A stretch of 64,000 nucleotides of DNA from Minisyncoccota bacterium (GTDB lineage Bacteria; Patescibacteriota; Minisyncoccia; UBA6257; JAGOQP01), in contig JBAZTS010000003.1 in assembly GCA_041661795.1 (NCBI GenBank), positions 3,939 through 67,938 of the forward strand. The letters are read 5' to 3'. The position numbers were made by a program, and so were the translations under genes. The notes under the pieces were generated by a model. It saw only the letters and a program-made list of their open reading frames with translations, ran no database searches and was not told where the DNA came from. Shown piece after piece: positions 1 through 64,000 of the stretch; the stretch's first letter is position 1; the number at the start of each line of letters is the position of its first letter.

Positions 1-1
1 G

Positions 2-1996
2 GCCCTAGCTATTTTACTGATTTTAGCCGAATTTAAAACAGCAGGTAGAGCCGGAGGAGCTATATTTAATTTTCTCTTTGGACTGTTTGGTTGGGGATAT
101 TCGCTTTTGCCATTAACTTTTTTGGGTATCAGCGCCAGTTTTATTTTTAATCGCAAAGAATCTAAGATTTACAAAACAACTTTCTGGGGAGCGATTATTT
201 TTCTTTTTTCTTCTTTGGGATTTATTGATGTCGTTTTTAATCAAAAAGGAGGAAGTTTAGGAAATATAGCCGGATATCTTAAAAATTGGTTTGGCGATAT
301 AGCTTGGGGGATTATTGCATTTATAATTGCCATTATTGGAATTATTTTAATTTCTGACCAACCCATAATATTTAGAAAAAAAGATAAAAACGAAGAAGAA
401 ATTGAGATTGAAGAAGTGAATATTAAAATAGCCAAAAATCAAGAAGTTTTAACAAGCAATAAGGAAGAGAACAGAGAAGAAGAACAGGAAGAAAAAGAAA
501 CAAAAATTAATATTCCAATTTTTGGAAAAAAGAACGGACAAGAAAAAGGAGTTGTGAAAAAGTTTTCCGATTATAAAGCTCCGCCCATGGAACTTTTAAG
601 ATCGTCTCTGGAGAAACCGGGGGCCGGGGATTTAAGAGCTAATGCCAATATTATCAAAAGAACATTAGAAGGATTTGGAATTCCCGTGGAAATGGGAGAG
701 ATAAATATAGGCCCTAAAGTTACCCGCTACACTTTGCGTCCGGCAGAGGGAATAAAATTATCAAGAATTACCGCCTTAAATCAAGATCTTTCCCTGGCTC
801 TATCGGCCCATCCGATAAGGATTGAAGCCCCGATTCCAGGAAAACCCTATGTTGGAATAGAGGTTCCCAACAAAAGCGCCGCCGTGGTACGACTTGGAAA
901 TCTTATTTCTTATCCTGAATTTGCGGGAAGTGGAATTTTAGGATTCTGTTTAGGAAGAGATGTCACGGGAGAACCTATTTTTGCAAATATAGAAAAAATG
1001 CCTCACTTACTCGTGGCAGGAGCGACAGGGTCAGGAAAATCAATAACCCTACATTCAATATTAATATCACTTCTTTACAAAAATTCACCACAAACATTAA
1101 AACTACTTTTAATCGACCCAAAAAGAGTAGAACTTTCGGTTTACAACGGCCTTCCTCATTTAATTTCCCCGGTAATCACTCAAGGGAAAAAGGCCTTGGG
1201 GGTTTTTAGATGGGCTTTGGCCGAAATGGACAAAAGATATGAAACTTTACTTAAAGCCGGAGCTAGAGATATTCAAAGCTACAATAAAAAAAACGAACAA
1301 GATGCCTTGCCTTATATAATTATAGTGGTTGATGAAATGGCGGATCTCATGACTTCTTATGGACGAGATGTGGAAAATGCAATCGTTCGTTTAGCTCAAA
1401 TGGCTAGAGCCACCGGAATTCATTTAATTCTTTCCACTCAAAGACCGTCAGTTGAAGTAATTACCGGTCTTATCAAAGCTAACATTACCTCAAGAGTTGC
1501 TTTACAGGTTGCTAGTCAAATTGATTCAAGAACAATTTTAGATACCGGCGGCGCAGAAAAACTCCTAGGTGGAGGAGATTTATTATTTGTATCGGCGGAA
1601 CTTTCTAAACCAAGAAGAATTCAGGGTTCATACATTTCAGAAGAAGAGATAAAAAAAGTCACCGACTTTATCAAAGATAATAACGAAGATTATACAAGCG
1701 ACGAAGAAGTTTCTTTTAGTCAAGAAAACTTGGAAAATGGGACCGGACAAGAAGGTGGCCGAGGAAAAGATATGTTTGAAGAGTTTGAAGAAAATCAGGA
1801 TGATGATGAGCTTTTACAAGAAGCCATGGAAACCGTAAAACAAGCCAAAAAGGCATCTGCTTCTCTACTCCAGAGACGTCTTAAGGTTGGCTATGCCAGA
1901 GCAGCTCGACTTCTGGATATTATGGAAGACAAGGGTATAATAGGCCCAGGAGACGGCGCCAAACCAAGAGAAGTATATATCTCAAAAGAAGAATAG
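2..1996 (+). CDS. ftsK: DNA translocase FtsK/SpoIIIE (5'-partial: frame is open to the window edge; the ORF-track start at 107 is a TTG)
   Basis: Walker A GATGSGKS, Walker B VVDEMADLM, C-terminal gamma winged-helix (LLQRRLKVGYARAARLLDIMEDKGII). The upstream in-frame hydrophobic segment is continuous with an N-terminal membrane domain. Confidence 0.85.
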   Translation, partial: ALAILLILAEFKTAGRAGGAIFNFLFGLFGWGYSLLPLTFLGISASFIFNRKESKIYKTTFWGAIIFLFSSLGFIDVVFNQKGGSLGNIAGYLKNWFGDIAWGIIAFIIAIIGIILISDQPIIFRKKDKNEEEIEIEEVNIKIAKNQEVLTSNKEENREEEQEEKETKINIPIFGKKNGQEKGVVKKFSDYKAPPMELLRSSLEKPGAGDLRANANIIKRTLEGFGIPVEMGEINIGPKVTRYTLRPAEGIKLSRITALNQDLSLALSAHPIRIEAPIPGKPYVGIEVPNKSAAVVRLGNLISYPEFAGSGILGFCLGRDVTGEPIFANIEKMPHLLVAGATGSGKSITLHSILISLLYKNSPQTLKLLLIDPKRVELSVYNGLPHLISPVITQGKKALGVFRWALAEMDKRYETLLKAGARDIQSYNKKNEQDALPYIIIVVDEMADLMTSYGRDVENAIVRLAQMARATGIHLILSTQRPSVEVITGLIKANITSRVALQVASQIDSRTILDTGGAEKLLGGGDLLFVSAELSKPRRIQGSYISEEEIKKVTDFIKDNNEDYTSDEEVSFSQENLENGTGQEGGRGKDMFEEFEENQDDDELLQEAMETVKQAKKASASLLQRRLKVGYARAARLLDIMEDKGIIGPGDGAKPREVYISKEE

Positions 1997-2013
1997 TTTG
2001 TATATAATAACCC

Positions 2014-2667
2014 ATGGAAATAAAAAGCTTACGAGAGATAATAAAAGGAGGAATTAAAGCCAAAGGAATAACTCCTCAAAAATTGACGGAGCTAACCGAT
2101 ATCGCCCCTATTTACATAAAATCTTTATTGGAGGGAAATCTTGAAAATATGCCCGCCCTTCCTTATGTTAGGGGTTATATGGAAAAAATTGCCGATGTGT
2201 TGGATTTGGATTTTAGAGAAATTTGGGAACAATACAGAAAAGAAACAGAAATCAAAAAATCTGGAGAAAAGGACCTGCTTCCTAATAACCGTTATGCGAC
2301 AAAACCGATAAATAAAAAAAGTATTTTTTGGATAGTTTTGGTTTTAGTGGTTGTTTCTTTATTAATACCACAGATATCAAGTTTTTTAGGATCTCCTTAT
2401 ATTGAAGTAACTTCACCAAAAGAAAATAATATTATCGTGGAGCAAAACACTTATTTATTGAGAGGCAAAGTGAGTAATTCTCGCGACAAAGTGACTATCG
2501 GCGATGAAGAAATAGTTGTTTTCCCAGATGGAACTTTTGAAAAAGAGGTTTTATTAAATGATAAGATAAACACATTTGAATTCAGAGCTAAAAGATTTTT
2601 AGGAAAAACTTCCTTGGTCTCAAGAATAATTATTTATCAACCACTAGAAATCACCCCAATATTATAA
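2014..2667 (+). CDS. RodZ-like HTH domain membrane protein
   Basis: N-terminal HTH with the LPYVRGYMEKIA motif typical of RodZ, a single TM helix, and an extracytoplasmic C-terminal domain. Confidence 0.5.
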   Translation: MEIKSLREIIKGGIKAKGITPQKLTELTDIAPIYIKSLLEGNLENMPALPYVRGYMEKIADVLDLDFREIWEQYRKETEIKKSGEKDLLPNNRYATKPINKKSIFWIVLVLVVVSLLIPQISSFLGSPYIEVTSPKENNIIVEQNTYLLRGKVSNSRDKVTIGDEEIVVFPDGTFEKEVLLNDKINTFEFRAKRFLGKTSLVSRIIIYQPLEITPIL

Positions 2668-2697
2668 AAATTATTATTAAACTTTTATTAAAATAAA

Positions 2698-3729
2698 ATG
2701 ACTAAACCAGAAAAAAAAGAAAAGGATAAATCAGGAGAACTAGATGACCTAATTGAATCGCTCCAAAGTAAATTTGGAGAGGGTTCAGTGATGAAATTGG
2801 ACGACAGAAGAAAAGCAATGAAAGTTGAAGTTGTCCCCACCGGGTCTTTCTCTTTAGATTTAGCTTTAGGAGTTGGCGGTCTTCCCAAGGGAAGGATTGT
2901 GGAAATTTTTGGTCCTGAGATGTCTGGAAAAACCACCCTGGCTTTATCGATTATTGCCCAATCTCAAAAAAGAGGAGGAAGATGCGCATTTATTGATGCC
3001 GAACATGCTTTAGATCCAGAATATGCCAAAAGAATCGGAGTTAAAACATCAGAGCTATTAATATCACAACCCGACAGCGGAGAAGAGGCGTTACAAATTT
3101 TAGAAAATATGGTCCATTCCGGACTTATAGAAATAGCCGTGATTGACTCGGTGGCCGCTTTAACACCAAGGGCTGAAATTGAGGGAGAAATAGGAGATCA
3201 GCACATTGGCCTTCAGGCCAGATTAATGTCTCAGGCATTAAGAAAACTAACTTCCATAGCTTCCAAAGCCGGCACAACTATAATTTTTATAAACCAGATA
3301 AGATCTCAAATAGGAACCGTTATGTGGGGGAATCCAGAAACAACTCCTGGAGGAAGAGCTTTAAAGTTTTATGCTTCGGTAAGAATTGATGTTAGAAGAA
3401 TAGCCCAGATTAAAAAGGGTGAGGAAGTAATCGGAAACAGAACTAAAGCCAAAGTGGTTAAAAATAAAGTAGCCGCTCCTTTTAGGTTTGCCGAGTTTGA
3501 TATCTTATATGGACAGGGAATTTCTTATGAAAATGACATAATCGCCACCGCGTTAAAACAAGGAGTGGTCACTAAATCTGGAAATACTTATTCTTTCAAT
3601 GGAGAAAAATTGGGAGTAGGAATGGAAGGAACTGGACAAAAATTAAAAGAAGACCAAAAACTCTTAAAAGATATAGAAAATCGGCTTAAAACGGCAATAG
3701 AATCAGCGATAATAGAACCAGGAGAATAA
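2698..3729 (+). CDS. recA: Recombinase RecA
   Basis: [13 protein letters not shown]-loop, and the [14 protein letters not shown] and LIFINQIR motifs; size is canonical. Confidence 0.95.
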
Positions 3730-3753
3730 TTTTAAACTAATCAACGGTTATTA

Positions 3754-4722
3754 CTAGTTGTTAGTTAGCTTACTTTGTATATAATCCCTAATAGCGGTGT
3801 AGTTTTCAAATCCAGCCGATGGAATTAGAGCTGAAACGTAAGTAGTTGTAGCTCCAAATTGCAGTGGAATATTTTCTGTTTTTAAAAGTTTGGTGGAAAA
3901 ATCAAGAACCACACTTTCTAAAGTTATATTATCTAAAGAACTATCAAATATATAAGGGGTTATTTTTGACACATCTATACTGGAATTTTTAAGAACCTGC
4001 GAACTAAAAACAAAAGTTTTAACGAATTCTGACTTTTTATCTTTGTCTAAGTTTTTAAATTTCTCCAAAAGACCCTTAATTATTTCCTGTTGGTTTTTTT
4101 CTCTAAAAAAATCACCTTCTTTGTTGTAGCGATTCCTAATAAGCCAAATTGCATATTCCCCATCAAGATGATGAGCTCCTTTTTCTAATGTAAAACCACT
4201 TACCCAGTCAACCGCCGCTTCGTTTAGAACAACGTCTACGCCCCCAAGAAAATCAATGGCTTTAGAAACGGTGTTTAAATCAATAATCACAAATCCATCC
4301 GGATTTAATCCCGTAATCGTTTTCATTTTATCCAACACTTGAGGAATCTTTTTTTTGTAAATCACCTCGTTAATCTTGAACTGTTCTTTTCCATCGGCAA
4401 TCCAAAGGTCTCTTGGTATGGAAATTAGATAGGCCTTTTGGCTATCTGGATTATAATGGGCCAACATAATAGTGTCGGATAATTCCCCGGCATTATATTC
4501 CAGTCCTGGTTTTCCAAAAATCAAAACCGTTATTGGTTGTGTTTTAAAAATATTTTTAAAAAAATCAGAAACGTCTTGAATTCCTAAAGTACTTCTATCC
4601 TCGTCTCCCCAAGAAAGATTTCTTGAGGGTAATTTAAAAATAAGATTATAAACAAGGAACAGAAGAATAATGGCACCAACAACAAAGAGAGCGGTTTTAA
4701 GTAAAAATTTAATGATTGGCAT
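3754..4722 (-). CDS. LytR-CpsA-Psr (LCP) family cell-envelope phosphotransferase
   Basis: N-terminal TM anchor. LCP core: FGKPGLEYNAGELSDTIMLAHYNPDSQKAYLISIPRDLW. Confidence 0.7.
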   Translation of the reverse strand: MPIIKFLLKTALFVVGAIILLFLVYNLIFKLPSRNLSWGDEDRSTLGIQDVSDFFKNIFKTQPITVLIFGKPGLEYNAGELSDTIMLAHYNPDSQKAYLISIPRDLWIADGKEQFKINEVIYKKKIPQVLDKMKTITGLNPDGFVIIDLNTVSKAIDFLGGVDVVLNEAAVDWVSGFTLEKGAHHLDGEYAIWLIRNRYNKEGDFFREKNQQEIIKGLLEKFKNLDKDKKSEFVKTFVFSSQVLKNSSIDVSKITPYIFDSSLDNITLESVVLDFSTKLLKTENIPLQFGATTTYVSALIPSAGFENYTAIRDYIQSKLTNN

Positions 4723-5561
4723 TATTTATTTAGAGTATAAAAATTTTTAAACAGACAAGCCACTAAAATTGGCCCCGTTCCTCCCGGAGTGGGAGTAAAA
4801 AAAGAAAGAAAATCATCGCCATTTTCATTTAAAGATTCAATATCAAAATCTCCTCCCATTTTACCCGTTTTTTCATTTATTCCGTATCCAAAGTCAATAA
4901 CCGCTGATCCTTTTTTGAGCATACTAGTTTTAACCAATCCTGCTTTTCCTGTTCCCAGGACAACTAGATCGGCGTTTTTTAAAGAATCTAAATTACATCC
5001 TTCTGACATGGAGCAAACTTCAGGAACTTCTTCTAAAAACCAATTAGTGACCGGGCGACCAACTAAAAACCCCTGCCCTAAAACCGCTACCTCTCTAAAA
5101 GAATTTCTTTTTAAGTTTAAACTTTTTAACACCTCATCTATAACCGCAACCGTAGGAGGTAAAACAATAGATCTGTTGTGATAAAAAGCCCCAACAGCTC
5201 TTTCTGACATCGCCTCTATGTCTTTTTGAGAAGGAATAACATTGATCGCATAGAAGGGGTTTAGAGTATTAGGAAGAGGAAGTTGTAAAATAGCTCCCCC
5301 GCATTGGCTGGACAAAACCACCTGTCTTATTTTTTCCCTTAAATCATCGTTGGAAATATTTTCATCGTATTGATACAAACGAAAATCCACCCCAAGCTCT
5401 TTGGCTATTTTTTCTTTTTGAGCGATAAAACTGACGGAAGCCGGATCTTTTCCAACCAAAAACACCGCCAAAAATTTTTTGGGTACTGTTTTTGTTTTAA
5501 GCTCGTCTAAAATATTTTTAGCTATTTGTTTTCCATCTATTTTAATCATATTTTTTGACAA
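4722..5561 (-). CDS. folD: Bifunctional methylene-THF dehydrogenase/cyclohydrolase FolD
   Basis: LVGKDPAS, ILQLPLP, DLVVLGTGKAGLV and TPTPGGTGPI motifs. Confidence 0.85.
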   Translation of the reverse strand: MSKNMIKIDGKQIAKNILDELKTKTVPKKFLAVFLVGKDPASVSFIAQKEKIAKELGVDFRLYQYDENISNDDLREKIRQVVLSSQCGGAILQLPLPNTLNPFYAINVIPSQKDIEAMSERAVGAFYHNRSIVLPPTVAVIDEVLKSLNLKRNSFREVAVLGQGFLVGRPVTNWFLEEVPEVCSMSEGCNLDSLKNADLVVLGTGKAGLVKTSMLKKGSAVIDFGYGINEKTGKMGGDFDIESLNENGDDFLSFFTPTPGGTGPILVACLFKNFYTLNK

Positions 5562-6792
5562 CCAAAATATTGTGTAATTCTTTAGCTAATTTCTTCATAT
5601 CTTTTTCTTTCATTCCTCTTGAGGTAACTGCATAAGTTCCGATTCGTATGGCTGATGGCTTAAAGGGAGAGGTGTCTCCAAAAATTGTGTTGCGGTTGGC
5701 TAAAATTCCATTTTTTTCCAGCATTTTTTCCGCCTCAAACCCGTTTATACCTAAACCAGATACATCTATCAGGAACATGTGACAATCAGTTCCTCCACCA
5801 ACTATATCCCAGCCCAAGGCTGGTCCGCCTCGGGCGGAAAACCCTAATTTTTTCATTTCATCACAAAGAGTTTTAGCGTTTTTTACAACTTGCTTATAGT
5901 AATTTTTGTTTTTCGTCGTAAGCAAAAGTCCATGGGCAATGGCGGCAATTGTGTTGTTATGAGGTCCGCCTTGGAGACCGGGGAATATCGCTTTATCAAC
6001 TAATATTGGTAAATCAATATTTTCTTTTTTTATATAAATTAAAGCTGCTCTCGGACCAAAAAGTGATTTATGAGTTGTAGTCATAACAAAATCAGAATAT
6101 TTAAAAGGAGACGGGTAAAATCCGGCTGAAATTAATCCGGCATAGTGAGAAATATCAGCCAGATGATAAGCCCCTACTTTTTTGGCAATTTCTCCTATCT
6201 TTTTGAAGTTTATTTTTTTAGGATAGGCCGAGGCCCCAGAGACAATAATTTTGGGCTTATGTTTTTTTGCTAATTTTTCTAATTCTTTATAATCAATGTC
6301 ATAATTTTTATCAACGCCGTAATGAACAACGTTAAAAAGTTTTCCAGTAAAACTAACTTTGGAACCATGAGAAAGGTGTCCTCCGGCGGTCAAATCCATA
6401 GAAAGGATTGTTTCGCCTGGTTTTAGAACAGAAAGATAAATAGCCAAGTTAGCAATAGCTCCCGAATAGGCCTGGACATTCACATGCCATTTGTTTTTAT
6501 CTAATTTAAATACCTTTAAGGCCCTATCTTTAGCCAACTCTTCTATTTTGTCATAGTAAACATTCCCAGGATAATATCTTTTTCCGGAATATCCTTCCGA
6601 GTATTTATTGGTCAATTCCGACCCAAGCAACTCCAAAACACCTTGGGGAGCCAAATTTTCTGAAGCAATTAAATCAATGTCTTCTTTTTGTCTTTTTACT
6701 TCCTTGTCAGCTAGGTCAAAAAGAGTTTTGTCTGTCTTTTTTAACTTTTTAAGCATTAAACAATAATAATCCAAAAAGACCGCTTTGAGCAA
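5542..6792 (-). CDS. glyA: Serine hydroxymethyltransferase
   Basis: PLP-lysine region TTTHKSLFGPRAAL, conserved N-terminal SENLAP. Adjacent to folD (one-carbon unit pair). Confidence 0.9.
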   Translation of the reverse strand: MLKAVFLDYYCLMLKKLKKTDKTLFDLADKEVKRQKEDIDLIASENLAPQGVLELLGSELTNKYSEGYSGKRYYPGNVYYDKIEELAKDRALKVFKLDKNKWHVNVQAYSGAIANLAIYLSVLKPGETILSMDLTAGGHLSHGSKVSFTGKLFNVVHYGVDKNYDIDYKELEKLAKKHKPKIIVSGASAYPKKINFKKIGEIAKKVGAYHLADISHYAGLISAGFYPSPFKYSDFVMTTTHKSLFGPRAALIYIKKENIDLPILVDKAIFPGLQGGPHNNTIAAIAHGLLLTTKNKNYYKQVVKNAKTLCDEMKKLGFSARGGPALGWDIVGGGTDCHMFLIDVSGLGINGFEAEKMLEKNGILANRNTIFGDTSPFKPSAIRIGTYAVTSRGMKEKDMKKLAKELHNILVVKKYD

Positions 6793-6824
6793 GCTGGTTT
6801 GTTAAAATATTAAAATAACAAAAT

Positions 6825-8024
6825 TTAATTAAAATATTCCAGCTGGACATTATCTACCCATAAAGTTCCTTCCTCTCCGTCGTTTCCAAATAAATACAAA
6901 GAAGCGTCATGATTGTCCACTTCCCAATCGGAAGTAACTGTAAATTCATGGGTAATCTTTTCCCAGTCCTTTTTATTTGGAATGGTTTTACTAACAATGG
7001 CCGTGTCAAAAACATAGGCGCCTTGAGAGTTGGACCAGTGATAAATTCCAAATCTGGCGGTTTTGTTTTTATTATCAACTTTAGCCATAAATTTTACCCT
7101 AACAGCCGTGCCCGGCTTCCAACTATGAGTTAGTCCAAGATTTTGCCATGTTTGATAAATTTCTTGGAGACGATGAGGATATCCGTATTGAGTATTTTTG
7201 TCTATAAATTCTATACAAGGAGAATTTCCTATGCCACAAGGGTCAAAAACATGCCCATGATATCCAACCGAAGGACTAGGAACAGAGGGATTGTATCCGA
7301 AAGAAAATCCTCTACTTGGCTTGTGATCACCGTTCAAATTAACATCCCATCCAGGATTATATGATTCCGAAATGTGATTGATGTTTGTATTATCTACTAT
7401 GTTTCCGGAAATATCATCTTTAAAATCGTCGCTTTTTTCTTCATAGGAATAATCATCGTCTCCATCATCGGTTGATGTTTTATCTTTATCTCCGCCTAGG
7501 GTATATTCGTTACTCTCAAGGTTATTGGCAGCAACATAGAAATTGTTACTGTCGTCTACCGAATAAAGATAGTAGCTCTCGGAAGCGACGTCATTAACCG
7601 GATCGGTTGGTAAAATATTTATGGATATTGAGCCGGCCAATTTGGTGAAATCAACAGGCACCCATCCGGTTCCATCAACATTAAAAATATCTTCCTGAGA
7701 TATACAACGGTAAGACCATCCTAATGGAAGCTCGGGAAGATTTAGATTGTCGCAAGTAGGCGAAGAATCTGGAATTGAAGGATAAACGGTGTTGGGACTT
7801 CCCATAAGAACCGCCTGAGGACTAAATTTGGCTTTAGCAAGGTTAATTTCCAAGTTTTTAACATCCGATATTCTTTTAACATCCCGAGATTCGGCTAAAA
7901 ATTCGGCTGGATTGATAACAAATATTGCCGCTCCTCCCAAAAAAACCAATATTCCCATCACCACCAAAAGCTCTACAAGAGTTGTTGATTTCTTTTCTTT
8001 ATCTTCCTTGTTAGAATCTTTCAT
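6825..8024 (-). CDS. Large type IV pilin-like / pseudopilin protein
   Basis: N-terminal class-III-like signal: basic stretch, then TLVELLVVMGILVFL with Glu at +5. An acidic low-complexity stretch lies mid-protein and a large C-terminal domain follows. The -1 residue is Ser rather than Gly, so processing is uncertain. Confidence 0.45.
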   Translation of the reverse strand: MKDSNKEDKEKKSTTLVELLVVMGILVFLGGAAIFVINPAEFLAESRDVKRISDVKNLEINLAKAKFSPQAVLMGSPNTVYPSIPDSSPTCDNLNLPELPLGWSYRCISQEDIFNVDGTGWVPVDFTKLAGSISINILPTDPVNDVASESYYLYSVDDSNNFYVAANNLESNEYTLGGDKDKTSTDDGDDDYSYEEKSDDFKDDISGNIVDNTNINHISESYNPGWDVNLNGDHKPSRGFSFGYNPSVPSPSVGYHGHVFDPCGIGNSPCIEFIDKNTQYGYPHRLQEIYQTWQNLGLTHSWKPGTAVRVKFMAKVDNKNKTARFGIYHWSNSQGAYVFDTAIVSKTIPNKKDWEKITHEFTVTSDWEVDNHDASLYLFGNDGEEGTLWVDNVQLEYFN

Positions 8025-8031
8025 TTTTTAA

Positions 8032-8808
8032 TTATATCACACCAAACAAGTCGGTGGTATTTTTGAAAATTATTTTTTCTGTTTCTTCTAATGACATATT
8101 TTTTATCACAGAGATTGATTCCAAAACTTCTCCGACAAAAGACGGTTCGTTTCTTTCTTTGCGATGAGACAAAGGTGAAACGAATGGAGCGTCAGTTTCA
8201 ATTAATATATTTTCAATAGGAATATATTTTATAACTTCATCAAACTGACGGTTATAAGTAATTAATCCTCCAAATGTAAAAGAAAATCCCAAATTTAGAG
8301 CTTTTTTTGCCTCCTCTATCCCACCAGTGAAAAAATGAAAGATTCCAGCGTTTTTTAATAAAAAATCTTTATGATTTTCCAAAATTTCAAATGTTCCTGG
8401 GAAGGCCTCCCGACAATGAATAACTAATGGCTTTTTAATTTGGTCTGATAATTTTATGTGTTTTATAAAAAGTTCTTCCTGTATCACTCGATTATTTCTA
8501 TCCTCCTCCCTATAAAAATCCATCCCACACTCACCTATGCCAACAACCTTGTCATCGGCAGCCAGTTTTCCTATTTCATCAAATTTATCCAAATCCTTTT
8601 TGGCGTCAGTGGGATGGAGACCAACCGTAGCCCAAATTCCATCGTATTTATGCGCCAAATTAACCGCTTCTTGTGATGATTTCAAATCGGCTCCGGCATT
8701 TATCATTCCGATTTCTTTATCTAAGGCTCTTTTTATAACCCCTTCTCTATCTTTGTCATATTGCTCAAACTGAACGTGAGTATGGGCGTCTATTATTTTT
8801 AAATTCAT
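8032..8808 (-). CDS. tatD: TatD family metal-dependent hydrolase/DNase
   Basis: IDAHTHV N-terminal motif. Conserved metG-tatD adjacency. Confidence 0.8.
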   Translation of the reverse strand: MNLKIIDAHTHVQFEQYDKDREGVIKRALDKEIGMINAGADLKSSQEAVNLAHKYDGIWATVGLHPTDAKKDLDKFDEIGKLAADDKVVGIGECGMDFYREEDRNNRVIQEELFIKHIKLSDQIKKPLVIHCREAFPGTFEILENHKDFLLKNAGIFHFFTGGIEEAKKALNLGFSFTFGGLITYNRQFDEVIKYIPIENILIETDAPFVSPLSHRKERNEPSFVGEVLESISVIKNMSLEETEKIIFKNTTDLFGVI

Positions 8809-8813
8809 AATTA

Positions 8814-10280
8814 TTATTCCAATCGCGGAAATAAATTGGCTGCTTTTTTAACTTTGATAAATTTTCCTTTCAGAGAAACGCTTGAGGTAATCTTTTTGGA
8901 TGTATCCGGAAGAAAGGGGCCGACCAAAACCCCGATTGCGTTAAGAAGTATAAGTAGATTAAACAAAGTTTTTTCGTTTTTGATATTTCCATTTTCCTCA
9001 CTCCAGGGTTTTTGTTCGTTAACATAAGAATCGCCAACGGAAATCAGCGACCATATTTCTGATAAAGCATCATTAAACATAAAACCATCAAGCTGTTTGT
9101 CTATATTTTGCTGAACGGCTTTTATTCTCTGTTCTATAGAAAGTTCCATCAAAGAAAAATTATTGGGTATCTTTTTAAATTTTTCCGCCAGACCCAGAAC
9201 TCTTGCATAAAAATTACCAAGACCCTTAGCTAAATCCGAGTTGTATCTTTCCACAAATCTTTTTTGTGAATAATCCCCATCGTCAAAAGGAGAAATTTCT
9301 CTTAAAAAGTAATACCTAACGGGATCGGTTCCAAATTTATCAACTAAATCATTTGGTAGGATAACATTACCAAGGGATTTGGATATCTTTTGTCCTTCAA
9401 TGTTTATAAAACCGTGAATAAAAAGTTTTTGGGGTAATGGAAGTTTGGCCGAAATTAACATGGCCGGCCAGATAGCAACGTGAAACTTGGCCACGTCTTT
9501 TCCTAAAACCTGAACATCCGCCGGCCACCATTTTTCAAACTCTTTTTCGTCTCTACCATAACCAATAGCTGATATATAATTAGTTAAGGCATCAGCCCAA
9601 ACATATATAACTTGAGAGTCGTCTCCTGGAACTCTTATCCCCCAAGAAAGTTTTTCTTTGGGGCGAGAGAAGCTGACATCCTCCAACCCTTTGTCTATCA
9701 AGGAAAGAATTTCATTGGCCTTGCTTTGAGGAATAACTTTCATTTCGCCGCTTTCTATCTTACTTTTAATCGTTTTTCCGTAAGCAGAAAGACGAAAAAA
9801 ATAATTTTCTTCTTCAACCAACTCGGGTTCTTTTTGATGGATAATACACTTTCCTTCTTCTATGTCTTTGTCTGTTAAAAAGGTTTCGCACCCAGAACAG
9901 TAAAGCCCGCGATAAGTCCTTTTATAAATATCCTTGGCTTCTTCCAATTGTTTCCACATTTTAAAAACTCCGGGCCAATGTCTTTTTTTATCGGTTGTTC
10001 TGATAAAACCATCCCAAGAAAGGTTTAGTGTTTTTTTAAAATCCTTAGTAATTTTGCTAATTTTATCAACTAATTTTTTGGGGCTGATTTTTTCTTCCAA
10101 GGCCTTTTTTTGAATTTTAGTTCCATGCTCATCAGAACCGGTCAAAAAAAAGACCTCTTTGCCGTTGGCTCTGGCGTGCCTGGCTAAAACATCTGCTTGG
10201 ATAAATTCCAAAGTATTACCTATATGAGGAACACTGCTCATATAAGGTATGGTTGTTGTTATATAAAATTTTTCCCGCAT
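8814..10280 (-). CDS. metG: Methionine--tRNA ligase
   Basis: HIGN (PHIGNTLEF) and KISKS (KISKSLGN) class I signature motifs. CxxC zinc knuckle. Confidence 0.9.
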   Translation of the reverse strand: MREKFYITTTIPYMSSVPHIGNTLEFIQADVLARHARANGKEVFFLTGSDEHGTKIQKKALEEKISPKKLVDKISKITKDFKKTLNLSWDGFIRTTDKKRHWPGVFKMWKQLEEAKDIYKRTYRGLYCSGCETFLTDKDIEEGKCIIHQKEPELVEEENYFFRLSAYGKTIKSKIESGEMKVIPQSKANEILSLIDKGLEDVSFSRPKEKLSWGIRVPGDDSQVIYVWADALTNYISAIGYGRDEKEFEKWWPADVQVLGKDVAKFHVAIWPAMLISAKLPLPQKLFIHGFINIEGQKISKSLGNVILPNDLVDKFGTDPVRYYFLREISPFDDGDYSQKRFVERYNSDLAKGLGNFYARVLGLAEKFKKIPNNFSLMELSIEQRIKAVQQNIDKQLDGFMFNDALSEIWSLISVGDSYVNEQKPWSEENGNIKNEKTLFNLLILLNAIGVLVGPFLPDTSKKITSSVSLKGKFIKVKKAANLFPRLE

Positions 10281-10293
10281 AAATCGTGGGCCG

Positions 10294-11307
10294 TCAGCTG
10301 TTGTTTGTTAATTTCTTGCGCTCTGCCCAATCTTCAACTATTTCTTGCAAGATGATTGTAACAGGAACAGCTAAGATTATTCCCGACAAGCCAGCTATTG
10401 CTCCACCCGCCAACATGGCAACAACAATTAAAACTGGATCTGTACCTATGGCTTTACTCATAACAAATGGAACCAAAGCATGATTTTCTATTTGCTGAAT
10501 AATTGTGAAGATAATCAAAACCAAGAAAGCGGTACTTAAAGATTGAGGAATAGTCACCAAAAAAGCAACGATTCCCACAGTAATTGGTCCAACATAAGGA
10601 ACGAGTTCCAAAATAGCGGCCAAAACCGCCAGCACTAAAGCATATTCAACCCCTAAAACAAGCAAGCTGATAAAAACCATAAATCCAACAAAAAAACTGA
10701 TAACCAATTGACCGCTAAGCCATTTAGCTAATTTTTTTCTGGTTCTCAAATAAAGATCAATGGCATAATTTTCTTTGCTTAATGGAAAAACCGCTTTTAT
10801 AAATCTCTCCACTCCATCTCGGCTTAAAGCCAAATAAAAAGACAAAACCAAAACCACAGAAAAGAAAAGGGCGTTTTCAAGAAGAGAGGAAACAAGATTA
10901 AATCCACTACTCCCTCCGTAGAAAATTCCATCAATAAAACTCTCCAAGTTATTTCCTGCCTGAGAAACCAAATCTCCCGAACCCAAAAAATCCAAAAGCG
11001 GAATTTTAAGAGTGTTAATATTATTAAGGAAATATTTAAGTTGGATAAGAGCCACCGGAACTAATGTATAAAGGAGCAAAGCCATTAAGGCGACCCCTAT
11101 TATAAATATAGAAAGAACACTCAAAAGCCGGGGAATCTTTTTTCTTTCAAGATAAGAAACGGGCTCATGGATGGCCGATGAAATGATTATAGCCAAAAGC
11201 AAAATAACCAAAACATCTCTAATATAAAACAGAGCTACAGCCAAAATAAACATCATAAAAATTTTCCAGAGCGAACCCCAGGAAATGTCAAATGCTTGCT
11301 TTTCCAT
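10294..11307 (-). CDS. AI-2E family (UPF0118/PerM) membrane transporter
   Basis: Eight predicted TM helices and a UPF0118-like layout with C-terminal GxxGxxxxxP. Confidence 0.6.
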   Translation of the reverse strand: MEKQAFDISWGSLWKIFMMFILAVALFYIRDVLVILLLAIIISSAIHEPVSYLERKKIPRLLSVLSIFIIGVALMALLLYTLVPVALIQLKYFLNNINTLKIPLLDFLGSGDLVSQAGNNLESFIDGIFYGGSSGFNLVSSLLENALFFSVVLVLSFYLALSRDGVERFIKAVFPLSKENYAIDLYLRTRKKLAKWLSGQLVISFFVGFMVFISLLVLGVEYALVLAVLAAILELVPYVGPITVGIVAFLVTIPQSLSTAFLVLIIFTIIQQIENHALVPFVMSKAIGTDPVLIVVAMLAGGAIAGLSGIILAVPVTIILQEIVEDWAERKKLTNNS

Positions 11308-11349
11308 TAAGCTAAATATACTACAAAAAGATCAAAATTTAAAAGGGAA

Positions 11350-12621
11350 TCAAATCCTAAGAAGCTTTTTAAAGTCGGATTCTTTTTTGTATGGTCCGAT
11401 AACAGCCAAGTTTAATCCCTTGTTTTGAAACACCTGTTTGGCAACCTCCATAACGTCCTTTTTGGAAACTAATTGAAGTTTTTTTATTATTTCTTGAGAT
11501 GAATTAATTTTTCCCAAAATTGTTTCTTGTTCCCCGTAGAAAAAAGCCAAATCGCTTGACGTCTCCAAAGAAAGCATTAAATTTCCAATATAATGGTCTT
11601 TGGCTCTTATTAATTCTTTATCGTTAATTCCATTTTTTAATATTTCTCTTAGTTCATCCAATATCGCCTTTATCGCAATAAATGTTTTTTGGTGATTGAC
11701 GCCGGCAAATATTTCCAAATAGCCATGTGTTTTAAAAAGAGATGGCGATGAGCCCACATAATAAGCCGCCCCCAATTCCTCTCTTACTTTTTGAAACAAA
11801 CGAGAACTCATTCCGCCCCCTAAAATTTCAGAGAGTAGAGCAAGCGGATACTTTTTTGGAGAATTAAGGGCAAACGACTTTAGCCCAAAAATAAAATGGG
11901 TTTGGTCTAAATCTTTTTTAACTATGCTTAATAAGGGACTATTTTGTTTTTCTAAAACATTTTTTGAAATAATTCTTTTGCCCTTGTCTAAATTAGAAAA
12001 ATATTTATCCACCATCTGTCTGGCCTTTTTAGTGTCAATTCTTCCGGCAATAACAACAATCGTCTTTGAACCGTGATAGTGAGAGGAACGATATTTTATA
12101 AAATCGTTTTGAGATATTATTCTTATGTTTTCTTTGGGTCCCGCGATACTCCATCCGGCCGGTTGATTGCCATACATTAATTTATCTAATTCTTCAGAGA
12201 CCTTGGCGCGAGGCTGGTCCTCATACATATTTATCTCTTCTATAATCACCCCCTTCTCTTTTTCTATTTCTTTCTTATTAAAAACGGGGTTTAGGTACAT
12301 ATCAGCCAAAATATCAAAAACTTTGTCCATTTTATTATAAGCCACCTTGGCCCAGTAACCAGTTAAATCTCTGGATGTAAAAGCGTTACTTAGCGCTCCA
12401 AGACCAGCCAATTCACTGGCGATATCCATTGGAGTTGGTCTTTTTTTGGTTCCCTTAAAACACATATGTTCTAAAAAATGCGAGATGCCGTTGTTTTTTT
12501 GGTTTTCATAAGCAGCTCCGGCTTCAACAAAAATCCCCACAGTAACCGAGGGACTTTCTTTTTGTGGTATAACCAACAACCTCAACCCGTTTTTAAAGGT
12601 ATGTTTTATAAAATTAGCCAT
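11350..12621 (-). CDS. M16 family zinc peptidase (insulinase-like)
   Basis: Inverted zinc motif HFLEHMCF(KGT) near the N-terminus. Size is typical. Confidence 0.75.
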   Translation of the reverse strand: MANFIKHTFKNGLRLLVIPQKESPSVTVGIFVEAGAAYENQKNNGISHFLEHMCFKGTKKRPTPMDIASELAGLGALSNAFTSRDLTGYWAKVAYNKMDKVFDILADMYLNPVFNKKEIEKEKGVIIEEINMYEDQPRAKVSEELDKLMYGNQPAGWSIAGPKENIRIISQNDFIKYRSSHYHGSKTIVVIAGRIDTKKARQMVDKYFSNLDKGKRIISKNVLEKQNSPLLSIVKKDLDQTHFIFGLKSFALNSPKKYPLALLSEILGGGMSSRLFQKVREELGAAYYVGSSPSLFKTHGYLEIFAGVNHQKTFIAIKAILDELREILKNGINDKELIRAKDHYIGNLMLSLETSSDLAFFYGEQETILGKINSSQEIIKKLQLVSKKDVMEVAKQVFQNKGLNLAVIGPYKKESDFKKLLRI

Positions 12622-12630
12622 AATAAAAAT

Positions 12631-13929
12631 TTATTTTAATTTTTCTTTGAGAAAACTTTCTAATTCATCCACGGCTATTCTTTCCTGTTTGGTAGTATTT
12701 CTATCTCTGACTGTAACCGTGTCGTCTTCTAATGTTTGAAAATCAATAGTAAAACAATAAGGAGTTCCAATCTCATCTTGAGAGTAATAACGTTTGCCAA
12801 TATTGCCTCTGGCATCCCATGCAATTAGACCTAAATTTTCTTTTTTCAGATTTTCAAATATGTCACGCGCTTTTTCTACCAATTCTGGTTTATTAGCCAA
12901 TAATGGAAATACAGCGGATTTATAAGGAGCCACTTTAGGATTTAATTTAAGAACAATTCTGTCGCCATCTTCTTCGTAGGCATCAATAATAAGAAAAAGG
13001 AATGTTCTATCAACTCCGCCTGATGTCTCAACAATCCAAGGAATATATTTTTCTTTTGTCTCTTGATCTGTATAATTCAGATCTTTCCCTGAGAATTCTG
13101 AGTGTCTTGATAAATCCCAATCACTGCGCCAGTGTATTCCTTCCATTTCTTTATTACCAAAAGGAGATTTTAGATATTCTATATCAAATGCTTTCTTGGC
13201 ATAGTGAGCTAATTTTTCGTGCTCGTAAAATCCGAGATTATCTGGGTGGGTAAATAGATTTTTATACCAATTCATTCTTTCTTGTTTCCAATAATCAAAC
13301 CATTTTTCCATTTCATCTGGGTGAGTAAACCACTGTAAATCCCATTGTTCAAATTCTCTTTGTCTGTAAAGAAAATTGCCGGGAGTTATCTCATTTCTGA
13401 AAGCCTTTCCAATCTGACAGATACCAAAAGGGACTTTTAGACGAGACGAGTCAACAACGTTTTGGAAATCCAAATAAATTGTCTGACAAGCTTCTCCTCG
13501 CAAATAAGCTCCCATTTTTTCTCCCTCGATAATACCAAGCTCAGTGGGAACTAAAATATTAAAATTTTTAGGGTCAGTTAACCCTCCTCCGCAATCGGGA
13601 CAAATGCCACCCTCAATGTCGTCTGCTTTAAAACGATGGTGGCAACTTTTGCATTCCACCAACGGGTCCACAAAGCTTTTTAAATGACCACTGGCTTCCC
13701 ATACTTTTGGATGAGTAATAATAGCTCCGTCTATTCCAACAATATTTTCGTGTTCAATAGTCATCGAACCCCACCAGAGACGTTTTAGATTATTTTTCAT
13801 CTCAACGCCCAGCGGGCCAAAATCATAAAAACCTTGAAGTCCCCCGTAAATTTCAGAACCGGGGAACACAAAACCTCTTCTTTTGCACAGAGAAACTATT
13901 TTTTCCATTAAATTGTCTTTTTCTGACAT
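12631..13929 (-). CDS. glyQS: Glycine--tRNA ligase (dimeric class II type)
   Basis: N-terminus RRGFVFPGSEIYGG, class II motifs, and Cys cluster CKSCHHRF...CPDCG. Confidence 0.85.
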   Translation of the reverse strand: MSEKDNLMEKIVSLCKRRGFVFPGSEIYGGLQGFYDFGPLGVEMKNNLKRLWWGSMTIEHENIVGIDGAIITHPKVWEASGHLKSFVDPLVECKSCHHRFKADDIEGGICPDCGGGLTDPKNFNILVPTELGIIEGEKMGAYLRGEACQTIYLDFQNVVDSSRLKVPFGICQIGKAFRNEITPGNFLYRQREFEQWDLQWFTHPDEMEKWFDYWKQERMNWYKNLFTHPDNLGFYEHEKLAHYAKKAFDIEYLKSPFGNKEMEGIHWRSDWDLSRHSEFSGKDLNYTDQETKEKYIPWIVETSGGVDRTFLFLIIDAYEEDGDRIVLKLNPKVAPYKSAVFPLLANKPELVEKARDIFENLKKENLGLIAWDARGNIGKRYYSQDEIGTPYCFTIDFQTLEDDTVTVRDRNTTKQERIAVDELESFLKEKLK

Positions 13930-13952
13930 GTTTTTTATTAATCAGTTTAAGT

Positions 13953-15830
13953 TTATGGGGCAACTCTGTCAAACTTGGGTGGCAAAAGAGCGTCGCTCAA
14001 ATTTCTTGAATCTATTTCCCTGGAGGATAGATTTATGTTTCTTTTTATAAATTCATCAAACCCGGAAAGATTGGCTTGAGAGATTATACCAAAGCTCTGG
14101 TCAGTCTGAGTTGAAGAAGGAATAACCTCAACCTGGAAAATTGCCTCCGGTCCCGGTTCTATTACACCTTTATTGGCTTGAATATTAGGAATATCCCAAA
14201 CGATTTCCTGAGTTCTTGAATTGTAAAAAGGAACCGTGGATATATTTGATTTAACTTTCCCGGTCCAGCCAACTCCCGTTCCCAAAGAAGCTTTTATTTT
14301 TATTCCGCTAAAATCCGATGCCAAGGTTTTTAAGTTCCAATGAATCGTATATTGGGTCGGATTCCCTACTTTAGGAGGCAACGACCCGTTGTTTGTAATA
14401 TCTGAAGACGGTTCATCAAAATACACTTTTTGTGAAAAATCTAATTTACCCGATATTTTATATTCCGATTCGCTTACACCCAAAGTTTTTGAAGCTATCA
14501 CGTTTGCTGGAACCGTAGGAGAAGATATTTCTCCAAAAACTTTGATGGTAAAATTTTTGTCTGATAATTTTGAAATTGGAAATTGGTCCTTTATTTTTAT
14601 ATTAAAAGAAGCCGACCCAGAGGCTTTAGTGTTGAGTTCTTTTAAAATTGGCAGATTGGTGGCTGTCCAGGTTATTGATCTGTCGGCGTCGTTGAAATAC
14701 CCGGAACTATCTATAGAAGAAAAATCAAACATTTCTCCCTTGGGACGAACAACTAAAATGACATCCGACAAGGTCTCATTAGAATTATTGGAAAAGTTTA
14801 CCAGAAATCCGGCATTGGCTCCCGGACTTACAAAACCATTTTCATTAGAGAGAGATATCTGAATATTAAGAAGGGAGGGACTAATAGATAGAGAAACGGA
14901 CTGAGAGCCAACGTCATAATAACCAAAGTCCGTTTTTACCTGAGCCAAGGCCTCTATGTTTAAAAAAGAATATTCTTTTCCTATTATTATTCCCGAAAGA
15001 ATAATAACTCCTTTGGTTTTTGGATTGATATTTAATATTTTAATAGAAGAATTTTCCAGAGTCGGTTCTGAATTGCTAAGCTTAAACTCTTGAGGAAGTT
15101 TAAAATTAATAATGGTTTCTGGCAAAATTTCATCACTAATGTTTTGATATTCAAGCGACATTTCAAAATCCTCACCGTTAAAAACCTTCTCGGGAGCATT
15201 TAAATCTAAATTTATGACCGAATCCCTAACCAGCACCTCAAAAGATGTTTTTTTATCAAAACGACTGGCAAAAGCCGACCCTTCGTAAGTGTAAGATATA
15301 GAAGCATTAATTTGATAGGTTTTAGGAAAAGACCCAGTAGCTATCAACTTAAATTCATCTTTAATTATCTGTCCGGGAGTGATTATCCCCCTATCTTGGG
15401 TTGTTATCTTCTTATTTCGGTCTTCATAAAAATAGATTCCGTCAGGCAAAGACAAAGAGAGTTTGGAATCAATCAGTTTTTTTGTGGAAAGATTTTCAAA
15501 ATTTAAAGAAACGGAAAATGGGGACCCTACTAAAACCTCCTTGGGACCAGAGGTCTCTAAAGAAACGTCTTTGGTGGTAAAATATTGGAAAAGATAATAA
15601 CCGGCTATTCCAGTCAAAACTAAAAGAACCGTCACAAGAAATATGATAAAAAGTTTTGCCGGACCTATTGATTTTGGGCTTTTGTTTTTAATTTTTTCTT
15701 CACCGTTCTGCCAAGGATTTTCCACCCTCAAATCAACCTTTTCTTGATTTTTGCTTTTTTTAGAACCGCCCCCGATTCTTTCTTCTTTTTTTTGCCCGTA
15801 AAGTTCTCTTTCTAAATCTTCTAAACTCAT
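13953..15830 (-). CDS. Hypothetical large membrane-anchored extracellular protein
   Basis: Basic N-terminus, one TM helix (LFIIFLVTVLLVLTGIAGYYLF), then about 540 aa of Ser/Asn-rich, beta-rich sequence. Overlaps recO by 4 bp (likely operon). Confidence 0.5.
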   Translation of the reverse strand: MSLEDLERELYGQKKEERIGGGSKKSKNQEKVDLRVENPWQNGEEKIKNKSPKSIGPAKLFIIFLVTVLLVLTGIAGYYLFQYFTTKDVSLETSGPKEVLVGSPFSVSLNFENLSTKKLIDSKLSLSLPDGIYFYEDRNKKITTQDRGIITPGQIIKDEFKLIATGSFPKTYQINASISYTYEGSAFASRFDKKTSFEVLVRDSVINLDLNAPEKVFNGEDFEMSLEYQNISDEILPETIINFKLPQEFKLSNSEPTLENSSIKILNINPKTKGVIILSGIIIGKEYSFLNIEALAQVKTDFGYYDVGSQSVSLSISPSLLNIQISLSNENGFVSPGANAGFLVNFSNNSNETLSDVILVVRPKGEMFDFSSIDSSGYFNDADRSITWTATNLPILKELNTKASGSASFNIKIKDQFPISKLSDKNFTIKVFGEISSPTVPANVIASKTLGVSESEYKISGKLDFSQKVYFDEPSSDITNNGSLPPKVGNPTQYTIHWNLKTLASDFSGIKIKASLGTGVGWTGKVKSNISTVPFYNSRTQEIVWDIPNIQANKGVIEPGPEAIFQVEVIPSSTQTDQSFGIISQANLSGFDEFIKRNINLSSREIDSRNLSDALLPPKFDRVAP

Positions 15831-16372
15831 GTCAATAATATTACTTTATCTTGAGGTATTTTCAAAGAGTGCTCTTTGCATAAAAAAATATGATCGTGTT
15901 TATGAAATGAAAAAATGTCTTTGGAGTGGCAGGAAAAGCACTCTCCTTCTTTTGGATCAAACCCCAGCACCAAGAGAAGAGCTCTTGTCACTTCTGAATA
16001 TTCAAACTTTTTCCCCATTATCCCAACCATAAAAGCCCAGAGCTTTCTATCGGTTTGAAGCTCAAAAGCCATAGAGTCAATAAGGCCAAGAATAGGAAGC
16101 ATATCAAATCTCTTTTCTGGCCAAGACAAATCTTCATCTCTAACGCAGTCAATAATAGAAAACCCGTCCCTTGGACCGGCTAATTTTATCAAGCGGACTT
16201 TTATGAAATTGAGGGGTTGGATATGAGCCGAGAGTTTTGATTTTATTTTCCTGATACTTTTGGCCCTGGCCACAATTTTGCCATAATCCTGGGTAAACAA
16301 AGAGATGAGTCCATCAACTTCGTTTATGTCTCTACGTCCCAAGACCAATGCTCTAGTGTAAAACTCCTTCAT
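15827..16372 (-). CDS. recO: DNA repair protein RecO (short form)
   Basis: N-terminal OB-fold (ALVLGRRDINEVDGLISLFTQDYGKI) and C-terminal Cys4 zinc motif (CFSCHSK...CKEH). Confidence 0.65.
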   Translation of the reverse strand: MKEFYTRALVLGRRDINEVDGLISLFTQDYGKIVARAKSIRKIKSKLSAHIQPLNFIKVRLIKLAGPRDGFSIIDCVRDEDLSWPEKRFDMLPILGLIDSMAFELQTDRKLWAFMVGIMGKKFEYSEVTRALLLVLGFDPKEGECFSCHSKDIFSFHKHDHIFLCKEHSLKIPQDKVILLT

Positions 16373-16452
16373 TAATCAATAATAACCCATTTAGGCATCA
16401 AAAAGCCAAAAACTTTGAAATGCGCCCCTTCTTGAACTTCTACTGCCCGGGC

Positions 16453-16480
16453 TTGACTTCTATAAAAGAGGGAGTATAAT
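16453..16480 (+). promoter_or_regulatory. Near-consensus sigma-70 promoter (TTGACT-N16-TATAAT)
   Basis: TTGACT at 16453-16458 and TATAAT at 16475-16480, about 50 bp upstream of the 3D-domain gene. Confidence 0.55.
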
Positions 16481-16531
16481 AGTAGGAATCGTGCAGAGAG
16501 CGCGATTTTTTAATGTAAAAACAACAAAAAT

Positions 16532-17059
16532 ATGGCTAAATATATAGTAATAATGGCTCTAATAACATCTTCCCTCTCAACTTCATTGGTTGGCGCTAAG
16601 TTGTTTTCAATGGAAAAAGAGGTGGGTAAGGAGGTTATTTCTGGGTTTAGCGCTAAGGCCTTGGCTCAGGGCATTGTAATACCCCAAGATAGCAACGACA
16701 CCGTTGCTTTTGAGGATTCAGTCAGAGAGAGACCCACTGCTAACTTTGTGGAAGAATATGAGAATGGCAGTTCATTGGTGGTTTGGGCTACCGGATATTC
16801 AAGTGAACCCGAACAAACCGACGATACTCCTTTTATCACAGCTTCTGGATCAACCGTAAGAGATGGGGTGGCCGCCGCTAACTTCCTTCCTATGGGAACA
16901 AGATTTAGAGTGCCGGAGATTTATAAAAACAAAATTTTTACCGTGGAAGATAGAATGAATTCAAGGTTTGGCAACCAGCAAATAGTGGACATCTGGTTTG
17001 AAGACACAAATGACGCTCATGAATTTGGAAGAAAGATTGTAGCAATTGAACTTCTTTAA
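16532..17059 (+). CDS. 3D-domain protein (MltA/RlpA-like fold, secreted)
   Basis: Signal peptide. C-terminal 3D domain with conserved Asp residues (FTVEDRMNSRFGNQQIVDIWFEDTNDAHEFG). Confidence 0.65.
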   Translation: MAKYIVIMALITSSLSTSLVGAKLFSMEKEVGKEVISGFSAKALAQGIVIPQDSNDTVAFEDSVRERPTANFVEEYENGSSLVVWATGYSSEPEQTDDTPFITASGSTVRDGVAAANFLPMGTRFRVPEIYKNKIFTVEDRMNSRFGNQQIVDIWFEDTNDAHEFGRKIVAIELL

Positions 17060-17063
17060 TAAT

Positions 17064-17093
17064 AAAAACCCCCGGATAATGCGGGGGTTTTTA
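17064..17093. terminator. Bidirectional rho-independent terminator
   Basis: AAAAACCCCCGGATAATGCGGGGGTTTTTATTT: GC stem with an A-run on one side and a T-run on the other. Sits between the convergent 3D-domain gene and pnp. Confidence 0.8.
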
Positions 17094-17114
17094 TTTAATT
17101 TACTTGATTAAAAA

Positions 17115-19250
17115 CTATTGGTTGGCACCCAACGCTTTTATAGATAACCCAACTTTTCCATTTTCTTCTACTTTGATTATTTTGGCCTTAACTCGGTCGC
17201 CTAATTTAACCACATCGGTTACTTTTTGAACAAATCCGTTTTTAAGTTCCGAAACATGTATCATTCCGTCTTTCCCTCCTCCTAGATCCAAAATTGCTCC
17301 AAAATCCAATATTTTTATAATCTCTCCTTCTATAACTTCCCCCACTTCAAACTCGTGAGTCATGCTTTTTATAAAGTCACTGGCTTTTTGAGCTTTTTCA
17401 AGAGAATCAGCCGAGACAAATACTTTCCCGGAATCATCAATGTCGATTGATTGGAGTTTAAAATCTTCAATCATCCCATTTATCATTTTCCCTCCGGGTC
17501 CTATAACCATTCCTATCTGATAGGGCTTAACGTTGACGGTTAAAATAATAGGAGCATATGCGGAAAGTTCTTTTTTGGGTTCTGCTATTGTTTTTTCTAT
17601 TAAATCCAAAATCTGATATCTGGCTTTCTGGGCCTGAACAAGAGTTTTGGAAAAAATCTCACTGTTAATGCCCTCTATTTTTACATCCATTTGAACGGCG
17701 GTTATTCCACTTCTAGTGCCGGCAACTTTCAAATCCATGTCTCCATAATGGTCTTCTGGGCCTTGAATATCGGTAAGAATTTTAAACTCTTCACTTTGAT
17801 TTTTTGGGTCGTATCCTTGGTGAGTAACAAGACCCATGGCAATTCCTGCCACCGGTTTTCTTATCGGTACCCCGGCATCCATCAAAGATAAAGTAGCCGA
17901 ACAAGCCGAAGCCATAGAAGAAGAACCGTTAGATGAAAGAATTTCTGAGACAACTCGAATTGTGTAAGGAAATTCTTCTTGAGAAGGAATTACCGATCTT
18001 AGCGCTTTCTCCGCTAACGCTCCGTGGCCTATTTCCCTTCTTCCCGGCATTCCCAATTTCCCTATTTCTCCAGTTGAGTAAGGAGGAAAGTTGTAATGAA
18101 GCATAAATCTTCTTTTTACCAATCCTTCCATGGTTTCTGTCATCTGTTCCGATCCGGGAGCAGCCAAAGTAGTCACTGCTAAACTTTGCGTTTCGCCTCT
18201 CATAAAAAGAGCCGAACCGTGAAGACGTTTAAAAAGTCCGACATAAGCCAAAAGAGGCCTAATCTCATCTAGCTTTCTACCGTCAGGTCTTTTTTCTTGG
18301 GCTAAAATATTTTTGTGAACTATCTCGTTGATTAAATCCTCCCAAACGGACTCAACTAATTCTAAGTTTTCCATTTGAAGAGATTTTAAATGTTCGAAAA
18401 GTTCTTCTTTGACGGCAGAGATGGAATTATTTCTTTCCGCTCTGTTTTCTATATAAAGAGCTCCTTCCAATTTTTCTTTAACAAAAGATTTAACAGCTTC
18501 CTCAAGTTGTTTGTCGGTTTGTAAAAGAACAACCTCCGTTTTTGGCTTGCTAACTTCTTTTATTATTTCTTTTTGAAAAGAGATAAGTTTTTTTATTTCT
18601 TCAAATCCGGCAACAAAACTTTCTTCAACATCTTTTTCAGAAGCGTCTTTCCCTCCAAGTTCTATCATGTTAATTCTTTTTTCAGTTCCCGAATAAAATG
18701 CTTCAAAACCCCCAACCTCTTCCAAGGCCGGAGTGATTTGACTGTTAAGAGGGCTAAAAATAAACCCGTCTTTATTTTTTATTACCCTCACTCCAGCCAC
18801 AGGGCCATCCCAAGGAATATCAGACATTCCTAATACTAATGAAGAAGCGACTAAAGCCAGAAAATCCGGGTCGTTTTCTTCATCATAAGAAAGAACCGTA
18901 ACGACAATTTGAACATCTCTTCTTAGGCGATGATCAAATAAAGGTCTAATACTCCTATCTATCAACCTTCCCGAAAGAACCGCCGGGTCCGAAGGTCTTC
19001 CTTCTCTTCTTATAAATCTACTGCCAATAATTTTTCCCGCGGCATAAAATCTTTCCTCGTAATCCACCGAGAGAGGAAAATAATCAGTTTTTTTATCTTC
19101 TTTTCCCATAACCGCCGTTACTAAAACCGAAGTATCTCCGTATTGTCCGATAACCGAGGCGTTGGCCTGGCCGGCAATATCAGAAATTATAAACTTAAGC
19201 TCTCTTCCAAAAAAAGGAAGAGAAAACTCTTTTTTGTTTTGTATATTCAT
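17115..19250 (-). CDS. pnp: Polynucleotide phosphorylase
   Basis: Two RNase PH domains, then KH and a C-terminal S1 domain (GEVIEGEIIKILDFGAILDLGGGKDGMIHVSEL). 711 aa. Confidence 0.95.
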   Translation of the reverse strand: MNIQNKKEFSLPFFGRELKFIISDIAGQANASVIGQYGDTSVLVTAVMGKEDKKTDYFPLSVDYEERFYAAGKIIGSRFIRREGRPSDPAVLSGRLIDRSIRPLFDHRLRRDVQIVVTVLSYDEENDPDFLALVASSLVLGMSDIPWDGPVAGVRVIKNKDGFIFSPLNSQITPALEEVGGFEAFYSGTEKRINMIELGGKDASEKDVEESFVAGFEEIKKLISFQKEIIKEVSKPKTEVVLLQTDKQLEEAVKSFVKEKLEGALYIENRAERNNSISAVKEELFEHLKSLQMENLELVESVWEDLINEIVHKNILAQEKRPDGRKLDEIRPLLAYVGLFKRLHGSALFMRGETQSLAVTTLAAPGSEQMTETMEGLVKRRFMLHYNFPPYSTGEIGKLGMPGRREIGHGALAEKALRSVIPSQEEFPYTIRVVSEILSSNGSSSMASACSATLSLMDAGVPIRKPVAGIAMGLVTHQGYDPKNQSEEFKILTDIQGPEDHYGDMDLKVAGTRSGITAVQMDVKIEGINSEIFSKTLVQAQKARYQILDLIEKTIAEPKKELSAYAPIILTVNVKPYQIGMVIGPGGKMINGMIEDFKLQSIDIDDSGKVFVSADSLEKAQKASDFIKSMTHEFEVGEVIEGEIIKILDFGAILDLGGGKDGMIHVSELKNGFVQKVTDVVKLGDRVKAKIIKVEENGKVGLSIKALGANQ

Positions 19251-19356
19251 TTTTTTTAAATCTCAAACCCCAAGCACCAAATTCTAAATAAATTTAAAAT
19301 CTTAAATTTCAAACTTGTTTAGATTTTAGTATTCGGAATCTGAAAACTTTATTTAA

Positions 19357-19914
19357 TTATTTAATATTTTTTGACCTTAATAATATTTTTTGATTTTTGT
19401 CCAAATCAATGTAAACATCAGCCACTTCTTTTAACTTGGCCGAAGTGCTTCTTCCAAAAGAAACCACCTCAACTTGTCGTCCAAGTCCCCATTTTAAGTA
19501 TTCGACCAAAGGACAAAAGTCGCCATCTCCAGTGACAAGGACAATAACGTCTAAAAACGACGCCATTCTAACGGCATCTACCGCCATACCAACATCCCAG
19601 TCGGCTTTTTTGGCTCCACCGGCAAAAATTTGTAAATCTTTAATTCGTAAGTCCATTCCTCCTTTTTCCAAAGCGTCAAAAAAAGTCGCCTCCGGAGTTT
19701 TTGGGGCGAACCTCGCTCCTTCGGAGCGGGCGCTTTCACCTAAAGAAGTGTCGCTTTTAACCACATACCCTATGGCTCTTATTAACTGTCTTTGGCCAAC
19801 AATATATTTTAACAACTGACCAAAATTAACCCTGGAACTATAGAGGTGTTTAGCCGAATGGTAGAGGTTCTGTATATCAACAAAAACTCCAACTCTCTGA
19901 TCTTTATATTGCAT
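19357..19914 (-). CDS. NYN/LabA-like (DUF88) domain protein
   Basis: VGVFVDIQNLYH ... VIVLVTGDGDFCPLVEYL: PIN-like NYN motifs. Inserted between rpsO and pnp. Confidence 0.65.
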   Translation of the reverse strand: MQYKDQRVGVFVDIQNLYHSAKHLYSSRVNFGQLLKYIVGQRQLIRAIGYVVKSDTSLGESARSEGARFAPKTPEATFFDALEKGGMDLRIKDLQIFAGGAKKADWDVGMAVDAVRMASFLDVIVLVTGDGDFCPLVEYLKWGLGRQVEVVSFGRSTSAKLKEVADVYIDLDKNQKILLRSKNIK

Positions 19915-19915
19915 T

Positions 19916-20182
19916 TTATTTCTTTAACCCCAGTTTTTTTACCACCTTGGCATATGATTTCTCGTCGTTTTTAGCTAAGTAGTCCAAAAGCTTTCTCCTT
20001 TTGGAAACCATCTTCAAAAGGCCCCTTCTGGAAGAATTATCCTTTAAATGACCCTTAAGGTGTTTTGCTAATTCGTCAATCTGTTTTGTTAAAAGTCCAA
20101 CCTGAACCTGGGCCGAACCAGTATCACCATCGTGAACCTGAACTTCTTTTATAACATTTTGTTTTTTTCGTATAGTAAGCAT
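19916..20182 (-). CDS. rpsO: 30S ribosomal protein S15 (start moved to the internal Met, MLTIRKK)
   Basis: 88 aa from the internal Met matches the S15 consensus: HDGDTGSAQVQVGLLT, SRRGLLKMVSKRRKLLDYL. Classic rpsO-pnp neighbourhood. Confidence 0.9.
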   Translation of the reverse strand: MLTIRKKQNVIKEVQVHDGDTGSAQVQVGLLTKQIDELAKHLKGHLKDNSSRRGLLKMVSKRRKLLDYLAKNDEKSYAKVVKKLGLKK

Positions 20183-20229
20183 CAGAGCAATAATACACGA
20201 TTTTTTTGTAATAGTCAATTACTGCCTTT

Positions 20230-20320
20230 CAGAAAAGATTTTGGGACGCGGGTATTTTTCTACTAAAAAATCCCTCTAGTTCAGCCCATCGGCTTCCGCA
20301 TGGTCCCAAAACCTTTTCTG
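20230..20320 (-). promoter_or_regulatory. Imperfect 18-bp inverted repeat with 55-nt spacer in the rpsO 5' leader / xerC divergent region
   Basis: CAGAAAAGATTTTGGGAC (20230-20247) pairs with GTCCCAAAACCTTTTCTG (20303-20320), one mismatch. Confidence 0.4.
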
Positions 20321-20374
20321 AAAATAATAACCAAAACTGTTTTCTAGTGTCGCAAAATAATATATACTAACGTC

Positions 20375-21286
20375 ATGACTGAAATTCAAAAATACGAAAA
20401 AGATTATTTAGATTATCTGGAAATAGAAAAAAACAGGTCGCCAAAAACCATAGAAAACTACAGGCGCTATCTTGATGAGTTTATAAAAGATGAAAAACTG
20501 AAATATTTAAAAGATTTAACCGTAGAAAGCGTCAAAAACTTTCGGCTCTTTTTGTCCAGAAAAGAAAGCGGACAAGATGGGTTTATTAAAAAAAATACCC
20601 AAAGCTATTATGTTATAGCTATTAGAAATTTTCTTAAGTATTTGGCCAGAAACAAAATAAAAACCGAAATATTATCCGAACAAATCGACCTTCCTAAAGT
20701 TTCCCAAAGACAGATAGAAATAATAGAATACGCCGATTTGGAAAGATTTTTAAAGGGTCCGGATGGAAATTCTCTAAAATCCCTTAGAGATAAAGCAATT
20801 TTGGAAACTCTTTTTTCTACCGGACTTCGTGTTTCAGAACTCTGTTCTCTTTCACGATATATTGATTTAAAAAGAGAGGAGATAACGGTTAGAGGAAAGG
20901 GGGATAAATTAAGAGTGGTTTTCCTTTCTCAAAGAGCCAAAGAGGCAATTGAAAAGTATTTAAACAAAAGAGGTGACGCCGACCAAGCGATGTTTGTTAG
21001 TTTAACTAAATCTAAAAATCCAAAGGTTATAGGAAAAATTTTACCAAGAACAGTTCAGCGTCTAGTAAAATTTTATGCCAAAAAAGCGGGAATCTTAGGA
21101 AAAGTAACACCCCATCAACTGCGTCATCAGTTTGCCACGGATCTTTTAATGAACGGGGCCGACATCCGCTCAGTGCAAGCGCTTTTGGGACACGCCAATA
21201 TTTCCACAACTCAAATTTACACTCACGTAACTAATAAAGAGTTAAAAGAAATCCACCACACCTTCCATGCCCGCAGGAGAAAATAA
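20375..21286 (+). CDS. xerC: Tyrosine recombinase XerC/XerD family
   Basis: N-terminal SAM-like core-binding domain. Catalytic region HQLRHQFATDLL ... LLGHANISTTQIYTHV. 303 aa. Confidence 0.8.
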   Translation: MTEIQKYEKDYLDYLEIEKNRSPKTIENYRRYLDEFIKDEKLKYLKDLTVESVKNFRLFLSRKESGQDGFIKKNTQSYYVIAIRNFLKYLARNKIKTEILSEQIDLPKVSQRQIEIIEYADLERFLKGPDGNSLKSLRDKAILETLFSTGLRVSELCSLSRYIDLKREEITVRGKGDKLRVVFLSQRAKEAIEKYLNKRGDADQAMFVSLTKSKNPKVIGKILPRTVQRLVKFYAKKAGILGKVTPHQLRHQFATDLLMNGADIRSVQALLGHANISTTQIYTHVTNKELKEIHHTFHARRRK

Positions 21287-21350
21287 TCGATAAAAATAAA
21301 TACGAATAGAAAAGATGGAGTTAAATAACAAATTTATATAGCAGTGTTTA

Positions 21351-21388
21351 CCTCTCTTATCGGCCGATCGTTCAATAAGAGAGATTAA
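21351..21388. repeat. 38-bp GC-cored hairpin repeat, copy 1
   Basis: CCTCTCTTATCGGCCGATCGTTCAATAAGAGAGATTAA: 9-bp stem CTCTCTTAT/ATAAGAGAG around the CGGCCGATCG loop. Repeated at 22053-22090. Confidence 0.75.
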
Positions 21389-21442
21389 AAACTAGAGTTA
21401 AAAACACAAGCCAAACATAAACCAAAAAGATAAGAATTAGAA

Positions 21443-22021
21443 CTAGGAGATTTGCTCCAAACTCCCGTGTTTGGTTATCTCAAATATTTCCACATAACTC
21501 AACATTTTTAGTCCCCTCAGGTCGTCCAGGAATTCTTCTGGTAATTTTGTTTTTCCTATCCAAACACTTTTTTGGATTAAATTAAAATCAAGATTTTTCA
21601 ATACTACCGACAACCATTTTCTTTTTTTCCTCTCTGCCTCCGGAACATCAAAAGCGACCACAGTTACTCTGTTATTTGGAGGTCCCTTTTTATATTTAGT
21701 TACGGGCAAAGAGATTTTTAATTTTATTCTTAATTTCCCCAACAAGATTTTACCCTTATTGGTTAATCTTAATTTGTCCCGATTTTTACTCTCTATCAAC
21801 CCGTCCCTTTTTAATCTATAAACCAAGTTATAAAATTTTTGCTTTTCTCCTTTTACAGCTTCCGCTTCGGCTTTTTTTGACAAAGTTTTATAATACGCTC
21901 TATCCATATCAGACAAAGAAGCTCCGTAACCAGCCTCAAGAAATGACTCTATTAAAAGTCCTACTGCCGTTACGCCGTTCTTTATTAACTCCAAAGCCTG
22001 TAACATTTTGTCCTCTTTCAT
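21443..22021 (-). CDS. wHTH regulator with C-terminal Cas2/VapD-like domain (PaaX-like architecture)
   Basis: N-terminal winged helix (YNLVYRLKRDGLIES). C-terminal VVAFDVPEAERKKRKWLSVVLKNLDFNLIQKSVWIG resembles the Cas2 core. No CRISPR array present. Confidence 0.4.
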   Translation of the reverse strand: MKEDKMLQALELIKNGVTAVGLLIESFLEAGYGASLSDMDRAYYKTLSKKAEAEAVKGEKQKFYNLVYRLKRDGLIESKNRDKLRLTNKGKILLGKLRIKLKISLPVTKYKKGPPNNRVTVVAFDVPEAERKKRKWLSVVLKNLDFNLIQKSVWIGKTKLPEEFLDDLRGLKMLSYVEIFEITKHGSLEQIS

Positions 22022-22052
22022 ATTTATTACTATTACATTTTTGTTACATTAT

Positions 22053-22090
22053 ACTCTTTTATCGGCCGATCGTCCAATAAGAGAGATTAA
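22053..22090. repeat. 38-bp GC-cored hairpin repeat, copy 2
   Basis: ACTCTTTTATCGGCCGATCGTCCAATAAGAGAGATTAA. Three mismatches to copy 1, same orientation. Confidence 0.75.
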
Positions 22091-22145
22091 GTTATAAGCA
22101 ATGGAATTGAAATTAAAGTCGGGTATTTTCCAAACAAAAATTTAG

Positions 22146-22226
22146 TGGGCAGGGAGGGACTTGAACCCTCAAACCTTGCGGCACTAGCTCCTAAAGCTAG
22201 CGTGTTTACCATTTCACCACCTGCCC
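22146..22226 (-). tRNA. tRNA-Leu (anticodon UAG)
   Basis: Cloverleaf folds on the minus strand: acceptor GGGCAGG/CCTGCCC, anticodon stem CTAGC/GCTAG with loop TTTAGGA, long variable arm, T-arm GAGGG-TTCAAGT-CCCTC. CCA is not encoded. Confidence 0.85.
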
Positions 22227-22306
22227 AGTAGTACTATAGTATTTTAAAATACGGATTTTTTCAATAATAAGAGAAAAAACACTAATAAAATAGCCATTGT
22301 TCCCTA

Positions 22307-22335
22307 TTTACAAACTCTTTGTAATATGCTATTAT
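22307..22335 (+). promoter_or_regulatory. Sigma-70-like promoter TTTACA-N17-TATTAT reading into the GC-rich island
   Basis: Followed by two leader hairpins, CGCCTTTGGAAAAGGCG (22365-22381) and ACCCCCACACCAAT-TCT-ATTGGTGTGGGGGT (22388-22418), before the ATG at 22491. Confidence 0.45.
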
Positions 22336-22490
22336 ATAGGGTAGAACTTATCAAACAACTTTCTCGCCTTTGGAAAAGGCGTGGGATTTACCCCCACACC
22401 AATTCTATTGGTGTGGGGGTTTATAGGGTGCTTTAAATGCAGTTAACAACAACTATCCCCGATTCTAATCGGGGAGGAAGGAAGTGGAAG

Positions 22491-23525
22491 ATGTCGACTT
22501 TGTTGTCCACACTGTTATTTGGTCTGGCTGGAGTGGCATTCCTGCTGTTTGTGGGAATCGCCATCTTCGTCAACGGCTGGAGAAAAGTTCCACCGTATCC
22601 GTTCATGGTCGCGAGGAAGAAGTTTAACCGCTTTATCGAGACGATGACGAACGATACAACAACAGGAGGATCAACTACGCCACGTTTCATTCTGAAGCCA
22701 GGAGGAGACCAGTTGTTTATCCTCTATCCGTGGTTCCAGAGTGGTGTGGTGGTGGATTGCTCTGACAAGAACTTCGACGGATCAGTGGACGGAGTCAGGG
22801 CTCTCAAGAAGACCGCAGAGGGAAAGTATGAGGTTGGATTCGATCTCTCCATTCCCTACGAGATCACGGTCTTCATCGACTCCAAGCGATTCGACAAGTT
22901 CGTCGAAGCATGTGGAGGCATCGAAGGGGACAATGTGACTGATGGACATTTTAAGAAGGTCGAGAAGATCCTCAACGGAATCATCACCGAACAGATGGTT
23001 TCCATCGCCGCGTCCATGAAGTCCACCACTCCAAAACCGGACGGGACAACAGACGAGGGAGTGATCTGGGAGGATTTCTACAAGCGCATCGCTGATATCG
23101 CCGACCAACTCATCCGACAGATCGCAGCCGCTGAGGCGGAAGGCGGCCTTGTGCACGACAGCGAAATCCAGAGCGTCCGGAGTGGCAAGGGGAAACTCCC
23201 GTTGAAGCGACTTGGCATCAAGATCAAGCGCTTCAATTTACAAGAACCCAAGCTTCCCAAGAGCATTTCAGACGCAATAGCAAAGAGGGAAGCCGAGGAG
23301 CGAGAGAAGGACGCGGAGAAGACAGAAATGGACGGAGTGATAGACCGAATCAACGACGCCAAGACAAAGACCGGTCTCTCGCCCGAACGCGCTATGGATC
23401 TTGTTCAGAGTGAGCGTGGCAAGGCACGGCGCATCGTTCACACCATCGATCAACAAGGAAAATCAAGTGGGAGTGGGTCAACTCCCGTCATTGTGATTCA
23501 AGAAACAACCGGAAAGGGGGAGTAA
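22491..23525 (+). CDS. SPFH/band-7 (flotillin-like) membrane protein
   Basis: Strong SD GGAGGAAGG before the ATG at 22491. N-terminal TM, SPFH-like core (ILKPGGDQLFILYPWFQSGVVVDCSD ... YEVGFDLSIPYEI), then a Glu/Ala-rich coiled-coil tail (AKREAEEREKDAEK). Confidence 0.5.
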   Translation: MSTLLSTLLFGLAGVAFLLFVGIAIFVNGWRKVPPYPFMVARKKFNRFIETMTNDTTTGGSTTPRFILKPGGDQLFILYPWFQSGVVVDCSDKNFDGSVDGVRALKKTAEGKYEVGFDLSIPYEITVFIDSKRFDKFVEACGGIEGDNVTDGHFKKVEKILNGIITEQMVSIAASMKSTTPKPDGTTDEGVIWEDFYKRIADIADQLIRQIAAAEAEGGLVHDSEIQSVRSGKGKLPLKRLGIKIKRFNLQEPKLPKSISDAIAKREAEEREKDAEKTEMDGVIDRINDAKTKTGLSPERAMDLVQSERGKARRIVHTIDQQGKSSGSGSTPVIVIQETTGKGE

Positions 23526-23526
23526 C

Positions 23527-24003
23527 ATGCCAAACAAGGACTCTCTCGAGAAAGCGTCTCCTCCTTGGACACCAAGAGCCAGAGGATGTTTTCTTTTCAT
23601 TTTCTTGTTTCTGACTGTCGTTGCCATCGCCGTCGTCTCATTCTGGCCCGAAGGCAACGGCGCCAAGACCGTCGAGGCGGTCAGGCAGATCCCAGTGGTC
23701 GCGGAGATCAGTCTGGGACAAACTAAACAAGTCGCAATCCAGCCTGGACACGTAGTAGCAGTTCGCTTCGTTCTCAACCCCGGCGAACCGCCCGGTGAGT
23801 GGGGTTACCGATGGCTTGAGAGAGAGGAAGGGTTGTGCGCAAGTGTGACCCTTTCCTCGGGTTTGGTGCCCCCATTTGTGGATTGCGCCAAGCCCATCAC
23901 CATCGTGCCCCTACCCAAAATCAGGACGACCACCCAAATGATCGTCCACAACACCAGTGAGAAAACAGCCAAACTGGAGTTCTTCCTGACAAGGCCGATT
24001 TAG
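23527..24003 (+). CDS. Small membrane-anchored protein, possible NfeD-like partner of the SPFH protein
   Basis: Single TM (CFLFIFLFLTVVAIAVVSFW) and a beta-rich soluble domain. Coupled to the upstream gene with a 1-bp gap. High GC. Confidence 0.35.
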   Translation: MPNKDSLEKASPPWTPRARGCFLFIFLFLTVVAIAVVSFWPEGNGAKTVEAVRQIPVVAEISLGQTKQVAIQPGHVVAVRFVLNPGEPPGEWGYRWLEREEGLCASVTLSSGLVPPFVDCAKPITIVPLPKIRTTTQMIVHNTSEKTAKLEFFLTRPI

Positions 24004-24030
24004 AGCACCCTAACGAACACAAAAAAAACA

Positions 24031-24068
24031 AAGACCCGACCGCTCACGCGATCGGGCTCTTTTGTTTT
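24031..24068 (+). terminator. Rho-independent terminator with GC-rich stem
   Basis: AAGACCCGACCGCTCACGCGATCGGGCTCTTTTGTTTT. Confidence 0.6.
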
Positions 24069-24084
24069 AACAAAACTTTTATTT

Positions 24085-24483
24085 TTATAAGAGGCCTCCA
24101 GTTCCTTTATTAAGAGATCCTTCAACAAATTTAACAATTCCCCAAGAGAGCAAAGCAACAACTATACCGATAACGGCATAGAGAAGCATACTCTTGGCTT
24201 TTTTGACTTTGGTGTCATCTCCACTGCTGGTAATAAAGTAGAAAGCGGCGATAAGAATAAACAGGACAGCGACTATAAACAGAATTGTATAGACCCACTG
24301 AACTATTTTAGTAAATATCGCTACCGCTCCACTAACAGTTGTTGGAGCTCCCGGATTGTTCACTATATTACAGGGAAGTGCTCCTGGCTGTCCACACGGA
24401 ATCGGAGCCGCAGAAACTAAAGAAGTACTCAAAATCCCAAATAAAGCCAACAAAAGAAGAGAGGAAATTAATTTTTTTGACAT
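24085..24483 (-). CDS. TrbC/VirB2-type T4SS pilin, paralog 1
   Basis: Signal peptide, Cys-containing variable region, then conserved core VQWVYTILFIVAVLFILIAAFYF...KVKKAKSMLLYAVIGIVVAL (two TM helices separated by a short basic loop). Confidence 0.6.
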   Translation of the reverse strand: MSKKLISSLLLLALFGILSTSLVSAAPIPCGQPGALPCNIVNNPGAPTTVSGAVAIFTKIVQWVYTILFIVAVLFILIAAFYFITSSGDDTKVKKAKSMLLYAVIGIVVALLSWGIVKFVEGSLNKGTGGLL

Positions 24484-24544
24484 AATTTATTTTCAATTTT
24501 TACGACCTTTTTACTTTAAATAATTATAACAAATTATTTTAAAA

Positions 24545-24979
24545 TTAGTAGTTACCACCAGATCTCAAGAAGTTGTCTATAATAATAGGAATACCGGCTC
24601 CTAAAATTGCAACAACAATAGCAATAACGGCATATTTTAATTGAGCTCTGGCAATTTTGACTTTAGCGTCATTACTCCCCCCTTGAATAAAGTTATAAGC
24701 GGAAAGCAATATAAAGAGAACAGCAACAATAAAGAATATAGTGTAAATCCAACGAATAATTCCAAAAACAACTTGCTTAGCAGACCAACTTCCGCCCGGC
24801 TGAGCACTCACACTATTAAGACCGGTTATCGGACTTCGTAATTTAGGATCACTCCCAAACGGATTTATAATTTCCTCTCTAGTTGGTGGAGTAGCAACAG
24901 CCGCCAAAACGAAACTATTTATAAAGAAAACATTGATAAACAAAAAGCTTAAAGATACTAAAACAAATTTTTTAATCAT
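24545..24979 (-). CDS. TrbC/VirB2-type T4SS pilin, paralog 2
   Basis: Core IRWIYTIFFIVAVLFILLSAYNF...KVKIARAQLKYAVIAIVVAIL. C-terminal IDNFLRSGGN shared with paralog 3. Confidence 0.6.
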   Translation of the reverse strand: MIKKFVLVSLSFLFINVFFINSFVLAAVATPPTREEIINPFGSDPKLRSPITGLNSVSAQPGGSWSAKQVVFGIIRWIYTIFFIVAVLFILLSAYNFIQGGSNDAKVKIARAQLKYAVIAIVVAILGAGIPIIIDNFLRSGGNY

Positions 24980-24994
24980 TTTTTATTTTTAATT

Positions 24995-25336
24995 TTAATT
25001 TCCCGACCTTAAGAAATTGTCTATAATAGCAGCCACGCCCGTAGAAATTAGAGCTATTACTATAGCAATAACCGCATATTTTAAACGAGCCACTCCTTCT
25101 TTCACTTTCTCTGGCCTACCTTCAGACATCAAAAACGTATAAGCCCCAAGAAGTATGAAAAGAATGGCTAATATGAAAAATATTGTATATGCCCATTTAA
25201 CAGCTTTCAAAAGCAGATTCTGAACACCTTGAAAATCTGTGACTATCGGTTCCAAAACAGGTTGGGCCAATACAGGATAAGATAACAAGGAAAATAAACT
25301 GAGTATTATAATAATGCTAAAAAGTGTTTTTTTCAT
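24995..25336 (-). CDS. TrbC/VirB2-type T4SS pilin, paralog 3
   Basis: Core VKWAYTIFFILAILFILLGAYTF...KVKEGVARLKYAVIAIVIALI...IDNFLRSGN. Confidence 0.6.
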   Translation of the reverse strand: MKKTLFSIIIILSLFSLLSYPVLAQPVLEPIVTDFQGVQNLLLKAVKWAYTIFFILAILFILLGAYTFLMSEGRPEKVKEGVARLKYAVIAIVIALISTGVAAIIDNFLRSGN

Positions 25337-25340
25337 ATAT

Positions 25341-25724
25341 TTATGGATTTGCCGGCTGATTGACTCCCAAAAATTCTTTTAGTAATAACACCAAACTGCT
25401 TGCCACTAATATAACGGCAAATCCTATAACGGCATTATATATAATCTTTTTGCCCTTATCAAACTTGGCCTGATTTCCTCCGGCAGTCAACATATTAAAT
25501 CCGCCAAATAAAACCATAAGAGTAAGAATAGGAACTGAAATTATAATAAGCCAATTAGTGGCTTTAGTTATTAAATCGGAAAAACTTTCCGTACCTAATG
25601 GGTTTTTAAGTTTTATGGACGTTTTGGGTTGCGGATCTGTGGGTCCAACAGGATCGGCAAATACCAACTTTTGAATAGGAAACAAAAAAAGTGCTAAAAA
25701 GATAGAATAAAATAACTTCTTCAT
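25341..25724 (-). CDS. TrbC/VirB2-type T4SS pilin, paralog 4 (diverged)
   Basis: Signal peptide and the same two-TM architecture (WLIIISVPILTLMVLFGGFNML...KFDKGKKIIYNAVIGFAVIL). Confidence 0.5.
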   Translation of the reverse strand: MKKLFYSIFLALFLFPIQKLVFADPVGPTDPQPKTSIKLKNPLGTESFSDLITKATNWLIIISVPILTLMVLFGGFNMLTAGGNQAKFDKGKKIIYNAVIGFAVILVASSLVLLLKEFLGVNQPANP

Positions 25725-25755
25725 AATTAAATTATAACAACATTATTTTATAAAA

Positions 25756-26232
25756 CTATCCCTTTATCCCCAGGAGGGTTATAAGAGTGTCCACTATTAA
25801 CCAAGCGGCGAATGTAATCAATAGAGCAATAATTACTCCTTGAGCCATACTCTTTCCTTTGGAAAATTTCCCTTCGTTGCCTTGGGCGGTCATCATCATA
25901 AATCCTCCCACCATTATCCAAATAACTCCCACCGGAACAGCCACACTAAAAACAGCAAACCAGATTATCTTATCAACCATCACCATAAAATGCTTAAAGG
26001 TGCATGGAACTAAAGTTGTTTTGGTTGTTGGGTCTTCGTTTCCACAAGGAACTAATGGAATTTTACCGTTCCTTGATTCGCATTTTATTCCGTCGGGTTC
26101 TTCGCTGTTACATGGAACAACAATAATTGGCGGAGAGTTTGGCTCCTGCGGTTGAGCAGAAACAAAACTCGTTGAAAAAATATTAAACAAGACCAACCCG
26201 AACAAAGTTAAATAAAATATTTTTTTTGGCAT
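25756..26232 (-). CDS. TrbC/VirB2-type T4SS pilin, paralog 5 (Cys-rich N-terminal region)
   Basis: Signal peptide, six Cys in the variable region, and a two-TM core (IIWFAVFSVAVPVGVIWIMVGGFMMM...KFSKGKSMAQGVIIALLITFAAWLIV). Confidence 0.5.
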   Translation of the reverse strand: MPKKIFYLTLFGLVLFNIFSTSFVSAQPQEPNSPPIIVVPCNSEEPDGIKCESRNGKIPLVPCGNEDPTTKTTLVPCTFKHFMVMVDKIIWFAVFSVAVPVGVIWIMVGGFMMMTAQGNEGKFSKGKSMAQGVIIALLITFAAWLIVDTLITLLGIKG

Positions 26233-26236
26233 GTTG

Positions 26237-27544
26237 TTAGAGACTATTTATTTCTTCTTGAGCAAACCTTAATCCCTGTTGTTTTGATATCTTACCAGAA
26301 AGAATGTCTGAAATCATATTTCCTAAAACTTTTTTAGCTCCCATAAAATCACGTCTCTGCCAAGTTTTGGCAATTAACGCTCCTCTTAAAAACGGCCCGT
26401 TTTCTCCGGAAATATTATCTTCTATCAATGATTTTAGAGCAGGCAACTTTCCCGACAAACTCATATATGTCGTAAGCACCGATTCTGTTGTGGTTAGGTG
26501 TTTAACAAAATCCCAAGACGCATAAACTTTAAGAGGAACAAGCTGAGACGAAACAGCAACGCCCCAATAATCCGCCACATTTGATTTTTGAGAGGCGCTG
26601 GCTCCCTTTATCTGAGGAAGATCTATAACTTCAAAATTAAGAAATGGGTTTTTGGCTTTAATTTTTGCAATATCGCTCTGATATCCAATTATCATTCCCA
26701 ACTTTCCCAGAGCAAATTCGCTTATATAATCCCCCAATCCTTCGTTCCAGGTGTAATAAGAATTAATCGGATCGGAAAATTGCATAAAGAAATCAAGTCC
26801 GTTTTGAGCATTAGCGTCAAAATAAACTCCCGACTGATTTTGATTTACAAAAGTTGAACCGGACTGAAACATAAGAGCGGTTAAAACATCGGTAGCCACA
26901 GATATGTTTTTATATGCCCCCAAAGCCGTTGCCGGAAGATTTATTTTTTTGTTGTCGCCAATTTCTCTTATTTTTATAATTAGCTCCGTAAATTCATCCC
27001 AAGTGGTTGGGAGGGATATAATTGATTTTGAATTAAAAATATCTTTGTTATAAAAAAGAGCCAAGGAATCCATATTCAAAGGCAGAGCTAAAACATTTCC
27101 GTTTAAAACAAAATCCTTGGAAACAACGCTGGGAAATAACTTGGAAACAGTTTGGGCTGAAATTATAGTAGATGGAGCGGCCGACATTTTACCCCAGTGC
27201 TCATAAGGCCAGGCGGCAGGAATCATAAAAATATCAGGGCCTCTTTTTTCGGCTAAGGCGTTGAAAAGCTCTTTTTGATAGCTTTCAAGAGAGTCAAATT
27301 CTTTATAAACTACCTCGACATTTTCGTGGATTGCTTTATATGAACTAAGGGCTTGTTCAAAATAACTTGTCTGATCACCAACGCCCCAAAAATCTATTTT
27401 GACCGAATCAGTTGGATAGTTTGGATCGCCCCCGGAGCCGCCACTGTTAAAGATAGGAATAACTCCTAAAACTCCCAAGATAATAATTATTACCAATAGC
27501 AAAACAGCTCCAATAATAATGATCTGGTTTTTTGTAAAAGACAT
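26237..27544 (-). CDS. ABC transporter extracellular solute-binding protein (family 1, sugar-type), membrane anchored
   Basis: N-terminal TM anchor and a MalE-like SBP fold. Directly upstream of the pilin array on the same strand. Confidence 0.6.
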   Translation of the reverse strand: MSFTKNQIIIIGAVLLLVIIIILGVLGVIPIFNSGGSGGDPNYPTDSVKIDFWGVGDQTSYFEQALSSYKAIHENVEVVYKEFDSLESYQKELFNALAEKRGPDIFMIPAAWPYEHWGKMSAAPSTIISAQTVSKLFPSVVSKDFVLNGNVLALPLNMDSLALFYNKDIFNSKSIISLPTTWDEFTELIIKIREIGDNKKINLPATALGAYKNISVATDVLTALMFQSGSTFVNQNQSGVYFDANAQNGLDFFMQFSDPINSYYTWNEGLGDYISEFALGKLGMIIGYQSDIAKIKAKNPFLNFEVIDLPQIKGASASQKSNVADYWGVAVSSQLVPLKVYASWDFVKHLTTTESVLTTYMSLSGKLPALKSLIEDNISGENGPFLRGALIAKTWQRRDFMGAKKVLGNMISDILSGKISKQQGLRFAQEEINSL

Positions 27545-27562
27545 ATTCTGATTATATCACAT

Positions 27563-30022
27563 TTAAAAACAAATTATGGCTACAATTTTGTCGTTATCTT
27601 TTAAACGCATTACCCTAACTCCACTGGTGGCCCTAGCGCTTTGTCTAACATCAGAAATCTTTGTTTTAATAATTTGTCCTTTGGCGGAGAGAACAATTAC
27701 TTCTTCTTCCGCGCTTATTACTTTACAAGCTACCACATTTCCTGTTTTTGGATTAATCTTGGCGGTTTTTATTCCCTGCCCTCCCCTAGATTGAACTTTG
27801 TATTCTTTTAGAGATGTTTGCTTGGCAAAACCATGTTCCATAATAATCAATAATTTTTCACCTTTATTTACAATATCAATTCCAATAACAGAGTCAGCGC
27901 TTTTTAGTTTGATTCCCCTAATACCAGCAGCGGTTCTTCCCATCGGTCTTAGTTGAGATTCTTTAAATCTGATCGCCTGCCCTTTAGCGGTCACTAAAAT
28001 TATTTCATCTTTTCCAAAGGACGGTTTTACCCATTTAAGAAAGTCCCCTTTTTTCAAGTTAATGGCTATAATTCCACTTCTCCTGACGTTAGAAAAATCT
28101 TCTATGGGAACTTTCTTAATTATCCCTTTAGAAGTAGCCATAACTAAATATTTAATATCTTCTGATTTATCGCTGTAAGTAACAATAGCCCCAATTCCTT
28201 CCGAAGGAGGAATATCCAAAAAATTATGGATAATTTTCCCTTTGGCGGTTCTTGAACCAACGGGAATTTCATAGACCTTGGTCTGATAAACTTTTCCGCT
28301 GTCGGTGAAAAAAAGAATATTGTCGTGCGTGTTAGCATATAAAAGATTGGTAAGAAAATCATCCTCTCCAACCTCCGAACCGATAAGCCCCTTTCCTCCC
28401 CTGCCCTGAACTTTAAACGTGTCGGGGTTGATTCTTTTTATATATCCACTAGAAGACAACGTAATTATCGCCTCTTCTTGAGCTATTAAATCTTCGTCCT
28501 TAAATTCGGTTAGTCCCGATTCAATGATTTGAGTTCTTCGTGGGTCGCCATATTTTTCTTTCATCTCTAAAAGCTCTCGCTCTATAACTTCAAGTATCTT
28601 TTTAGGCGAAGACAAAATGGTTTCTAGGTCTTTTATTATCTTTTTCTTTTCTTTGAGCTCGTCTTCAATTTTTTGTCTTTCCAACGAAGCCAAGGTTTGT
28701 AATTTCATTTCTAAAATGGCGGTAGTTTGAACATCGGTAAATTTAAATTTGCTCATTAAATTTTTATGAGCTTCTTCTTTATTTTTAGATTTTTTAATTG
28801 TAGAAATAACCGCATCAATATGGTCTAGGGCCTTGGAAAGACCATCTAAAATATGAGCCCGATCTTTGGCTTTGGTTAAATCAAACTGGGTTCTTCTTTT
28901 TATAACAATTTGTCTGTGTAGAAGATATTGCTCTAATACCTCTTTTAGGGAAAGTAGTTGCGGTTGAATTCCATTAACCAGTCCTATCATATTTAAATGA
29001 AAGTCCTTTTGCAGTTCGGTGTTTTTAAAAAGCTGGTTTAAAAGTTTTTGGGGAGCAACGTCATTTTTTAACTCAACCACAATAGAAAGTCCGTCCTTAT
29101 CGCTTTCATCTCTTAAATCTTTTATTCCTTCTATTTTTTTGTCTCCTACTAATTGAGCAATTTTTTGTATAAGTTCAGATTTGTTTACCTGATAAGGAAT
29201 TTCTGAAATGGAAATATTATATTGACCGGCTTTTCTTTCAACGATTTCGGCTTTAGCTCTACAAGTAATAGACCCTTGGCCGGTTGAATAAATTTCGGCC
29301 ATGTTCTTGGCCCCATGGATTATTCCACCCGTAGGAAAATCTGGTCCCTTGACATGTTTTACCAACTGAACGGTTGAGATTGAGGGATCTTTTATGATAG
29401 CCAGTGTGGCGTCAATAATTTCCCCCAAATTATGTGGAAAAATATTTGTCGCCATACCAACGGCTATACCCATAGAACCATAAATCAGAAGATGAGGAAT
29501 TTTTGAAGGAAGGACCGTGGGCTCGTTTCTGGAAGAATCATAGTTTGGAATAAAATCAACCGTGTCTTTTTCTATATCAATTAAAAGTTCTTCGGCAATT
29601 TTTGAGAGACGACACTCGGTGTATCTCATAGCGGCCGCATTATCTCCATCAACGCTTCCCCAGTTGCCCTGACCATCAATCAACGGATAACGCAAGGAAA
29701 AACCCTGAGCCATTCTTACCATAGCATCATAAACCGAAGAATCACCATGTGGATGGTATCTTCCTAAAACCTCTCCAACAACGTTAGCGGATTTTCTGTA
29801 TTTGGCCGAATGAGTCAGTCCAGAGTCCCACATGGCCCAAAGGATTCTCCTATGAACCGGTTTTAATCCATCTCTAACATCGGGAAGGGCGCGGGTGACA
29901 ATAACCGACATAGCATAATCCAAATAAGAGGTTTCTAATTCTTTGGTTATTTCGGTCTGAACAACTCCTTGTGTCACCTCAATATTTTGATTTTTTTCTT
30001 TCTCCTGTTTGTCTTTTGCCAT
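27563..30022 (-). CDS. gyrA: DNA gyrase subunit A
   Basis: Active-site region AMRYTE(C)RL, GyrA box, [20 protein letters not shown]-terminal beta-pinwheel repeats. 819 aa. Confidence 0.95.
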
Positions 30023-30042
30023 CTTAAATTAACAAAAAAATA

Positions 30043-30324
30043 TTATTTTATTATATTTGAAATATTATCTATTCCGGTTACCATTTTTTCTCTTACTATA
30101 GAAATCCCATTTTTAAATGACCCCCAGAATTCCGAAAAGCTTCCCTCTTGCTCCTTAATAGCGATGTCTTTTTCTCCCAAAGACCTAAACACGGAACCAA
30201 AAATAATTATCCATACCAAAAAAATAAAACCAAATAAAGAAATAACTGTTATAAAAAACCATTTCTTCCTGGTCCCAAAATCTCCGTATCTGACTTTGTT
30301 TATTTTATCTATTAAATCACTCAT
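30043..30324 (-). CDS. Small hypothetical membrane protein
   Basis: 93 aa with one TM helix (FFITVISLFGFIFLVWIIIFG). Between gyrA and the MBL hydrolase gene. Confidence 0.35.
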   Translation of the reverse strand: MSDLIDKINKVRYGDFGTRKKWFFITVISLFGFIFLVWIIIFGSVFRSLGEKDIAIKEQEGSFSEFWGSFKNGISIVREKMVTGIDNISNIIK

Positions 30325-30328
30325 CCTT

Positions 30329-30976
30329 CTAAAATTTTAACTGAACAATTTTTGTCTTTTTTATTTCCTCTAAATCCTTTTTCTTAAAAACAAACTTCTC
30401 TTCACTTTTTAAGACATCGCCGTTAAAATTGGAAATAAAACTTTTAATATCCAACGTTTTTCTTTTTAATCCATCAATTTTATAGAAAGAAGGAATAAAC
30501 ACTTTGGGATTTATTTGCCTGACCAATTTAAGCATAGCATCCTGAGAAACAAAGGGGGTTCCTCCGACTGGTCCTATAACAACATCCACCTCTTCCATAT
30601 TTTCTAACGCTTGAGTGGGTAATTCCTCAGAGAGATGCCCCAACACTCCCAGAGTTATGTCGTCCCACTTAATAACAAAAACAGATTTAAAAAATTTTTC
30701 AGATGATTCTTTGGGCAGGGAAAAACCCTTAATTGAAACTCCCTTAAAATCATACTCGCCCGCCCCTATAACAGAAAAGTCGGCCTGATTATTATCGGTC
30801 GATTGGGGCCAGGGGCTTATGCTTTTTATAAGAATATCTGTTTTGAATCGAGGGGGTGTTATTCCAGAAGAAGCTTCCGGTGGATCCAACAAAACAGAGG
30901 TTTCTCCGTTTTGAATTTTAAAACACCCTTCTCCGTGCCAAGTTATTACCATAACAGAATGTAATTTTATCACCAA
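30329..30976 (-). CDS. MBL-fold metallo-hydrolase
   Basis: N-terminal HGEGCF...LLDPP resembles the start of a metallo-beta-lactamase fold. No full HxHxDH motif was seen. Confidence 0.4.
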   Translation of the reverse strand: MVIKLHSVMVITWHGEGCFKIQNGETSVLLDPPEASSGITPPRFKTDILIKSISPWPQSTDNNQADFSVIGAGEYDFKGVSIKGFSLPKESSEKFFKSVFVIKWDDITLGVLGHLSEELPTQALENMEEVDVVIGPVGGTPFVSQDAMLKLVRQINPKVFIPSFYKIDGLKRKTLDIKSFISNFNGDVLKSEEKFVFKKKDLEEIKKTKIVQLKF

Positions 30977-31194
30977 AAAACTTGCTTTGCAAATGTTTTT
31001 CTAGTATCATTCTTTTTACGCTTTTGGCAAATAAAGCAATTATTATTAAAAAGCCCTGCCCACCAGTGACTGAATGATGTTTTTGGGTAATCCCGTTGTT
31101 CCAAGCACCTTAGATAGGTTTTTACCAAAGAACAGAGCAAGGGTAATGGCAGGCGGGCAAAAATGGTGGTTTGCTATAAAAACCACAAAGTATT

Positions 31195-32328
31195 ATGAAG
31201 ATAAAACCATCAGAAGATTCAAAAAAGAGTAATCCTCTTTTTTATTTATTAAAAAATAACCCAAACTTATTAACGCCGCCAAAGGAAGGAGACACCTTTG
31301 ATGCTGAGCTACTATATAAGGACGAACGCAGAGCCTATTTTGATTTAGAAGGAAAAAGCACTGGAATCGTCTTTGGATTAGAGTTTATTAATGCAAAAGA
31401 CATAATAAAAGGATTGGAAATCGGTCAAAAAACGACTATTACGATTACCAATCCGGAAAATAATGACGGAGAAACAGAAATTTCTTTAGTTAAAGCCCTT
31501 TGGCAACAGAACTGGCAGGAAATAAAGAGGTCTAAAGACGCGTCAGAACCAGTGGTGGTTAAAATATTAGGAGCTAATAGTGGTGGACTGATGGCCGAGC
31601 TTTATGGAATTAAGGCGTTCGTCCCAGTTTCTCAGCTTTCGGCCCAAAATTATCCTCACGTTGAAGATGGTGATAAAAATAAAATCTTAGACGAACTAAA
31701 AAAATTCATAGGAAAAGATATGGAAGTAAAGGTATTGGATTTTAACCCTAAGGCCGATAAATTAATACTTTCAGAAAAAGAACTAACTGGAGAAGGAGTT
31801 AAAAAATCGCTGGAAAATTATAAAATTGGAGATACTGTTGATATTATAGTTTCTGGGGTGGCTGATTTTGGAGTTTTTGTTAAATTTGCCGACGATCTAA
31901 ATATTGAGGGTCTAGTTCACATATCCGAGATAGACCATAAACTCATAGATTCACCAAAGGAAATTGTTAAGGTTAACGATCTACTTAAAGCTAAAATAAT
32001 AGAAATTAAAGACGGCAAGGTCTCTTTGTCCTTCAAGGCCTTAAAACCAAATCCTTGGGATAAGGCGTTGGAATTTTTCAAAGAAGAACAAGAAGTCAAA
32101 GGAACCGTAACAAAGTTTAATCCTTTTGGAGCTTTAATTTTTTTGGGAAACGACTTACAAGGATTAATTCACATCTCCGAATTTTCCGCCCAAGGCGGAT
32201 CCGCCTCTGGCGGAGAAAGTAATATGGAAAAAATGAAAGAGACGATTGAGGTTGGAAAAGAGTACACATTTGTTGTCTCACAATTAAAACCTGACGAGAA
32301 AAGAATTATTCTAAAACTCAAAAAATAA
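31195..32328 (+). CDS. rpsA: S1-domain RNA-binding protein, short ribosomal protein S1 homologue
   Basis: At least three S1 repeats, for example GLVHISEIDHKLIDSPKEIVKVNDLLKAKIIEI and GLIHISEFSA...VGKEYTFVVSQL. Contains an in-frame GGSASGG insertion that matches a palindromic element. Confidence 0.6.
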   Translation: MKIKPSEDSKKSNPLFYLLKNNPNLLTPPKEGDTFDAELLYKDERRAYFDLEGKSTGIVFGLEFINAKDIIKGLEIGQKTTITITNPENNDGETEISLVKALWQQNWQEIKRSKDASEPVVVKILGANSGGLMAELYGIKAFVPVSQLSAQNYPHVEDGDKNKILDELKKFIGKDMEVKVLDFNPKADKLILSEKELTGEGVKKSLENYKIGDTVDIIVSGVADFGVFVKFADDLNIEGLVHISEIDHKLIDSPKEIVKVNDLLKAKIIEIKDGKVSLSFKALKPNPWDKALEFFKEEQEVKGTVTKFNPFGALIFLGNDLQGLIHISEFSAQGGSASGGESNMEKMKETIEVGKEYTFVVSQLKPDEKRIILKLKK

Positions 32329-32353
32329 TAAAACACTTGTGCAGATATATTAC

Positions 32354-32380
32354 AAAACCCGCTTCTGGCGGGTTTTGTTT
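32354..32380 (+). terminator. Rho-independent terminator
   Basis: AAAACCCGCTTCTGGCGGGTTTTGTTT. Confidence 0.75.
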
Positions 32381-32466
32381 AAAATTTGATTTTTATATTT
32401 TCAAATACTATAATTTCTACTCACTTTATACTTTTAAATTTATAATTTATACTTATACACACTGAA

Positions 32467-34320
32467 ATGAAAATCAACAAACCGTCAAATATTTTAAAAA
32501 ATATATTAGTTATCATCCTTGTGATCTTTTCCGTCCTTCTTTTTTTCTCGGCTTTTTATTCTCAGGAAGAAGAGACACAAAGCATAACTTTAAATGATTT
32601 AGTTACTCAAATTAACGGCGGCGGTATAACAAAAATTACCGTTCAAGGAGAGAGTATTTTTGTTGATTTGGTAAGTGGAGAAAAAGCCATAGCCAGAAAA
32701 GAAATGGAGTCGGGTTTATCAGAAACACTAAAAAACCTGGGAGTTGATCCACAAAAAATGTCCACCATCCCATTGGAGATAAAAGATGAGTCGGGTTTTA
32801 AATTGTGGGCCGGTGTTCTCTTACCAACCTTGATTCCAATAATAGTAATTGGCCTATTCTTTTGGTGGACTTTCAGGCAAGCAAAATCAGGGGCTTCACA
32901 GGCATTTAATTTTGGAAAATCAAACCTAAAGCTTTTTTCTCCTTTTAAAGACAGGATTACATTTGCCGATGTGGCTGGCCTCCAAGAATCAAAACAAGAA
33001 TTAATGGAGGTTGTTGATTTTCTAAAAAATCCAAAAAAATATCTGGATTTGGGAGCGGTTATTCCAAGAGGCGTTCTGCTTTTAGGAATGCCAGGAACCG
33101 GAAAGACGCTTTTGGCCAGAGCCGTAGCCGGAGAAGCTGAAGTCCCCTTCTTTCATATCAGCGCCTCTGAATTTGTTGAAATGTTTGTCGGCGTAGGAGC
33201 ATCAAGAACCCGTGACGCTTTTTCAACTGCCAAAAAAGCGGCTCCTTCTATATTATTCATAGATGAAATAGACGCCATCGGAAGAGAACGTGGAGCGGGC
33301 TTAGGAGGAGGACATGACGAAAGAGAGCAAACTTTAAATCAAATACTAGTTGAAATGGATGGATTTGAAAAAGAAAATCAAGTAATAGTACTTGCCGCTA
33401 CCAATAGACCGGACATTTTAGACCCAGCCCTTTTAAGACCGGGGCGTTTTGACAGAAGGGTGATTTTAGATCTTCCCGATTTAAACGACAGAGAACAAAT
33501 ACTTAAAATACACTCAAGAAATAAGGCCTTTTCTAAAGATGTTGATTTGAGAAAAATAGCCACAAGAACTCCGGGTTTTTCGGGAGCGGACCTGGCCAAT
33601 TTAATGAATGAAGGAGCAATACTGGCCGCTAGAAAAAATAAAAAACAAACAGAACAGGAAGATTTATATGAATCCATAGAAAAAGTTTTATTGGGTCCAG
33701 AAAGAAAATCGAGAGTTCTTAATAAAAAAGAAAGAGATATTACCGCCTATCATGAAGCTGGGCATGCTTTGGTCTCGGCCTGTTTAAAAGATGCTGACCC
33801 GGTTCATAAGGTTTCCATAATCGCTCGTGGGCAAGCCGGCGGATACACGTTAAAACTTCCTTTAGAAGACATGCATCTTAAAACCAGAAGACAATTTGTA
33901 GCTGATCTGGCTACTATGTTTGGAGGATACGCCACGGAAAAAATGGTTTTTGGAGACATTAGCACCGGAGCATCCAACGATCTTTCGGTTGCCTCTGATA
34001 TGGCCAGAAAATTGGTGACTAAGTATGGAATGAGTGAAAAATTTGGTCCGATAACTTTTGGGAAAACACAAGAATTGGTTTTTTTGGGAAAAGAAATTTC
34101 AACGGAAAAAAATTATTCGGAAGCTACCGCGCTTGAAATAGACAAAGAAGTGGGGAAATTTATAGAAACGGCCTATTCCTTGGCTAAAAAGATTATCAAA
34201 GACAAAAGAAAGGTTTTAGACATAATAGCCAAAACTCTTATGGATAAAGAAACGATAGAGAAAGATGCGTTTGATGAAATTATAAGAAAATCAAAGATAA
34301 AAAAAATAGAAATAAAATAA
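32467..34320 (+). CDS. ftsH: ATP-dependent zinc metalloprotease FtsH
   Basis: AAA Walker [19 protein letters not shown], second region of homology, and zinc site HEAGHAL. Confidence 0.95.
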
Positions 34321-34332
34321 TCAATTCAACCA

Positions 34333-34367
34333 AAAATGACCCAAGATAAAAATGGGTCATTTTTTTA
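34333..34367 (+). terminator. Rho-independent terminator
   Basis: AAAATGACCCAAGATAAAAATGGGTCATTTTTTT. Confidence 0.75.
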
Positions 34368-34418
34368 TGAAACATTGAAACAATTTTTTTATTGATATAG
34401 AATTTGATAATTAAAATC

Positions 34419-34490
34419 GCGCCTGTAGCTCAGTGGTAGAGCGCTACTCTTATAAAGTAGATGTCGTAGGTTCGATCCCTACCAGGCGCA
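34419..34490 (+). tRNA. tRNA-Ile with anticodon UAU (decodes AUA)
   Basis: 72-nt cloverleaf: acceptor GCGCCTG/CAGGCGC, D-arm GCTC-AGTGGTA-GAGC, perfect anticodon stem CTACT/AGTAG with loop CTTATAA (U33, anticodon TAT, A37), T-arm GTAGG-TTCGATC-CCTAC. Confidence 0.7.
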
Positions 34491-34492
34491 CT

Positions 34493-35110
34493 ATGGATTG
34501 GCTCAATTCATTTATAGATCAATACTCCAATTTTGCTTATCTAATAGTATTCTTGGCAATAATAATCGAAGGAGACGTTTCTCTTCTTTTATTCGGAGCT
34601 TTAAGCAAAGAGCACTACGTCAAATTTTGGGAGGTTTATGTTATAGCCATAGTAGCCGCCGCTATCCACGATATTATATTTTGGAACATCGGCGATCGAA
34701 TCGCTAAATCCAACAGAACAAAATATTTATTTTTTGATTTTATAAAAGCCAAAGCTTTTTTAGAAAGAATGAGGCCCTTGGCTGGAATTTTTATATTTCT
34801 CTCTAAGTTTGCTTGGAATCTTAACAGGGTGGTTCTTGTTTGTGTTGGCTATATAAGGATAGATTTTAAAACATTTGTCAAGTACTCAATACCGGTGGCC
34901 ATTCTTTGGCCGTTAATATTTCTTTCTGTGGGGTATGTATTCGCCGACCAAACTCAGATATTTAAACAGAAGATTGAGATAGCCGGATTATTTATAATTG
35001 GCATTCTTGTTTTGTTGGTTGTGTTTGAATTGAAATTAAAAACAATTTTTAAAAAATATTTTTACGAAGATTCTGGTGTTGAAAAAAATGGCGGTTCTGA
35101 TGTAAAGTAA
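34493..35110 (+). CDS. DedA/VTT-domain family membrane protein
   Basis: The ORF-track start overlaps the tRNA, so the start is moved to the Met at 34493. AYLIVFLAIIIEGDVSLLLFGAL motif and multiple TM helices. Confidence 0.55.
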   Translation: MDWLNSFIDQYSNFAYLIVFLAIIIEGDVSLLLFGALSKEHYVKFWEVYVIAIVAAAIHDIIFWNIGDRIAKSNRTKYLFFDFIKAKAFLERMRPLAGIFIFLSKFAWNLNRVVLVCVGYIRIDFKTFVKYSIPVAILWPLIFLSVGYVFADQTQIFKQKIEIAGLFIIGILVLLVVFELKLKTIFKKYFYEDSGVEKNGGSDVK

Positions 35111-35122
35111 TACTGATTATAT

Positions 35123-35200
35123 GCACTCTTAGCTCAGTTGGCCCTAAAAATTTTATTGTAGTAAAATTTAACGGGTAAATTAGAGCGCTAGTTTATTCCC
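35123..35200 (+). pseudogene. tRNA-like fragment(s): copy of the tRNA-Val 5' end (GCACTCTTAGCTCAGTTGG) with insertion and a degenerate D/anticodon region, bracketed by a 10-bp inverted repeat
   Basis: CTGATTATAT (35113-35122) pairs with ATATAATCAG (35203-35212). Internal sequence matches the tRNA D-arm consensus but cannot form a cloverleaf. Confidence 0.4.
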
Positions 35201-35247
35201 GATTTGTTTCTGATATAATCAGAATTACAAATCGCAATCCTGCTTAT

Positions 35248-35301
35248 GGTGGGCGCATAGCTCAGTTGATTAGAGCGTCCGCCTCATTCACCCCGTTAGA
35301 T
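35248..35301 (+). pseudogene. Truncated tRNA 5' half (Met/Ile-CAU-like, ends at anticodon CAT), forming the left arm of an inverted repeat around tRNA-Val
   Basis: GGGCGCATAGCTCAGTTGATTAGAGCGTCCGCCTCAT has no 3' half. The outer 10-mer GGTGGGCGCA and inner CCCCGTTAGAT are mirrored at 35429-35438 and 35387-35397. Confidence 0.5.
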
Positions 35302-35307
35302 TTATGA

Positions 35308-35379
35308 GGGCACTTAGCTCAGTGGTAGAGCGACTCGTTTACACCGAGTAGGTCGGGGGTTCAATCCCTCCAGTGCCCA
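35308..35379 (+). tRNA. tRNA-Val (anticodon UAC)
   Basis: 72-nt cloverleaf: acceptor GGGCACT/AGTGCCC, anticodon stem ACTCG/CGAGT with loop TTTACAC, T-arm GGGGG-TTCAATC-CCTCC. Confidence 0.85.
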
Positions 35380-35453
35380 CAAAAAAATCTAACGGGGCAA
35401 GCGCAAAAACCCCATGTTTGAGCCCTGGTGCGCCCACCATGCGCGGGACATCG

Positions 35454-35508
35454 AGGAGGTCATAGGTTTCCGCCAGAGGCGGATCCGCCTCTGGCGGACA
35501 ATCCTCCA
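35454..35508. repeat. Long hairpin with a perfect 28-bp GC-rich palindrome centred on GGATCC
   Basis: CCGCCAGAGGCGGATCCGCCTCTGGCGG (35470-35497), flanked by GAGGAGG...CCTCC. The 20-mer GGCGGATCCGCCTCTGGCGG is identical to 32194-32213 inside rpsA. Confidence 0.8.
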
Positions 35509-35556
35509 GCACCCACTAAATAACAACTTTTTAGTGATATTAAAAAAAGCCAGTAT

Positions 35557-35582
35557 TTAAGCCGAAAGTGAGTTTCGGCTTA
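35557..35582. repeat. Perfect 11-bp-stem hairpin TTAAGCCGAAA-GTGAG-TTTCGGCTTAA
   Basis: Seen directly. Nearby T-runs on both strands. Possible terminator or structured element. Confidence 0.4.
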
Positions 35583-35636
35583 AAACCTAGCTTTTTTGAA
35601 AATTACCCATTTTCACCCCCAAAATATGGTTTAAAA

Positions 35637-35776
35637 TGTTTCACGTGAAACAATTTTTTTATTTTAAAGTGGCAAAGATGTGGCAATTCCATTTCCACTT
35701 GGTTTCCACTTTACCACCACACTAATAGTATTAGTGTGGTGGTTTATTTCCACTTTACAATGTTTCACGTGAAACA
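35637..35776. promoter_or_regulatory. Two copies of the perfect 16-bp palindrome TGTTTCACGTGAAACA flanking a TTTCCACTT repeat cluster and a 29-bp hairpin
   Basis: Palindromes at 35637-35652 and 35761-35776. TTTCCACTT at 35693-35701, 35703-35711 and 35747-35755. Hairpin CCACCACACTAATAGTATTAGTGTGGTGG at 35714-35742. TATAAT at 35794-35799 precedes the yraN ATG. Confidence 0.6.
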
Positions 35777-35805
35777 ATTTGTATCATTTTTGGTATAATA
35801 AAGGC

Positions 35806-36246
35806 ATGAATTACAATAAATTAGTTGGATCCACAGGTGAAGGCGTCGCCTGTGGATATCTTATGGAAAAGGGGTATAAAATATTATTTAGGAATTACGC
35901 TACTAAGTTTGGGGAGCTTGATATAATAACTAAATCACCAGATAAAACCTTAGTATTTTGCGAAGTAAAGTCGTTACTTTTAAAGCGGAAAGGAAGTGGC
36001 AATAAAGTGGAAAGTTATCCACAACAAAGTGGCAATAAAGTGGAAAACCTGTGGCAAACCAATTATACACCGGAGGACAATATGTCTGCGTCTAAGATAA
36101 AGAAGTTTAAAAAGATCGCCCAGTGGTACGCAAATCAGAATAATAACCTTATAGACGAATCAGTGGGTTACAGGTTGGACTTAATAGCTGTGGAATTATC
36201 AGATGTAGATGCTCCCATTATAAGACATTATGAGAATATAAGTTAG
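35806..36246 (+). CDS. yraN: YraN/UPF0102 family putative endonuclease with an internal repeat-encoded insertion
   Basis: GEGVACGYLMEKGYKILFRNYATKFGELDIIT...LVFCEVKS matches the YraN core. The insertion GSGNKVESYPQQSGNKVENL is encoded by two copies of AGTGGCAATAAAGTGGAAA around a consensus TTATCCACA. Confidence 0.6.
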   Translation: MNYNKLVGSTGEGVACGYLMEKGYKILFRNYATKFGELDIITKSPDKTLVFCEVKSLLLKRKGSGNKVESYPQQSGNKVENLWQTNYTPEDNMSASKIKKFKKIAQWYANQNNNLIDESVGYRLDLIAVELSDVDAPIIRHYENIS

Positions 36247-36339
36247 TTAAAAGTCAGGGGTCTGGATACTTGACAGAATTGCTTGTGTATATCCTAATAC
36301 TAACTTTATACTTTCTGCTTTATGCCTTATACTTAGCAT

Positions 36340-36876
36340 ATGTCAGGGCATAATAAATGGAGTCAGATAAAAAACAAAAAGGGGGTGACCGACAAAAAAA
36401 GGAGTCAGGTTTTTTCGAAATTACTTAGAGCTATATCTCTTGCCGCTAAACAGAATGACAATCCTCAATATAATTCCAAACTCAAAGCGACGATGGACAA
36501 AGCTAAAGAAAATAACGTACCTCAGGAAAACATAGAAAGGGCTATAAAAAAATCTCAAGAAGTTGAAAATATCGAAAGCTTAATAATAGAATCTTATGGA
36601 CCAGAGGGGGTGGCTCTTTTAATAGAGGCGTCCACAGACAACAGAAATAGAACCATATCAGAAATAAAAAGAATTATATCCGATCACCAAGGCAAGTGGG
36701 CTGATCCGGGAAGTGTAATGTGGGCATTTGAACCAGACACAAACGAGCACGTTTGGAAGGCAAAATTTCCTCAAAAAATATCAGAGGATGGAGAACGGCG
36801 TCTCTTGTCTTTAATGGAGGCCCTAGATGATCACGGCGACGTTGATGAAATTTATACCAATGCTAATTTGGAATAA
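36340..36876 (+). CDS. yebC: YebC/PmpR family DNA-binding regulatory protein (short form)
   Basis: N-terminus MSGHNKWSQIKNKKGVTDKKRSQVFSKL. Conserved yebC-ruvC adjacency. Confidence 0.75.
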   Translation: MSGHNKWSQIKNKKGVTDKKRSQVFSKLLRAISLAAKQNDNPQYNSKLKATMDKAKENNVPQENIERAIKKSQEVENIESLIIESYGPEGVALLIEASTDNRNRTISEIKRIISDHQGKWADPGSVMWAFEPDTNEHVWKAKFPQKISEDGERRLLSLMEALDDHGDVDEIYTNANLE

Positions 36877-36879
36877 TTT

Positions 36880-37371
36880 ATGAAGATTTTAGGGATTGAT
36901 CCTGGAAGCACCAGGGCTGGATATGGTGTTATAGAATTTGATAAAAATCACCAGGTTTTTATTAGTGGTGGAATAATAGATATAAAATCAAAAGACAAAA
37001 ACAATCGTTTGGCAGAACTGGAAAAGGGGATAAATAAGATAATAAAAAAGAATGGACCCGATTTGGTCGGGATAGAAAAGCTCTATTTTGTTAAAAACAT
37101 GAAAACTGCGCTTGAGGTAGCTCAATCAAGGGGTGTTCTAATTCTCTGTTGTGTTAAAGAGAAAATTCCCATTTTAGAATTTACCCCATTAGAAATAAAA
37201 CAGGGGATAACAGGATGGGGAGGAGCTGATAAAAAATCTGTTGAGTTGTGGGTTAAGAAGATATTAAAAATAGAAAACTTAAAGGAGGTAGATGATGTTT
37301 TTGACGCTTTGGCAATAGCTATTGTTACCGGATATTCTTTTTTAAACAATAAATTTCAAAATCAGGGTTAG
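36880..37371 (+). CDS. ruvC: Holliday junction resolvase RuvC
   Basis: MKILGIDPGSTRAGYGVIE start with catalytic Asp. 163 aa. Confidence 0.85.
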   Translation: MKILGIDPGSTRAGYGVIEFDKNHQVFISGGIIDIKSKDKNNRLAELEKGINKIIKKNGPDLVGIEKLYFVKNMKTALEVAQSRGVLILCCVKEKIPILEFTPLEIKQGITGWGGADKKSVELWVKKILKIENLKEVDDVFDALAIAIVTGYSFLNNKFQNQG

Positions 37372-37489
37372 GCATCTTGACTTTAATTATAGAAAAGTTA
37401 TATTTCTATAATTAAAAATTAACCTTCCAAGATTTTATTAAATAAAATCGGGGCGGGCAAAAAGGTCGCTTCTTATTTTAAAAATAAAA

Positions 37490-37699
37490 ATGTTTTTTCA
37501 AGAAACTTTAAATCTAAAAGATTTTCTTCTTTTCAGCGACGACGACATGAGTGATGTAACGGACGACGAAGAAGAGCTTATTGAAGCAGGAGACGAAGAA
37601 GAGGATGAGGAAGAGGACGACGAAGAGGGCGGGGACAAGGACGACAAAGATAAAAAACCAAAAAAACCCGACGTCGTAGATGAATTAGATGAAAATTAA
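37490..37699 (+). CDS. Small highly acidic low-complexity protein (Asp/Glu-rich with Lys-rich tail)
   Basis: 69 aa, DDEEELIEAGDEEEDEEEDDEEGGDKDDKDKKPKK. Coding status uncertain. Confidence 0.25.
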   Translation: MFFQETLNLKDFLLFSDDDMSDVTDDEEELIEAGDEEEDEEEDDEEGGDKDDKDKKPKKPDVVDELDEN

Positions 37700-37755
37700 A
37701 ACAAGAGCCCGTCATTAAATTGGCGGGTTTTTGTTTTTTGGAATACAATATAAGT

Positions 37756-39897
37756 ATGGCTAAAACTAAATCTAAAAAGATCTTTTTATTTTCATTGGTT
37801 GTTGTCTTGGTTGTGGGAATCTTTTTTGTTTATCAATTTATAGACATTATTAGAGGCCTTCCCCACCCGGAAAAAATAACCAATTTTCAACCGACTCAGT
37901 CAACTAAAATTTATGACAGAACCGGAGAGGTTTTGCTTTATGAAATACACGGAGAAGAAAATCGTACGCTAATAAGAGGAGAGGATATGCCTGATTACGC
38001 TAAAAAGGCCACCATAGCCATAGAAGACCAAAACTTTTACAATCACTCGGCTGTTGATATAAAAGCCGTAATAAGGGCTGTTTTTGTGAATATTATAAAG
38101 GCTGATTTAGCCCAAGGAGGATCCACTATAACCCAACAATTAGCTAGAAACGTTTTTTTAACATTGGACAAAAATTTCAAGAGAAAAATAAGAGAGACAA
38201 TATTGGCTTATTGGATTGAAAAAAACTACAACAAGGAAGAAATACTAAACCAATATTTAAACCAGATAAGTTACGGGTCTAATGCTTATGGAATAGAATC
38301 AGCGGCTCAAACTTTTTTAGGGAAAAAAGCCAAGGATTTAACTTTGGCCGAGTCGGCTCTTTTGGCTGGACTGATTCAATCTCCTTCTTATTATTCTCCT
38401 TGGGGCAGTCATTTAGATGAATTATTATCCAGAAAGAATTATGTTCTTGAACAGATGAAAAAATTATCTTTTATAGATGAACAACAATTGGAATCCGCCA
38501 AAAAAGAAGATATAAAGTTTATGCCCCAAAGTATTGGTTCTATAAAAGCCCCTCACTTTGTGATGATGATAAAAGAATATATATCTAATAAATACGGAGA
38601 TGACTTGGTTGAAAACGGAGGATTAAAAGTTGTAACCACCCTTGATTGGAAACAACAAGAGATAGCCCAAAGAGTCGTAAAAGAAGGAGCTCAAAGAAAT
38701 AAAGAACTTTACAAAGGAGAAAATTCTTCTTTGGTTTCACAAGACCCAAAAACAGGACAAATTTTAGCGATGGTTGGCTCGGCTGATTATTTCAATAAAG
38801 AAATTGAGGGAAATTTTAATGTCGCCACCCAAGGGAAAAGACAGCCGGGATCAACGTTTAAACCTTTTGCTTATTTAGCGGCTCTTTATAAAGGATATAC
38901 CCCTGATACAATATTATTTGATGTTCCAACAGAATTTTCTACCAACAAAAATCTTTGTCCGGTAATTGTTGATTTTTCCAATAAAAACACCGCTTGTTTT
39001 CATCCTCAAAATTTTGACGGTCTCTTTAGGGGACCGATTACTTTTAAACAGGGGCTAGCTCAATCCATTAACGTCGCCTCGGTAAAAACGCTCTATCTGG
39101 CGGGCATAGATAACACCTTAGACATAGCTCAAAAAATGGGAATAACCACATTAAGTGATAGATCTAGATATGGATTGTCTTTAGTTTTGGGCGGAGGAGA
39201 GGTAAAACTTATTGATTTAGTTAACGCCTACTCCGTTTTTTCACAAGAGGGGATAAAACACAAACAATCTTTTATTTTAAAAATAGAAAACAACAAAGGG
39301 GAAACTTTGGAAGAATATAAAGATGAACCCGTTCAGGTCATAGAAAATAATTATGCCAGAATAATAAATAATATTTTATCGGATATTAATTTAAGGTCCG
39401 GGCTCTTTCACTCCAGCTTATCTCTAACTGTTTTTGAGGGTTATGACGTAGCTCTAAAAACGGGGACCACAAATGATTATAAAGACGCTTGGGTAATGGG
39501 ATATTCTCCGTTTATAACGGTGGGAGTTTGGGCTGGAAACAATAATAATAAACAAATGCAAGAACAAGGGGGAAGTATTTTAGCCGCCGTCCCTATATGG
39601 AGTAATTTTTTAAAAGAGATTATAAATCAATATCCATCGGAAATATTTAACAGCCCCGAAAGCATAACAAGTAATAAACCAATTTTAAACGGGCAATACA
39701 CTTCGGTCCTGGAGAACAACGGATTTAGCTCACAGCACATTCATGATATTCTCTATTATTTAGATAAAAATAACCCCAACGAAGATTACAATCAACCAAA
39801 TCCCGGGAATGATTCTCAATTTGAAAATTGGGAGGTTCCGGTGCTGGAATGGGCTAAAAATAACGTCCCAAACTTTCTTACTGAATACAATAAATAG
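37756..39897 (+). CDS. Class A penicillin-binding protein (transglycosylase + transpeptidase), PBP1A type
   Basis: Start moved to the MAKTKSKK Met. GT51 motifs (IAIEDQNFYNHSAVD, GGSTITQQLARN). Transpeptidase STFKP, SxN and KTG(T). Confidence 0.85.
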   Translation: MAKTKSKKIFLFSLVVVLVVGIFFVYQFIDIIRGLPHPEKITNFQPTQSTKIYDRTGEVLLYEIHGEENRTLIRGEDMPDYAKKATIAIEDQNFYNHSAVDIKAVIRAVFVNIIKADLAQGGSTITQQLARNVFLTLDKNFKRKIRETILAYWIEKNYNKEEILNQYLNQISYGSNAYGIESAAQTFLGKKAKDLTLAESALLAGLIQSPSYYSPWGSHLDELLSRKNYVLEQMKKLSFIDEQQLESAKKEDIKFMPQSIGSIKAPHFVMMIKEYISNKYGDDLVENGGLKVVTTLDWKQQEIAQRVVKEGAQRNKELYKGENSSLVSQDPKTGQILAMVGSADYFNKEIEGNFNVATQGKRQPGSTFKPFAYLAALYKGYTPDTILFDVPTEFSTNKNLCPVIVDFSNKNTACFHPQNFDGLFRGPITFKQGLAQSINVASVKTLYLAGIDNTLDIAQKMGITTLSDRSRYGLSLVLGGGEVKLIDLVNAYSVFSQEGIKHKQSFILKIENNKGETLEEYKDEPVQVIENNYARIINNILSDINLRSGLFHSSLSLTVFEGYDVALKTGTTNDYKDAWVMGYSPFITVGVWAGNNNNKQMQEQGGSILAAVPIWSNFLKEIINQYPSEIFNSPESITSNKPILNGQYTSVLENNGFSSQHIHDILYYLDKNNPNEDYNQPNPGNDSQFENWEVPVLEWAKNNVPNFLTEYNK

Positions 39898-41019
39898 TTA
39901 AGACGATTTAATAGGCATTACTATGTAAAAATAGGAGTTGTCGTCGGGAGTTTTTATTAAACTAGCTTTATTCTCACCGTTAAATCCAAAAAAGACATTG
40001 GTGGTTTTTATGTTTCTAAAACCGTCCAATAAAAATTTCCAGTTAAAAGTTATTTGAGTTTTTGATCCTTTGATTTTAGCAGGCAATATATATTCGCTCT
40101 CCCCAAAATCATTTGAAGACGAAAGCGCTTTTATATTTTTTAGGCTCTCGTCAACAACAAACCGTATTTCGTTTAACCTATTAGAGAGAGAACTAGTCAG
40201 TTTTAAAGCAGAAATAACGTCGTCTTTGTCAAACAGGCACTCGGTTTCAAAATCATTTGGTATTACTGTTTCGTAATCCGGAAATTTTCCCTCAATTAAT
40301 CTTGAAGATATTCTAACTTGGTCAGTTTTAAACAAAACCTGATTTTCTTCAAAAACCATTTTTATTTTCTCTCCTTTTTTAGATGAAAAAATTCTAATTA
40401 TTTCTTGGACTGTTTTTATTGGAACTATAAAAGATTCATCTTTTTCGTGTTTGGTTTCAATCTTTTTTTCAGAAAAAACTTTTTGAGCCAATCTAAAGCT
40501 ATCAGTGGCCGCTAATTTAAATAACCCATCTTTAAAACTAAATAAAATTCCACCCAGCTCCGGTCTTATGTCAGAAACCTGACAAGCGCAAGAAACGGAA
40601 GAGAGGGAATCTATAAAATAATCTGAATCAAAAATAAAGAAATTATCTTTTTTTTCTTCTGCCTCTGGAATTATAGGAAAGTCGTCTTTGGAGTTGGTTG
40701 AAATTTTGGCCTTAAAATTATCAGTCGCAACTAAAAGATTATTTCCTTTACTTTCCAAACTTATTCTCTCTAAAGATAAATTATTTATAATCTGGGAAAA
40801 AACTAAAAATGGAATAGCCAAAGAACCATCTTTTATTACTTTTGCGGGTATAAAATAACTAATACCTATCTCAAGATCAGTTGAGGATATTTTTAATTTT
40901 CCATCAAACGTTTCAAAAAGAAAATTTTTAAGAACCGGTAAATTAGACGATTCTTTCCTGGCTCCGGAAATAGCGTTCAAACCTTCTTTTATATTATTTT
41001 TTAAAGCAATTATATTCAT
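39898..41019 (-). CDS. dnaN: DNA polymerase III beta sliding clamp
   Basis: Three-domain clamp. N-terminus LKNNIKEGLNAISGARKESSNLPVLKNFLFE. Downstream of dnaA. Confidence 0.85.
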   Translation of the reverse strand: MNIIALKNNIKEGLNAISGARKESSNLPVLKNFLFETFDGKLKISSTDLEIGISYFIPAKVIKDGSLAIPFLVFSQIINNLSLERISLESKGNNLLVATDNFKAKISTNSKDDFPIIPEAEEKKDNFFIFDSDYFIDSLSSVSCACQVSDIRPELGGILFSFKDGLFKLAATDSFRLAQKVFSEKKIETKHEKDESFIVPIKTVQEIIRIFSSKKGEKIKMVFEENQVLFKTDQVRISSRLIEGKFPDYETVIPNDFETECLFDKDDVISALKLTSSLSNRLNEIRFVVDESLKNIKALSSSNDFGESEYILPAKIKGSKTQITFNWKFLLDGFRNIKTTNVFFGFNGENKASLIKTPDDNSYFYIVMPIKSS

Positions 41020-41175
41020 AATAACTATTATATCTTATTAATTAATATAAATAGTAGTAGTAACAGTAGTGTCTGTGGATATGTGGAAAAGCTCATGGTG
41101 GGGCTTATATAATATTGTTTTTAAAACCATCTTATTTAATTAATTGAGTAAAAATTGTTGATAAACTGGGTAAGT
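41020..41175. other. Candidate oriC segment / DUE (dnaA-dnaN intergenic)
   Basis: AT-rich. DnaA-box-like TGTGGATAT (41074-41082) and TGTGGAAAA (41082-41090). Confidence 0.4.
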
Positions 41176-42549
41176 TTAACTAACAGGATTCTTACTTATC
41201 GACTCTTTTATTAGTATTATTTTTTGATTTAATGACTTATCCTTATTCATTTCCCTGCTTATTTTCTCGTAAGAGTGAATAACGGTGGTGTGATCTCTTT
41301 TGCCCATCTTATCCCCAATATCTGGGTAGGACATCCCCAACATATCCCGTAAAAGAAACATGGTTATTTGTCTTGGTAGCACAACCTCTTTTCTTCTGGA
41401 TTTATTAGTTAGGTCGCTTAAGGATAATTCAAAAAATTGAGCCACTGATTTAATAACCTGAAGAGGATTAACGTTTACTATGTTTTGTTGTATTGTCGCA
41501 TTTATTATTTCGTCGGCTGTTTTAGTGTCTATCTCAGCATTTTTAAATTCTTTATAAAAATAGAGTTTATTTATTATTCCTTCTATCTCTCTTATGTTTC
41601 TTTGAATCTTAGAGGCTATAGTATGACAAATTTCGTCGTTTAAAATAAAATTCTTGTCTTGAATTTTATTTTTTATAATAGCTAGCTTCATCTCATAGTC
41701 CGGGTAAGTAATATCAGCTATCATACCACCCTCAAATCTAGATCTTAGGCGTTCTTCGAGTGTTGGTATGGCTGATGGCGGTCTGTCGGAGGAAAGTATT
41801 ATTTGTTTGTTGTTTTGATAAAGGATATTAAAGGTGTGAAAAAATTCTTCCTCACTTCTTTCTTTTCCGCCTATAAATTGGATGTCGTCTATAATTAAAA
41901 CGTCTATGTTGCGGTATTTATTTTTAACATCTTCCATTCTTTTGTTTCTAATAGCCCAAACAACATCGTTAACAAACTTTTCCGAGGGCACATATTTTAC
42001 CCTAATTCTTCCGTGATAATTTTTGATAATTTCATTTCCCAAGGCCTGTATTAAGTGGGTTTTTCCTAGCCCCGTTCCTCCATAAATAAAAAACGGATTA
42101 TATTTCCTGCCAACTTCTTTGGAGATGGCAATTGAAGCAGCATAAGCCATTTCATTTGACGAGCCAACTACAAAATTTTTAAAACTATAACGAGGATGAA
42201 GATTTGTTTCAGGGTCCGTAGAGAATTCAGCGAATCCAACTTGGCCAACTTCGGGAATTGGTTTTTTGGTTTGAGAGAAAATTTTTTCTTCTAGGTTGTC
42301 GTTTAAAACAACGTAATCAATTCTATTAATTCCGCTGTCTATATTTTGTAGCGCCTCTAATATAATTTTATTGTATTTACTTTGAACCCACTCTTTGGAA
42401 AAATTATTATTAACTCCTAAAACAACCAGCCCCACAGAATCGTTTTTTTCCACCAATCGGCTGTTTCTAAACCAGGTTATAAAATTTGGTTTGGATATCT
42501 GTAACTCTATTTCGGCTAGGGCTTTTTCCCAAAGTTTTTTTAAGTCCAT
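41176..42549 (-). CDS. dnaA: Chromosomal replication initiator DnaA
   Basis: AAA+ Walker A GGTGLGKTHL, Walker B/sensor motifs, and a C-terminal DnaA-box-binding HTH (TTVIHSYEKI). Confidence 0.95.
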   Translation of the reverse strand: MDLKKLWEKALAEIELQISKPNFITWFRNSRLVEKNDSVGLVVLGVNNNFSKEWVQSKYNKIILEALQNIDSGINRIDYVVLNDNLEEKIFSQTKKPIPEVGQVGFAEFSTDPETNLHPRYSFKNFVVGSSNEMAYAASIAISKEVGRKYNPFFIYGGTGLGKTHLIQALGNEIIKNYHGRIRVKYVPSEKFVNDVVWAIRNKRMEDVKNKYRNIDVLIIDDIQFIGGKERSEEEFFHTFNILYQNNKQIILSSDRPPSAIPTLEERLRSRFEGGMIADITYPDYEMKLAIIKNKIQDKNFILNDEICHTIASKIQRNIREIEGIINKLYFYKEFKNAEIDTKTADEIINATIQQNIVNVNPLQVIKSVAQFFELSLSDLTNKSRRKEVVLPRQITMFLLRDMLGMSYPDIGDKMGKRDHTTVIHSYEKISREMNKDKSLNQKIILIKESISKNPVS

Positions 42550-42715
42550 GTGTTGTGATGACTAATAATCAAAAAGAGAATAATCTAGTAGACCCATCTT
42601 AGAACAAGAGTATCTTAATTGAAATAGTGGAAAAGTCAAAAACGTTAACAAGCTGTGGATTTCTTTTTGGGTTGGGGGTTTGATATTTATGTATTTTTCT
42701 GTTAGATTGTTTCTT
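42550..42715. other. Candidate oriC segment (divergent dnaA/rpmH intergenic)
   Basis: Classic position between the rpmH operon and dnaA. DnaA-box-like AGTGGAAAAG (42626-42635) and TGTGGATTT (42655-42663). Confidence 0.4.
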
Positions 42716-42850
42716 ATGTCGGTAACTTATCAACCAAAAAAGAGAAAAAGAAGGAAAACCCACGGCTTCTTGAAGAGAATGAGAAAGCCGGGAGGAAGGA
42801 GGGTTATATCCAGAAGAAGAGCCAGAGGGAGAAAAAAACTCACCGTTTAA
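42716..42850 (+). CDS. rpmH: 50S ribosomal protein L34 (below the ORF-track length cut-off)
   Basis: Translates to [44 protein letters not shown] (44 aa), the L34 consensus. Confidence 0.9.
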
Positions 42851-42864
42851 AGGTGGGCGAACAC

Positions 42865-43206
42865 ATGCTGCCTAAAAAATACCGTTTAACAGTTGGTTTT
42901 TTTAAAAACTTAGTCACGGAAAATAAAAAACCAAACAAGATTATTGATGTGGGGATTTTTTCCGCTAAGGTTTATTCTTCTGGTAATAAATTTAGTCGTT
43001 TTGCGGTGGTGATGTCGTCGGCTAATTTCAAAAAGGCAACCGAGAGAAATCGTTTGCGTAGAATGGTTTATGAAATAATCAACAAAAAAGAAATTCATAA
43101 ATTACAAGGTAGAGATTTCGTTTTCTTTCTAAGAAAAAAAATACTAAAAGCTGACTCAAACGAATTAAAGTCTGAAATTTCTAAATCGCTGTCCTCTGTC
43201 ATCTAA
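42865..43206 (+). CDS. rnpA: RNase P protein component
   Basis: MLPKKYRL start and RNRLRRM(VYE) RNR motif. Start moved to the ATG at 42865, preceded by AGGTGG. Confidence 0.8.
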   Translation: MLPKKYRLTVGFFKNLVTENKKPNKIIDVGIFSAKVYSSGNKFSRFAVVMSSANFKKATERNRLRRMVYEIINKKEIHKLQGRDFVFFLRKKILKADSNELKSEISKSLSSVI

Positions 43207-43217
43207 CCTCTATTTTT

Positions 43218-43973
43218 ATGTCATACATCTTTAATGAATTTTTATATAGACCGCTTCTAAATCTTCTTTTTCTTGTCTACAACAACATCTATGCAGACTT
43301 GGGTGTGGCGATTATTATTCTGACGATAATTATACGTTTTGTTTTACTACCTGTTTTTTATAAGAGCGCCAAGGACCAAACGTTGATTCAAAAAATAACC
43401 CCCAAGATAAAAGAGCTCCAAAAGACACATAAAGACGACAAAGAAAGACAGGTAAAGGAAATAATGGCGGTTTATAAAGAGCACAAGGTTAATCCATTTT
43501 CTGGGTTTATTTTAATGATTATCCAACTGCCAATTCTAATAGCGCTTTATTCTGTTTTCTGGAGAGGGTTTTCACCAGAAATACTTTCAAAACTTTATTC
43601 TTTTGTTTCCGCTCCTGATCCGGTTTTACACTCTTTTCTCGGATTGTTTAATCTTTATGAAAAAAATATAGTTTTGGTTTTAATTGCCGCCGTCGCTCAA
43701 TATATTCAGTCAAAACTATTAATGAGCGTAGTTAAAAACAATAAACAATCTGATAAAAACAAGGGAGAAATGAGTGTGGCCGAAAAAGTTTCCAAACAAA
43801 TGGTATTAATTGGTCCCTTTTTAACTTTCGCGATACTCTATTCACTTCCGGCCGCGGTCTCGCTTTATTGGTTGACAACTTCTGTTTTTTCAGTTATTCA
43901 ACAGATAGTAATTAACAAGAAGATAAACAAACAAGATGGAACAGACACAGGAGATATTAAAACGGCTAATTAG
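43218..43973 (+). CDS. yidC: Membrane protein insertase YidC (short Oxa1-like form)
   Basis: Five TM helices, conserved first TM with IRFVLLP. rpmH-rnpA-yidC-jag synteny. Confidence 0.85.
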   Translation: MSYIFNEFLYRPLLNLLFLVYNNIYADLGVAIIILTIIIRFVLLPVFYKSAKDQTLIQKITPKIKELQKTHKDDKERQVKEIMAVYKEHKVNPFSGFILMIIQLPILIALYSVFWRGFSPEILSKLYSFVSAPDPVLHSFLGLFNLYEKNIVLVLIAAVAQYIQSKLLMSVVKNNKQSDKNKGEMSVAEKVSKQMVLIGPFLTFAILYSLPAAVSLYWLTTSVFSVIQQIVINKKINKQDGTDTGDIKTAN

Positions 43974-44367
43974 TTTAATGGGCTTTAATGATTTTTCTAT
44001 TAACTTTTCTCAAGAGTCAAGGCGTTTTTCGGTTTTTATAAACGACGGGCCATTTCTTGACCGCCATCTTTCTCAATTTGTTTCCGATATGGATTTTATT
44101 CTAAAAGGAATAGCTATAAAAAAGGGCTTGGAACTATCGTTTGTTGATATAAATAATTACAGAAAAGAAAGAGAAGAACTTATTATAAAATTAGCCAAGG
44201 CGGCTGCCAGAAAAGTTATAACAGAAAAAAAAGAAGTGGCACTGCCTCCCATGAACGCCTATGAGAGAAGAATTATCCATTCGGAACTGGCTGTTCATCC
44301 GGATATAAAAACAGAAAGCCAAGGAGAAGGAAAGGAAAGAAGGGTGATTATAAAACCCATCGCTTAA
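43936..44367 (+). CDS. jag: Jag/KhpB-like RNA-binding protein (KH + R3H)
   Basis: C-terminal R3H: LPPMNAYERRIIHSELA. Downstream of yidC. Confidence 0.7.
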   Translation: MEQTQEILKRLISLMGFNDFSINFSQESRRFSVFINDGPFLDRHLSQFVSDMDFILKGIAIKKGLELSFVDINNYRKEREELIIKLAKAAARKVITEKKEVALPPMNAYERRIIHSELAVHPDIKTESQGEGKERRVIIKPIA

Positions 44368-46727
44368 TTCATTTCTCCCCATCTCTTTCCTATCTTTACA
44401 CCCACTCTCAAAGGAACGTCTAATTTATAAGAGGATTCCATAATATCCCTTATTTTTTTTATTAAATCACTTTCTTTTTCTTGTCCTAGTAGTTCTTTGT
44501 TAATGTCAAAAATTAATTCGTCGTGGATTGAGAGAATAATTTTTATTTTTTTCAGAAGGTTATTTTTAGAAAGATAATCAAAAACCTTTATCATGGCGAT
44601 TTTTAAAATATCAGCCGCCAAGCTCTGGGTGGGCATATTGGTCGCCTCTCTTTCGGCGCTGGACGATAAAAATTGATTTAAAGAATTTATAGCCGGCAAA
44701 TTTCTGAATCGTCCGTTGATATTAGATGAAATTTCCGTTTCTCTGGTCGTCTCCAGAACCATTTTTTGCCATTCTTTTATAGCAGGGAACTCTTCAAAAT
44801 ATTTTTTTATAAATTCCTTGGCTTGATCGGAAGGAATGTGGGCGGTTTGGGAAAAAGCCCGATATCCCATTCCATAAATCATTCCAAAGTTTAAAGTTTT
44901 TGCCAGTCGTCTTTGTTGAGGCAAAACCTCTTTTGTATTAAATATTTTTTGAGCCGTTAGGGTGTGTATGTCCTCGCCTTTTTTAAACGCTCCTATCATA
45001 TTTTTATCTTGCGAAAGGTGAGCGATGACTCTTAGCTCTATTTGGGAGTAATCAAAAGAAACTAATGAGTTGTTTAAAGAAGGAATAAATATGTTTCTGA
45101 TTTTTTGTGACCATTCCGATTCTTGGGGTATGTTTTGAAGGTTTGGGTTTTGGCAAGAGAGTCGCCCGGTTGCGGCCCCGAGCTGTAAAAAAGTGGGGTG
45201 GATTCTTTTGTCTTCCCCTATTAGTTTTTCAAAAGAATCTAAATAAGTTGTTTTCATTTTGAAAAATTCTCTGTACTCTAAAATCCTTTTAACAACAGGA
45301 TACCCTTCCGATATTTTTTCCAGGGTTTGGGCTGATGTGGATTTTATTTTAAGGCCTTGTTTTTGAAAGTAAGAAAGGAGTTGTTTTGGAGAATTTAAAT
45401 TTATTTCTTCCCCGATTTCTTTTAAGATAATATCTTCTATTTTTTTAACCGAAACGTTTAATTCTTTTTGAACATCTTTTAGTTTTTTTAAATTGATTAA
45501 AACACCACTTTTTTCCATTTGGGATAGAACTTTAACAAGAGGCATTTCAATATTATAAAAAACCTTTTCCAATCCAAGGGTTTTTATTTTTTGAGAAAGC
45601 CAAGCAAAAGATTTATCCAAAAATTCTTCCAAGGGGAGAATTTTTTTAAATATTTTTTCGGATGCGTCTTCCCATCCGTCCGGTTTAACTCCTAAAAGTT
45701 CTAAACCTATCTTAATGTCAAAAATCGGCCCTAATATTTCCTGTTTTTTATATAAATCTTTTAGGTTGTATCCAATTTTTATATCCTCAGAATTTTGTTT
45801 AATAGAACCAAAAACCGACAATTGATTACTTTCAGCTTTCTTTTTTGTCTCTTTCTTCTTAGTATTTTCTCCTAAACCATCAACCCTTTTAATTAAGCTG
45901 GAAAAATCATTTTTATCAAAAAAATTTTTTATATTTTGAGTGTTTGGATTTAATTCTAATTCATTGATGTTTATTTTAACCGGAGCTGATGTAATTATTG
46001 TCGCTAAATCTTTTGAAAGAAGAGCAATTTCTTTGCTTTGGTTTATTCTCTCGTAAGATTTTTCTTTTTGTCCCTCTTTAAAAAAAATATCAAGAGTTTT
46101 GTATTTTCTTAATATTTCAGAGGCGGTTTTGGGTCCAACTCCGGCAACCCCGGGAATATTATCGGAGGCATCGCCTACCAAGGCCTTATAATCAATCATC
46201 TGGGTTGGATGTATGCCATATCTTTCTACAACCGCTCCTTCGTCGTAAACCATCGTTTCCGAGATCCCTTTTTTAAATGTTTCAACTAATATTTTTCCAT
46301 CTTCTACCAACTGAAGAGAATCAAGATCTCCTGTTAAAATAAGAACTTTTATATCTTTTTCTTTTTTAAATTTTATTGCCAGAGTTCCTATAAGATCATC
46401 AGCTTCATATCCGGGAATTTCCAGCCATTTTATTGAAAAACTTTCAAAAAGATCGTGGGCTTTTTTAAGTTGTGGTATTAGTTCGTCGGCTGTTTTGGGT
46501 CTTTGGGCTTTATACTGAGCATATTTTTGCTCTCTGAATGTAGCTTCTGGTCTATCAAAAAGAGCGGCCGCGTATTCTGGTTTTTTTGATTGGATTATCT
46601 TAAGGAGGATATTAGAAACTCCGTACAGAGCTCCTGTCGGCTCGTTCTTCTTGTTAACCAAAGGAGGTACCGCGTGAAAACAGCGATGAATCATAGAGTT
46701 GGCGTCAATAAGTAAGAGAGTTTTCAT
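44364..46727 (-). CDS. polA: DNA polymerase I (5'-3' exonuclease + polymerase; short, 787 aa)
   Basis: N-terminal 5'-nuclease domain (LLLIDANSMIHRCFHA). Pol A motifs (RRLAKTLNFGMIYGMGYRAFSQ; SIHDELIFD). The region between them is too short for a full 3'-5' exonuclease domain. Confidence 0.9.
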   Translation of the reverse strand: MKTLLLIDANSMIHRCFHAVPPLVNKKNEPTGALYGVSNILLKIIQSKKPEYAAALFDRPEATFREQKYAQYKAQRPKTADELIPQLKKAHDLFESFSIKWLEIPGYEADDLIGTLAIKFKKEKDIKVLILTGDLDSLQLVEDGKILVETFKKGISETMVYDEGAVVERYGIHPTQMIDYKALVGDASDNIPGVAGVGPKTASEILRKYKTLDIFFKEGQKEKSYERINQSKEIALLSKDLATIITSAPVKININELELNPNTQNIKNFFDKNDFSSLIKRVDGLGENTKKKETKKKAESNQLSVFGSIKQNSEDIKIGYNLKDLYKKQEILGPIFDIKIGLELLGVKPDGWEDASEKIFKKILPLEEFLDKSFAWLSQKIKTLGLEKVFYNIEMPLVKVLSQMEKSGVLINLKKLKDVQKELNVSVKKIEDIILKEIGEEINLNSPKQLLSYFQKQGLKIKSTSAQTLEKISEGYPVVKRILEYREFFKMKTTYLDSFEKLIGEDKRIHPTFLQLGAATGRLSCQNPNLQNIPQESEWSQKIRNIFIPSLNNSLVSFDYSQIELRVIAHLSQDKNMIGAFKKGEDIHTLTAQKIFNTKEVLPQQRRLAKTLNFGMIYGMGYRAFSQTAHIPSDQAKEFIKKYFEEFPAIKEWQKMVLETTRETEISSNINGRFRNLPAINSLNQFLSSSAEREATNMPTQSLAADILKIAMIKVFDYLSKNNLLKKIKIILSIHDELIFDINKELLGQEKESDLIKKIRDIMESSYKLDVPLRVGVKIGKRWGEMN

Positions 46728-46850
46728 AAAACTAATTTTACCATAAACAAAGAGTTATCCCCATATAAATTATTTTTTTATTGTGATACAATTTTACTAA
46801 CGTCAGCAAAATAAAATTTTGCAACTCAATATTATTAATAAAAAAATAAA

Positions 46851-48020
46851 ATGGAATATAATACAAATCCATCGCAGTTTAATCCTGGAAGAGATAACTC
46901 TCCTCAGGGAAGCGTTCCTCCTCCGCCTCCGGCTCCAGAACAGCAAGTGGGAGTAAGAACTATGAATTCAGATTTAGAGTCGGTTCAACAAACGGGAGGG
47001 GACTCTCCTCAGTCACAAGTTATAAGCGCTCCAGAACTTTCTGCGCTAAGAAATAATCAAGCACCCGCTCAACCTCAATATCAACCACAACCACAACCGC
47101 AACAACCAATCCTGGAAACAATTCCGGCCCCACCTCAATCATTTACTGAAGAATCTTCTCAAGTCGTTGATGTGTCGGAAAAATCTTCAAAATTAAAAAC
47201 TATTATTTTAGTGGTGGTAATTGTTGTTTTGGCGGTAGCTGTTGGGTTTGGTGTCTATTATTTAATTTCTTCTTTAAATAAAACTCCCCAAGCAACCGTT
47301 CCAACACCTCCTATTCAGGAACAAAACATTCCTGTAGTAGAAACTCCAATTCCACAACCAGAAGTTGTGGTTCCTCCTGCCCCAGTTCATGTTTCGGTTA
47401 TATCTAATCCGACAAAAACGGAAACCGTGGCCATTGATTTATCCGGCGATTTTAAATTAGCCATAACTAAACCAGCCGAAGAAAAACTTTTGGTTGGTAG
47501 TGTCAAGGAATTGTTATTTGTTGATGCTCAAAATAATGCGGTTGCTGCGGCCTCTATTTTCGGCAAAATCTATCCTTCTGGAGGAACCCTGCCGTTTTCC
47601 GTGAGTGATGCAACTTACTGGCTTTATGCCGACAAAACAGGTGGAAATAAATTCGGAACTGTTTTTGAAGTTTCTGATTTAACTAGTGCAAAAACATCTT
47701 TAAGTCCAATTTTGGAATCAGCCGATATAGCAAAAACTCTTTTCGTTTCAGACGTTACGGTTCCGGCTAAGCCCGAATTCAAAGACGGACAAGTAGAAGG
47801 TCAAGCCGTTAGATTTTTGGCTTTCAACGCCAAAACCAACGATGTTTTTGAATATGCTTGGATGAGCGTTGCCGGAAAAAATTATTTAGTCATTGCTACG
47901 TCTTATAATCAGATGGTGGATATAATAAAGAGATTAAAAGCAATACCGCAAGTAATTAATCCTCTAATAACTTCTACCTCTACAGCTACTACATCAACTT
48001 CCACTTTGATTAATCCATAA
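46851..48020 (+). CDS. Pro/Gln-rich membrane-anchored hypothetical protein
   Basis: Disordered P/Q-rich N-terminus (PPPPAPEQQ...QPQYQPQPQPQQP), one TM (IILVVVIVVLAVAVGFGVYYLI), and an extracytoplasmic domain. Confidence 0.45.
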   Translation: MEYNTNPSQFNPGRDNSPQGSVPPPPPAPEQQVGVRTMNSDLESVQQTGGDSPQSQVISAPELSALRNNQAPAQPQYQPQPQPQQPILETIPAPPQSFTEESSQVVDVSEKSSKLKTIILVVVIVVLAVAVGFGVYYLISSLNKTPQATVPTPPIQEQNIPVVETPIPQPEVVVPPAPVHVSVISNPTKTETVAIDLSGDFKLAITKPAEEKLLVGSVKELLFVDAQNNAVAAASIFGKIYPSGGTLPFSVSDATYWLYADKTGGNKFGTVFEVSDLTSAKTSLSPILESADIAKTLFVSDVTVPAKPEFKDGQVEGQAVRFLAFNAKTNDVFEYAWMSVAGKNYLVIATSYNQMVDIIKRLKAIPQVINPLITSTSTATTSTSTLINP

Positions 48021-48023
48021 GAC

Positions 48024-48356
48024 ATGAACTTAGAAAAATACAAAGAACAACTCAATAAAGAAAGAGAAGAAATTTTGAGTCAGATGAAGGAAGCAAAAAC
48101 TCCTCCTGATTTTGGCAATGAGCCGGGGCCGGACGACGAAACAGACGAAGCCGAAGAGTATTTTAATCAAACGTCATCTCTGTCTCTTCTTAGAAACAAA
48201 TTGTCTGATATTGACTCCGCTTTAATCAGAATAGAAAAAGGAGAATACGGAAAATGTGAACAGTGTGGAATGGAAATAGAAGAAGATGTTCTGGAAATTT
48301 CTCCCCACTCGCGATTTTGTAAGGATTGCAATAAGTCAAAAATAGTCAGTAAATAA
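48024..48356 (+). CDS. DksA/TraR family C4-type zinc-finger protein
   Basis: Coiled-coil N-terminus and C-terminal CEQCGMEIEEDVL...CKDC. Confidence 0.7.
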   Translation: MNLEKYKEQLNKEREEILSQMKEAKTPPDFGNEPGPDDETDEAEEYFNQTSSLSLLRNKLSDIDSALIRIEKGEYGKCEQCGMEIEEDVLEISPHSRFCKDCNKSKIVSK

Positions 48357-48362
48357 AAAGAA

Positions 48363-48393
48363 ACAGTCCCAACGCGACGTCGGGACTGTTTTT
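48363..48393 (+). terminator. Rho-independent terminator
   Basis: CAGTCCCAACGCGACGTCGGGACTGTTTTTAT. Confidence 0.75.
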
Positions 48394-48402
48394 ATAAAAT
48401 CG

Positions 48403-49935
48403 ATGTCCAAAACGGTATCAAAAATATTTTCTGCCGAGTTGGAGGGAATAAATTCAAGGCCCATAGAAGTGGAGACCGACATTAATGTTGGTTTGGCTTC
48501 GTTTACGATTGTGGGATTGGCCGATAAAGCGGTTTCGGAGGCCAAAGAGAGAGTCTCTTCGGCAATAAAAAATTCAGGGTTAAAACCGCCAAATAAAGAA
48601 AATAGGAAAATCACAGTGAACTTAGCTCCAGCTGATGTAAAAAAGAACGGGTCTCAATATGATTTAGCTATTGCCTTGGGATATCTATTGTCGTCTGGAC
48701 AGATGAGACCGTTTGATTCTTCCAAAAAGATATTTATCGGTGAACTTTCCTTGGACGGAAAATTAAGAAGAGTGGTGGGAGTTTTAAATATAGTCGGAAT
48801 GGCCAAGGACATGGGATTTGAAGAAATTTTTATTCCTAAGGACAATTCTTATGAAGCATCTTTTATAAAGGGAATAAAAATTTATCCGGTAGAAAATCTC
48901 GTTCAAATTATTAGTCATCTTGAAGAAAAGAGTTTTATAGAATTAAGCAAAGAGAGCGAATTTGTCCCGTTGCGGTTTTTAGGTGTAGATATTTCCGAGA
49001 TAAAAGGTCAGGAAAATGCCAAGAGGGCCTTAATGATAGCCGCAGCCGGTGGACATAATATTTTTATGTCCGGGCCTCCTGGGGCTGGAAAAACAATGTT
49101 GGCTCAGTCGCTTGTTTCTGTGTTGCCTCAAATGTCTTTAGAAGAGGCGCTGGAAACAACTAAAATATATAGCGCCGCCGGACTTCTGGAGAAAGACTTA
49201 TTTATTGCTTCTCGACCGTTTCGTTCTCCACATCACAATGCTTCCATGGTGTCGGTAGTTGGCGGAGGACAAAATCCAAGGCCGGGAGAAGTAAGTTTGG
49301 CTCACCGGGGAGTTTTATTTCTTGATGAAATTCCGGAATTCCACAGAGATGTTTTAGAAGCCCTAAGACAACCACTTGAAGATGGTAAGGTGACCATCTC
49401 AAGATCAAGAGGCGTTTTAACTTTGCCTTGTAGGTTTATGATGGTAGCCGCCTCCAATCCTTGTCCTTGCGGATATTTTGGTGACGACAAAAAAGAGTGT
49501 CAGTGTAATCCCTATGAAATTGCCAGGTATCAGAAAAAACTATCAGGACCTCTTTTGGACAGAATTGATATTCATATCTGGGTGGGAAGATTAAATTCAG
49601 AGGATCTGAAAAATCCTATTAATCCCAACGAATCAGAGAGCATAAGAAAAAAAATTTTTGACGCCAGGAACATTCAAAAAGAAAGATTTAATAAATTAAA
49701 TTTGAAAATATTTGCTAACTCGGAACTTTCATCAAAACAAGTTGATAGTATTGTTAAGTTAGAACCGCAGGCAAAAATTTTGTTGGATAAAATGTTTGAT
49801 AAGGCCTACCTTTCGGCCAGGGGATATTTTAAAATCCTAAAAGTAGCTCAAACAATAGCTGACTTAGACGGCTTGGAAATTATTACTCCACAAATAATTT
49901 CAGAGGCGTTCTCATATAGAGCCAGGGTAAGTTAA
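48403..49935 (+). CDS. comM: YifB/ComM family Mg-chelatase-like AAA+ ATPase
   Basis: N-terminal Lon-protease-like/ChlI domain, Walker A GPPGAGKTMLA, and the characteristic C-terminal domain. 510 aa. Confidence 0.85.
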   Translation: MSKTVSKIFSAELEGINSRPIEVETDINVGLASFTIVGLADKAVSEAKERVSSAIKNSGLKPPNKENRKITVNLAPADVKKNGSQYDLAIALGYLLSSGQMRPFDSSKKIFIGELSLDGKLRRVVGVLNIVGMAKDMGFEEIFIPKDNSYEASFIKGIKIYPVENLVQIISHLEEKSFIELSKESEFVPLRFLGVDISEIKGQENAKRALMIAAAGGHNIFMSGPPGAGKTMLAQSLVSVLPQMSLEEALETTKIYSAAGLLEKDLFIASRPFRSPHHNASMVSVVGGGQNPRPGEVSLAHRGVLFLDEIPEFHRDVLEALRQPLEDGKVTISRSRGVLTLPCRFMMVAASNPCPCGYFGDDKKECQCNPYEIARYQKKLSGPLLDRIDIHIWVGRLNSEDLKNPINPNESESIRKKIFDARNIQKERFNKLNLKIFANSELSSKQVDSIVKLEPQAKILLDKMFDKAYLSARGYFKILKVAQTIADLDGLEIITPQIISEAFSYRARVS

Positions 49936-49963
49936 GCGAGTACCGGGCACCGTATGCTGTATA

Positions 49964-50000
49964 CCGCGCAAAAAAGTATTTTGCGTTATTTTTTTATTTG
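49964..50000 (+). terminator. Possible terminator hairpin CGCAAAA-AAGTATT-TTGCG plus T-run
   Basis: Sits between comM and the likely uvrD start at 50017. Stem is weak. Confidence 0.35.
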
Positions 50001-50016
50001 TTGTAATTTATTAGTC

Positions 50017-51804
50017 ATGACTGGCACGTTTGAAGACCTAAACGACAAACAAAAAGAAGCGGTTTTTTTTGGTGATGGCCCTCTCTTAATTGTAGCTGGA
50101 GCCGGATCGGGAAAAACAAAAACTCTGACTTCGCGCTTGGCCTATTTGATTTCGGAAAAAAAGATAAGTCCCGAGAGAATTGTGGCTATTACCTTTACCA
50201 ATAAGGCGGCGGGGGAAATGAAAGAAAGAGTAAGTAAAATACTGTCTTATAATAACAAAAGTCCAAAGGAGCCATTTGTGGGAACGTTCCATTCTTTTGG
50301 CGCCGGCATCTTAAGAAAAGACGGCAATGTTTTTGGAAGAAATAAATATTTTAGTATCTTTGACGGAGACGACAGTGGAAGATTGGTAAAAAATATAATA
50401 AAAAACATAAACTTAGAAAAAAAGCTTCCTTCTCCGCTGTTTTTTATAAAAGAGATTTCAAGAATAAAAAATGAACTATTAAATCCGGAAGATTATTTTT
50501 CAGGAAAAGACGGAGAGATAGTAAAAATGGTTTTTTATGAATATGAAAAGAAATTACAGGAAAACAACGCCTTTGATTTTGATGATTTAATAGAAAAAGT
50601 GGTTAGAATTTTTAAAACTAAACCCCAAATTCTTCTGGAATATCAAAAAAGGTATGACTACATATTGGTTGATGAATATCAGGATATAAACACATCTCAA
50701 TATTGGATGATTAAACTTCTAGTTGAGAGACACAACAACATCAATGTGGTTGGCGACGACTCACAATCCATTTACATGTTTAGATTCTCTGATTTTAGAA
50801 ACTTTCTTAATTTTGAAAGGGATTGGCCGGGAGCTAAAACCGTTTTTCTGGAACAAAATTATCGTTCCACAAAAAATATAATAGAATCATCATCGCGATT
50901 GATTGCCCACAATCTTTCTGGAAATAAGAAAGAACTTTGGACCAAAAATGACGAGGGGTCATTTGTCCAAGTCATAGAGCATGAAGACGAATTTGTTCAG
51001 GCCGATTTTATTGTTGATAAAACCAGGGATTTTTTAAAAAACAATATGAGTGTCGGGATACTTTTTAGGACCAATGCTCAAAGCCGAGCTTTAGAGCAGG
51101 TCTTTGTTGAATATGGAATTGACTACGATTTATTTGGGGCAGTTTCTTTTTACGAAAGAAAAGAAATAAAAGATATTTTAGCGGCTCTAAGATTGGTTTC
51201 CAATCCTTTGGACCAAATAAGTTTTGAGAGGATGGAAAAAAGTTTTGGTAAAAGAGCGGCGGCACAGATAAAAGAAAAGATTTTAGGTGCTTTAGGATTG
51301 AGCCCCTCAGAAACAATAGGACTTTTTATAGAATCGTCTGGACTATTTGAATTGATAAAAAAAGAGTATCCGAATTATCAGGAAAGATATGAAAACATAT
51401 CGGAATTAATTTATTTTGCTCAACAGTTTGATTCTCTGGAAAAATTCTTGGAAAAGATTTCCTTGGCTAGCCCCCTGGAAATGACAAATAAAAGAAGGAA
51501 GAAAAAAAACTATTCGGGAGCCAATTTAATGACGGTGCACCTTTCCAAGGGGCTTGAATTTGACGTGGTTTTTATTTCGGGAGTAAACGAAGGACTTTTG
51601 CCCCACCAGAGATCATTTTTTACATCCGATGAGCTGGAGGAAGAGAGGCGATTAATGTATGTAGCTATGACTAGAGCCAAAAAAGAACTGTTTATAAATT
51701 TTTACGGAGTTCCTTCAAGATTTTTATTTGAATTGCCTCCTGAAAAAACCGCTTTTTCCGGCGACCGTCCGTTAAACGAGGAAGAGAGATTTATAGAGTA
51801 TTAA
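50017..51804 (+). CDS. UvrD/PcrA/Rep family ATP-dependent DNA helicase (short form)
   Basis: Walker A AGAGSGKTKTL and helicase motifs II-VI (VDEYQDIN, YRST). Start moved to the MTGTFEDLNDKQ Met. Confidence 0.8.
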   Translation: MTGTFEDLNDKQKEAVFFGDGPLLIVAGAGSGKTKTLTSRLAYLISEKKISPERIVAITFTNKAAGEMKERVSKILSYNNKSPKEPFVGTFHSFGAGILRKDGNVFGRNKYFSIFDGDDSGRLVKNIIKNINLEKKLPSPLFFIKEISRIKNELLNPEDYFSGKDGEIVKMVFYEYEKKLQENNAFDFDDLIEKVVRIFKTKPQILLEYQKRYDYILVDEYQDINTSQYWMIKLLVERHNNINVVGDDSQSIYMFRFSDFRNFLNFERDWPGAKTVFLEQNYRSTKNIIESSSRLIAHNLSGNKKELWTKNDEGSFVQVIEHEDEFVQADFIVDKTRDFLKNNMSVGILFRTNAQSRALEQVFVEYGIDYDLFGAVSFYERKEIKDILAALRLVSNPLDQISFERMEKSFGKRAAAQIKEKILGALGLSPSETIGLFIESSGLFELIKKEYPNYQERYENISELIYFAQQFDSLEKFLEKISLASPLEMTNKRRKKKNYSGANLMTVHLSKGLEFDVVFISGVNEGLLPHQRSFFTSDELEEERRLMYVAMTRAKKELFINFYGVPSRFLFELPPEKTAFSGDRPLNEEERFIEY

Positions 51805-51807
51805 AGA

Positions 51808-52821
51808 TTATTTTTGTTTATTAATTTTAAAAATAATCAGTCCGGCTTTTCTCTTTTTTATTAAATCATATGCTTTTTGTCCGTTTTCCAGAGTCATTTT
51901 GTGAGTAATAAGCTTTTTTATGTCCGATTGAATTTGTTTAGTTATTTCCATCGCCCTTTTTAGATCTTTAAATGTATAAGCTAAACTTCCTAATATTTTT
52001 ATCTCTCTTGTTATTATTTTTGTGACTGGAATCGGCGCGTCTTTATCATAAACACCCACCAAAATCACAGTGCCGTCTTTTTTAAGAAAAGTGAAAGTCG
52101 ATTTTAAGGCTTTTTGTGATCCGCTAACTTCATAAATAACGTCAAAAAATTTAGACGCGAACTTGTTTTTCGGAAAGATTTTTGGATTTAATATTTTTTT
52201 TGCTAATTTAAGGCGATATCTTGACGGTTCAAAGAGGTATATATTTTTTACTCCAAATATTCTTTTTAGAATCACTCCAATAACAATACCCAGGGGTCCA
52301 CCTCCATATATTCCCACGCAATCATTTTTTTGTGGGACGTGTTTTCTAACGGCATGAATGGCGGTGGCCACCAAATCAGCCATAAAACAAGCAGTTTCCT
52401 CGTTTATTCCTCTTGGTATCTTTTTGGTAATTCTTTCCGGAAAAACAGCGTAATCAGAATGAGTTCCTTTTGCCCCCATGCCAAAAACTTTGAAATTTTT
52501 ACAAAGGTTTTCTTTTTCGTCGTTACACTTTTTGCATTTTCCGCAAAAAAAGAAGTCGTTTCCAAAAACTAAGTCACCAATAGAAAACTTTTTCACGCCA
52601 GCTCCTTTTTTTACTACAACTCCTGACCATGCATGACCCAGTGTTATTTTTTTATTATTATAAACCTTGCTTTTTAGAACTCCCGATATTATATGCAGAT
52701 CGGTTCCACATAGGGCGGAATTTATTATTTTTATAAGCAACTCGCCATTTTTAACGGATGGAATGGGTTGGCTCTCTATTTTAAATTTCTTTTCTAAAAA
52801 ACTGTATATTAAAGCTCTCAT
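51808..52821 (-). CDS. Zinc-dependent medium-chain dehydrogenase (threonine/sorbitol/alcohol dehydrogenase-like)
   Basis: Catalytic zinc GHAWSGVV, structural Cys cluster CGKCKKCNDEKENLC, Rossmann GGGPLGIV. Confidence 0.7.
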   Translation of the reverse strand: MRALIYSFLEKKFKIESQPIPSVKNGELLIKIINSALCGTDLHIISGVLKSKVYNNKKITLGHAWSGVVVKKGAGVKKFSIGDLVFGNDFFFCGKCKKCNDEKENLCKNFKVFGMGAKGTHSDYAVFPERITKKIPRGINEETACFMADLVATAIHAVRKHVPQKNDCVGIYGGGPLGIVIGVILKRIFGVKNIYLFEPSRYRLKLAKKILNPKIFPKNKFASKFFDVIYEVSGSQKALKSTFTFLKKDGTVILVGVYDKDAPIPVTKIITREIKILGSLAYTFKDLKRAMEITKQIQSDIKKLITHKMTLENGQKAYDLIKKRKAGLIIFKINKQK

Positions 52822-52920
52822 TTTAGAGATATTTATAAGTTAAAATATTGGCAATAATATTTTTTATAGCCATAGCTATTAAAAAAGATATTATCAAAAC
52901 ACCAATCAAATTATGTTTTT

Positions 52921-54537
52921 TCATAATCTTATTATCTCGGTCAGCATTAAGAGTATTACAAAAATAATAAAAGAAAAATAAGTCATAAAAACGGGGAGCT
53001 CTTTATAATTTTCTTTGTTTGTGAAGTAAAAATAAAGAATTGCGCAAATTATAGACGGAATTATTAAAAGATAAAAATATTGATTGAAAATTAAAGGTAT
53101 TAATATAAAAGCCAGAGTTCCCATGGCTCCGATTATTTTTTTACCTCTCTCTAATCCGAAAATAACAGGCAATGTCCTTATGTTTTGGTTTTTATCTCCC
53201 TGATAATCTTTTATATCCTTAAAACCCACTCCTAAAGTAAATAAAACAAGAACAGACAGCGATAATTTAACCGGAAAATCGGAAATTAGATTACCGCTAA
53301 TCAATAAAAAACCCGCCATTATAGTTGTTAGATAAGCACAGGCGATAACAAACTGAGAAAGTATGGGATATTTTTTTAGATGGAAAAAGTCGGAAGAGTA
53401 TAGATATCCCAAAGAGGATTTTATTAATATCATAACAAAAAATGCGTATCCAACTATAAAACCATATAAGTACGATAATCCAAGAAATAATTTTGAGGTA
53501 AAATTATTCTCTTCCAAACTTAAAGTTTTAGAAGGAAGAGGACGATTGGTGTTGGAAATAATGTCTATTTTTTCATCCTTTCTGTCGTTATAACTAACTC
53601 CCCATCCCCAACAGAAAATATTACTAAGACATGCGGCCAGGATAAAAAATATTAATTCCCAATTTATGGACACGTATTGATCAACGTTTTTAATTCCCAG
53701 AATTATTCCTATAAACAACAGAATTGTCGTGTTTAAGGTCCTGGTGATTCTAAAATTTTTGATAACTGACCATGTTTTTTTCTTATCGTAAAGATAAAAT
53801 ATTATTCCGGCAAAAAGAGTGGACACAAATAGGTACAACAGAGACATGATGGTGTCGCCTCTTGATAAAATTCCAGACCCTTTTCCGAAAATAAGATTGA
53901 TAATATAAGGGAAATGTCCCATTAGAAACAATCCTAACTGGAGAAGTAAAAATGACCACAATAATTTTGTGACTGATTTGGTTTTGACGTAGGTATACAA
54001 AAGAAGAATAAAAATTAGTATAGCGATTTCTATCCTGATTCCGTAATTAATATAAACCTGTGATAAAGATGTGCTTTCTCCAAAAAACAAAATTCCATTC
54101 GGACCGTGGAGGATATAGTTGAAAAAATATTGGGACATTTCAATTAAATTGTTTGTTCCCGGTGGAATCTGCCGATATGTCATTAAGGTTTGATTTCCTC
54201 CTGTGGCCGCCAAATCAGCTAAAGGGGGGGTGATTATTATGGGAATTAAAAACAATACAAAAAGAATCGTTTTTTTAATGTGGTCTTTTGTAATTAAGTT
54301 TATTATTAAAATAAGCCCAAGAAATGAAGCTAAATAAAACGTGAATGAATGAAGGAAAAAGAACTCAAAGTTTTTTTGAGATAAAAAACTGCCTGATCCG
54401 CTGGAAATACCCTCTAGTATATTTCTTATAATAACAAACGAAGCAAATGTAGCTATCCAGCCCAAAGCAGATACGTATTTAGCTTCAATCACAGTTATTA
54501 CTTTCTCTATAAACGTAATCATTTTGTTCTGTTCCAC
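52921..54537 (-). CDS. UbiA-superfamily prenyltransferase fused to an about 290-aa N-terminal polytopic membrane domain
   Basis: First Asp-rich motif NDRKDEKID (NDxxDxxxD) and second DIKDYQGD (DxxDxxxD) lie in the C-terminal half. About 8 additional TM helices precede them. Confidence 0.6.
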   Translation of the reverse strand: MEQNKMITFIEKVITVIEAKYVSALGWIATFASFVIIRNILEGISSGSGSFLSQKNFEFFFLHSFTFYLASFLGLILIINLITKDHIKKTILFVLFLIPIIITPPLADLAATGGNQTLMTYRQIPPGTNNLIEMSQYFFNYILHGPNGILFFGESTSLSQVYINYGIRIEIAILIFILLLYTYVKTKSVTKLLWSFLLLQLGLFLMGHFPYIINLIFGKGSGILSRGDTIMSLLYLFVSTLFAGIIFYLYDKKKTWSVIKNFRITRTLNTTILLFIGIILGIKNVDQYVSINWELIFFILAACLSNIFCWGWGVSYNDRKDEKIDIISNTNRPLPSKTLSLEENNFTSKLFLGLSYLYGFIVGYAFFVMILIKSSLGYLYSSDFFHLKKYPILSQFVIACAYLTTIMAGFLLISGNLISDFPVKLSLSVLVLFTLGVGFKDIKDYQGDKNQNIRTLPVIFGLERGKKIIGAMGTLAFILIPLIFNQYFYLLIIPSIICAILYFYFTNKENYKELPVFMTYFSFIIFVILLMLTEIIRL

Positions 54538-55628
54538 ATAAAGTAAGCCATTTCTTTAAAAAATAAAAGAGATTCTTTTTGTAGGGCTGGATTGGCTTTT
54601 TCTAAATGTTTTATTGCGATAGATATCTTCCGATCAGCCATTTTTTGACAATAATCAAATGAGCCGGACTCATCTAATATTTTTATAACTCGTTTCATTT
54701 CTTTTGGAGATGTTTTGGTGTTGCCCAATTCTTTTATTAAAAATCCTTTATCTCTTTTATTACAATTATTTAGAGCATAAACAATAGGCAATGTTTTTTT
54801 GCCTTTTTTTATATCTGATCCAATCATTCTTCCCTTCTTACCCCCAATGCCTAAATCTAAAAGGTCGTCTTTTATCTGAAAAATATCAGCTATTTCCTCG
54901 GTATATTTTAAAAGATGGGATTTTTGAGATCTCGTGGTATTTCCCAAAACACAACCCCACTCAATAGCGGTTTTTAAAAGCTGACCAGTTTTATACGAAA
55001 CCATCTTAAAATAATCTTCGTAACTAATAATCTTTTCTTGTTCTTGGTTTAAATCAATAGCTTGTCCGATATTGTCGTATAAAGAAACTTTCTCAAGAAG
55101 TTCTATTCCTTTTAAACGTCTATTTTCCGAAATATTTAATTTGGTAATTAATAACCCACTAAGAGTATGAAGAATTTTTCCGTTTATAAATCCGGCTATT
55201 ACTCCAAAACGAGAAGGTGCGTCATGATAAAGAATTTCCGGTGCCCTTTTTATTATTTTATATTGATGTTTGAAAAAGTTTTCAAGTATTACGTGATTAG
55301 TTGTAACCCCTCTCCTTTCCTTGTCTTCGTCATATATGTCATCGTGTATAAGAGTGTAATTATGGAATAATTCAAAAACCAAAGATGGCTCTATAATTTT
55401 TTTTTCTTCTTTTCCTCCAACGGCTTTATAAGCCATAATAGTTAAGATGGGACGGAGGCGTTTACCTTGTGAGAGGCAGGCGTTTTTTATAAGTTCGTAC
55501 TGTTTTTTTATAAAATGATTTTTACCTTCCGGATAATATTTTAAGTTCTTATTAAAATAAGAATTAAGCGCTCTATTTATTAGGCGTTGATATTTTGATA
55601 GAGTTTGTTCGAATAGAGACTTTCCCAT
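54519..55628 (-). CDS. trans-Polyprenyl diphosphate synthase (isoprenyl diphosphate synthase family)
   Basis: First Asp-rich motif LIHDDIYDED and second QIKDDLLD. Overlaps the UbiA gene by 19 bp (operon). Confidence 0.75.
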   Translation of the reverse strand: MGKSLFEQTLSKYQRLINRALNSYFNKNLKYYPEGKNHFIKKQYELIKNACLSQGKRLRPILTIMAYKAVGGKEEKKIIEPSLVFELFHNYTLIHDDIYDEDKERRGVTTNHVILENFFKHQYKIIKRAPEILYHDAPSRFGVIAGFINGKILHTLSGLLITKLNISENRRLKGIELLEKVSLYDNIGQAIDLNQEQEKIISYEDYFKMVSYKTGQLLKTAIEWGCVLGNTTRSQKSHLLKYTEEIADIFQIKDDLLDLGIGGKKGRMIGSDIKKGKKTLPIVYALNNCNKRDKGFLIKELGNTKTSPKEMKRVIKILDESGSFDYCQKMADRKISIAIKHLEKANPALQKESLLFFKEMAYFMWNRTK

Positions 55629-55661
55629 TATTATTAATTATACCACTTTTAATCCAATTTT

Positions 55662-56495
55662 ATGAGACAAAAATTAGGACAGCATTTTTTAAAGAATAAA
55701 GAAGTTTTGGAAAACATTGCCGACTCTCTTGAATTAAAAAAAGGCGACGTTGTTATAGAAATAGGTCCGGGGCACGGGGAATTAACGCAATATTTGCTTA
55801 ATGCTGGCGTTACTATTATTGCCATAGAGAAAGATGAGAGTATGGTGGAATATTTATGTAATAAATTCGAAGCACGAAGCACAAAACTCGAAACAAGCAC
55901 AAAATCCAAAATTCAAAACAATGAGTTAAATTTAATTAATGGGGACGCCCTCAAAATACTCCCTGTTTTGAATACGGTATACGACATACGGCATACGAAA
56001 TACAAAATTGTTGGCAATATTCCCTACTACATAACTGGGCATCTGTTAAGAATTATTAGCGAGTTAAAAAACAAACCCAAATTAACTGTTTTACTTATAC
56101 AAAAAGAAGTGGCGCAAAGAATTTGCGCAAAATCTCCACAAATGAATTTATTATCTGCTAGTGTGCAATTTTGGGCGGAACCCAAAATAATACAAAATGT
56201 GACTAGGGGAAATTTTAATCCTCCTCCAGACGTTGATTCGGCTATTGTTTTGTTAAAAACAAAATCACTGATTAACACGGATAAAAATAACACACGGATT
56301 GATACAGATATATACTATGGTTTTATAAGAAAAATTTTTAAGCAACCCAGAAAAACGGTTTTGAATAATTTAATTAGTGGTGGATATAAGAAAGATGAGG
56401 TTTTGGGGTGGTTTAAAAATAACAAAATAAAGGAGAATTGCCGACCGCAGGATTTTGATGTGAATATGCTGATAAAAATGGCTTTAGAGCTTTAA
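55662..56495 (+). CDS. ksgA: 16S rRNA (adenine1518/1519-N6)-dimethyltransferase KsgA/RsmA with a repeat-derived in-frame insertion
   Basis: GQHFL, SAM site EIGPGHGELT, NGDAL and VGNIPY motifs. Insertion KFEARSTKLETSTKSKIQNNE is encoded by the AAATTCGAAGCACGAAGCAC repeat at 55863-55882. Confidence 0.8.
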   Translation: MRQKLGQHFLKNKEVLENIADSLELKKGDVVIEIGPGHGELTQYLLNAGVTIIAIEKDESMVEYLCNKFEARSTKLETSTKSKIQNNELNLINGDALKILPVLNTVYDIRHTKYKIVGNIPYYITGHLLRIISELKNKPKLTVLLIQKEVAQRICAKSPQMNLLSASVQFWAEPKIIQNVTRGNFNPPPDVDSAIVLLKTKSLINTDKNNTRIDTDIYYGFIRKIFKQPRKTVLNNLISGGYKKDEVLGWFKNNKIKENCRPQDFDVNMLIKMALEL

Positions 56496-56576
56496 TTTTG
56501 AATATAGTGTTGTATAATAAACAAGCGATGCCGAAGGGGAATTACCAGTCCCTCAATTTGCTTTAGAAAACACAAA

Positions 56577-57407
56577 ATGCAAACTTTAAACTTTAAAAAT
56601 CCGTTTGTTATTTTTGGAATTATTGTGATTATCTTTGTTGGTTATTGGATACTCGGAGGATTAACTCCAGATAAAATTATAAATCTTTCTAAAGATAGTG
56701 CTGACGTAGTTAAAAGTAATAATTCTCAACAATTGGGAGATTTGAGCTGGGTAGAAAATCCAAACGATGTCGCAAAAGATTTGTCTCAGACGTCGCTGGA
56801 AAATTTAACCAGCAAACTATCAGAAAACATATCTTCGGAATTTCTGTCTCAAGTAGATTTTTCTCAAGCATCATCTTCTCCTAAGAACTTAATAGATCAA
56901 TTAAACGGAGCAGATTTGAATGATCCTAAAACACTTTCTTTTTTAAAAAATAACCCACTTGGGTTTTTATATAGCATACCCGACAAGAGTATTAAAATTT
57001 CTTCTGATAACTCATCTCAAAAAGCAGTTGAATACATTTTTAGTTATACAAGCATCATGTCTGAAGTTGCTGGTCAAAAATCACAAGACCCGCAAGACCT
57101 TCTGGAAGAAATTACCTCTGTTATTGAAAGCCAGGACCAAGGAGAAATGTCTCAAATGGCGTTTAATTTAAATAAGGGATTTGATAGAATAATACAATTA
57201 GAAGTTCCTTCGGGTTTAGTTGAATTACATAAACAAAACTTAATGATATTCAAAAATTCAGCGATTGTTTTTGGGGCGTTGGCTTATAAGGATAACGACC
57301 CGTTAAAGGCGTATCTTGCGGCCATGAATGGTTCTGACCTTATTATAAAAGAAACCGACAAAGCCGATTTATTATTTAAGGAGGCATCTAAAAAATATTC
57401 CTTATAA
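56577..57407 (+). CDS. Hypothetical membrane-anchored protein
   Basis: N-terminal TM (FVIFGIIVIIFVGYWILG) and a hydrophilic Ser/Asp-rich domain. Upstream of T4SS-like genes. Confidence 0.45.
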   Translation: MQTLNFKNPFVIFGIIVIIFVGYWILGGLTPDKIINLSKDSADVVKSNNSQQLGDLSWVENPNDVAKDLSQTSLENLTSKLSENISSEFLSQVDFSQASSSPKNLIDQLNGADLNDPKTLSFLKNNPLGFLYSIPDKSIKISSDNSSQKAVEYIFSYTSIMSEVAGQKSQDPQDLLEEITSVIESQDQGEMSQMAFNLNKGFDRIIQLEVPSGLVELHKQNLMIFKNSAIVFGALAYKDNDPLKAYLAAMNGSDLIIKETDKADLLFKEASKKYSL

Positions 57408-57413
57408 AAATTT

Positions 57414-59003
57414 ATGGTAAGCGTTTTTAAAAAAATATTGATAGTGGTAGTGCTTTTTTCTTTTGTTTTAAATGCCTCTGGGGTTGCTTCGTTTTTTACG
57501 GTCAAAAAAGCGCAAGCGGCTTGGCCTGTCAGCGAACTGCTCTCTCTGCCGACTTTTATTCAGATAATGAAAGACCTTGCGCAATGGATTAAAACTGAAT
57601 TGCTAAAAGCCCTAAGAGACGCCGTTGTTAAATCTATTATAGCCAAAATACAAAATGATATAATCCAACAAGTAACTGGTGGTAATGGAGGGGATAGCAG
57701 TTTTGTCTCTGATTGGGGCTCTTACCTAAAGGATGATATTATTAATTCTACTTTTAGTGAGTTTAACGATATTTTAGCCAATGATACTGGAATTGATTTG
57801 TGCGTTCCTTTTGCTCAGCAGTTCTTGTCGTTGCGGTTAAATGCTTTAACTGCCAGTTATGGAGTTGGTCAGGACTATCTTGGTCTTCCGGTTAGATGTA
57901 CTTTTGACCAATTTAAATACAATTTGGAATATACTTATGATTTTATAACAAAAGGAGGATGGGCTTCTTATGACGCCCTCTTCTCTCCAGATATTAATCC
58001 CTATTGGATATCTTGGCAGGTTGAAGATAAATTCGCTCAACGTGTTGCTGAACAAAAAGATGCAAAAAAATCTGAGGCCGAAAGCTCGGGAGGATTTTTA
58101 GGAACAAAAGAGTGTAAGATGTATGGTCCTAAAACAGAACAACAAATAAGAGATGAGTGTACCGATGACGTTATAAATGGAACCGCACAAGGAGAAGCCG
58201 GAGAAGCTTTTAAAAGTTGTTTGGGGTATCTTACTCAACAAAACTGTAAAGAGTGGGGGATTCTTACTCCGGGACAAGCAGTTTCGGAAGCTGTAACAAA
58301 AGCGATTGGTTCTGATTTTGAATATGCAGAAAACGTTCAAAGTGCCATATCGGCTATAATAAATGTTTTAGTGTCAAAAGCTCTAAGTGAAGGACTTCAA
58401 AGTGCTTCAGGAGGAACAACCGTTAATAGAGAACCCGGAGATTTAGATGGTACAGGATTTGAGGATTATGAAGGCGAAACATACAGGCAAGACCTGGAAG
58501 ATGCTAACAGGGATTATGATGACATAATTTATTATATTACTAACGACCTAGGGCCGATTGTTTCTACGGTTTTAGCTTTTGCGCACGACATGGCCGGAGA
58601 CGGAACGGATTTGGAAAGTTGTCCGAATAGTAGAATAAGTGTTGATGATGGAAGCGGAACAAAAAAAATATATACCGCGGCAGAAATTATTGATTTGCTA
58701 AATGGATTTGATTTGAATAATTCCAGCTCAGCTACTTCGCGAGCCCTGACTCAAGCCAGAGCCAATCAAATTGAAGTTTCGAATTTATTAGACCAAGACA
58801 ATCCGAGTAGTAATGACGTTAATAAGGTGGTTAATAAGTTGTCTAATTTTGTCAGGACATATCAGCCATTTTACATTGACGTTCAGCTGGTTAATAGTGG
58901 TGGTGACGGAGAATTAGTAACTCTGGTTTGGAATATTTACAACGCTCTAAGGGCGTTTAACAACGAAGACGGTAATGATAAGAATAATTTTGTCTGTAGA
59001 TAA
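57414..59003 (+). CDS. Hypothetical secreted/membrane-anchored protein (Cys-containing, acidic)
   Basis: N-terminal signal/anchor (ILIVVVLFSFVLNASGVASF) and 529 aa with several Cys pairs. Co-directional with the VirB6-like gene, with a 3-bp gap. Confidence 0.45.
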   Translation: MVSVFKKILIVVVLFSFVLNASGVASFFTVKKAQAAWPVSELLSLPTFIQIMKDLAQWIKTELLKALRDAVVKSIIAKIQNDIIQQVTGGNGGDSSFVSDWGSYLKDDIINSTFSEFNDILANDTGIDLCVPFAQQFLSLRLNALTASYGVGQDYLGLPVRCTFDQFKYNLEYTYDFITKGGWASYDALFSPDINPYWISWQVEDKFAQRVAEQKDAKKSEAESSGGFLGTKECKMYGPKTEQQIRDECTDDVINGTAQGEAGEAFKSCLGYLTQQNCKEWGILTPGQAVSEAVTKAIGSDFEYAENVQSAISAIINVLVSKALSEGLQSASGGTTVNREPGDLDGTGFEDYEGETYRQDLEDANRDYDDIIYYITNDLGPIVSTVLAFAHDMAGDGTDLESCPNSRISVDDGSGTKKIYTAAEIIDLLNGFDLNNSSSATSRALTQARANQIEVSNLLDQDNPSSNDVNKVVNKLSNFVRTYQPFYIDVQLVNSGGDGELVTLVWNIYNALRAFNNEDGNDKNNFVCR

Positions 59004-59006
59004 AAA

Positions 59007-61355
59007 ATGAATTATTTTAGAGGAAATAAAAAGACTTTAATAAAATCATTATTGATGTTGGTTTTAGTTGTAACTCTGTTTGGGTTTTTTAATCAAGAAG
59101 CTCAAGCGGGTATTTTAAGTAGTTTTATAGATTTTTCGGGGTCTGTTTTGATAAAAATTATATTGTTTGTTTTTGGTTTAATTCAATGGTTGGTAGGAGT
59201 TGTATTCATTAAATTTGGGGCCATGCTTGTCAACTTTGCAATGTACATTAATAAAGGATTGTTAACAGATTTAAACGATACTCACTTTGTCATAATTGGA
59301 TGGAAAGTTTTTAGAGATTTGGCAAATTTAGGGTTTACTTTGGGAATAATAATAATTGCCGTTTCCATTATTCTTAGATTTAAAAGTTATGGCTCTCAAA
59401 AAGTTCTTACAAATCTTATAGTGGCGGCTCTTTTAATAAATTTTAGCTTAGTTATTGCCGGTTCAATAATAAAAACATCAGATGTTTTTTCGAACTTCTT
59501 CTTAAAATATATTGATGCTTCTGGAACTAGTAACTGGTCAGCTAGAATTACCGGTATGTTTAGAATGCAGGGAGTTGTTATTTCTAAAGATCCGTCAGCG
59601 CGACCAGTTTGCGATGCTGAAAATGATGAAAAAATTAAAGAAGCTTGTGAGCAACAAAAGAAAGATGGGACAATAACAGATGTTGATGCCTGTATTAAAA
59701 ATGTTACGGATAGTATGTGTAAATTTGACTCTGTTATACCAGATAATACGGATTTAGCAAACATCAAAGAAGATAGCGCGCTTTCGGCTAGTTTTTATAC
59801 TTTGGCCGGTCTTTTAATATCTATAGTGGTAGGTGTTTTTATCGGATTAACGCTTTTGGCGTTAGCTTTTATGCTTCTTTTAAGATATTTTAATCTCGCT
59901 TTTCTTTTAATGGTATCGCCTCTTGTTTGGGTTCTTTGGGTATTTCCTTATACCAAACAATATTGGAAAAAATGGTGGGATAGTTTTATAAAATGGGTTT
60001 TATTTGCTCCGATAACGCTGTTCTTTGTATATTTAACATTAATTTTCCTTTCTAAAAGTAGCGGTGGTTTTGGAGGGCAGGCGAATGAAGTGGCTACTGG
60101 TTCTGGAACAAGTATAGCCGGTATTGGTTTTGCAGATATGATGATTCCCTTTATGGCTGGGGCATTGCTTTTAGCTGGATTAAAAATCTCTCAAACGATG
60201 GGATTTGCTGGAGCCGGATTTGTTTTGAAGCAGTCCTCAAAATTGCAAAATTGGGCAAAAACAAAAGCTCGAAGAGGAGCGGCAAGAGCTGGAAGAAGGG
60301 CTTTAGGAGAGAGGACCAGAAATGTAGCAAATAAAATTGGTTCTAGTAAATGGGCTAATAGATTGACTTTAGGAGGAGCAAGTAAGCTCGCTGAAGTAAC
60401 AACCAAAGGCAGGGCTACCTTAGAAAAAAAATCTCAAGAATTTATTGATGAAAAAGTTAAACATTATGAGACCATAAAAGATTCCAAACAATTAGCCGCT
60501 CTTCTCCCAACAATGAACAAAGAAGAAAGAATGGCGGCGTTAGAGGTTTTGTCTAAAAGAGGAGACATGAAAGAAACTCAAGGATTACTTGGAATGGATC
60601 AAGTAATAGAATCGGTTGAAACCGCTAATACAATTGGTCGTGGTAAGTCGGCGTCTGATACTCAGAAATCTTTTGGAATGAGTCTTAATATGATGAAAGC
60701 TATGAAAAGTAGCGATGGAAAGCACGAGGGAAAAACATATGAGGAACACGCTAAGGAATTTTACGGAAATTTTTCATCTGATGATTGGAAAAAATCGGGG
60801 GCTGCAATAGGAAATCATATTTTTAAACCAGTGGACCCAACGACTAAAGAGGTGGTAGATATGCCAGGAATGACAAAAGAACAATCAAATAAGTTTAGGG
60901 AGCAGTATGTGGCTGGTTTGACCGGAGGTTTTGGAGAAGGGATATCTGCTATCGCCCCCAAACTCAAAGGAGAAAGCACGAAAAAAATGCTTGAGGATGT
61001 TGTAGCATCTGTTGCTGGAGATGCGGAAGTAGTAAGTATCAAAGATGCTATAGAAAAAGCGAGTAAAGATATGGATGGTGATAAAGTTATTGAACTTGTG
61101 CGTCAAAGGGATGAGGAGGGAGTGAAGGAAATAAAAATAACTGCCAGTCGTGATGATATATTAAGAGCTATAAGAGAAGGTGATTTGGATAAAGCTGTTA
61201 ATCTTATGAAAAATTCTAAAAATCCCAAACTAATAACTATCGCCTCTAAGATTAACAAGAGTATGGGAGCTGCTATACTGTCTGCTAGTGGAGAAGAAGG
61301 CAAATCAGAAGAGAAGAAACCAGAGGAGAAGAAACCAGAGGAACCTAAGAAATAA
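59007..61355 (+). CDS. VirB6/TrbL-like polytopic T4SS membrane protein with Lys/Glu-rich C-terminal extension
   Basis: Signal/TM, about 8 TM helices with a Cys-containing extracytoplasmic loop, then an about 380-aa hydrophilic tail. Synteny VirB6-like, then VirB3-like, then VirB4 as in Gram-positive conjugation loci. Confidence 0.45.
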   Translation: MNYFRGNKKTLIKSLLMLVLVVTLFGFFNQEAQAGILSSFIDFSGSVLIKIILFVFGLIQWLVGVVFIKFGAMLVNFAMYINKGLLTDLNDTHFVIIGWKVFRDLANLGFTLGIIIIAVSIILRFKSYGSQKVLTNLIVAALLINFSLVIAGSIIKTSDVFSNFFLKYIDASGTSNWSARITGMFRMQGVVISKDPSARPVCDAENDEKIKEACEQQKKDGTITDVDACIKNVTDSMCKFDSVIPDNTDLANIKEDSALSASFYTLAGLLISIVVGVFIGLTLLALAFMLLLRYFNLAFLLMVSPLVWVLWVFPYTKQYWKKWWDSFIKWVLFAPITLFFVYLTLIFLSKSSGGFGGQANEVATGSGTSIAGIGFADMMIPFMAGALLLAGLKISQTMGFAGAGFVLKQSSKLQNWAKTKARRGAARAGRRALGERTRNVANKIGSSKWANRLTLGGASKLAEVTTKGRATLEKKSQEFIDEKVKHYETIKDSKQLAALLPTMNKEERMAALEVLSKRGDMKETQGLLGMDQVIESVETANTIGRGKSASDTQKSFGMSLNMMKAMKSSDGKHEGKTYEEHAKEFYGNFSSDDWKKSGAAIGNHIFKPVDPTTKEVVDMPGMTKEQSNKFREQYVAGLTGGFGEGISAIAPKLKGESTKKMLEDVVASVAGDAEVVSIKDAIEKASKDMDGDKVIELVRQRDEEGVKEIKITASRDDILRAIREGDLDKAVNLMKNSKNPKLITIASKINKSMGAAILSASGEEGKSEEKKPEEKKPEEPKK

Positions 61356-61356
61356 T

Positions 61357-62379
61357 ATGTTGAAGGTTGATAATAAAACGATAAATAAAAGGTGGGATGA
61401 AGCTCCGGACGTTTTAAGAGAGGCGGTATTTTCTCCTGTTTGCAATGATGCCTTAGAAAATGTTTGTGAAGAGTTTCATTTAGTTGAAGAAAAAAGAGTT
61501 ATTTTAAGACGATTAGGATTTTTTGTTTTTTTTGGCTTTATTCATCTTCAGGACTTGTATAAAGAAATAAAAGATAGCTTAGGAATAGATGGACGGCTAG
61601 CTCTGGAAATTTATCAAGAGTTAGATAAAAAAGTATTTTCTCCCTTCCACAAAGAAATAGAGGATAATTATTTGAAATTTAAAATAGGAGTAGTAAGACC
61701 GGAAGATATTGACGAGGCCCCTAAAGCTCAAATTCAAAGAGTAGTTCTTAAAGAACAGGAGCCGAGCGTGGTAGATTTGAAACCGGTGGAAATAATAAAG
61801 GACAGAGGAGAGAGAACAGAGAATAGTGAAGAGAGGGTAGGGACGCAAGAGACGGAACCACCAAGCCCATTAGAGGAGAAAGAGAAGCCCCCTGTTGTTA
61901 TAAAGCCGACCCAGGAAATTAATGAACAGGGTAAAGAGGAAAGGGAAAAAGGTAAAGTAGAAGAAAGAATTATTGTCAAAAAACCAATTGAGTCCATTCC
62001 ACTGACCCCTAAACCTTTACCCCTCACCCTTAGTGATGTTGCTGACTTGGGGCCGGTGATTATTCATAAAAGAGAGGAACCTTCATCTGTTTCTCAAACA
62101 AAAGCTACCAGCGGGTTTAAAATAAATACGTTTGGAGGATTTTTCGGTTCTTTTAAATCGTCCATACCAAGACAACAAGACGCGGTTTCCAAAGCCCAAG
62201 TTCAGACGCCGAGCAATTTTAAAAAAGAAGAAATGAGCGAAGCCGGAAAAGTGCCGGTGGTGGTAAAAAAATACGAAGAACAACCAAAAACAATACACTA
62301 TAGTGGATTTAAAACCGATCTTGGAAAGAAATCAGAAGAAAAAGATAATAGCGAAAAGATAGATTTAAATAAATTATAA
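61357..62379 (+). CDS. Hypothetical protein (Glu/Lys/Pro-rich C-terminus)
   Basis: Start moved to the MLKVDNKT Met immediately after the upstream stop. No recognisable domain. Confidence 0.4.
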   Translation: MLKVDNKTINKRWDEAPDVLREAVFSPVCNDALENVCEEFHLVEEKRVILRRLGFFVFFGFIHLQDLYKEIKDSLGIDGRLALEIYQELDKKVFSPFHKEIEDNYLKFKIGVVRPEDIDEAPKAQIQRVVLKEQEPSVVDLKPVEIIKDRGERTENSEERVGTQETEPPSPLEEKEKPPVVIKPTQEINEQGKEEREKGKVEERIIVKKPIESIPLTPKPLPLTLSDVADLGPVIIHKREEPSSVSQTKATSGFKINTFGGFFGSFKSSIPRQQDAVSKAQVQTPSNFKKEEMSEAGKVPVVVKKYEEQPKTIHYSGFKTDLGKKSEEKDNSEKIDLNKL

Positions 62380-62389
62380 CTATTTATTT

Positions 62390-62497
62390 AAGCACGAAGC
62401 ACTAAATCCGAAATTCGAAACAATATTTAAATTCTAATGTTAAAAATTTTTAAACTCAAACACCGTTTCGGATTTTGATATTAGAATTTCGAATTTT
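62390..62497. repeat. Intergenic repeat block: AAGCACGAAGCAC + AAATCCGAAATTCGAAA, then inverted TTTCGGATTTTGATATTAGAATTTCGAATTT
   Basis: Member of a family also found at 55863-55882, 63068-63106 and (inverted) 63501-63532. Confidence 0.7.
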
Positions 62498-62504
62498 ACT
62501 AATT

Positions 62505-63056
62505 ATGGCTCAATTTGAAGTACCACAATTTATAGATATGGAGCCAAAAATTGTTGGCCCGTTAACGTTAAAACAGTTTGCTTTTATAGCGGCTCCTTTT
62601 TTGATTTCATTCTTTCTATTTTTTGTATTAAACAGATTTGTCTGGTTTATTATGGCTTTTATTTTGGCGGTTTTTGCCATTTTATTTGCCTTTGTAAAAG
62701 TTAGCGGACGGCCTTTTTGGAAAATCTCTCTTTACGCTTTAACGTTTTTCTGGCAACCAAAACTTCTTTTATGGAAGCGGGCTGTTATACAAGAAAGAAT
62801 AGAAATTCCTGCTCCGGTTGCCGTCAAAGCTGTGGCCGAAAAAAGAAGCGCCCTAAAATCAGTTTCATTGGGAGTATCAGGAAAGATTGCGGGAGTGTCA
62901 AAGCTTTGGCAGGATTTAACCACAACCAAAAATCCGATTCCAAAAAGAGAAAAATCTGTTCCTAAAAAAACAATCTCGGATATAAAAGAACAATACATGG
63001 TTTTTAAGAAGATGAGTGGCGAGAGAGAAGTAGCTAAACGAATAGATTACAGGTAG
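62505..63056 (+). CDS. PrgI/VirB3-like small T4SS membrane protein
   Basis: N-terminus FEVPQFIDMEPKIVGPLTLKQFAFIAAPFLISFFLFFVL, then a second TM: VirB3/PrgI-like topology. Start moved to the MAQFEV Met. Confidence 0.45.
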   Translation: MAQFEVPQFIDMEPKIVGPLTLKQFAFIAAPFLISFFLFFVLNRFVWFIMAFILAVFAILFAFVKVSGRPFWKISLYALTFFWQPKLLLWKRAVIQERIEIPAPVAVKAVAEKRSALKSVSLGVSGKIAGVSKLWQDLTTTKNPIPKREKSVPKKTISDIKEQYMVFKKMSGEREVAKRIDYR

Positions 63057-63067
63057 TCTATTCGTTT

Positions 63068-63106
63068 AAATTCGAAGCACGAAGCACGAAATCTGAAACA
63101 AATCAC
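63068..63106. repeat. Repeat AAATTCGAAGCACGAAGCACGAAATCTGAAACAAATCAC
   Basis: Shares a 20-mer with the ksgA copy at 55863-55882. Confidence 0.7.
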
Positions 63107-63107
63107 A

Positions 63108-63473
63108 ATGACAAAAATCCAAAATAATAAGCAATATGATTTAGAAGAGAGAACCTATGAGTTTGCCAAGAACGTTAGGGTATTTATTAAGAAAATCAGA
63201 AGAACAATATCAAACATTGAAGATGGAAAACAAGTCATAAGATCGTCAGGTTCTATGGGAGCTAATTATATAGAAGCCAACGAAGCATTAAGTAAGAAAG
63301 ATTTTATTATGAGAATTAAAATTTCCAGGAAAGAATCTAAAGAAAGTGTTTATTGGCTGACCTTGATAGATGTTGAGGGTGATAAAGATTTAGAAAAAGA
63401 AAGAGAAATTTTAGTAAATGAGGCACAAGAATTGATGTTAATTTTTAGTTCTATTATGAGGAAATCAGTTTAG
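63108..63473 (+). CDS. Four-helix-bundle protein (family often encoded in rRNA intervening sequences / accessory loci)
   Basis: YDLEERTYEFAKNVRVFIKK...GANYIEANEALSKKDFIMRIKISRKESKESVYWLTLI pattern. Confidence 0.55.
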   Translation: MTKIQNNKQYDLEERTYEFAKNVRVFIKKIRRTISNIEDGKQVIRSSGSMGANYIEANEALSKKDFIMRIKISRKESKESVYWLTLIDVEGDKDLEKEREILVNEAQELMLIFSSIMRKSV

Positions 63474-63500
63474 TTATTTTTTATTTATAATTTAGATATT

Positions 63501-63532
63501 ATTTCGAATTTCGATATTCGAATTTCGTGCTT
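63501..63532. repeat. Inverted copy of the TTCGAAA / AAGCACGAA repeat family (ATTTCGAATTTCGATATTCGAATTTCGTGCTT)
   Basis: Immediately upstream of a TATAAT (63542-63547) and the VirB4 start. Confidence 0.65.
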
Positions 63533-63553
63533 AGATTATGGTATAATCTATTT

Positions 63554-64000
63554 ATGAGTGATAAGGTTGTTGAAAAAATTATTTCTCCTCCAAATTCTAC
63601 TCAGAGATTTGTTGATGTAGAGGAGATAAAAAATGGAGTGGTTGTTTTAAAAGGAGGCGCTTTACGAGCCGTAATTATGGTTTCAGGGGTAAATTTTGAA
63701 CTTAAATCCGAAGATGAACAAGATATTATCACATCAACCTACCAAGATTTTTTAAATTCTCTGGATTTTTCTCTCCAAATAGTCATCCATTCAAGAAAGC
63801 TTAATATAGAAAATTACCTCAAAAAGATGGAGGAGATAAGAAATAAAGAATCAAGCGAACTTTTAAGAAATCAGATAGACGAATATGTGTCTTTTATAAG
63901 AAGTTTTGTTAAAGAGAACGAGATTATGACTAAAAACTTTTTTGTCGTAGTTCCTTATGAGGCGGCCGGAGCTGGGGAAATAAAAAAGGGATTCTTTGGA
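63554..64000 (+). CDS. VirB4/TrbE/CagE-like T4SS ATPase, N-terminal domain (3'-partial, runs off the window)
   Basis: Reading by eye, MSDKVVEKIISPPNSTQRFVDVEEIKNGVVVLKGGALRAVIMVSGVNFELKSEDEQDIITSTYQDFLNSLDFSLQIVIHSRKLNIENYLKKM resembles conjugative VirB4/PrgJ-type N-terminal domains (not checked against any alignment). No stop before the window end. Confidence 0.5.
   Translation, partial: MSDKVVEKIISPPNSTQRFVDVEEIKNGVVVLKGGALRAVIMVSGVNFELKSEDEQDIITSTYQDFLNSLDFSLQIVIHSRKLNIENYLKKMEEIRNKESSELLRNQIDEYVSFIRSFVKENEIMTKNFFVVVPYEAAGAGEIKKGFFG

Follow-up and report, generated by a model that had tools for sequence, protein, structure and literature searches.

In E. coli and Pseudomonas, PaaX (PDB 8A39, 3L09) acts as a repressor that responds to phenylacetyl-CoA; its C-terminal helical domain, PaaX_C, binds this inducer. 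Auxiliary operators are found with lambda CI, whose OR and OL flank cI-rexAB, with 186 CI and its flanking sites, and in the loops of LacI/GalR, and cooperative looping between high-affinity sites sharpens autoregulation. Genes encoding RAYT transposases are single-copy and are flanked by REP/REPIN palindromes that the product recognises. The operator of E. coli PaaX, TGATTC-N27-GAATCA, is composed of widely spaced half-sites, and at its own Px promoter PaaX acts as a repressor by sterically keeping RNA polymerase away (PMC9493321).

Here we analysed a 64,000-nucleotide stretch of DNA from a Minisyncoccota bacterium (hereafter the window), in which a gene for a 192-amino-acid PaaX-like protein is bracketed by two copies of one palindrome. 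Being situated between two copies of its likely binding site, the gene probably encodes a regulator that controls itself, and is not part of a CRISPR or recombination module. A literature search retrieved no paper on a short PaaX-like family of Patescibacteria.

The palindrome-bracketed gene and its family

The initial annotation described two near-identical 38-bp elements, each with a 9-bp stem and a GC-rich core, around a gene located between a tyrosine recombinase and the 3' end of tRNA-Leu in a window without a CRISPR array. This description was confirmed. The 38-nt direct repeats on either side of the 192-aa gene (21351-21388 and 22053-22090) have 3 mismatches, and 35 positions are identical in the 37-nt comparison (21352-21388 and 22054-22090). 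Every 20-mer of the window occurs at most twice, hence no CRISPR array. The features of the locus are listed below.

20375..21286, plus strand: xerC, encoding a XerC/XerD/XerA-like tyrosine recombinase; conserved left neighbour of the orthologue group
21352..21388, no strand: P-down, the downstream palindrome copy (palindrome proper 21352-21383, CGATCG 21365-21370); putative second binding site
21443..22021, minus strand: the 192-aa gene, with an N-terminal winged helix and a C-terminal Cas2-fold (PaaX_M) domain (ORF, Pfam and AF2)
22048..22076, minus strand: sigma-70-like promoter of the 192-aa gene; -35 TGGACG (22076-22071), 17-nt spacer, -10 TATAAT (22053-22048)
22054..22090, no strand: P-up, the upstream palindrome copy (palindrome proper 22054-22085, CGATCG 22067-22072); putative autoregulatory operator
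22145..22226, minus strand: tRNA-Leu(tag), 3' end toward the repeat; conserved right neighbour of the orthologue group

Both copies form imperfect palindromes of 32 bp with outer arms of 9 bp, CTCTCTTAT and ATAAGAGAG, and there is one G.T position in the second copy. Unpaired spacers of 4 nt lie between the arms and the central CGATCG, and the GC-rich core is CGGCCGATCG, as had been described. The centre of P-up is located 48 bp 5' of the ATG; that of P-down lies ~75 bp 3' of the stop codon, amid the convergent 3' ends of the 192-aa gene and xerC. A degenerate 34-mer with up to 3 mismatches occurred only as these two copies in the 64-kb window (0 expected from 100 shuffles), and no third copy of the 37-nt element was found there even with up to 13/37 mismatches. 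The 38-mer, for which the annotation had proposed a search for further copies, does not appear to be a genome-wide terminator motif. In metagenome contigs, an exact-pattern scan gave no match to the window palindrome and a protein scan found no close relatives of the 192-aa protein.

Judged by sequence and predicted structure, the gene product is a short PaaX-like DNA-binding protein. Pfam PF20803 (PaaX_M, 'PaaX central Cas2-like domain') matched residues 120-186 with an E value of 2.3e-12 and 47.3 bits (cutoff 24), and PaaX_M also matched 31/31 aligned homologues. The Cas2 models remained under cutoff (PF09827, 21.0 vs 23.8; TIGR01573, 16.1 vs 24.5), the Pfam PaaX N-terminal model did not match the protein, and PaaX_C matched 0/31 aligned members; the window protein stops a few residues past the Cas2-like domain. 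The ORF has an alternative start at M6 that would give 187 aa. In the AF2 model, the Cas2-like part shows a ferredoxin-like beta-alpha-beta-beta-alpha-beta topology with pLDDT above 90, and the N-terminal part contains three helices and a beta-hairpin wing. Foldseek returned Cas2 structures (2ivy, 5zyf) as top matches with a probability of 0.9-0.99; VapD (6zi1) was also matched, and PaaX (8a39) was aligned across both domains. The annotated Cas2/VapD-type fold at the C terminus is therefore upheld by PF20803 and Foldseek, and the annotated N-terminal winged helix by weak MarR/PadR/DUF4364 matches in sequence searches. A sequence search of the PDB yielded marginal winged-helix matches only, and the Cas2-like part searched by itself matched nothing. 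Defence-system and phage-family libraries gave weak Cas2 and winged-helix similarities only, and no relatives were detected in viral contigs. Invariant residues in the homologue alignment are F124, D125, P127, E128, R134, W136, S152, W154 and G156. D125, invariant in 31 sequences, ends strand 1 where Cas2 has its catalytic Asp; this residue and the remaining invariant ones in the Cas2-like domain leave room for an enzymatic function.

We collected 83 homologous loci across Patescibacteria (80 genome and 3 metagenome loci). A palindrome of ~34-40 bp is present on both sides of the gene, before the start and after the stop, at ~76/83 loci, and this bracket characterises the protein family as a whole and is not peculiar to the window locus. 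The two centres are 599-816 bp apart; the family medians are 51 bp before the ATG for the upstream centre and 42 bp after the stop for the downstream one. A total of 126 strong palindromes was counted across 575 kb, 87 of them no more than 200 bp from an end of the family gene, and 584 kb contain 116 P-type sites beside family genes and 8 elsewhere (shuffled sequence, 0). With so few sites away from family genes, and none in the window, a regulon beyond self-control would be conjectural. A regulator of itself alone has no obvious use. Clustering at 50% identity gives at least 715 clusters for the family (E <=1e-30), which is restricted to Patescibacteria, with several paralogues per tiny genome.

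Palindromic symmetry across the family is 0.85-1.00 at positions +-1-4, 0.59-0.87 at +-5-8 and 0.82-0.99 at +-9-17, and is at background past +-20. The core ACG-NN-CGT (T-N-ACG-NN-CGT-N-A) is common to the whole family. Arm identity is 90-100% between the two copies of one locus and 27-56% between loci. Perfect palindromes of 36-48 bp occur in many members, and that of L064 reaches 70 bp. Paralogues from the same genome differ in their arms (for example L022/L033/L035/L066 and L053/L056/L060), which is what cognate specificity predicts. Extra palindrome copies bracket neighbouring transcription units at L005, L014, L082 and L077; at L077, the own promoter of the family gene has no site.

Protein-DNA covariation and promoter overlap

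Covariation between protein and palindrome was informative when analysed column by column but not as whole-domain correlation: Mantel-type comparison of arm and protein divergence gave only weak values (N-terminal half, rho 0.10; Cas2-like half, rho 0.03). Residue 135 (Lys in the window protein), the x of K-R-x-W in helix alpha1 of the Cas2-like domain (R and W invariant), predicts base -5 of the palindrome. Asp at this position goes with C at 14/18 loci, Gly with G at 7/7, Glu with T at 6/7 and His with T at 3/3 (MI 1.1 bit, z 11). For proteins less than 35% identical, pairs sharing residue 135 agree in the base in 67% of cases, and pairs that differ there in 19%; in 37 representatives below 50% identity, Asp is found with C in 5/5 (Fisher p 5e-5). 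The link is limited to positions -4 to -7, and it is present separately in all four half-sites, the downstream copy being as strong as the upstream one. Prediction of the base 5 bp from the centre by residue 135 in four half-sites points to reading of the palindromes by the encoded protein, and suggests that a Cas2-fold domain is able to read specific bases in double-stranded DNA. Winged-helix residues 63, 65, 69, 70 and 87 covary with arm positions -12 to -14; this signal fades in the most distant comparisons.

The sigma-70-like promoter of the 192-aa gene, which agrees with the consensus at 10/12 positions and is called by consensus match only, has its -35 box and spacer inside P-up. The corresponding family geometry, with the -35 at -7 to -2 from the palindrome centre and the -10 starting at +16 to +18, was counted at a threshold of 9/12 consensus matches, reached by only 22/78 upstream copies in the sense direction; the controls gave 3 for upstream antisense, 1 for downstream sense and 4 for downstream antisense, and the overlap is thus specific to upstream copies in sense. 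P-down lacks a -10 box and carries GTAAAC at the equivalent place. A role of the downstream copy as promoter of the next gene was rejected, with the promoter geometry seen in 1/77 downstream copies.

The locus is best explained, and in our judgement probably, as a PaaX-like autorepressor gene bracketed by two operators for its own product. The encoded protein most likely binds the flanking palindromes. The Cas2-fold domain would form the core of a dimer with one winged helix on each side; this core would read the central T-N-ACG-NN-CGT-N-A, and the winged helices would read the locus-specific 9-bp outer arms (+-9 to +-17). A protein bound at P-up would lie over both the spacer and the -35 box of the promoter of its own gene and would therefore exclude RNA polymerase, resulting in negative autoregulation. 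P-down would be a second, equally maintained binding site just beyond the stop codon. The anatomy, its conservation across the family, the covariation and the overlap with the promoter are observed; we infer the binding and the repression and, above all, what the downstream copy might do: a protein-bridged loop around the 0.7-kb gene may aid occupancy of the promoter site, bound protein may block polymerases coming from the convergent neighbour, or both. Spacing of the two sites is not biased towards a helical phase (Rayleigh p >0.2), and no oligomerisation domain is evident in the 192-aa protein. These points weigh against the reading, as do the scarcity of sites away from family genes, the invariance of D125, the L077 promoter without a site, the modest share of upstream copies that reach the promoter threshold, and the weak or fading signals that link arms to the protein.

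Genomic context and alternative readings

Both xerC and tRNA-Leu are kept as neighbours in ~25 loci, and XerC identity is 57-70% in full-length comparisons of syntenic loci. xerC is absent within 2.5 kb at ~58/83 loci, and other orthologue groups adjoin gyrB or thrS. Synteny of the xerC and gyrB groups is conserved across orders; on this comparison, the order xerC-gene-tRNA-Leu is an old conserved synteny and no recent insertion. The gene is flipped relative to xerC and tRNA-Leu in the window and at L018, with ~23 other syntenic loci unflipped. These are two independent inversions, because the closest relatives of each are unflipped. The palindromes double as inverted repeats, which would explain the flip of the whole unit between xerC and tRNA-Leu in the lineage of the window. 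Four assemblies of the window organism (the window and L085-L087) share one orientation and identical repeats, and phase-variable inversion is rejected for now. When L002 is compared with the window, DNA identity is 96.7% in the 3' end of xerC and only 70.7% in the cassette gene. Flanking genes point at the unit from both sides at 35/68 loci. Neither paa genes nor a cas-like recurrent neighbour or cas1 were found in the window or around the 83 loci.

The inversions and the divergence from L002 could also be accommodated if the palindromes were Xer/dif-like or other tyrosine-recombinase sites and the gene an invertible, excisable or exchangeable cassette of its XerC-like neighbour, which matches the archaeal single-recombinase XerA model (232 vs a cutoff of 220); the 6-bp CGATCG centre with symmetric flanks does recall an 11-6-11 site. 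We nevertheless regard this as very unlikely, given how many loci have no xerC nearby. Since arms differ among paralogues of one genome, one recombinase could not recognise all the sites; Xer arms would bind at +-5-8, the least conserved positions, and it is the encoded protein, rather than XerC, with which the site covaries. The shared orientation of the four independent assemblies also speaks against it, and homologous recombination suffices to invert DNA between two palindromic repeats. The two ~11-bp arms beside a 6-8-bp centre, uniform for each recombinase, that characterise Xer/dif sites are not seen here, nor are the recombinase association and polymorphism of a Xer module, with xerC adjoining only ~25/83 loci. 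The initial annotation had offered three guesses. Its 'recombination module' and 'att-site duplication' do not agree with a layout shared by ~76/83 loci, most of them distant from xerC, and both are further countered by paralogue-specific palindromes, old synteny and the least constrained +-5-8 positions; its 'repeat-flanked toxin/regulator cassette' came closest, in its regulator half. An integron attC cassette was rejected as well: integron integrase models scored far under cutoff (118.8 vs 265 and 69.6 vs 435), and the same site lies on both sides of the gene without attC organisation.

We give equally little credence to the view that the unit is or was a selfish mobile cassette, in which a Cas2-fold nuclease is aimed by its winged helix at its own palindrome, or else a VapD/Cas2-type toxin silenced by its own repression. 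The two copies would then be a duplicated insertion target, like a CRISPR repeat around a new spacer. Such a view draws on the fold match to Cas2 and VapD nucleases, on the invariance of D125 at the place of the catalytic Asp and of further residues of the domain, and on the palindrome-gene-palindrome geometry itself, which equals that of a target-duplicating insertion or of a palindrome-bearing circle integrated at a chromosomal palindrome. Hardly any sites exist away from the genes, several paralogues are found per genome, and the window and L002 have diverged faster in the cassette than in xerC, all of which would fit. It is contradicted by the synteny conserved across orders, and no two family loci have identical copies or show an empty site; the gene travels without an integrase or cas1, has no viral relatives and has no defence or toxin match beyond weak Cas2 similarity, and in PaaX this fold serves simply for dimerisation. 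That the geometry arose by target-duplicating insertion or palindrome rearrangement, with a sequence-reading Cas2 fold catalytically active on its own CG-NN-CG centre, has in our estimate only the slimmest chance. If true, this would be a minimal self-targeting cassette made of one Cas2-like protein and two repeats, and with a ~36-bp palindrome duplicated around an insert it would parallel the duplication of CRISPR repeats, with a possible bearing on how Cas2 arose. The palindromes might also act as nucleic-acid hairpins, whether RNA terminators, stabilisers, RNase III-type processing signals or DNA cruciforms, and not as protein-binding sites in double-stranded DNA. As minus-strand RNA, P-down folds well (-19.6 kcal/mol, z -4.6) in a terminator-like place on which flanking genes mostly converge, and many family palindromes are long and perfect. 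We judge this very unlikely, as symmetry peaks in the would-be loop (+-1-4) and is lowest in the would-be stem (+-5-8), where the four window positions do not pair at all. On the sense strand, G.U-type mismatches are not favoured over A.C-type ones (53 vs 77 upstream, 56 vs 51 downstream). A terminator scan called neither palindrome, no T-run follows the stems in the profile, and the upstream copy overlaps the promoter and is therefore probably not transcribed. A hairpin alone would account neither for the shared sequence of the two copies nor for a residue that predicts base -5. An intrinsic terminator was rejected for its lack of a U tract and for its stems, which are AT-rich and in the window enclose an unpaired centre of 14 nt, and Rfam (19800-22500, E <=1) found only the tRNA.

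Comparison with known systems

Many databases name this family 'CRISPR-associated endonuclease Cas2', a misleading label that can cause CRISPR components in Patescibacteria to be overcounted. The family also offers a natural source for the study of specificity in DNA recognition: every member carries two presumed binding sites beside its own gene, and hundreds of protein-site pairs can thus be read from sequence. A first specificity rule can be seen already, in which the x of K-R-x-W predicts the base at +-5. Operators at both ends of a transcription unit, in organisms with very few regulators, suggest gene-scale looping or self-insulation against read-through from neighbours.

RAYT genes resemble the present ones in being flanked on both sides by a palindrome that their product recognises, a recognition that is predicted here; the family differs in having no HUH/Y1 transposase domain and in palindromes that are not dispersed. 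IMEX elements and the pdif modules of Acinetobacter plasmids likewise contain one gene and two short palindromes with a 6-bp centre, with a Xer neighbour in the case of the window, and inversions occur at family loci; in contrast to them, the family sites follow the encoded protein and not a recombinase, the synteny is old and stable, and most loci have no xerC. With lambda CI, 186 CI and LacI/GalR, the locus shares a repressor gene amid two sites for its own product, putative in the present case. It differs from these in that looping would be a prediction, that there are two single near-identical sites, and that the layout is conserved family-wide and not confined to one phage switch.

PaaX is similar in its architecture, with a winged helix at the N terminus and a Cas2-like domain for dimerisation (PF20803) after it, and in its long palindromic operator (39 bp for PaaX and ~34-40 bp for the family site, with different sequences). 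Occlusion of its own promoter is documented for PaaX and would be predicted for the window protein. Unlike PaaX, the window protein has no PaaX_C ligand-binding domain and no match to the PaaX N-terminal model, its gene has no paa genes nearby, and its family is confined to Patescibacteria with multiple paralogues per genome. In the putative family operator there is an extra CG-NN-CG core, and this core and the Cas2-like domain covary; almost every member has a second operator copy after the stop codon. Cas2 and VapD share with the family the ferredoxin-like fold and a conserved Asp (D125) ending strand 1; the window protein differs from them in scoring below the Cas2 cutoffs, in having no cas1 or CRISPR array and in its fused winged helix. 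It also differs in that the family protein appears to read specific bases in double-stranded DNA, which to our knowledge is not a property of Cas2 or VapD; base reading by a Cas2 fold would lie outside the textbook picture of Cas2, VapD or PaaX.

The bracketed gene and its family

Two direct repeats of 38 nt, with three mismatches between them, flank a single 192-aa ORF in the AT-rich window (36% GC) of this Patescibacteria (Paceibacterota) genome; the repeat-bracketed gene described in the initial annotation is therefore real.

20375-21286, + strand: XerC/XerD/XerA-like tyrosine recombinase, left neighbour
21351-21388: repeat copy downstream of the gene
21443-22021, - strand: 192-aa ORF, the sole ORF between the two copies
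22053-22090: repeat copy upstream of the gene
22145-22226, - strand: tRNA-Leu(tag), right neighbour

Each copy is an imperfect 32-bp palindrome with a CGATCG centre, 4-nt unpaired spacers and 9-bp arms. A degenerate 34-mer search of the window returned these two copies only (shuffles expect 0), and no third copy appeared even with 13 mismatches allowed. The 64-kb window holds no CRISPR-like repeat, which bears out the earlier statement that it lacks a CRISPR array, and no second member of the gene family.

An identical protein in the database is listed as a hypothetical protein of 'Candidatus Paceibacterota bacterium'. PF20803, 'PaaX central Cas2-like domain' (PaaX_M), matches residues 120-186 above its cutoff (E 2e-12), and true Cas2 models score just under theirs. 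PaaX_M was matched by 31/31 aligned homologues, PaaX_C and the PaaX N-terminal model by 0/31. An AlphaFold2 model computed with 31 homologues (mean pLDDT 79, >90 in the C-terminal half) gave a beta-alpha-beta-beta-alpha-beta fold in the C-terminal half and helices with a beta-hairpin wing in the N-terminal half. In a Foldseek search against the PDB, Cas2 structures ranked first (2ivy, 5zyf, 3exc) and VapD next; the only match spanning both domains was E. coli PaaX (8a39). The Cas2/VapD fold with an N-terminal winged helix, originally proposed from the sequence alone, was assigned correctly. Invariant residues are concentrated in the Cas2-like part (F124, D125, P127, E128, R134, W136, S152, W154 and G156). 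The family comprises 715 clusters at 50% identity (E <= 1e-30) of uniform length, about 190-205 aa, under public names as diverse as 'CRISPR-associated endonuclease Cas2', 'PaaX', 'PadR family regulator' and even 'cell division protein'; the name Cas2 is supported neither by context nor by family cutoffs. A literature search found no publication on this family or its bracket.

The gene-between-two-palindromes architecture is conserved across this large Patescibacteria family. The nearest relatives, at homologous loci L001, L002 and L004 (66%, 64% and 47% identical), keep the order xerC, palindrome, gene, palindrome, tRNA-Leu, with palindromes that are CGATCG-centred as in the window and have different arms; those of L002 are perfect over 36 bp and identical to each other. 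A simple palindrome finder was run on 80 loci, taken from contigs at one genome per species, and on 3 metagenome loci. Palindromes lie on both gene sides in about 76/83 loci, centred at a median of 51 bp before the ATG and 42 bp past the stop and separated by 599-816 bp, and 87 of the 126 strong palindromes in the 575 kb searched fall within 200 bp of the ends of the family gene. A stricter definition (CG-NN-CG core and at least 8/9 arm pairs) yielded 116 sites at family genes, 8 elsewhere and 0 in shuffled sequence. Several paralogues occur per genome, and their arms differ from one to the next. At locus L064 (37-106), the upstream palindrome is perfect over 70 bp; the usual length is 34-48 bp.

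Genomic context and inversion

The arrangement xerC(+), gene(+), tRNA-Leu(tag)(-) recurs in about 23 further loci, and full-length comparisons put the XerC proteins at 57-70% identity; in other orthologue groups the gene follows gyrB or precedes thrS. The gene sits among housekeeping genes of old synteny rather than in the surroundings of a mobile element; with the bracket being family-wide, the recombination module or att-site duplication first suggested finds no support. The gene is flipped only in the window and at locus L018; the nearest relatives of each are unflipped, so the two inversions were independent events. The window repeats are 76% self-complementary and the direct repeats double as inverted repeats, so homologous recombination between the copies can flip the unit, promoter included. 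The window and three further assemblies of the same organism (L085-L087) share one orientation and identical repeats, with no sign of active switching. At the DNA level, L002 (1-1116) matches the window (21107-22226) at 96.7% over the xerC 3' end, 70.7% over the cassette gene and 69.6% over tRNA-Leu, the similarity falling sharply past the xerC stop codon. Two explanations offer themselves: recombination with a breakpoint at the cassette, or a short metagenome contig that is chimeric.

Several other features stand out. An SPFH/Band7 gene (362 aa) and the next 158-aa ORF (22437-24003) have 53% GC against 36% for the window, whereas the same pair after tRNA-Leu in L004 has native GC (46% vs 44%), which suggests that the window pair is a horizontally replaced copy. 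Three tandem small genes follow (24085-25336; 113-144 aa), conserved beside the Band7 pair. Their products combine a signal peptide with a membrane helix at the C-terminus, and the corresponding proteins of L003 and L004 match Pfam T4SS_pilin. Between rpsO (S15, -) and xerC (+), an intergenic 21-nt inverted repeat (20227-20247/20303-20323; 95% complementary, 55 nt between) probably belongs to the rpsO leader, where it could serve S15 autoregulation; it has no Rfam match. Palindromes with related arms occur upstream of the Band7 gene (22390-22420, ACCCCCACACCAAT.tct.ATTGGTGTGGGGGT) and at 35713-35743 (ACCACCACACTAATA.g.TATTAGTGTGGTGGT), and may be sites of another regulator, or terminators. A perfect 30-bp palindrome with halves TCCGCCAGAGGCGGA and TCCGCCTCTGGCGGA lies at 35469-35498, about 90 bp past tRNA-Val (35308-35380). 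A tRNA-Ile with anticodon TAT (UAU), an uncommon bacterial route to AUA codons, is encoded at 34419-34491 and also in locus L067.

The palindromes and the encoded protein

Every copy was aligned on its centre to give a site profile.

Symmetry of the palindromic site by position from its centre (slash, centre)
+-1-4, within core T.ACGA/TCGT.A: symmetry 0.85-1.00; common to the whole family, CG-NN-CG invariant
+-5-8: symmetry 0.59-0.87, relaxed; least constrained
+-9-17, outer arms: symmetry 0.82-0.99; 90-100% identical within a locus, 27-56% between loci
Beyond +-20: symmetry at background; no conservation

Symmetry peaks at what would be a hairpin loop and is lowest within the would-be stem. 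The aligned copies show no G.U-type mismatch preference and no T-run after the arms, and an Rfam search at the locus gave no match for the palindromes. Together these features point to symmetric double-stranded protein-binding sites rather than RNA or DNA hairpins.

A mutual-information scan of protein columns against site positions in 72 loci gave residue 135 and base -5 as the strongest pair. Residue 135 is the x of K-R-x-W in helix alpha1 of the Cas2-like part, whose R and W are invariant. Asp goes with C in 14/18 loci, Gly with G in 7/7, Glu with T in 6/7 and His with T in 3/3. Among protein pairs <35% identical, those sharing residue 135 also share the base in 67% of cases, those not sharing it in 19%, and among 37 representatives <50% identical C accompanies Asp in all five cases (Fisher p 5e-5). 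The effect is limited to positions -4..-7 and is present in each of the four half-sites taken separately, indicating that the protein recognises both copies alike. In the winged helix, residues 63, 65, 69, 70 and 87 show covariation with the arms at -12..-14, a signal that is weaker in the most distant comparisons. Most simply, the protein would bind as a dimer, its Cas2-fold core seated on the site centre and its two winged helices on the outer arms, one apiece; we predict, with considerable confidence, that the repeats are binding sites of the encoded protein.

The upstream copy coincides with a promoter.

22076-22048, gene's strand (-): sigma-70-like promoter TGGACG-17 nt-TATAAT, consensus match

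The -35 box of this promoter coincides with the left half of the palindrome core. The same geometry (-35 at -7..-2, -10 starting at +16..+18) occurs in sense in 22/78 upstream copies. As controls, the upstream copies give 3 in antisense, and the downstream copies 1 in sense and 4 in antisense; the downstream copy was accordingly rejected as a promoter. PaaX excludes RNA polymerase at its own Px promoter (PMC9493321). The overlap positions the upstream copy for such exclusion once occupied: bound protein would keep RNA polymerase off the gene's promoter, and the upstream copy probably mediates autorepression.

Downstream copies are as conserved as upstream ones and covary with the protein likewise; no helical phasing of the inter-copy spacing was found. 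Neighbours converge on the unit from both sides in 35/68 loci and diverge on both sides in 2/68, counts that common descent inflates. Third copies, where present, bracket a neighbouring transcription unit. At loci L005 (4712-5215) and L014 (3799-4251), an opposite-strand gene for a LexA-like N-terminal winged-helix protein (150-167 aa) sits between the second and third copies of the locus-specific palindrome and looks like a second bracketed unit. At L082 (2455-6152), three minus-strand genes (922, 93 and 92 aa) form an operon with the third copy on its upstream side and the second copy at its end. At L077 (2386-4641), two copies enclose the family gene together with a cation-efflux-like gene and a 154-aa gene, and the promoter of the family gene itself has no copy. 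These extra copies, together with conservation and neighbour orientation, favour action at the level of the whole transcription unit. The two copies might be joined in a repressor-bridged loop, as lambda CI bridges OL and OR, or the downstream copy might serve as a roadblock shielding the unit from incoming transcription; any one specific role for it is only a tentative proposal.

Comparison with known systems

Tested against their defining features, the palindromes and their gene did not match Xer/dif sites, integron attC, intrinsic terminators, RAYT/REP systems or any known Rfam family. Cas2 identity is ruled out by the sub-cutoff scores, the absence of cas1 and of an array, and the fusion to a winged helix, all of which set the family protein apart from Cas2; there is a small probability that the Cas2-fold domain acts enzymatically on its own palindromes. 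On the basis of sequence, the window encodes a short PaaX-like Cas2-fold protein, predicted to bind DNA and flanked by two copies of its putative cognate operator. The E. coli PaaX operator, TGATTC-N27-GAATCA (PMC9493321), agrees with the family palindrome in size and layout. With PaaX the family shares a two-domain core and the same kind of long site, and would also share autorepression; the C-terminal domain that binds the ligand and the paa context are missing. By this analogy, the unit appears to work most like PaaX, yet it is not a strict member of the PaaX family.

Follow-up and report, generated by a model that had tools for sequence, protein, structure and literature searches.

The pneumococcal cps cluster, between dexB and aliA, and the enterobacterial O-antigen rfb clusters, which have atypical GC, are surface-structure loci at which whole cassettes are replaced. 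A two-gene operon in the 64-kb stretch of DNA analyzed here (the window) resembles them in several respects. A variable block of foreign composition lies between conserved flanks and occupies the same slot across relatives, whole alleles appear to move between genomes through homologous recombination in the flanking DNA, and the gene tree conflicts with the genome tree. Unlike cps and rfb, this locus has only 2 genes in 1.5 kb, encoding a putative membrane scaffold and a predicted beta-sandwich protein, with no glycan enzymes. Its breakpoints apparently lie inside the transcription unit, leaving the native promoter, leader, and terminator in place. Moreover, no donor allele has been sampled.

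The encoded proteins recall a second group of systems. As in HflK/HflC-FtsH and in stomatin (QmcA/YbbK, PH1511) or flotillin operons with NfeD, an anchored Band-7 protein is coupled to a small membrane partner, and an FtsH gene lies 8.5 kb from the operon in the window. Unlike the HflK/C pair, the operon has one SPFH gene; unlike described SPFH operons, it matches no NCBIfam subfamily or solved SPFH structure by sequence. The compositional anomaly beside a tRNA, with a tyrosine recombinase gene nearby, is also reminiscent of tRNA-associated islands. However, the operon is located 5' of the tRNA and has neither an integrase nor att repeats, and no relative with readable context has an empty interval.

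A third comparison is with the VirB2-like arrays of Patescibacteria, which comprise 2–11 genes in 383 assemblies, with one essential in Ca. Southlakia epibionticum (PMC12102498). The window array resembles these in its five hypervariable PF18895 pilin-like genes, which abut the operon. The words SPFH, stomatin, and flotillin have 0 occurrences in the text of that study (PMC12102498), and a linkage between SPFH genes and pilin arrays, including an outgroup locus with an SLT-domain partner, was not found in the literature searched.

Organization of the Locus

The operon and its immediate surroundings comprise the following features.

22145–22226, minus strand: tRNA-Leu(UAG) (ARAGORN; Rfam tRNA, 64.5 bits)
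22227–22361: native AT-rich spacer, 24% GC
22307–22335, plus strand: predicted extended -10 sigma-70-like promoter, TTTACA, 17 nt, TG-TATTAT (consensus scan, 10/12 with TG)
22365–22381, plus strand: predicted leader hairpin 1, 7-bp stem, ~25 nt past the predicted transcription start (RNA fold)
22390–22420, plus strand: predicted leader hairpin 2, perfect 14-bp arms ACCCCCACACCAAT/ATTGGTGTGGGGGT (repeat search and RNA fold)
22456–22490, plus strand: predicted leader hairpin 3 (22456–22475), then the purine-rich Shine-Dalgarno (SD) tract GGAGGAAGGAAGTGGAAG
22491–23525, plus strand: gene 1, SPFH/Band-7 protein, 344 aa, GC 52.2%, GC3 0.63 (Pfam PF01145)
23527–24003, plus strand: gene 2, partner protein, 158 aa, GC 54.9%, GC3 0.64
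24034–24067, no single strand: predicted GC-stem terminator, stem 24034–24057 then a T-run, with T-runs on both strands (terminator scan)
24085–26232, minus strand: five VirB2-like "T4SS_pilin" small membrane proteins (Pfam PF18895)

The tRNA-Leu(UAG) gene is the conserved left neighbor of the operon and immediately precedes the SPFH gene in the related loci L002, L003, L006, L010, and L011. The conserved right neighbor is the pilin array, which has native AT-rich composition (GC3 0.27–0.38) and is arranged likewise in L002, L004, L008, L010, L011, and the outgroup L015, where the partner carries an SLT lytic-transglycosylase domain and is linked to the pilin array. The wider order PNPase-NYN-S15-XerC...tRNA-Leu-SPFH-partner-pilins-SBP-GyrA is found in L002 (an 806-kb contig of 58% GC), L010, and L011; L004, L006, L007, and L008 show parts of it.

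A preliminary description of this DNA placed the operon next to tRNA-Leu, xerC, and a repeat-bracketed Cas2-like gene. ARAGORN, Pfam, and repeat searches recovered all three, with the operon 5' of the tRNA; the PaaX_M/Cas2-like gene is bracketed by 37-nt palindromic repeats. The interpretation of these neighbors as signs of an island newly inserted into an otherwise empty interval was not supported. SPFH and partner genes fill the tRNA-Leu-to-pilin slot in every relative with readable context, so that the interval is never empty, and XerC is a syntenic housekeeping gene in L002, L010, and L011 rather than an island hallmark. Related Paceibacteria genomes with the tRNA-Leu(UAG)-SPFH-partner-convergent pilin locus range from 42 to 58% GC. 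Relatives thus vary widely in GC while GyrA identity stays at 72–77%, which leaves GC-richer carriers of this locus as potential donors.

The Two Proteins

By its sequence, gene 1 encodes a divergent SPFH/Band-7 protein, as had been proposed. It scores 35.5–35.7 bits against Pfam Band_7 PF01145 (cut-off 23.6) over profile positions 19–171 of 176, and the profile is matched by 9/9 members of the SPFH family. The start at ATG 22491 is backed by a conserved SD-ATG block; alternative starts have been called at ATG 22437 (362 aa) and at GTG 22533 (330 aa, NCBI). An N-terminal transmembrane anchor is predicted at residues ~4–27 (Kyte-Doolittle maximum 2.75), and basic residues follow the helix. The positive-inside rule would place the rest of the protein on the cytoplasmic face of the membrane. 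A Glu/Lys/Ala-rich stretch at 257–316 is predicted to be helical even in a low-confidence AlphaFold model built from 3 sequences (pLDDT 42). An anchor, an SPFH domain, and an alpha-helical (coiled-coil) C-terminal region, in this order, are typical of the SPFH superfamily. NCBIfam subfamily models matched 0/9 family members, and a profile search of PDB sequences with the SPFH family returned no SPFH chain at E<0.01.

The second gene is translationally coupled to the first (TAA at 23523–23525, ATG at 23527), in agreement with the earlier view of two tightly coupled genes with a small membrane protein second. The partner has a short basic N-terminus and a single predicted transmembrane helix at ~16–38, followed by an ectodomain. 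The ectodomain is predicted to form an 8-strand beta-sandwich, although this comes from a single-sequence prediction in which 1/5 models was confident. Assignment as NfeD was rejected, because the partner, unlike that of NfeD operons, carries no NfeD signature and its predicted fold is not an OB fold. When the partner family was compared by profile with the outgroup's SLT-domain partner, no significant similarity emerged (probability 1.3%). PADLOC models of anti-phage defense matched neither cassette protein, and PADLOC, PHROGs, and NCBIfam were uninformative for both.

The SPFH protein may serve as a cytoplasmic-face membrane scaffold. It may pair with the outward-facing partner by way of the transmembrane helices, and the two may work with the adjoining pilin and envelope apparatus.

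Composition of the Coding Block

The preliminary description reported a GC jump in an AT-rich genome, and recalculation reproduced it, including the sample counts (56.7% at 22741–22800 and 35.0% at 24541–24600). The ORFs spanning 22437–24003 have 52.8% GC versus 35.7% in the remaining window, and the jump is the most extreme of the whole window: the richest 1.5-kb segment begins at 22501 (53.2% GC; mean 36.2%, sd 3.1%). A 200-nt profile rises at ~22400, peaks at 0.595, and falls at ~24000–24100. The level of 55–57% given earlier is slightly above the actual mean, with 52.2% for the first coding sequence and 54.9% for the second.

The anomaly extends to codon and amino acid usage. GC3 of the two cassette ORFs (0.62/0.64) lies at z=+8.7/+9.0 relative to 56 other ORFs (0.312±0.036), GC1 and GC2 are likewise elevated, and the AAG fraction of Lys codons is 0.87 in the cassette versus 0.18. 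GARP residues are up and FYMINK residues are down. The cassette is also the top outlier in raw tetranucleotide distance (z=7.6). After GC normalization its signature is still deviant (z=-2.8), but other segments deviate as well, so this measure adds little beyond GC. The checks of sliding-window GC, codon usage (GC3 z≈9), and tetranucleotides agree that composition is non-uniform, and a horizontal event remains the best account of the foreign composition, codon usage, and amino acid make-up.

Promoter, Leader, and Terminator

In contrast to the SPFH protein, the noncoding parts of the transcription unit find their best match in the sister locus L011. Alignments of the promoter, leader, and 3'UTR score z=7.4–9.0 for L011 (73–82% identity over aligned bases) versus z=1.6–3.9 for L004. 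For the promoter segment, in which the TGnTATAAT block is kept across loci, the scores are z=8.9 for L011 and z=1.6 for L004. The final 45 nt 5' of the ATG give z=8.8 and z=3.3, respectively, and share a GGAAG(G)TGGAAGATG block among the window, L011, and L004. The terminator, which the SPFH operon shares with the pilin operon that converges on it, is homologous to that of L011, and the 3'UTR aligns with z=7.4 for L011 and z=3.9 for L004. Hairpin 1 is kept in L011 with another stem sequence (cgtctttct...agacg), and hairpin 2 shows no conservation there. A hairpin related to leader hairpin 2 occurs at 35714–35742.

Most regulatory elements anticipated in the preliminary description were found, namely the operon's own sigma-70-like promoter, a purine-rich SD tract ahead of the ATG at 22491, and a GC-stem terminator at 24034–24057 where GC falls. 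The leader is indeed structured (RNA fold z=-4.7), but with three predicted hairpins rather than two. In Rfam, no family reached its gathering score in the operon leader, and the tRNA alone passed; subthreshold matches were Spot_42 (21 bits versus 80) and PyrG_leader (37 bits versus 65, on the terminator). The left breakpoint zone is probably the hairpin 3/SD region (22456–22490), and the right one probably lies between the stop codon and the terminator.

Family Distribution and Donor Search

The SPFH-partner operon is a two-gene unit that is conserved within Paceibacteria and specific to that lineage. Among 1.84 billion representatives, an exhaustive HMMER search detected just ~9 full-length SPFH relatives at E<1e-14, and every one with readable context sits in a Paceibacteria-type locus. 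These results give no support to a host donor, such as the actinobacterial one that had been suggested. The best non-self SPFH match among the 1.84 billion representatives is 42% identical, and a word-indexed search across 5.8 billion clusters recovered self only; neither search revealed a donor lineage with a near-identical allele. Cassette relatives were likewise absent from viral contigs, INPHARED phages, and PLSDB plasmids, and these sources together with the representatives gave no links to Actinobacteria, phages, or plasmids. The exhaustive search also found no second family copy from the same MAG, which fits replacement rather than addition. For locus scans the full 9-sequence SPFH alignment was too divergent, and a 4-sequence alignment yielded one locus in each of two collections. 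A scan of genome contigs that used the PaaX-like neighbor as query gave no matches.

Tree Conflict and Probable Replacement in Place

The block and its flanks have conflicting histories. In neighbor-joining trees with 200 bootstraps, built from saturated, long-branched proteins, the window groups with L011 in the flanks, with support of 100 for GyrA, 100 for SBP, 74 for pilin-1, and 100 for the concatenation. The SPFH tree instead unites the window, L004, and L005 at 100%, with 0% for window plus L011. SPFH identity between the window and L011 is just 29–30%, and the closest SPFH relatives of the window are ~40% identical. Because the L011 cassette is equally GC-rich, compositional attraction does not account for this conflict. 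Topology alone cannot orient the replacement, which may have affected the window, L011, or both.

Several hallmarks of xenologous replacement are found at this locus: the same slot, conserved flanks, an anomaly confined to the block, and a tree conflict between block and flanks. The native spacer (24% GC) and pilin-1 (GC3 0.32) abut coding sequences of 52–55% GC. Taken together, these observations make it probable that a divergent allele from an unsampled GC-richer relative took over the slot of both coding sequences, with the native frame retained. As the searches yielded neither a donor nor a close homologue, transfer, direction, and timing can be read only from composition and topology.

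The donor would be a relative with a genome of roughly 50–55% GC. DNA uptake followed by homologous recombination at the locus is the most likely route. Crossovers would have fallen within or close to the conserved SD-ATG block and the stop-codon/terminator region, so that promoter, structured leader, and terminator would remain native after the swap. Patescibacteria keep homologous recombination and competence genes, and ~83% of inferred transfers into Patescibacteria originate in other Patescibacteria (PMC12455944).

Relatives with syntenic orthologues partly share the composition of the window cassette, as the cassettes of L011 and L004, the two nearest host relatives, are also GC-elevated (z=+2.4 to +4.6). 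This finding weakens the single recent acquisition proposed in the preliminary description, since it calls for several independent swaps or for some force that keeps GC high. Repeated exchange at the locus may account for it, or, less likely, maintained GC.

Alternative Explanations

The first alternative is vertical inheritance with high GC actively maintained in the window/L011/L004 group. Such maintenance might come from selection acting on the stability or structure of the mRNA or on the rate of translation, or else from GC-biased gene conversion at a hot spot of recombination. Consistent with such a force, hosts of 36%, 42%, and 45% GC all have cassettes of ~50–58% GC, the GC-rich stretch matches the transcription unit, and the three loci share a long structured leader that is absent from the AT-rich cassette clade. 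We nevertheless consider this explanation unlikely. It leaves the bootstrap conflict between SPFH and flank trees (100% against 0%) unaccounted for, and the leader DNA of the window and L011 is far better kept than the protein it controls, a pattern that is hard to obtain vertically. Moreover, the L006/L008/L010 cassette clade has only 39–43% GC, GC3 shifts from 0.52 to 0.69 (L014 against L002) at 65% protein identity, and GC1, GC2, and the amino acid composition of the window cassette are shifted too. We know of no bacterial mechanism that gives a 0.3 rise in GC3. A stricter version, in which cassette GC is fixed at ~50–55% regardless of host, was rejected on the same L006/L008/L010 values and the same difference between L014 and L002. 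GC deviation shows a negative trend with host GC (r=-0.77), although n=5 and two of the deviations are within noise.

A second alternative places the replacement in L011 alone, so that the window cassette would be older, shared with the L004/L005 lineage, and slowly ameliorating. The unoriented topology permits this, the L011 cassette is itself anomalous, and the nearest SPFH relatives of the window are only distantly similar (~40%). Several observations make it quite improbable, however. The window anomaly is by far the strongest and sharpest (z≈9), and its pilin-1 is native in GC3, whereas the gradients of L011 and L004 blur into pilin-1 (0.58 and 0.45). In addition, host GC3 has re-equilibrated among the lineages (0.31, 0.39, 0.49), and an old resident cassette should have done so too.

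An assembly chimera, in which a stretch from a GC-richer relative was mis-joined into an AT-rich contig, deserves mention because the source is metagenomic and GC-richer relatives with the same locus exist. Both Logan contigs also break at one base in the leader, 22391, where they start, so that the left junction is outside their span. Yet the identical sequence recurs in two contigs from NCBI MAGs (32.6 and 110.6 kb), one from JGI, and the two Logan contigs. The Logan contigs come from different runs and carry the right GC-to-AT junction through the pilins, and one extends into GyrA. A chimera would require two switches 1.6 kb apart without shared k-mers, and the leader-to-CDS arrangement fits the L011 architecture. 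With five contigs from different assemblies in agreement, chimerism is very improbable.

Insertion of a genomic island beside tRNA-Leu from an unrelated high-GC donor, such as an actinobacterial host, would explain the GC anomaly and the adjacency to a tRNA gene and a tyrosine recombinase, but it is hardly credible: the same gene pair fills the slot in all relatives, XerC is syntenic, full-length homologues are confined to Paceibacteria-type loci with no phage, plasmid, or viral matches, the promoter, leader, and terminator are native, and the 5'-side position, the lack of an integrase in 22230–24068, and the lack of att-like direct repeats indicate that the tRNA is not an integration site. 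A mobile cassette with terminal inverted repeats was also considered, as a 14/15 inverted repeat (15 nt) at 22424/23998 brackets the ORFs. This candidate was rejected: the window holds ~30 distinct comparable pairs (50 overlapping matches), and the 22424/23998 pair is absent in L004, L011, L005, L002, and L010. The cassette contains no transposase, and the segment is single-copy.

Implications

The evidence leaves the story of gene capture from host to episymbiont unsupported. The signal fits best with exchange within Patescibacteria, the mode that community-level studies report as dominant. The analysis also flags a conserved module, a divergent putative SPFH scaffold with an envelope-facing partner, beside VirB2-like arrays; no account of this module turned up in the literature searched.

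Given the elevated GC of the L004 and L011 cassettes, the locus may be exchanged repeatedly. More tentatively, it could be a recurrent exchange hot spot at which coding cassettes swap across GC-divergent lineages while each genome keeps its own promoter, leader, and terminator, a possibility that we regard as somewhat doubtful. If true, this would amount to capsule/O-antigen-style switching for the VirB2-like pilin cell-contact apparatus of ultra-small episymbionts, possibly tied to host change or phage pressure. A locus that repeatedly swaps cassettes would be a candidate for determining interactions with hosts or phages in organisms whose cell-contact biology is poorly known, and, if the swaps are real, the GC anomaly would provide a cheap marker for finding them in MAGs.

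Composition of the Cassette

The SPFH-partner cassette represents an allele of foreign composition in a conserved Paceibacteria operon, and most probably it came from a GC-richer relative by an in-place swap. It lies among these features of the window:

22145-22226 (-), tRNA-Leu(UAG)
22342-22490, structured 5' leader of the cassette
22437-24003, open reading frames of the SPFH/Band-7 gene (ATG at 22491) and its membrane partner
24085-26232 (-), array of five VirB2-like pilin genes

The two ORFs have 52.8% GC against 35.7% in the remaining 62 kb of the window, the strongest compositional jump in it. The top-ranked 1.5-kb segment starts at 22501 (53.2%; all-window mean 36.2%, sd 3.1%), and a 200-nt profile climbs at about 22400 to a maximum of 0.595 before dropping again at 24000-24100. 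Both sample counts in the preliminary description, 56.7% and 35.0% GC, are reproduced exactly. Codon choice is likewise foreign to the genome, with GC3 of 0.62 and 0.64 in the two genes against 0.312±0.036 in 56 other ORFs (z=+8.7 and +9.0), elevated GC1 and GC2 in both, and a preference for AAG at Lys (0.87 vs 0.18) and GAG at Glu (0.58-0.73 vs 0.25). The encoded proteins have 0.25/0.29 GARP residues (vs 0.194±0.034) and 0.28/0.22 FYMINK residues (vs 0.344±0.048). The segment is the top outlier by raw tetranucleotide distance (z=7.6); correcting for base composition leaves it deviant (z=-2.8), though not uniquely so.

Conservation of the Locus

Among 5.8 billion protein clusters, word-indexed searches with either cassette protein retrieved nothing but self matches. 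HMMER, run exhaustively against 1.84 billion representatives, yielded 13 with E<1e-10, about nine of which are full-length relatives, the closest 42% identical. Band_7 is matched by 9/9 family members and the named SPFH subfamily models by 0/9. All relatives with readable context share the arrangement of the window.

Gene order at loci of relatives (L numbers denote loci)
L002/L003 (806-kb contig, 58% GC): PNPase-NYN-S15...XerC-H+-PPase-tRNA-Leu-SPFH-partner-five pilins-SBP-GyrA
L004: SPFH-partner-six pilins-SBP-GyrA
L006: H+-PPase-tRNA-Leu-SPFH-partner
L007: SPFH-partner
L008/L009: SPFH-partner, then pilins
L010 and L011: full order, XerC and tRNA-Leu included
L014: tRNA, then SPFH

Because the same slot is filled in relatives, the SPFH-partner pair is a conserved lineage-specific neighbor of the VirB2-like pilin array rather than a novel insertion. 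The preliminary description was right about the foreign composition, but its new island, inserted into an otherwise empty slot from an actinobacterial host, is contradicted and highly improbable: the slot is occupied wherever context can be read, always in the same Paceibacteria arrangement, nothing ties the pair to Actinobacteria, and searches of viral contigs, phage genomes, and plasmids found no relative of the cassette proteins.

The tRNA-Leu(UAG) always adjoins the SPFH gene, in an orientation that varies between loci. It is co-oriented with SPFH in L002 (7784-7865) and L003 (437-518) and divergent in the window (22145-22226), L006, L010, and L011. At the outgroup locus L015 (560-3003), the gene after a distant SPFH (P0017, 28% identical) encodes a 290-aa membrane partner whose SLT lytic-transglycosylase domain is VirB1-like, and convergent T4SS_pilin genes come next; an SPFH gene, an envelope-facing partner, and pilins thus occur in this order beyond the studied family as well.

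Leader and Terminator

A structured 5' leader is common to the window (22342-22490) and L011 (7812-8003). Hairpins 1 and 3 are kept in L011 with different stem sequences, and the GGAAG(G)TGGAAGATG block is conserved. A shorter version occurs in L004 (about 590-702) and L007, and the structured leader is missing from the AT-rich cassette clade and L002. No Rfam family matches this leader, which may be a cis-regulatory or mRNA-stabilizing element. A relative of leader hairpin 2 lies near tRNA-Val (35714-35742); its arms, CCACCACACTAAT, are both changed in step, which suggests that GC-rich hairpins of this kind form a small family. A PyrG_leader match from Rfam on the shared bidirectional terminator (24022-24096, minus strand) reaches 37 bits where the gathering score is 65 and is probably spurious.

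Discordant Signals in Coding and Flanking DNA

In neighbor-joining bootstrap trees, the flanks pair the window with L011 (GyrA 100%, SBP 100%, pilin-1 74%, concatenation 100%) and recover the window, L011, and L004 together at 99.5%. The SPFH tree, in contrast, groups the window with L004 and L005 at 100% and with L011 at 0%. This result is not due to compositional attraction, since the L011 cassette is equally GC-rich.

The non-coding parts of the operon agree with the flanks. Scored against shuffled sequence, the window aligns better to L011 than to L004 in the promoter (z 8.9 vs 1.6), the whole leader (9.0 vs 3.6), the last 45 nt before the ATG (8.8 vs 3.3), and the 3'UTR with terminator (7.4 vs 3.9). 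Aligned bases of these segments are 73-82% identical between the window and L011, far above the 29-30% identity of the SPFH protein. Regulatory DNA kept better than its protein between sister genomes is the pattern expected from an in-place swap of the coding block, with the conserved SD-ATG block (left) and the stop-codon/terminator region (right) as the likely crossover zones.

By GyrA the relatives lie at about equal distances (72-77% identity), yet their flank GC spans 36% to 59%, so host synonymous sites have fully re-equilibrated between lineages. A neutral, vertically inherited cassette would be expected to do the same, especially given how much faster its proteins (SPFH 25-41% identity, partner about 20%) diverge than the flanks do. 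Instead, deviation from a cassette's own flanks reaches z≈9 in the window, +3.2/+4.6 in L004, and +2.9/+2.4 in L011; L002 and L010 show no difference. Cassette GC tracks cassette clades, at 49-55% in the window, L004, and L005, 53-58% in L011 and L007, and 38-45% in L006, L008, and L010. It is not fixed within them: GC3 is 0.52 in L014 and 0.69 in L002 at 65% protein identity.

The main alternative is vertical inheritance with high GC maintained in the group of the window, L011, and L004, all of which have GC-elevated cassettes and long leaders. The tree conflict, a leader far better conserved than the protein, the shifted amino acid composition, and unconstrained cassette GC in other clades make it rather unlikely. 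Somewhat less probable still is replacement in L011 alone, which would make the window's cassette an older acquisition; against it stand the much sharper borders in the window, where pilin-1 GC3 is 0.32, compared with 0.58 in L011 and 0.45 in L004.

For the favored in-place swap, the cell would most likely have taken up DNA from a related Paceibacteria lineage and integrated it by homologous recombination within the locus's conserved frame. Comparing the cassette GC3 of 0.63 with host GC3 and GC in the relatives suggests that the donor had a genomic GC of about 50-55%. In a community study, about 83% of inferred transfers into Patescibacteria came from other Patescibacteria, which retain homologous recombination and competence genes (PMC12455944).

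Assembly Support

Over 16.2 kb, contig JBAYLG010000009.1 (NCBI MAG GCA_041664185.1, "Candidatus Paceibacterota bacterium") matches the window at 100% identity. Four further contigs encode the same protein: another from an NCBI MAG (110,622 bp), one from JGI (110,594 bp), and one Logan contig from each of the runs SRR18595301 and SRR6484324. Both Logan contigs match the window exactly and contain the right GC-to-AT junction through the pilin genes, the longer extending via SBP into GyrA. Both also begin (L012 and L013, position 1) exactly at 22391, the first base of the 14-bp perfect hairpin 2, so the left junction lies outside their coverage. These ends imply that, in both data sets, the assembly graph branches or coverage fails there; possible causes are heterogeneous sequence on the hairpin's left side and sequencing errors that the hairpin induces. 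In L011, an independent relative, the left junction is built in the same way. Misassembly, a concern of the preliminary description, would need two switches 1.6 kb apart and is contradicted by these identical contigs and the shared junction, leaving a double chimera very unlikely.

Repeats in the Window

Repeated elements occur at several positions:

21352-21388 and 22054-22090, 37-nt near-palindromic repeat (95% identical, core CGGCCGATCG) flanking a PaaX_M/Cas2-like gene (21443-22021)
5807-5841, 32183-32217, and 35467-35501, GC-rich palindromic repeat TTTCCGCC.AAGGCGGATCCGCCTCTGGCGGA, copies 80-91% identical
19257-19313, 55862-55918, 62389-62445, and 63067-63123, 52-57-nt AT-rich repeat with (CGAAGCA)-like units
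62386-62437 and 63485-63536, 52-nt inverted pair of the AT-rich repeat, enclosing about 1 kb near the right end

In L011, similar CGATCG-core palindromes (6715-6746 and 7489-7524) lie either side of the PaaX_M/Cas2-like orthologue, which has the opposite orientation relative to XerC and SPFH; L002 and L010 have H+-PPase in its place. Gene and palindromes look like a hairpin-bounded module able to invert or move. The TTTCCGCC.AAGGCGGATCCGCCTCTGGCGGA copies also pair as inverted repeats and, scattered between genes, resemble REP elements.

Functional Context

Basic residues follow the SPFH anchor, and the partner's basic N-terminus precedes its helix; by the positive-inside rule, the SPFH domain would be cytoplasmic and the partner's predicted beta-sandwich extracellular. 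That the pair is constantly linked to VirB2-like pilin arrays, and that the outgroup has an SLT-domain partner, suggests an envelope or pilus-associated scaffold. FtsH is a classical client of HflK/C-type SPFH proteins, and an FtsH gene lies 8.5 kb downstream of the SPFH locus. With dnaN and dnaA 16-18 kb away (the three genes lie within 32467-34320 and 39898-42549), the SPFH-pilin locus sits near the replication origin, echoing the origin-proximal T4SS genes reported in Patescibacteria (PMC12102498). VirB2-like pilin arrays are known for hypervariability, and Ca. Southlakia epibionticum has one that is essential (PMC12102498); that study makes no mention of an SPFH neighbor, and no description of the SPFH-pilin-array linkage was found in the literature searched. 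Orthologous replacement and SPFH operons are both already known; the interest of this locus lies in its linkage to the pilin array, in the apparent precision of a coding-only swap, and in the signs of repeated exchange.

Follow-up and report, generated by a model that had tools for sequence, protein, structure and literature searches.

Five predicted VirB2-like pilin genes of three positional classes form a tandem array behind gyrA and a sugar-binding protein gene in a Candidatus Paceibacterota genome

Introduction

Patescibacteria (CPR), which are ultra-small, make up a large share of uncultured bacterial diversity and are dependent on host cells. In a 64,000-nucleotide stretch of a Candidatus Paceibacterota MAG (hereafter the window), five small genes follow gyrA and the gene of a sugar-binding protein, which raises the question of what they encode and why there are five of them. 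An earlier note, made from the sequence alone, had read them as an array of TrbC/VirB2-type pilins of a type IV secretion system (T4SS), with diversification of the exposed part of a conjugative-type pilus that may be used for host attachment or DNA uptake.

Tandem VirB2-like pilin arrays are already known from Patescibacteria, where 441 of them, comprising 2–11 genes, were counted in 383 assemblies (Quinonero-Coronel et al. 2025, Microb Genom, PMC12102498); the array described here is thus no new kind of system. The surveyed arrays were most abundant in Microgenomatia and Saccharimonadia, the T4SS genes were located near dnaA, dnaN and ksgA, and relaxases were absent from most of them (PMC12102498). 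For related systems, the literature speaks against a role in conjugation (PMC12102498, PMC10633639). Four pilin genes of Candidatus Southlakia epibionticum (SEML1_0014, 0017, 0018 and 0019) were each scored essential (PMC10633639 Table S1), and no pilus of the PF18895 family has been observed in any Patescibacterium (PMC12857230). Our literature searches on T4SS pilins in Patescibacteria, on VirB2 together with solute binding in this group and on Mbov_0395 returned nothing useful.

Results and discussion

Layout of the array

The open reading frames confirmed five consecutive, co-directional minus-strand genes for proteins of 113–158 aa, which we termed P1 to P5 in order of coordinates, P5 being the first of them in the direction of transcription (Table 1). 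The gaps P1–P2, P2–P3, P3–P4 and P4–P5 measured 61, 15, 4 and 31 nt. As the earlier note had claimed, the array lies directly downstream of gyrA and the gene of a MalE-like solute-binding protein (SBP), on the same strand, with 18 nt between gyrA and the SBP gene and 4 nt between the end of the latter and the array. On its other side lies an SPFH gene pair in convergent orientation. Of the 553 six-frame ORFs in the window, an HMM built from the five pilins matched no others (next E = 0.037). The array is chromosomal and located about 15 kb from dnaA.

Downstream of P1, a G+C-rich hairpin with a stem of 10 pairs, 7 of them G–C, is followed by CTTTGTTTTT and probably marks where the transcription unit ends. 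Since the total of terminator-like sites in the region did not exceed the shuffle expectation, we grade this hairpin as a consensus match only. A promoter scan gave 23 sites against 18 expected, and we therefore make no claim of an internal promoter. Clear Shine–Dalgarno motifs were not found 5′ of the five pilin starts. We also considered whether the G+C-rich segment 22437–24003 was a foreign island by tRNA-Leu, an idea that was rejected after relatives were seen to have an SPFH gene and a small ORF at the same convergent position.

Table 1. Features of the array, its neighbours and the T4SS cluster, with positions counted from the first nucleotide of the window
Feature	Position	Strand	Evidence and remarks
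Terminator-like G+C-rich hairpin, then T-run	24034..24057	-	28 nt past the P1 stop codon
P1, class-3 pilin, 132 aa, terminal array gene	24085..24483	-	PF18895 44.6 bits; NF045849 43.7 bits
P2, class-3 pilin, 144 aa	24545..24979	-	PF18895 22.7 bits, E 1e-4
P3, class-3 pilin (expanded class), 113 aa	24995..25336	-	PF18895 37.0 bits
P4, class-2 pilin, 127 aa	25341..25724	-	PF18895 45.4 bits; NPLG motif
P5, class-1 pilin, 158 aa	25756..26232	-	First gene after the SBP gene; PF18895 21.7 bits, E 2e-4
MalE-like family-1 SBP, 435 aa, N-terminal membrane anchor	26237..27544	-	PF13416 85 bits, PF01547 69 bits
gyrA, start of the MBL-gyrA-SBP-pilins block	27563..30022	-	PF00521 541 bits; synteny
dnaA	41176..42549	-	dnaN, rnpA, yidC, jag around; marks the replication origin
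Two genes without Pfam match: 276 aa, membrane-anchored; 529 aa, secreted	56577..59003	+	Position and co-orientation only
VirB6/TrbL-like polytopic membrane protein, 782 aa	59007..61355	+	Precomputed PF19590 (TrbL_3) match of the identical gene
PrgI family (VirB3-like)	62475..63056	+	PF12666 34.4 bits, cut-off 27; gene caller start 62538
TraC-like 222-aa protein, 5′ part, cut by the window end	63554..64000	+	PF11130 E 9e-6 (contig L081)

Family assignment

All five proteins matched PF18895 (T4SS_pilin) with E-values from 8e-12 to 2e-4, and P1, P3 and P4 did so above the gathering score of 26.6 bits. P2 and P5 scored below it, yet significantly, and were counted as members because paralogy and orthology tie them to the other pilins. 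Neither of the two outcomes that the earlier note had held to speak against its reading, a lack of pilin HMM matches together with a lack of predicted signal-peptide cleavage, or a resemblance by generic hydrophobicity only, was found: the Pfam search matched all five proteins, and their likeness was far beyond chance. Their identity as paralogous T4SS pilin-family proteins was thus borne out. Furthermore, P1 (44.8 bits in its mature form) passed the cut-off of 40 bits of NF045849, an NCBIfam model of pilin-like conjugal transfer proteins, while P3 (30.0), P4 (20.7), P2 (17.7) and P5 (11.6) remained below. As NF045849 is an 'equivalog' model built for Mycoplasma ICEs, the pass of P1 denotes homology and not the same function.

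The narrower assignment to the TrbC/VirB2 type was supported only as a distant relationship at the family level. None of the five reached the gathering score of PF04956 (TrbC/VirB2; 27.9 bits), with P4, P3 and P5 scoring 20.1, 13.0 and 10.8 bits and P1 and P2 giving no match. Among 95 aligned relatives, all of which matched PF18895, PF04956 was matched by 30 at E ≤ 0.01 (best 5e-9) and NF045849 by 90 at E ≤ 1e-3. At the level of sequence profiles, this indicates a distant homology of the pilin array to PF04956 rather than membership. P1 and P4 are already named 'pilin' in the NCBI annotation of the source MAG. Searches of the PDB with sequence profiles of the five paralogs gave only GPCR and ABC-transporter noise and no solved VirB2, TraA or TrbC. 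Similarly, Foldseek comparison of an AF2 model with the PDB gave nothing at E ≤ 1e-3 and no T4SS pilin in 46 weak matches; helical hairpins discriminate poorly.

Protein architecture

The architecture ascribed to the five proteins (signal peptide, variable stem, hydrophobic core and basic loop) was supported by hydropathy and by the AF2 model. Each protein begins with a hydrophobic segment and carries an AXA-type –3/–1 site at residues 23–26; cleavage was judged by the simple –3/–1 rule, which predicted a site in all five. After the site come a variable segment of 13–54 aa and a pair of hydrophobic helices, which a short Lys-rich loop connects. P3 has the shortest variable segment (13 aa), that of P2 is Pro-rich (40 aa), and in P4 an NPLG motif precedes helix 1. 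In P5, predicted cleavage at VSA|Q (residue 26) would leave a 54-aa Pro/Cys-rich stem with the motif LVPCG...C, followed by the two-helix core. Of the variable segments, which the earlier note had called sometimes Cys-rich, only those of P1 (2) and P5 (4) contain cysteines. The AF2 model of mature P1 showed helices at 25–60 and 65–104 with core pLDDT values of 83–91 and a disordered N-terminus. Naturally fused multi-pilin proteins (P0121 and P0122) have a unit-linker-unit order behind a single signal peptide, to which only an N-out/C-out topology fits; we therefore assume this topology.

Alignment of the paralogs mapped the conserved core against the variable segments. The motif that the earlier note had put forward for all five (W-x-YTIFFI..., KVK and LKYAVIAIV) was found in P1–P3 but not in P4 and P5, and only a Trp and a few further residues are invariant in the five. 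Core identity amounted to 43–53% among P1–P3 (P2 and P3, 53%; P2 and P1, 49%) and to 15–27% between these and P4 or P5.

Three positional classes

Comparison with related arrays demonstrated that each position after the SBP gene has its own motif, LVPCG...C..C in the first, NPLG in the second and a GD..K.K loop in the last class. The best match of P5 was the gene at position 1, and that of P4 the gene at position 2, in 11/11 related arrays. Same-position scores between loci were 74.7, 65.1 and 66.0 bits versus 33–48 off the diagonal. P1, P2 and P3 formed one clade within the position-3 clade. The order P5-P4-(P3/P2-like)n-P1 was retained in L082 and L083, where n varies: the third class has three copies here and in L083, five in L082 and one in many others. 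P5 shares 61% identity with gene 1 of L082, and the orthologue of P1 in related arrays is their last gene (56% identity in L082, 47% in L083 and 48% in L084). As judged from these comparisons, the array consists of three ancient classes in fixed order, namely the P5 type, the P4 type and an expanded P3/P2/P1 type.

The exchange of sequence between paralogs left no trace in a repeat search and a codon comparison, which found neither gene-conversion tracts nor common cassettes. Nucleotide identity of the paralog cores was 41–59%, the longest exact common run was 12 nt, and identical residues used the same codon in only about half of the cases. The proposed diversification of the exposed part can therefore be retained for the P3/P2/P1 class, in which copy number and N-terminal sequence changed within the lineage, but not for the differences between P5, P4 and P1–3, which are old, class-defining and conserved across genomes.

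Genomic context

The SBP, whose nearest solved relatives are sugar-binding proteins, has no ABC permease or ATPase gene adjoining it. When loci were picked by the SBP alone, a pilin array followed directly downstream in 35 of 41 patescibacterial loci, and five of the other six ended at a contig edge; in L002, type IV pilus genes follow the SBP gene in place of the pilin array. Conversely, Paceibacteria-type arrays picked by the pilin alone had the SBP gene upstream in 4/4 cases. The adjacency was kept without an upstream gyrA in L016, L022, L026 and L040. Neither the array nor the 41 related loci had VirB4 or VirB6 within 10 kb. Across Paceibacteria-type genomes, gyrA, the MalE-like SBP gene and the pilin array stay together as a conserved block, apart from virB4. 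The entire order S1-MBL-gyrA-SBP-pilins-SPFH-xer-S15-NYN-pnp is syntenic, so part of the adjacency may go back to a gene order passed on by descent rather than to a functional link.

The array thus lacks the canonical placement beside virB3/virB4, but VirB6-like, PrgI/VirB3-like, TraC-like and VirB4 proteins are all encoded in the same genome. The T4SS core starts at about 56.6 kb, and the replication origin lies between it and the array; the 30–40 kb to the core and virB4 correspond to about 30 CDS, a linkage at the genome level only. The TraC-like protein resembles TrsD and the VirB4 N-terminal domain. On contig L081, whose sequence agrees fully with that of the window from position 53108 on, VirB4 (583 aa; P-loop_TraG 98 bits, AAA_10, DUF87) begins about 670 nt past the window end. 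The VirB6-like assignment is weak, our own Pfam scans of the product having given no match, and the two genes between ksgA and the VirB6-like gene probably belong to the cluster. Within the source genome's T4SS cluster, a 321-aa fusion protein carries a pilin domain, and in L018 and L033 its homologues (E 8e-18 and 3e-20, respectively) come first in the array that follows the SBP gene, thereby tying array and core together. An assignment of its C-terminal domain as an M15/LAS-type peptidase, based on an SxHxxGxAxD-like motif seen by eye, had no Pfam support and was dropped. No relaxase or coupling protein was found among the scanned ORFs of the window, and the FtsK at 107–1996 is of the chromosomal type with a gamma domain.

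Comparison with known systems

The array closely resembles those of the 2025 survey, which are tandem, co-directional members of the same PF18895 family, chromosomal, near dnaA, dnaN, rnpA and ksgA, and without a relaxase nearby; their low within-array identity (mean 25%, maximum 54%) compares with 15–53% in the cores here (PMC12102498). However, the survey centred on genes within 20 CDS of virB4, whereas our array lies about 30 CDS away across oriC and stems from a Paceibacterota MAG rather than from Microgenomatia or Saccharimonadia, where abundance was highest. The main text of that survey is silent on the gyrA-SBP-array block, on positional classes and on fused multi-pilin proteins. The only experimental evidence for the family comes from S. 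epibionticum ML1, in which six tandem PF18895 pilins (SEML1_0014–0019), divergent in sequence but structurally similar, belong to a chromosomal monoderm-type T4SS beside the origin and are required by the bacterium to grow as an epibiont (Wang et al. 2023, Cell, PMC10633639). There, the array sits within the T4SS cluster by PrgI and VirB6, followed by Hsp20 and without an SBP, while ours is detached and accompanied by gyrA and the SBP gene; moreover, S. epibionticum belongs to Saccharimonadia and the source array is Paceibacteria-type, of another class.

Canonical TrbC/VirB2 proteins such as Agrobacterium VirB2 and RP4 TrbC (PF04956) share the signal peptide, two hydrophobic helices, a short basic cytoplasmic loop and a small mature size, and the profile similarity described above is weak but real. 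In contrast to them, signal peptides here are short (23–26 aa) rather than long, the host is a monoderm without an outer-membrane core complex, and five to nine paralogs take the place of a single gene beside virB3–virB4. The Mbov_0395/MMCAP2_0565 family of Mycoplasma ICEs (NF045849) is linked by P1 and by most relatives; its hosts are likewise monoderm or wall-less, and the patescibacterial VirB4 clade is nested inside their MPF-FATA type of T4SS. Unlike the pilins described here, of which P2–P5 fall below the NF045849 cut-off, the Mycoplasma proteins are encoded by single genes, not arrays, on a mobile ICE that conjugates. Finally, the VirB2 arrays of Bartonella and Anaplasma phagocytophilum, as far as the survey's account of them goes, likewise consist of T4SS pilin genes multiplied in tandem, whose products vary in their exposed parts, in bacteria that depend on a host, but these are diderm animal pathogens for which antigenic variation was proposed (PMC12102498). 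The paralogs described here are ancient and ordered, bear class motifs and lack recombination tracts.

Weighing the explanations

Taken as a whole, we consider it likely, with good confidence, that the five genes encode VirB2-like pilin subunits (PF18895) of the chromosomal T4SS typical of Patescibacteria, which would build a heteromeric structure for host contact. The same genes could conceivably encode generic small membrane proteins that have no more in common than two hydrophobic TM segments, play no part in type IV secretion and bear a Pfam name that is merely contextual. The non-specific helical matches of the fold and PDB searches fit such a view, as do numerous weak Pfam matches to unrelated membrane families, which denote hydrophobic bias. 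It is, however, largely refuted by evidence from family and context and is hardly credible: PF18895 E-values are as low as 8e-12, nearly a third of the relatives reach TrbC/VirB2 and almost all reach the Mycoplasma ICE pilin-like family, Saccharimonadia relatives are located in T4SS clusters beside PrgI, and the source genome's own VirB4 cluster holds a pilin-domain gene. Given the neighbourhood, the proteins might instead form a membrane device coupled to the SBP, either a platform or pore by which host sugars are taken up or sensed or an anchor that presents the SBP as a glycan-binding adhesin, and not primarily T4SS pilus subunits. The adjacency in SBP-picked and pilin-picked loci alike, its persistence without gyrA upstream, an SBP without neighbouring permease or ATPase and the distance from virB4 and virB6 all speak for this idea. 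Still, we regard it as very improbable, since arrays of the same family in Saccharimonadia lie inside a T4SS cluster without an SBP, the synteny from S1 to pnp could account for part of the adjacency, and in L002 the SBP gene precedes type IV pilus genes. Moreover, we know of no precedent for an SBP working with VirB2-like proteins.

Somewhat more plausible, though still quite unlikely, is a variation cassette, that is, interchangeable major pilins expressed alternately or as mixtures in order to match host strains or to evade recognition. This was put forward by the 2025 survey (PMC12102498) as well as by the earlier note, and the variable segments indeed differ greatly in length and composition, while the copy number of the third class varies between related genomes. 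Yet the main differences are ancient and position-conserved, each class has its own motif, and signs of recent gene conversion were absent. At least four of the six S. epibionticum pilins are individually essential, which would be unexpected for redundant variants and fits non-redundant roles. Rather than being recent, recombining and lineage-specific, as the members of an antigenic cassette would be, the paralogs have positional orthologues in at least 11 genomes. Old and ordered classes thus argue against simple antigenic variation. Given their age, their fixed order and their specific motifs, the classes most likely correspond, as far as patterns of conservation can tell, to distinct structural roles in one heteromeric filament (e.g., major versus minor, base or tip) rather than to variants that can replace one another.

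For the heteromeric pilin structure, we propose that Sec would insert the pre-pilins into the membrane and signal peptidase I would cleave them. The cleaved pilins would then form a reservoir in the membrane, their two ends facing outwards and the basic loop facing inwards, from which a VirB4-driven machine could extract them for polymerisation into a pilus or a short conduit across the cell wall. As S. epibionticum needs such pilins in order to grow on its host, we infer by analogy that the structure here would serve contact or exchange with the host cell, not conjugation. A bolder proposal, to which we attach only a small probability, slightly above that of the variation cassette, is that the SBP and the three ordered pilin classes function together as one unit in Paceibacteria-type Patescibacteria, separate from the VirB4 core. 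The classes would build a heteromeric T4SS filament or conduit, and the membrane-anchored SBP would work with it, either by recognising glycans on the host surface as an adhesin or receptor or by capturing host-derived sugars for import.

Conclusions

Beyond the published arrays, this analysis adds the positional classes, the conserved gyrA-SBP-array block and the match to the Mycoplasma ICE pilin-like family. In the only species tested, the monoderm T4SS of Patescibacteria, which has VirB2-like pilins, is essential. That its pilin paralogs here fall into three old, ordered classes and not into a loose set of variants predicts a heteromeric structure whose components have non-redundant roles. 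Homology to the Mycoplasma ICE family bears on the origin of these pilins, that is, on whether they arrived together with the monoderm T4SS or were recruited from systems of diderms. The coupling to an SBP and the separation from the ATPase core in Paceibacteria-type genomes provide a testable lead to the contacts or the cargo of the structure, and the SBP-pilin unit, if true, would be the first concrete genomic handle on the proposed T4SS uptake of host molecules.

A T4SS pilin array behind gyrA

All five neighbouring minus-strand genes (P1–P5) matched the Pfam family T4SS_pilin (PF18895) in a profile search, with P4 (45.4 bits), P1 (44.6 bits) and P3 (37.0 bits) above the cut-off of 26.6 bits and P2 (22.7 bits) and P5 (21.7 bits) below it, at E ~ 1e-4. 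P1 also passed NF045849, the NCBIfam family of Mycoplasma ICE pilin-like conjugal transfer proteins (43.7 bits, cut-off 40 bits), and NCBI had already given the name 'pilin' to P1 and P4 in the source MAG. Canonical TrbC/VirB2 (PF04956) was touched only weakly, with a top score of 20.1 bits for P4. A fold search and a PDB profile search were uninformative. The genes belong to the T4SS pilin family, as the earlier note had proposed. A search of the window with an HMM built from the five paralogs yielded no sixth copy.

The architecture and genomic organization of the array are clear. The ORF list returned five consecutive, co-directional small genes at the very limits named in the earlier note, separated by 4–61 nt, and the solute-binding protein (SBP) gene and gyrA were both found upstream on the same strand, where that note had placed them. 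The gyrA–SBP–pilin stretch looks like one transcription unit. A promoter scan did not rise above background (23 sites vs 18 expected).

Features of the pilin array, its surroundings and the T4SS core cluster (window positions; L081 is a contig identical to the window from position 53108 and running past its end)
Feature	Position	Strand	Remarks
rpsO	within 19916-22226		far side of array
XerC/D-type recombinase	20375-21286		
PaaX/Cas2-like domain protein	21443-22021		
tRNA-Leu(tag)	22145-22226		
SPFH/Band_7 (362 aa) and 158-aa protein	22437-24003	+	158-aa protein without assigned family
G+C-rich hairpin and T-run	24057-24034	-	28 nt past P1 stop codon
P1	24085-24483	-	132 aa
P2	24545-24979	-	144 aa
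P3	24995-25336	-	113 aa
P4	25341-25724	-	127 aa
P5	25756-26232	-	158 aa
SBP gene	26237-27544	-	directly upstream, 4 nt from P5
gyrA	27563-30022	-	upstream of SBP gene
dnaA, dnaN, rnpA, yidC, jag	40-44 kb		origin region
T4SS core cluster	55662-64000, then L081 10447-16798	+	after ksgA, which opens the plus-strand series at 55.7 kb
Two envelope proteins		+	after ksgA; no assigned family
782-aa polytopic protein		+	VirB6/TrbL-like; TrbL_3 match on record for identical gene
340-363-aa protein			Lys/Glu-rich middle; between 782-aa protein and PrgI
PrgI		+	PF12666, 34.4 bits
23S rRNA intervening-sequence protein	63108-63473		
ORF	from 63554	+	runs off window end
PDDEXK_3 protein	just past window		
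TraC-like protein	L081		before VirB4
VirB4	L081		past TraC-like; P-loop_TraG 98 bits, AAA_10, DUF87
321-aa pilin fusion	L081 14611-15576		~3.7 kb past window end, few genes after VirB4; N-terminal PF18895, 26.4 bits

Anatomy and divergence of the paralogs

Each protein begins with a basic and then hydrophobic signal-like segment, closed by an AXA-type site at residues 23–26 and followed by a variable, Pro-rich segment of 13–54 aa, which contains two Cys in P1 and four in P5. The core consists of two hydrophobic helices with a short Lys-rich loop between them. AlphaFold modelling of mature P1, with 95 relatives as input, gave long helices at residues 25–60 and 65–104 (pLDDT 83–91) and disorder over the first 21 residues. 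Core identity was 43–53% among P1–P3, 35% between P4 and P5, and 15–27% between these two and P1–P3; the conserved motif quoted in the earlier note holds for P1–P3, but not for P4 and P5. Nucleotide identity of the cores ranged from 41 to 59%, no exact common run was longer than 12 nt, and different codons encoded about half of the identical residues, which marks the paralogs as old duplications.

Three position-conserved classes

Comparison of 11 three-gene arrays revealed that the pilins fall into classes by position: between genomes, pilins sharing a position scored 74.7, 65.1 and 66.0 bits, as opposed to 33–48 bits for different positions. P5 found its best match at position 1 and P4 at position 2 in every one of the 11 arrays, and P1–P3 formed a single clade within position 3. 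Position 1 is characterized by LVPCG...C..C, mostly together with a C-terminal W...C absent from P5; NPLG marks position 2 and a GD..K.K loop position 3. Among the closer relatives, whose arrays were fetched by pilin, L082 (n = 4) and L083 (n = 2, as in the window) preserve the arrangement P5-type, P4-type, P3/P2-type (n copies), P1-type, and in a third, L084, the P4-type gene came last. The L084 array also contains an inserted small DUF4258/DUF2283 gene pair (9037–9483).

The earlier note's proposal that the array reflects diversification of the exposed part of the pilus is thus only partly right: the middle copies alone behave like a variable set, and the three classes are conserved by position and carry their own motifs. 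In S. epibionticum, a pilin series lies within the T4SS cluster, and SEML1_0014, 0017, 0018 and 0019 were scored essential (Wang et al. 2023, PMC10633639, Table S1). The positional pattern and this essentiality of single pilins make distinct roles within a single structure more likely than interchangeable variants.

Conservation of the gyrA–SBP–array block

Using the SBP alone as anchor and one genome per species, we obtained 41 patescibacterial loci (L001–L041, 25–41% identity). A pilin array followed the SBP gene directly in 35 of them, with up to nine pilin ORFs, or fewer if the contig stopped. Of the remaining six loci, five are truncated by a contig end and one is L002. There, type IV pilus genes (11335–15435; by sequence a PilB-like ATPase, a PilC-like protein and prepilin-type pilins) follow an SBP orthologue (40% identity) that itself lies after gyrA. 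The SBP gene was usually preceded by gyrA and an MBL-fold gene, and the SBP–array pair was kept without these in L016, L022, L026 and L040. For the converse test, we used only pilins as anchors and retrieved five arrays. All four Paceibacteria-type arrays started with MBL–gyrA–SBP and had the downstream genes of the window (Xer, S15, NYN, PNPase); a small ORF and SPFH followed in three, and a PaaX-like gene in two (L082, L084). The fifth array, from Saccharimonadales, adjoins PrgI and has no SBP.

Since the recombinase occupies the same place in all four of these relatives and the PaaX-like gene recurs in two, the region 19916–22226 is not a mobile-element scar. Inteins with LAGLIDADG domains were observed inside gyrA of L083 (710–5191) and inside the Xer recombinase of L084 (13128–15296). 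The two genes at 22437–24003 have 52–55% G+C and 62–63% GC3, compared with ~35% G+C overall and, for gyrA and the SBP gene nearby, ~32% GC3, and may have been replaced by a copy originating from a relative of higher G+C content; in L082–L084, too, an SPFH gene and a small ORF stand convergent to the array at this place.

The SBP is MalE-like, with sugar binders as its nearest solved relatives, and is membrane-anchored; neither a permease nor an ATPase is encoded beside it. As the long block is syntenic, the SBP–array adjacency may partly be inherited order, and functional coupling is a lead rather than a result. The literature searched contained no mention of the block.

Fused and extended pilins

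The family comprises 91,671 representatives (50% clustering, E ≤ 1e-3), and most proteins among the best 150 of these matches carried 2–17 matched pilin units. Two of them, P0121 (606 aa, seven matched stretches) and P0122 (552 aa, six), possess a single N-terminal signal peptide followed by units joined by short linkers, an arrangement that fits only an N-out/C-out topology. Further multi-unit examples are P0127 and P0134. Such natural 'poly-pilins', not found mentioned in the literature searched, are possibly processed or act as concatemers.

In L021, L022, L025–L027, L030, L032 and L037–L039 (Moranbacteria-type and some others), the first and sometimes the last array gene encodes 330–730 aa, with the pilin match near the C-terminal end (Pfam check for L026 and L032) and a predicted large N-terminal extracellular domain before the pilin core. 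These proteins are candidates for an adhesin-like or tip subunit.

The T4SS core and its link to the array

The window covers the origin and the core chromosome on either side of it, with recA, ftsK, pnp, polA and ftsH also among its genes; in total, 64 kb and ~9.5 kb past its end were covered. VirB6-like, PrgI, TraC-like and VirB4 genes are present, and the genome therefore encodes the kind of T4SS core usual in Patescibacteria; it lies ~30 CDS away from the array, across oriC. Our Pfam scans gave no match for the 782-aa polytopic protein. Two small unrelated genes, for the 23S rRNA intervening-sequence and PDDEXK_3 proteins, are wedged among the core genes.

The 321-aa pilin fusion carries a Cys-rich C-terminal domain of ~200 aa without a Pfam match, in which an SxHxxGxAxD-like motif, read by eye, gives an unconfirmed hint of a cell-wall peptidase. 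Over ~300 residues, the fusion is homologous to the long 'pilin' that opens the SBP-linked arrays of L018 (E 8e-18) and L033 (E 3e-20). This resemblance of a protein in the VirB4 cluster to first array genes ties the two modules together.

Possible origin and proposed function

In a survey of 3,035 Patescibacteria genomes based on PF18895 and PF04956, Quinonero-Coronel et al. 2025 (PMC12102498) described 441 arrays of 2–11 pilin genes (within-array identity 25% on average, 54% at most), with T4SS genes near dnaA, dnaN, rnpA and ksgA and relaxases almost absent. Arrays of this kind are therefore already known, and ours adds one member. That paper left open whether the pilins originated with monoderm T4SS or by co-option from diderm systems. 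In our alignment of 95 patescibacterial relatives (A2), 90 matched NF045849 and 30 matched TrbC/VirB2. The pilins may thus have come with a monoderm MPF-FATA-type T4SS, and co-option from diderm systems would not be required. The prevalence of NF045849 matches is not easily reconciled with the statement that VirB2 homologues are absent from monoderm T4SS classes.

A 2025 review stressed that no pilus has so far been observed (PMC12857230). We propose that the pilins would be inserted by Sec, cut by signal peptidase I and held as a membrane pool of subunits, which the VirB4 machine would extract and polymerize into a heteromeric pilus or cell-wall-spanning conduit exposing the N-terminal segments. 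Its role would be contact or exchange with a host cell, not conjugation. Follow-up is worthwhile on the SBP coupling and on the three-class order.
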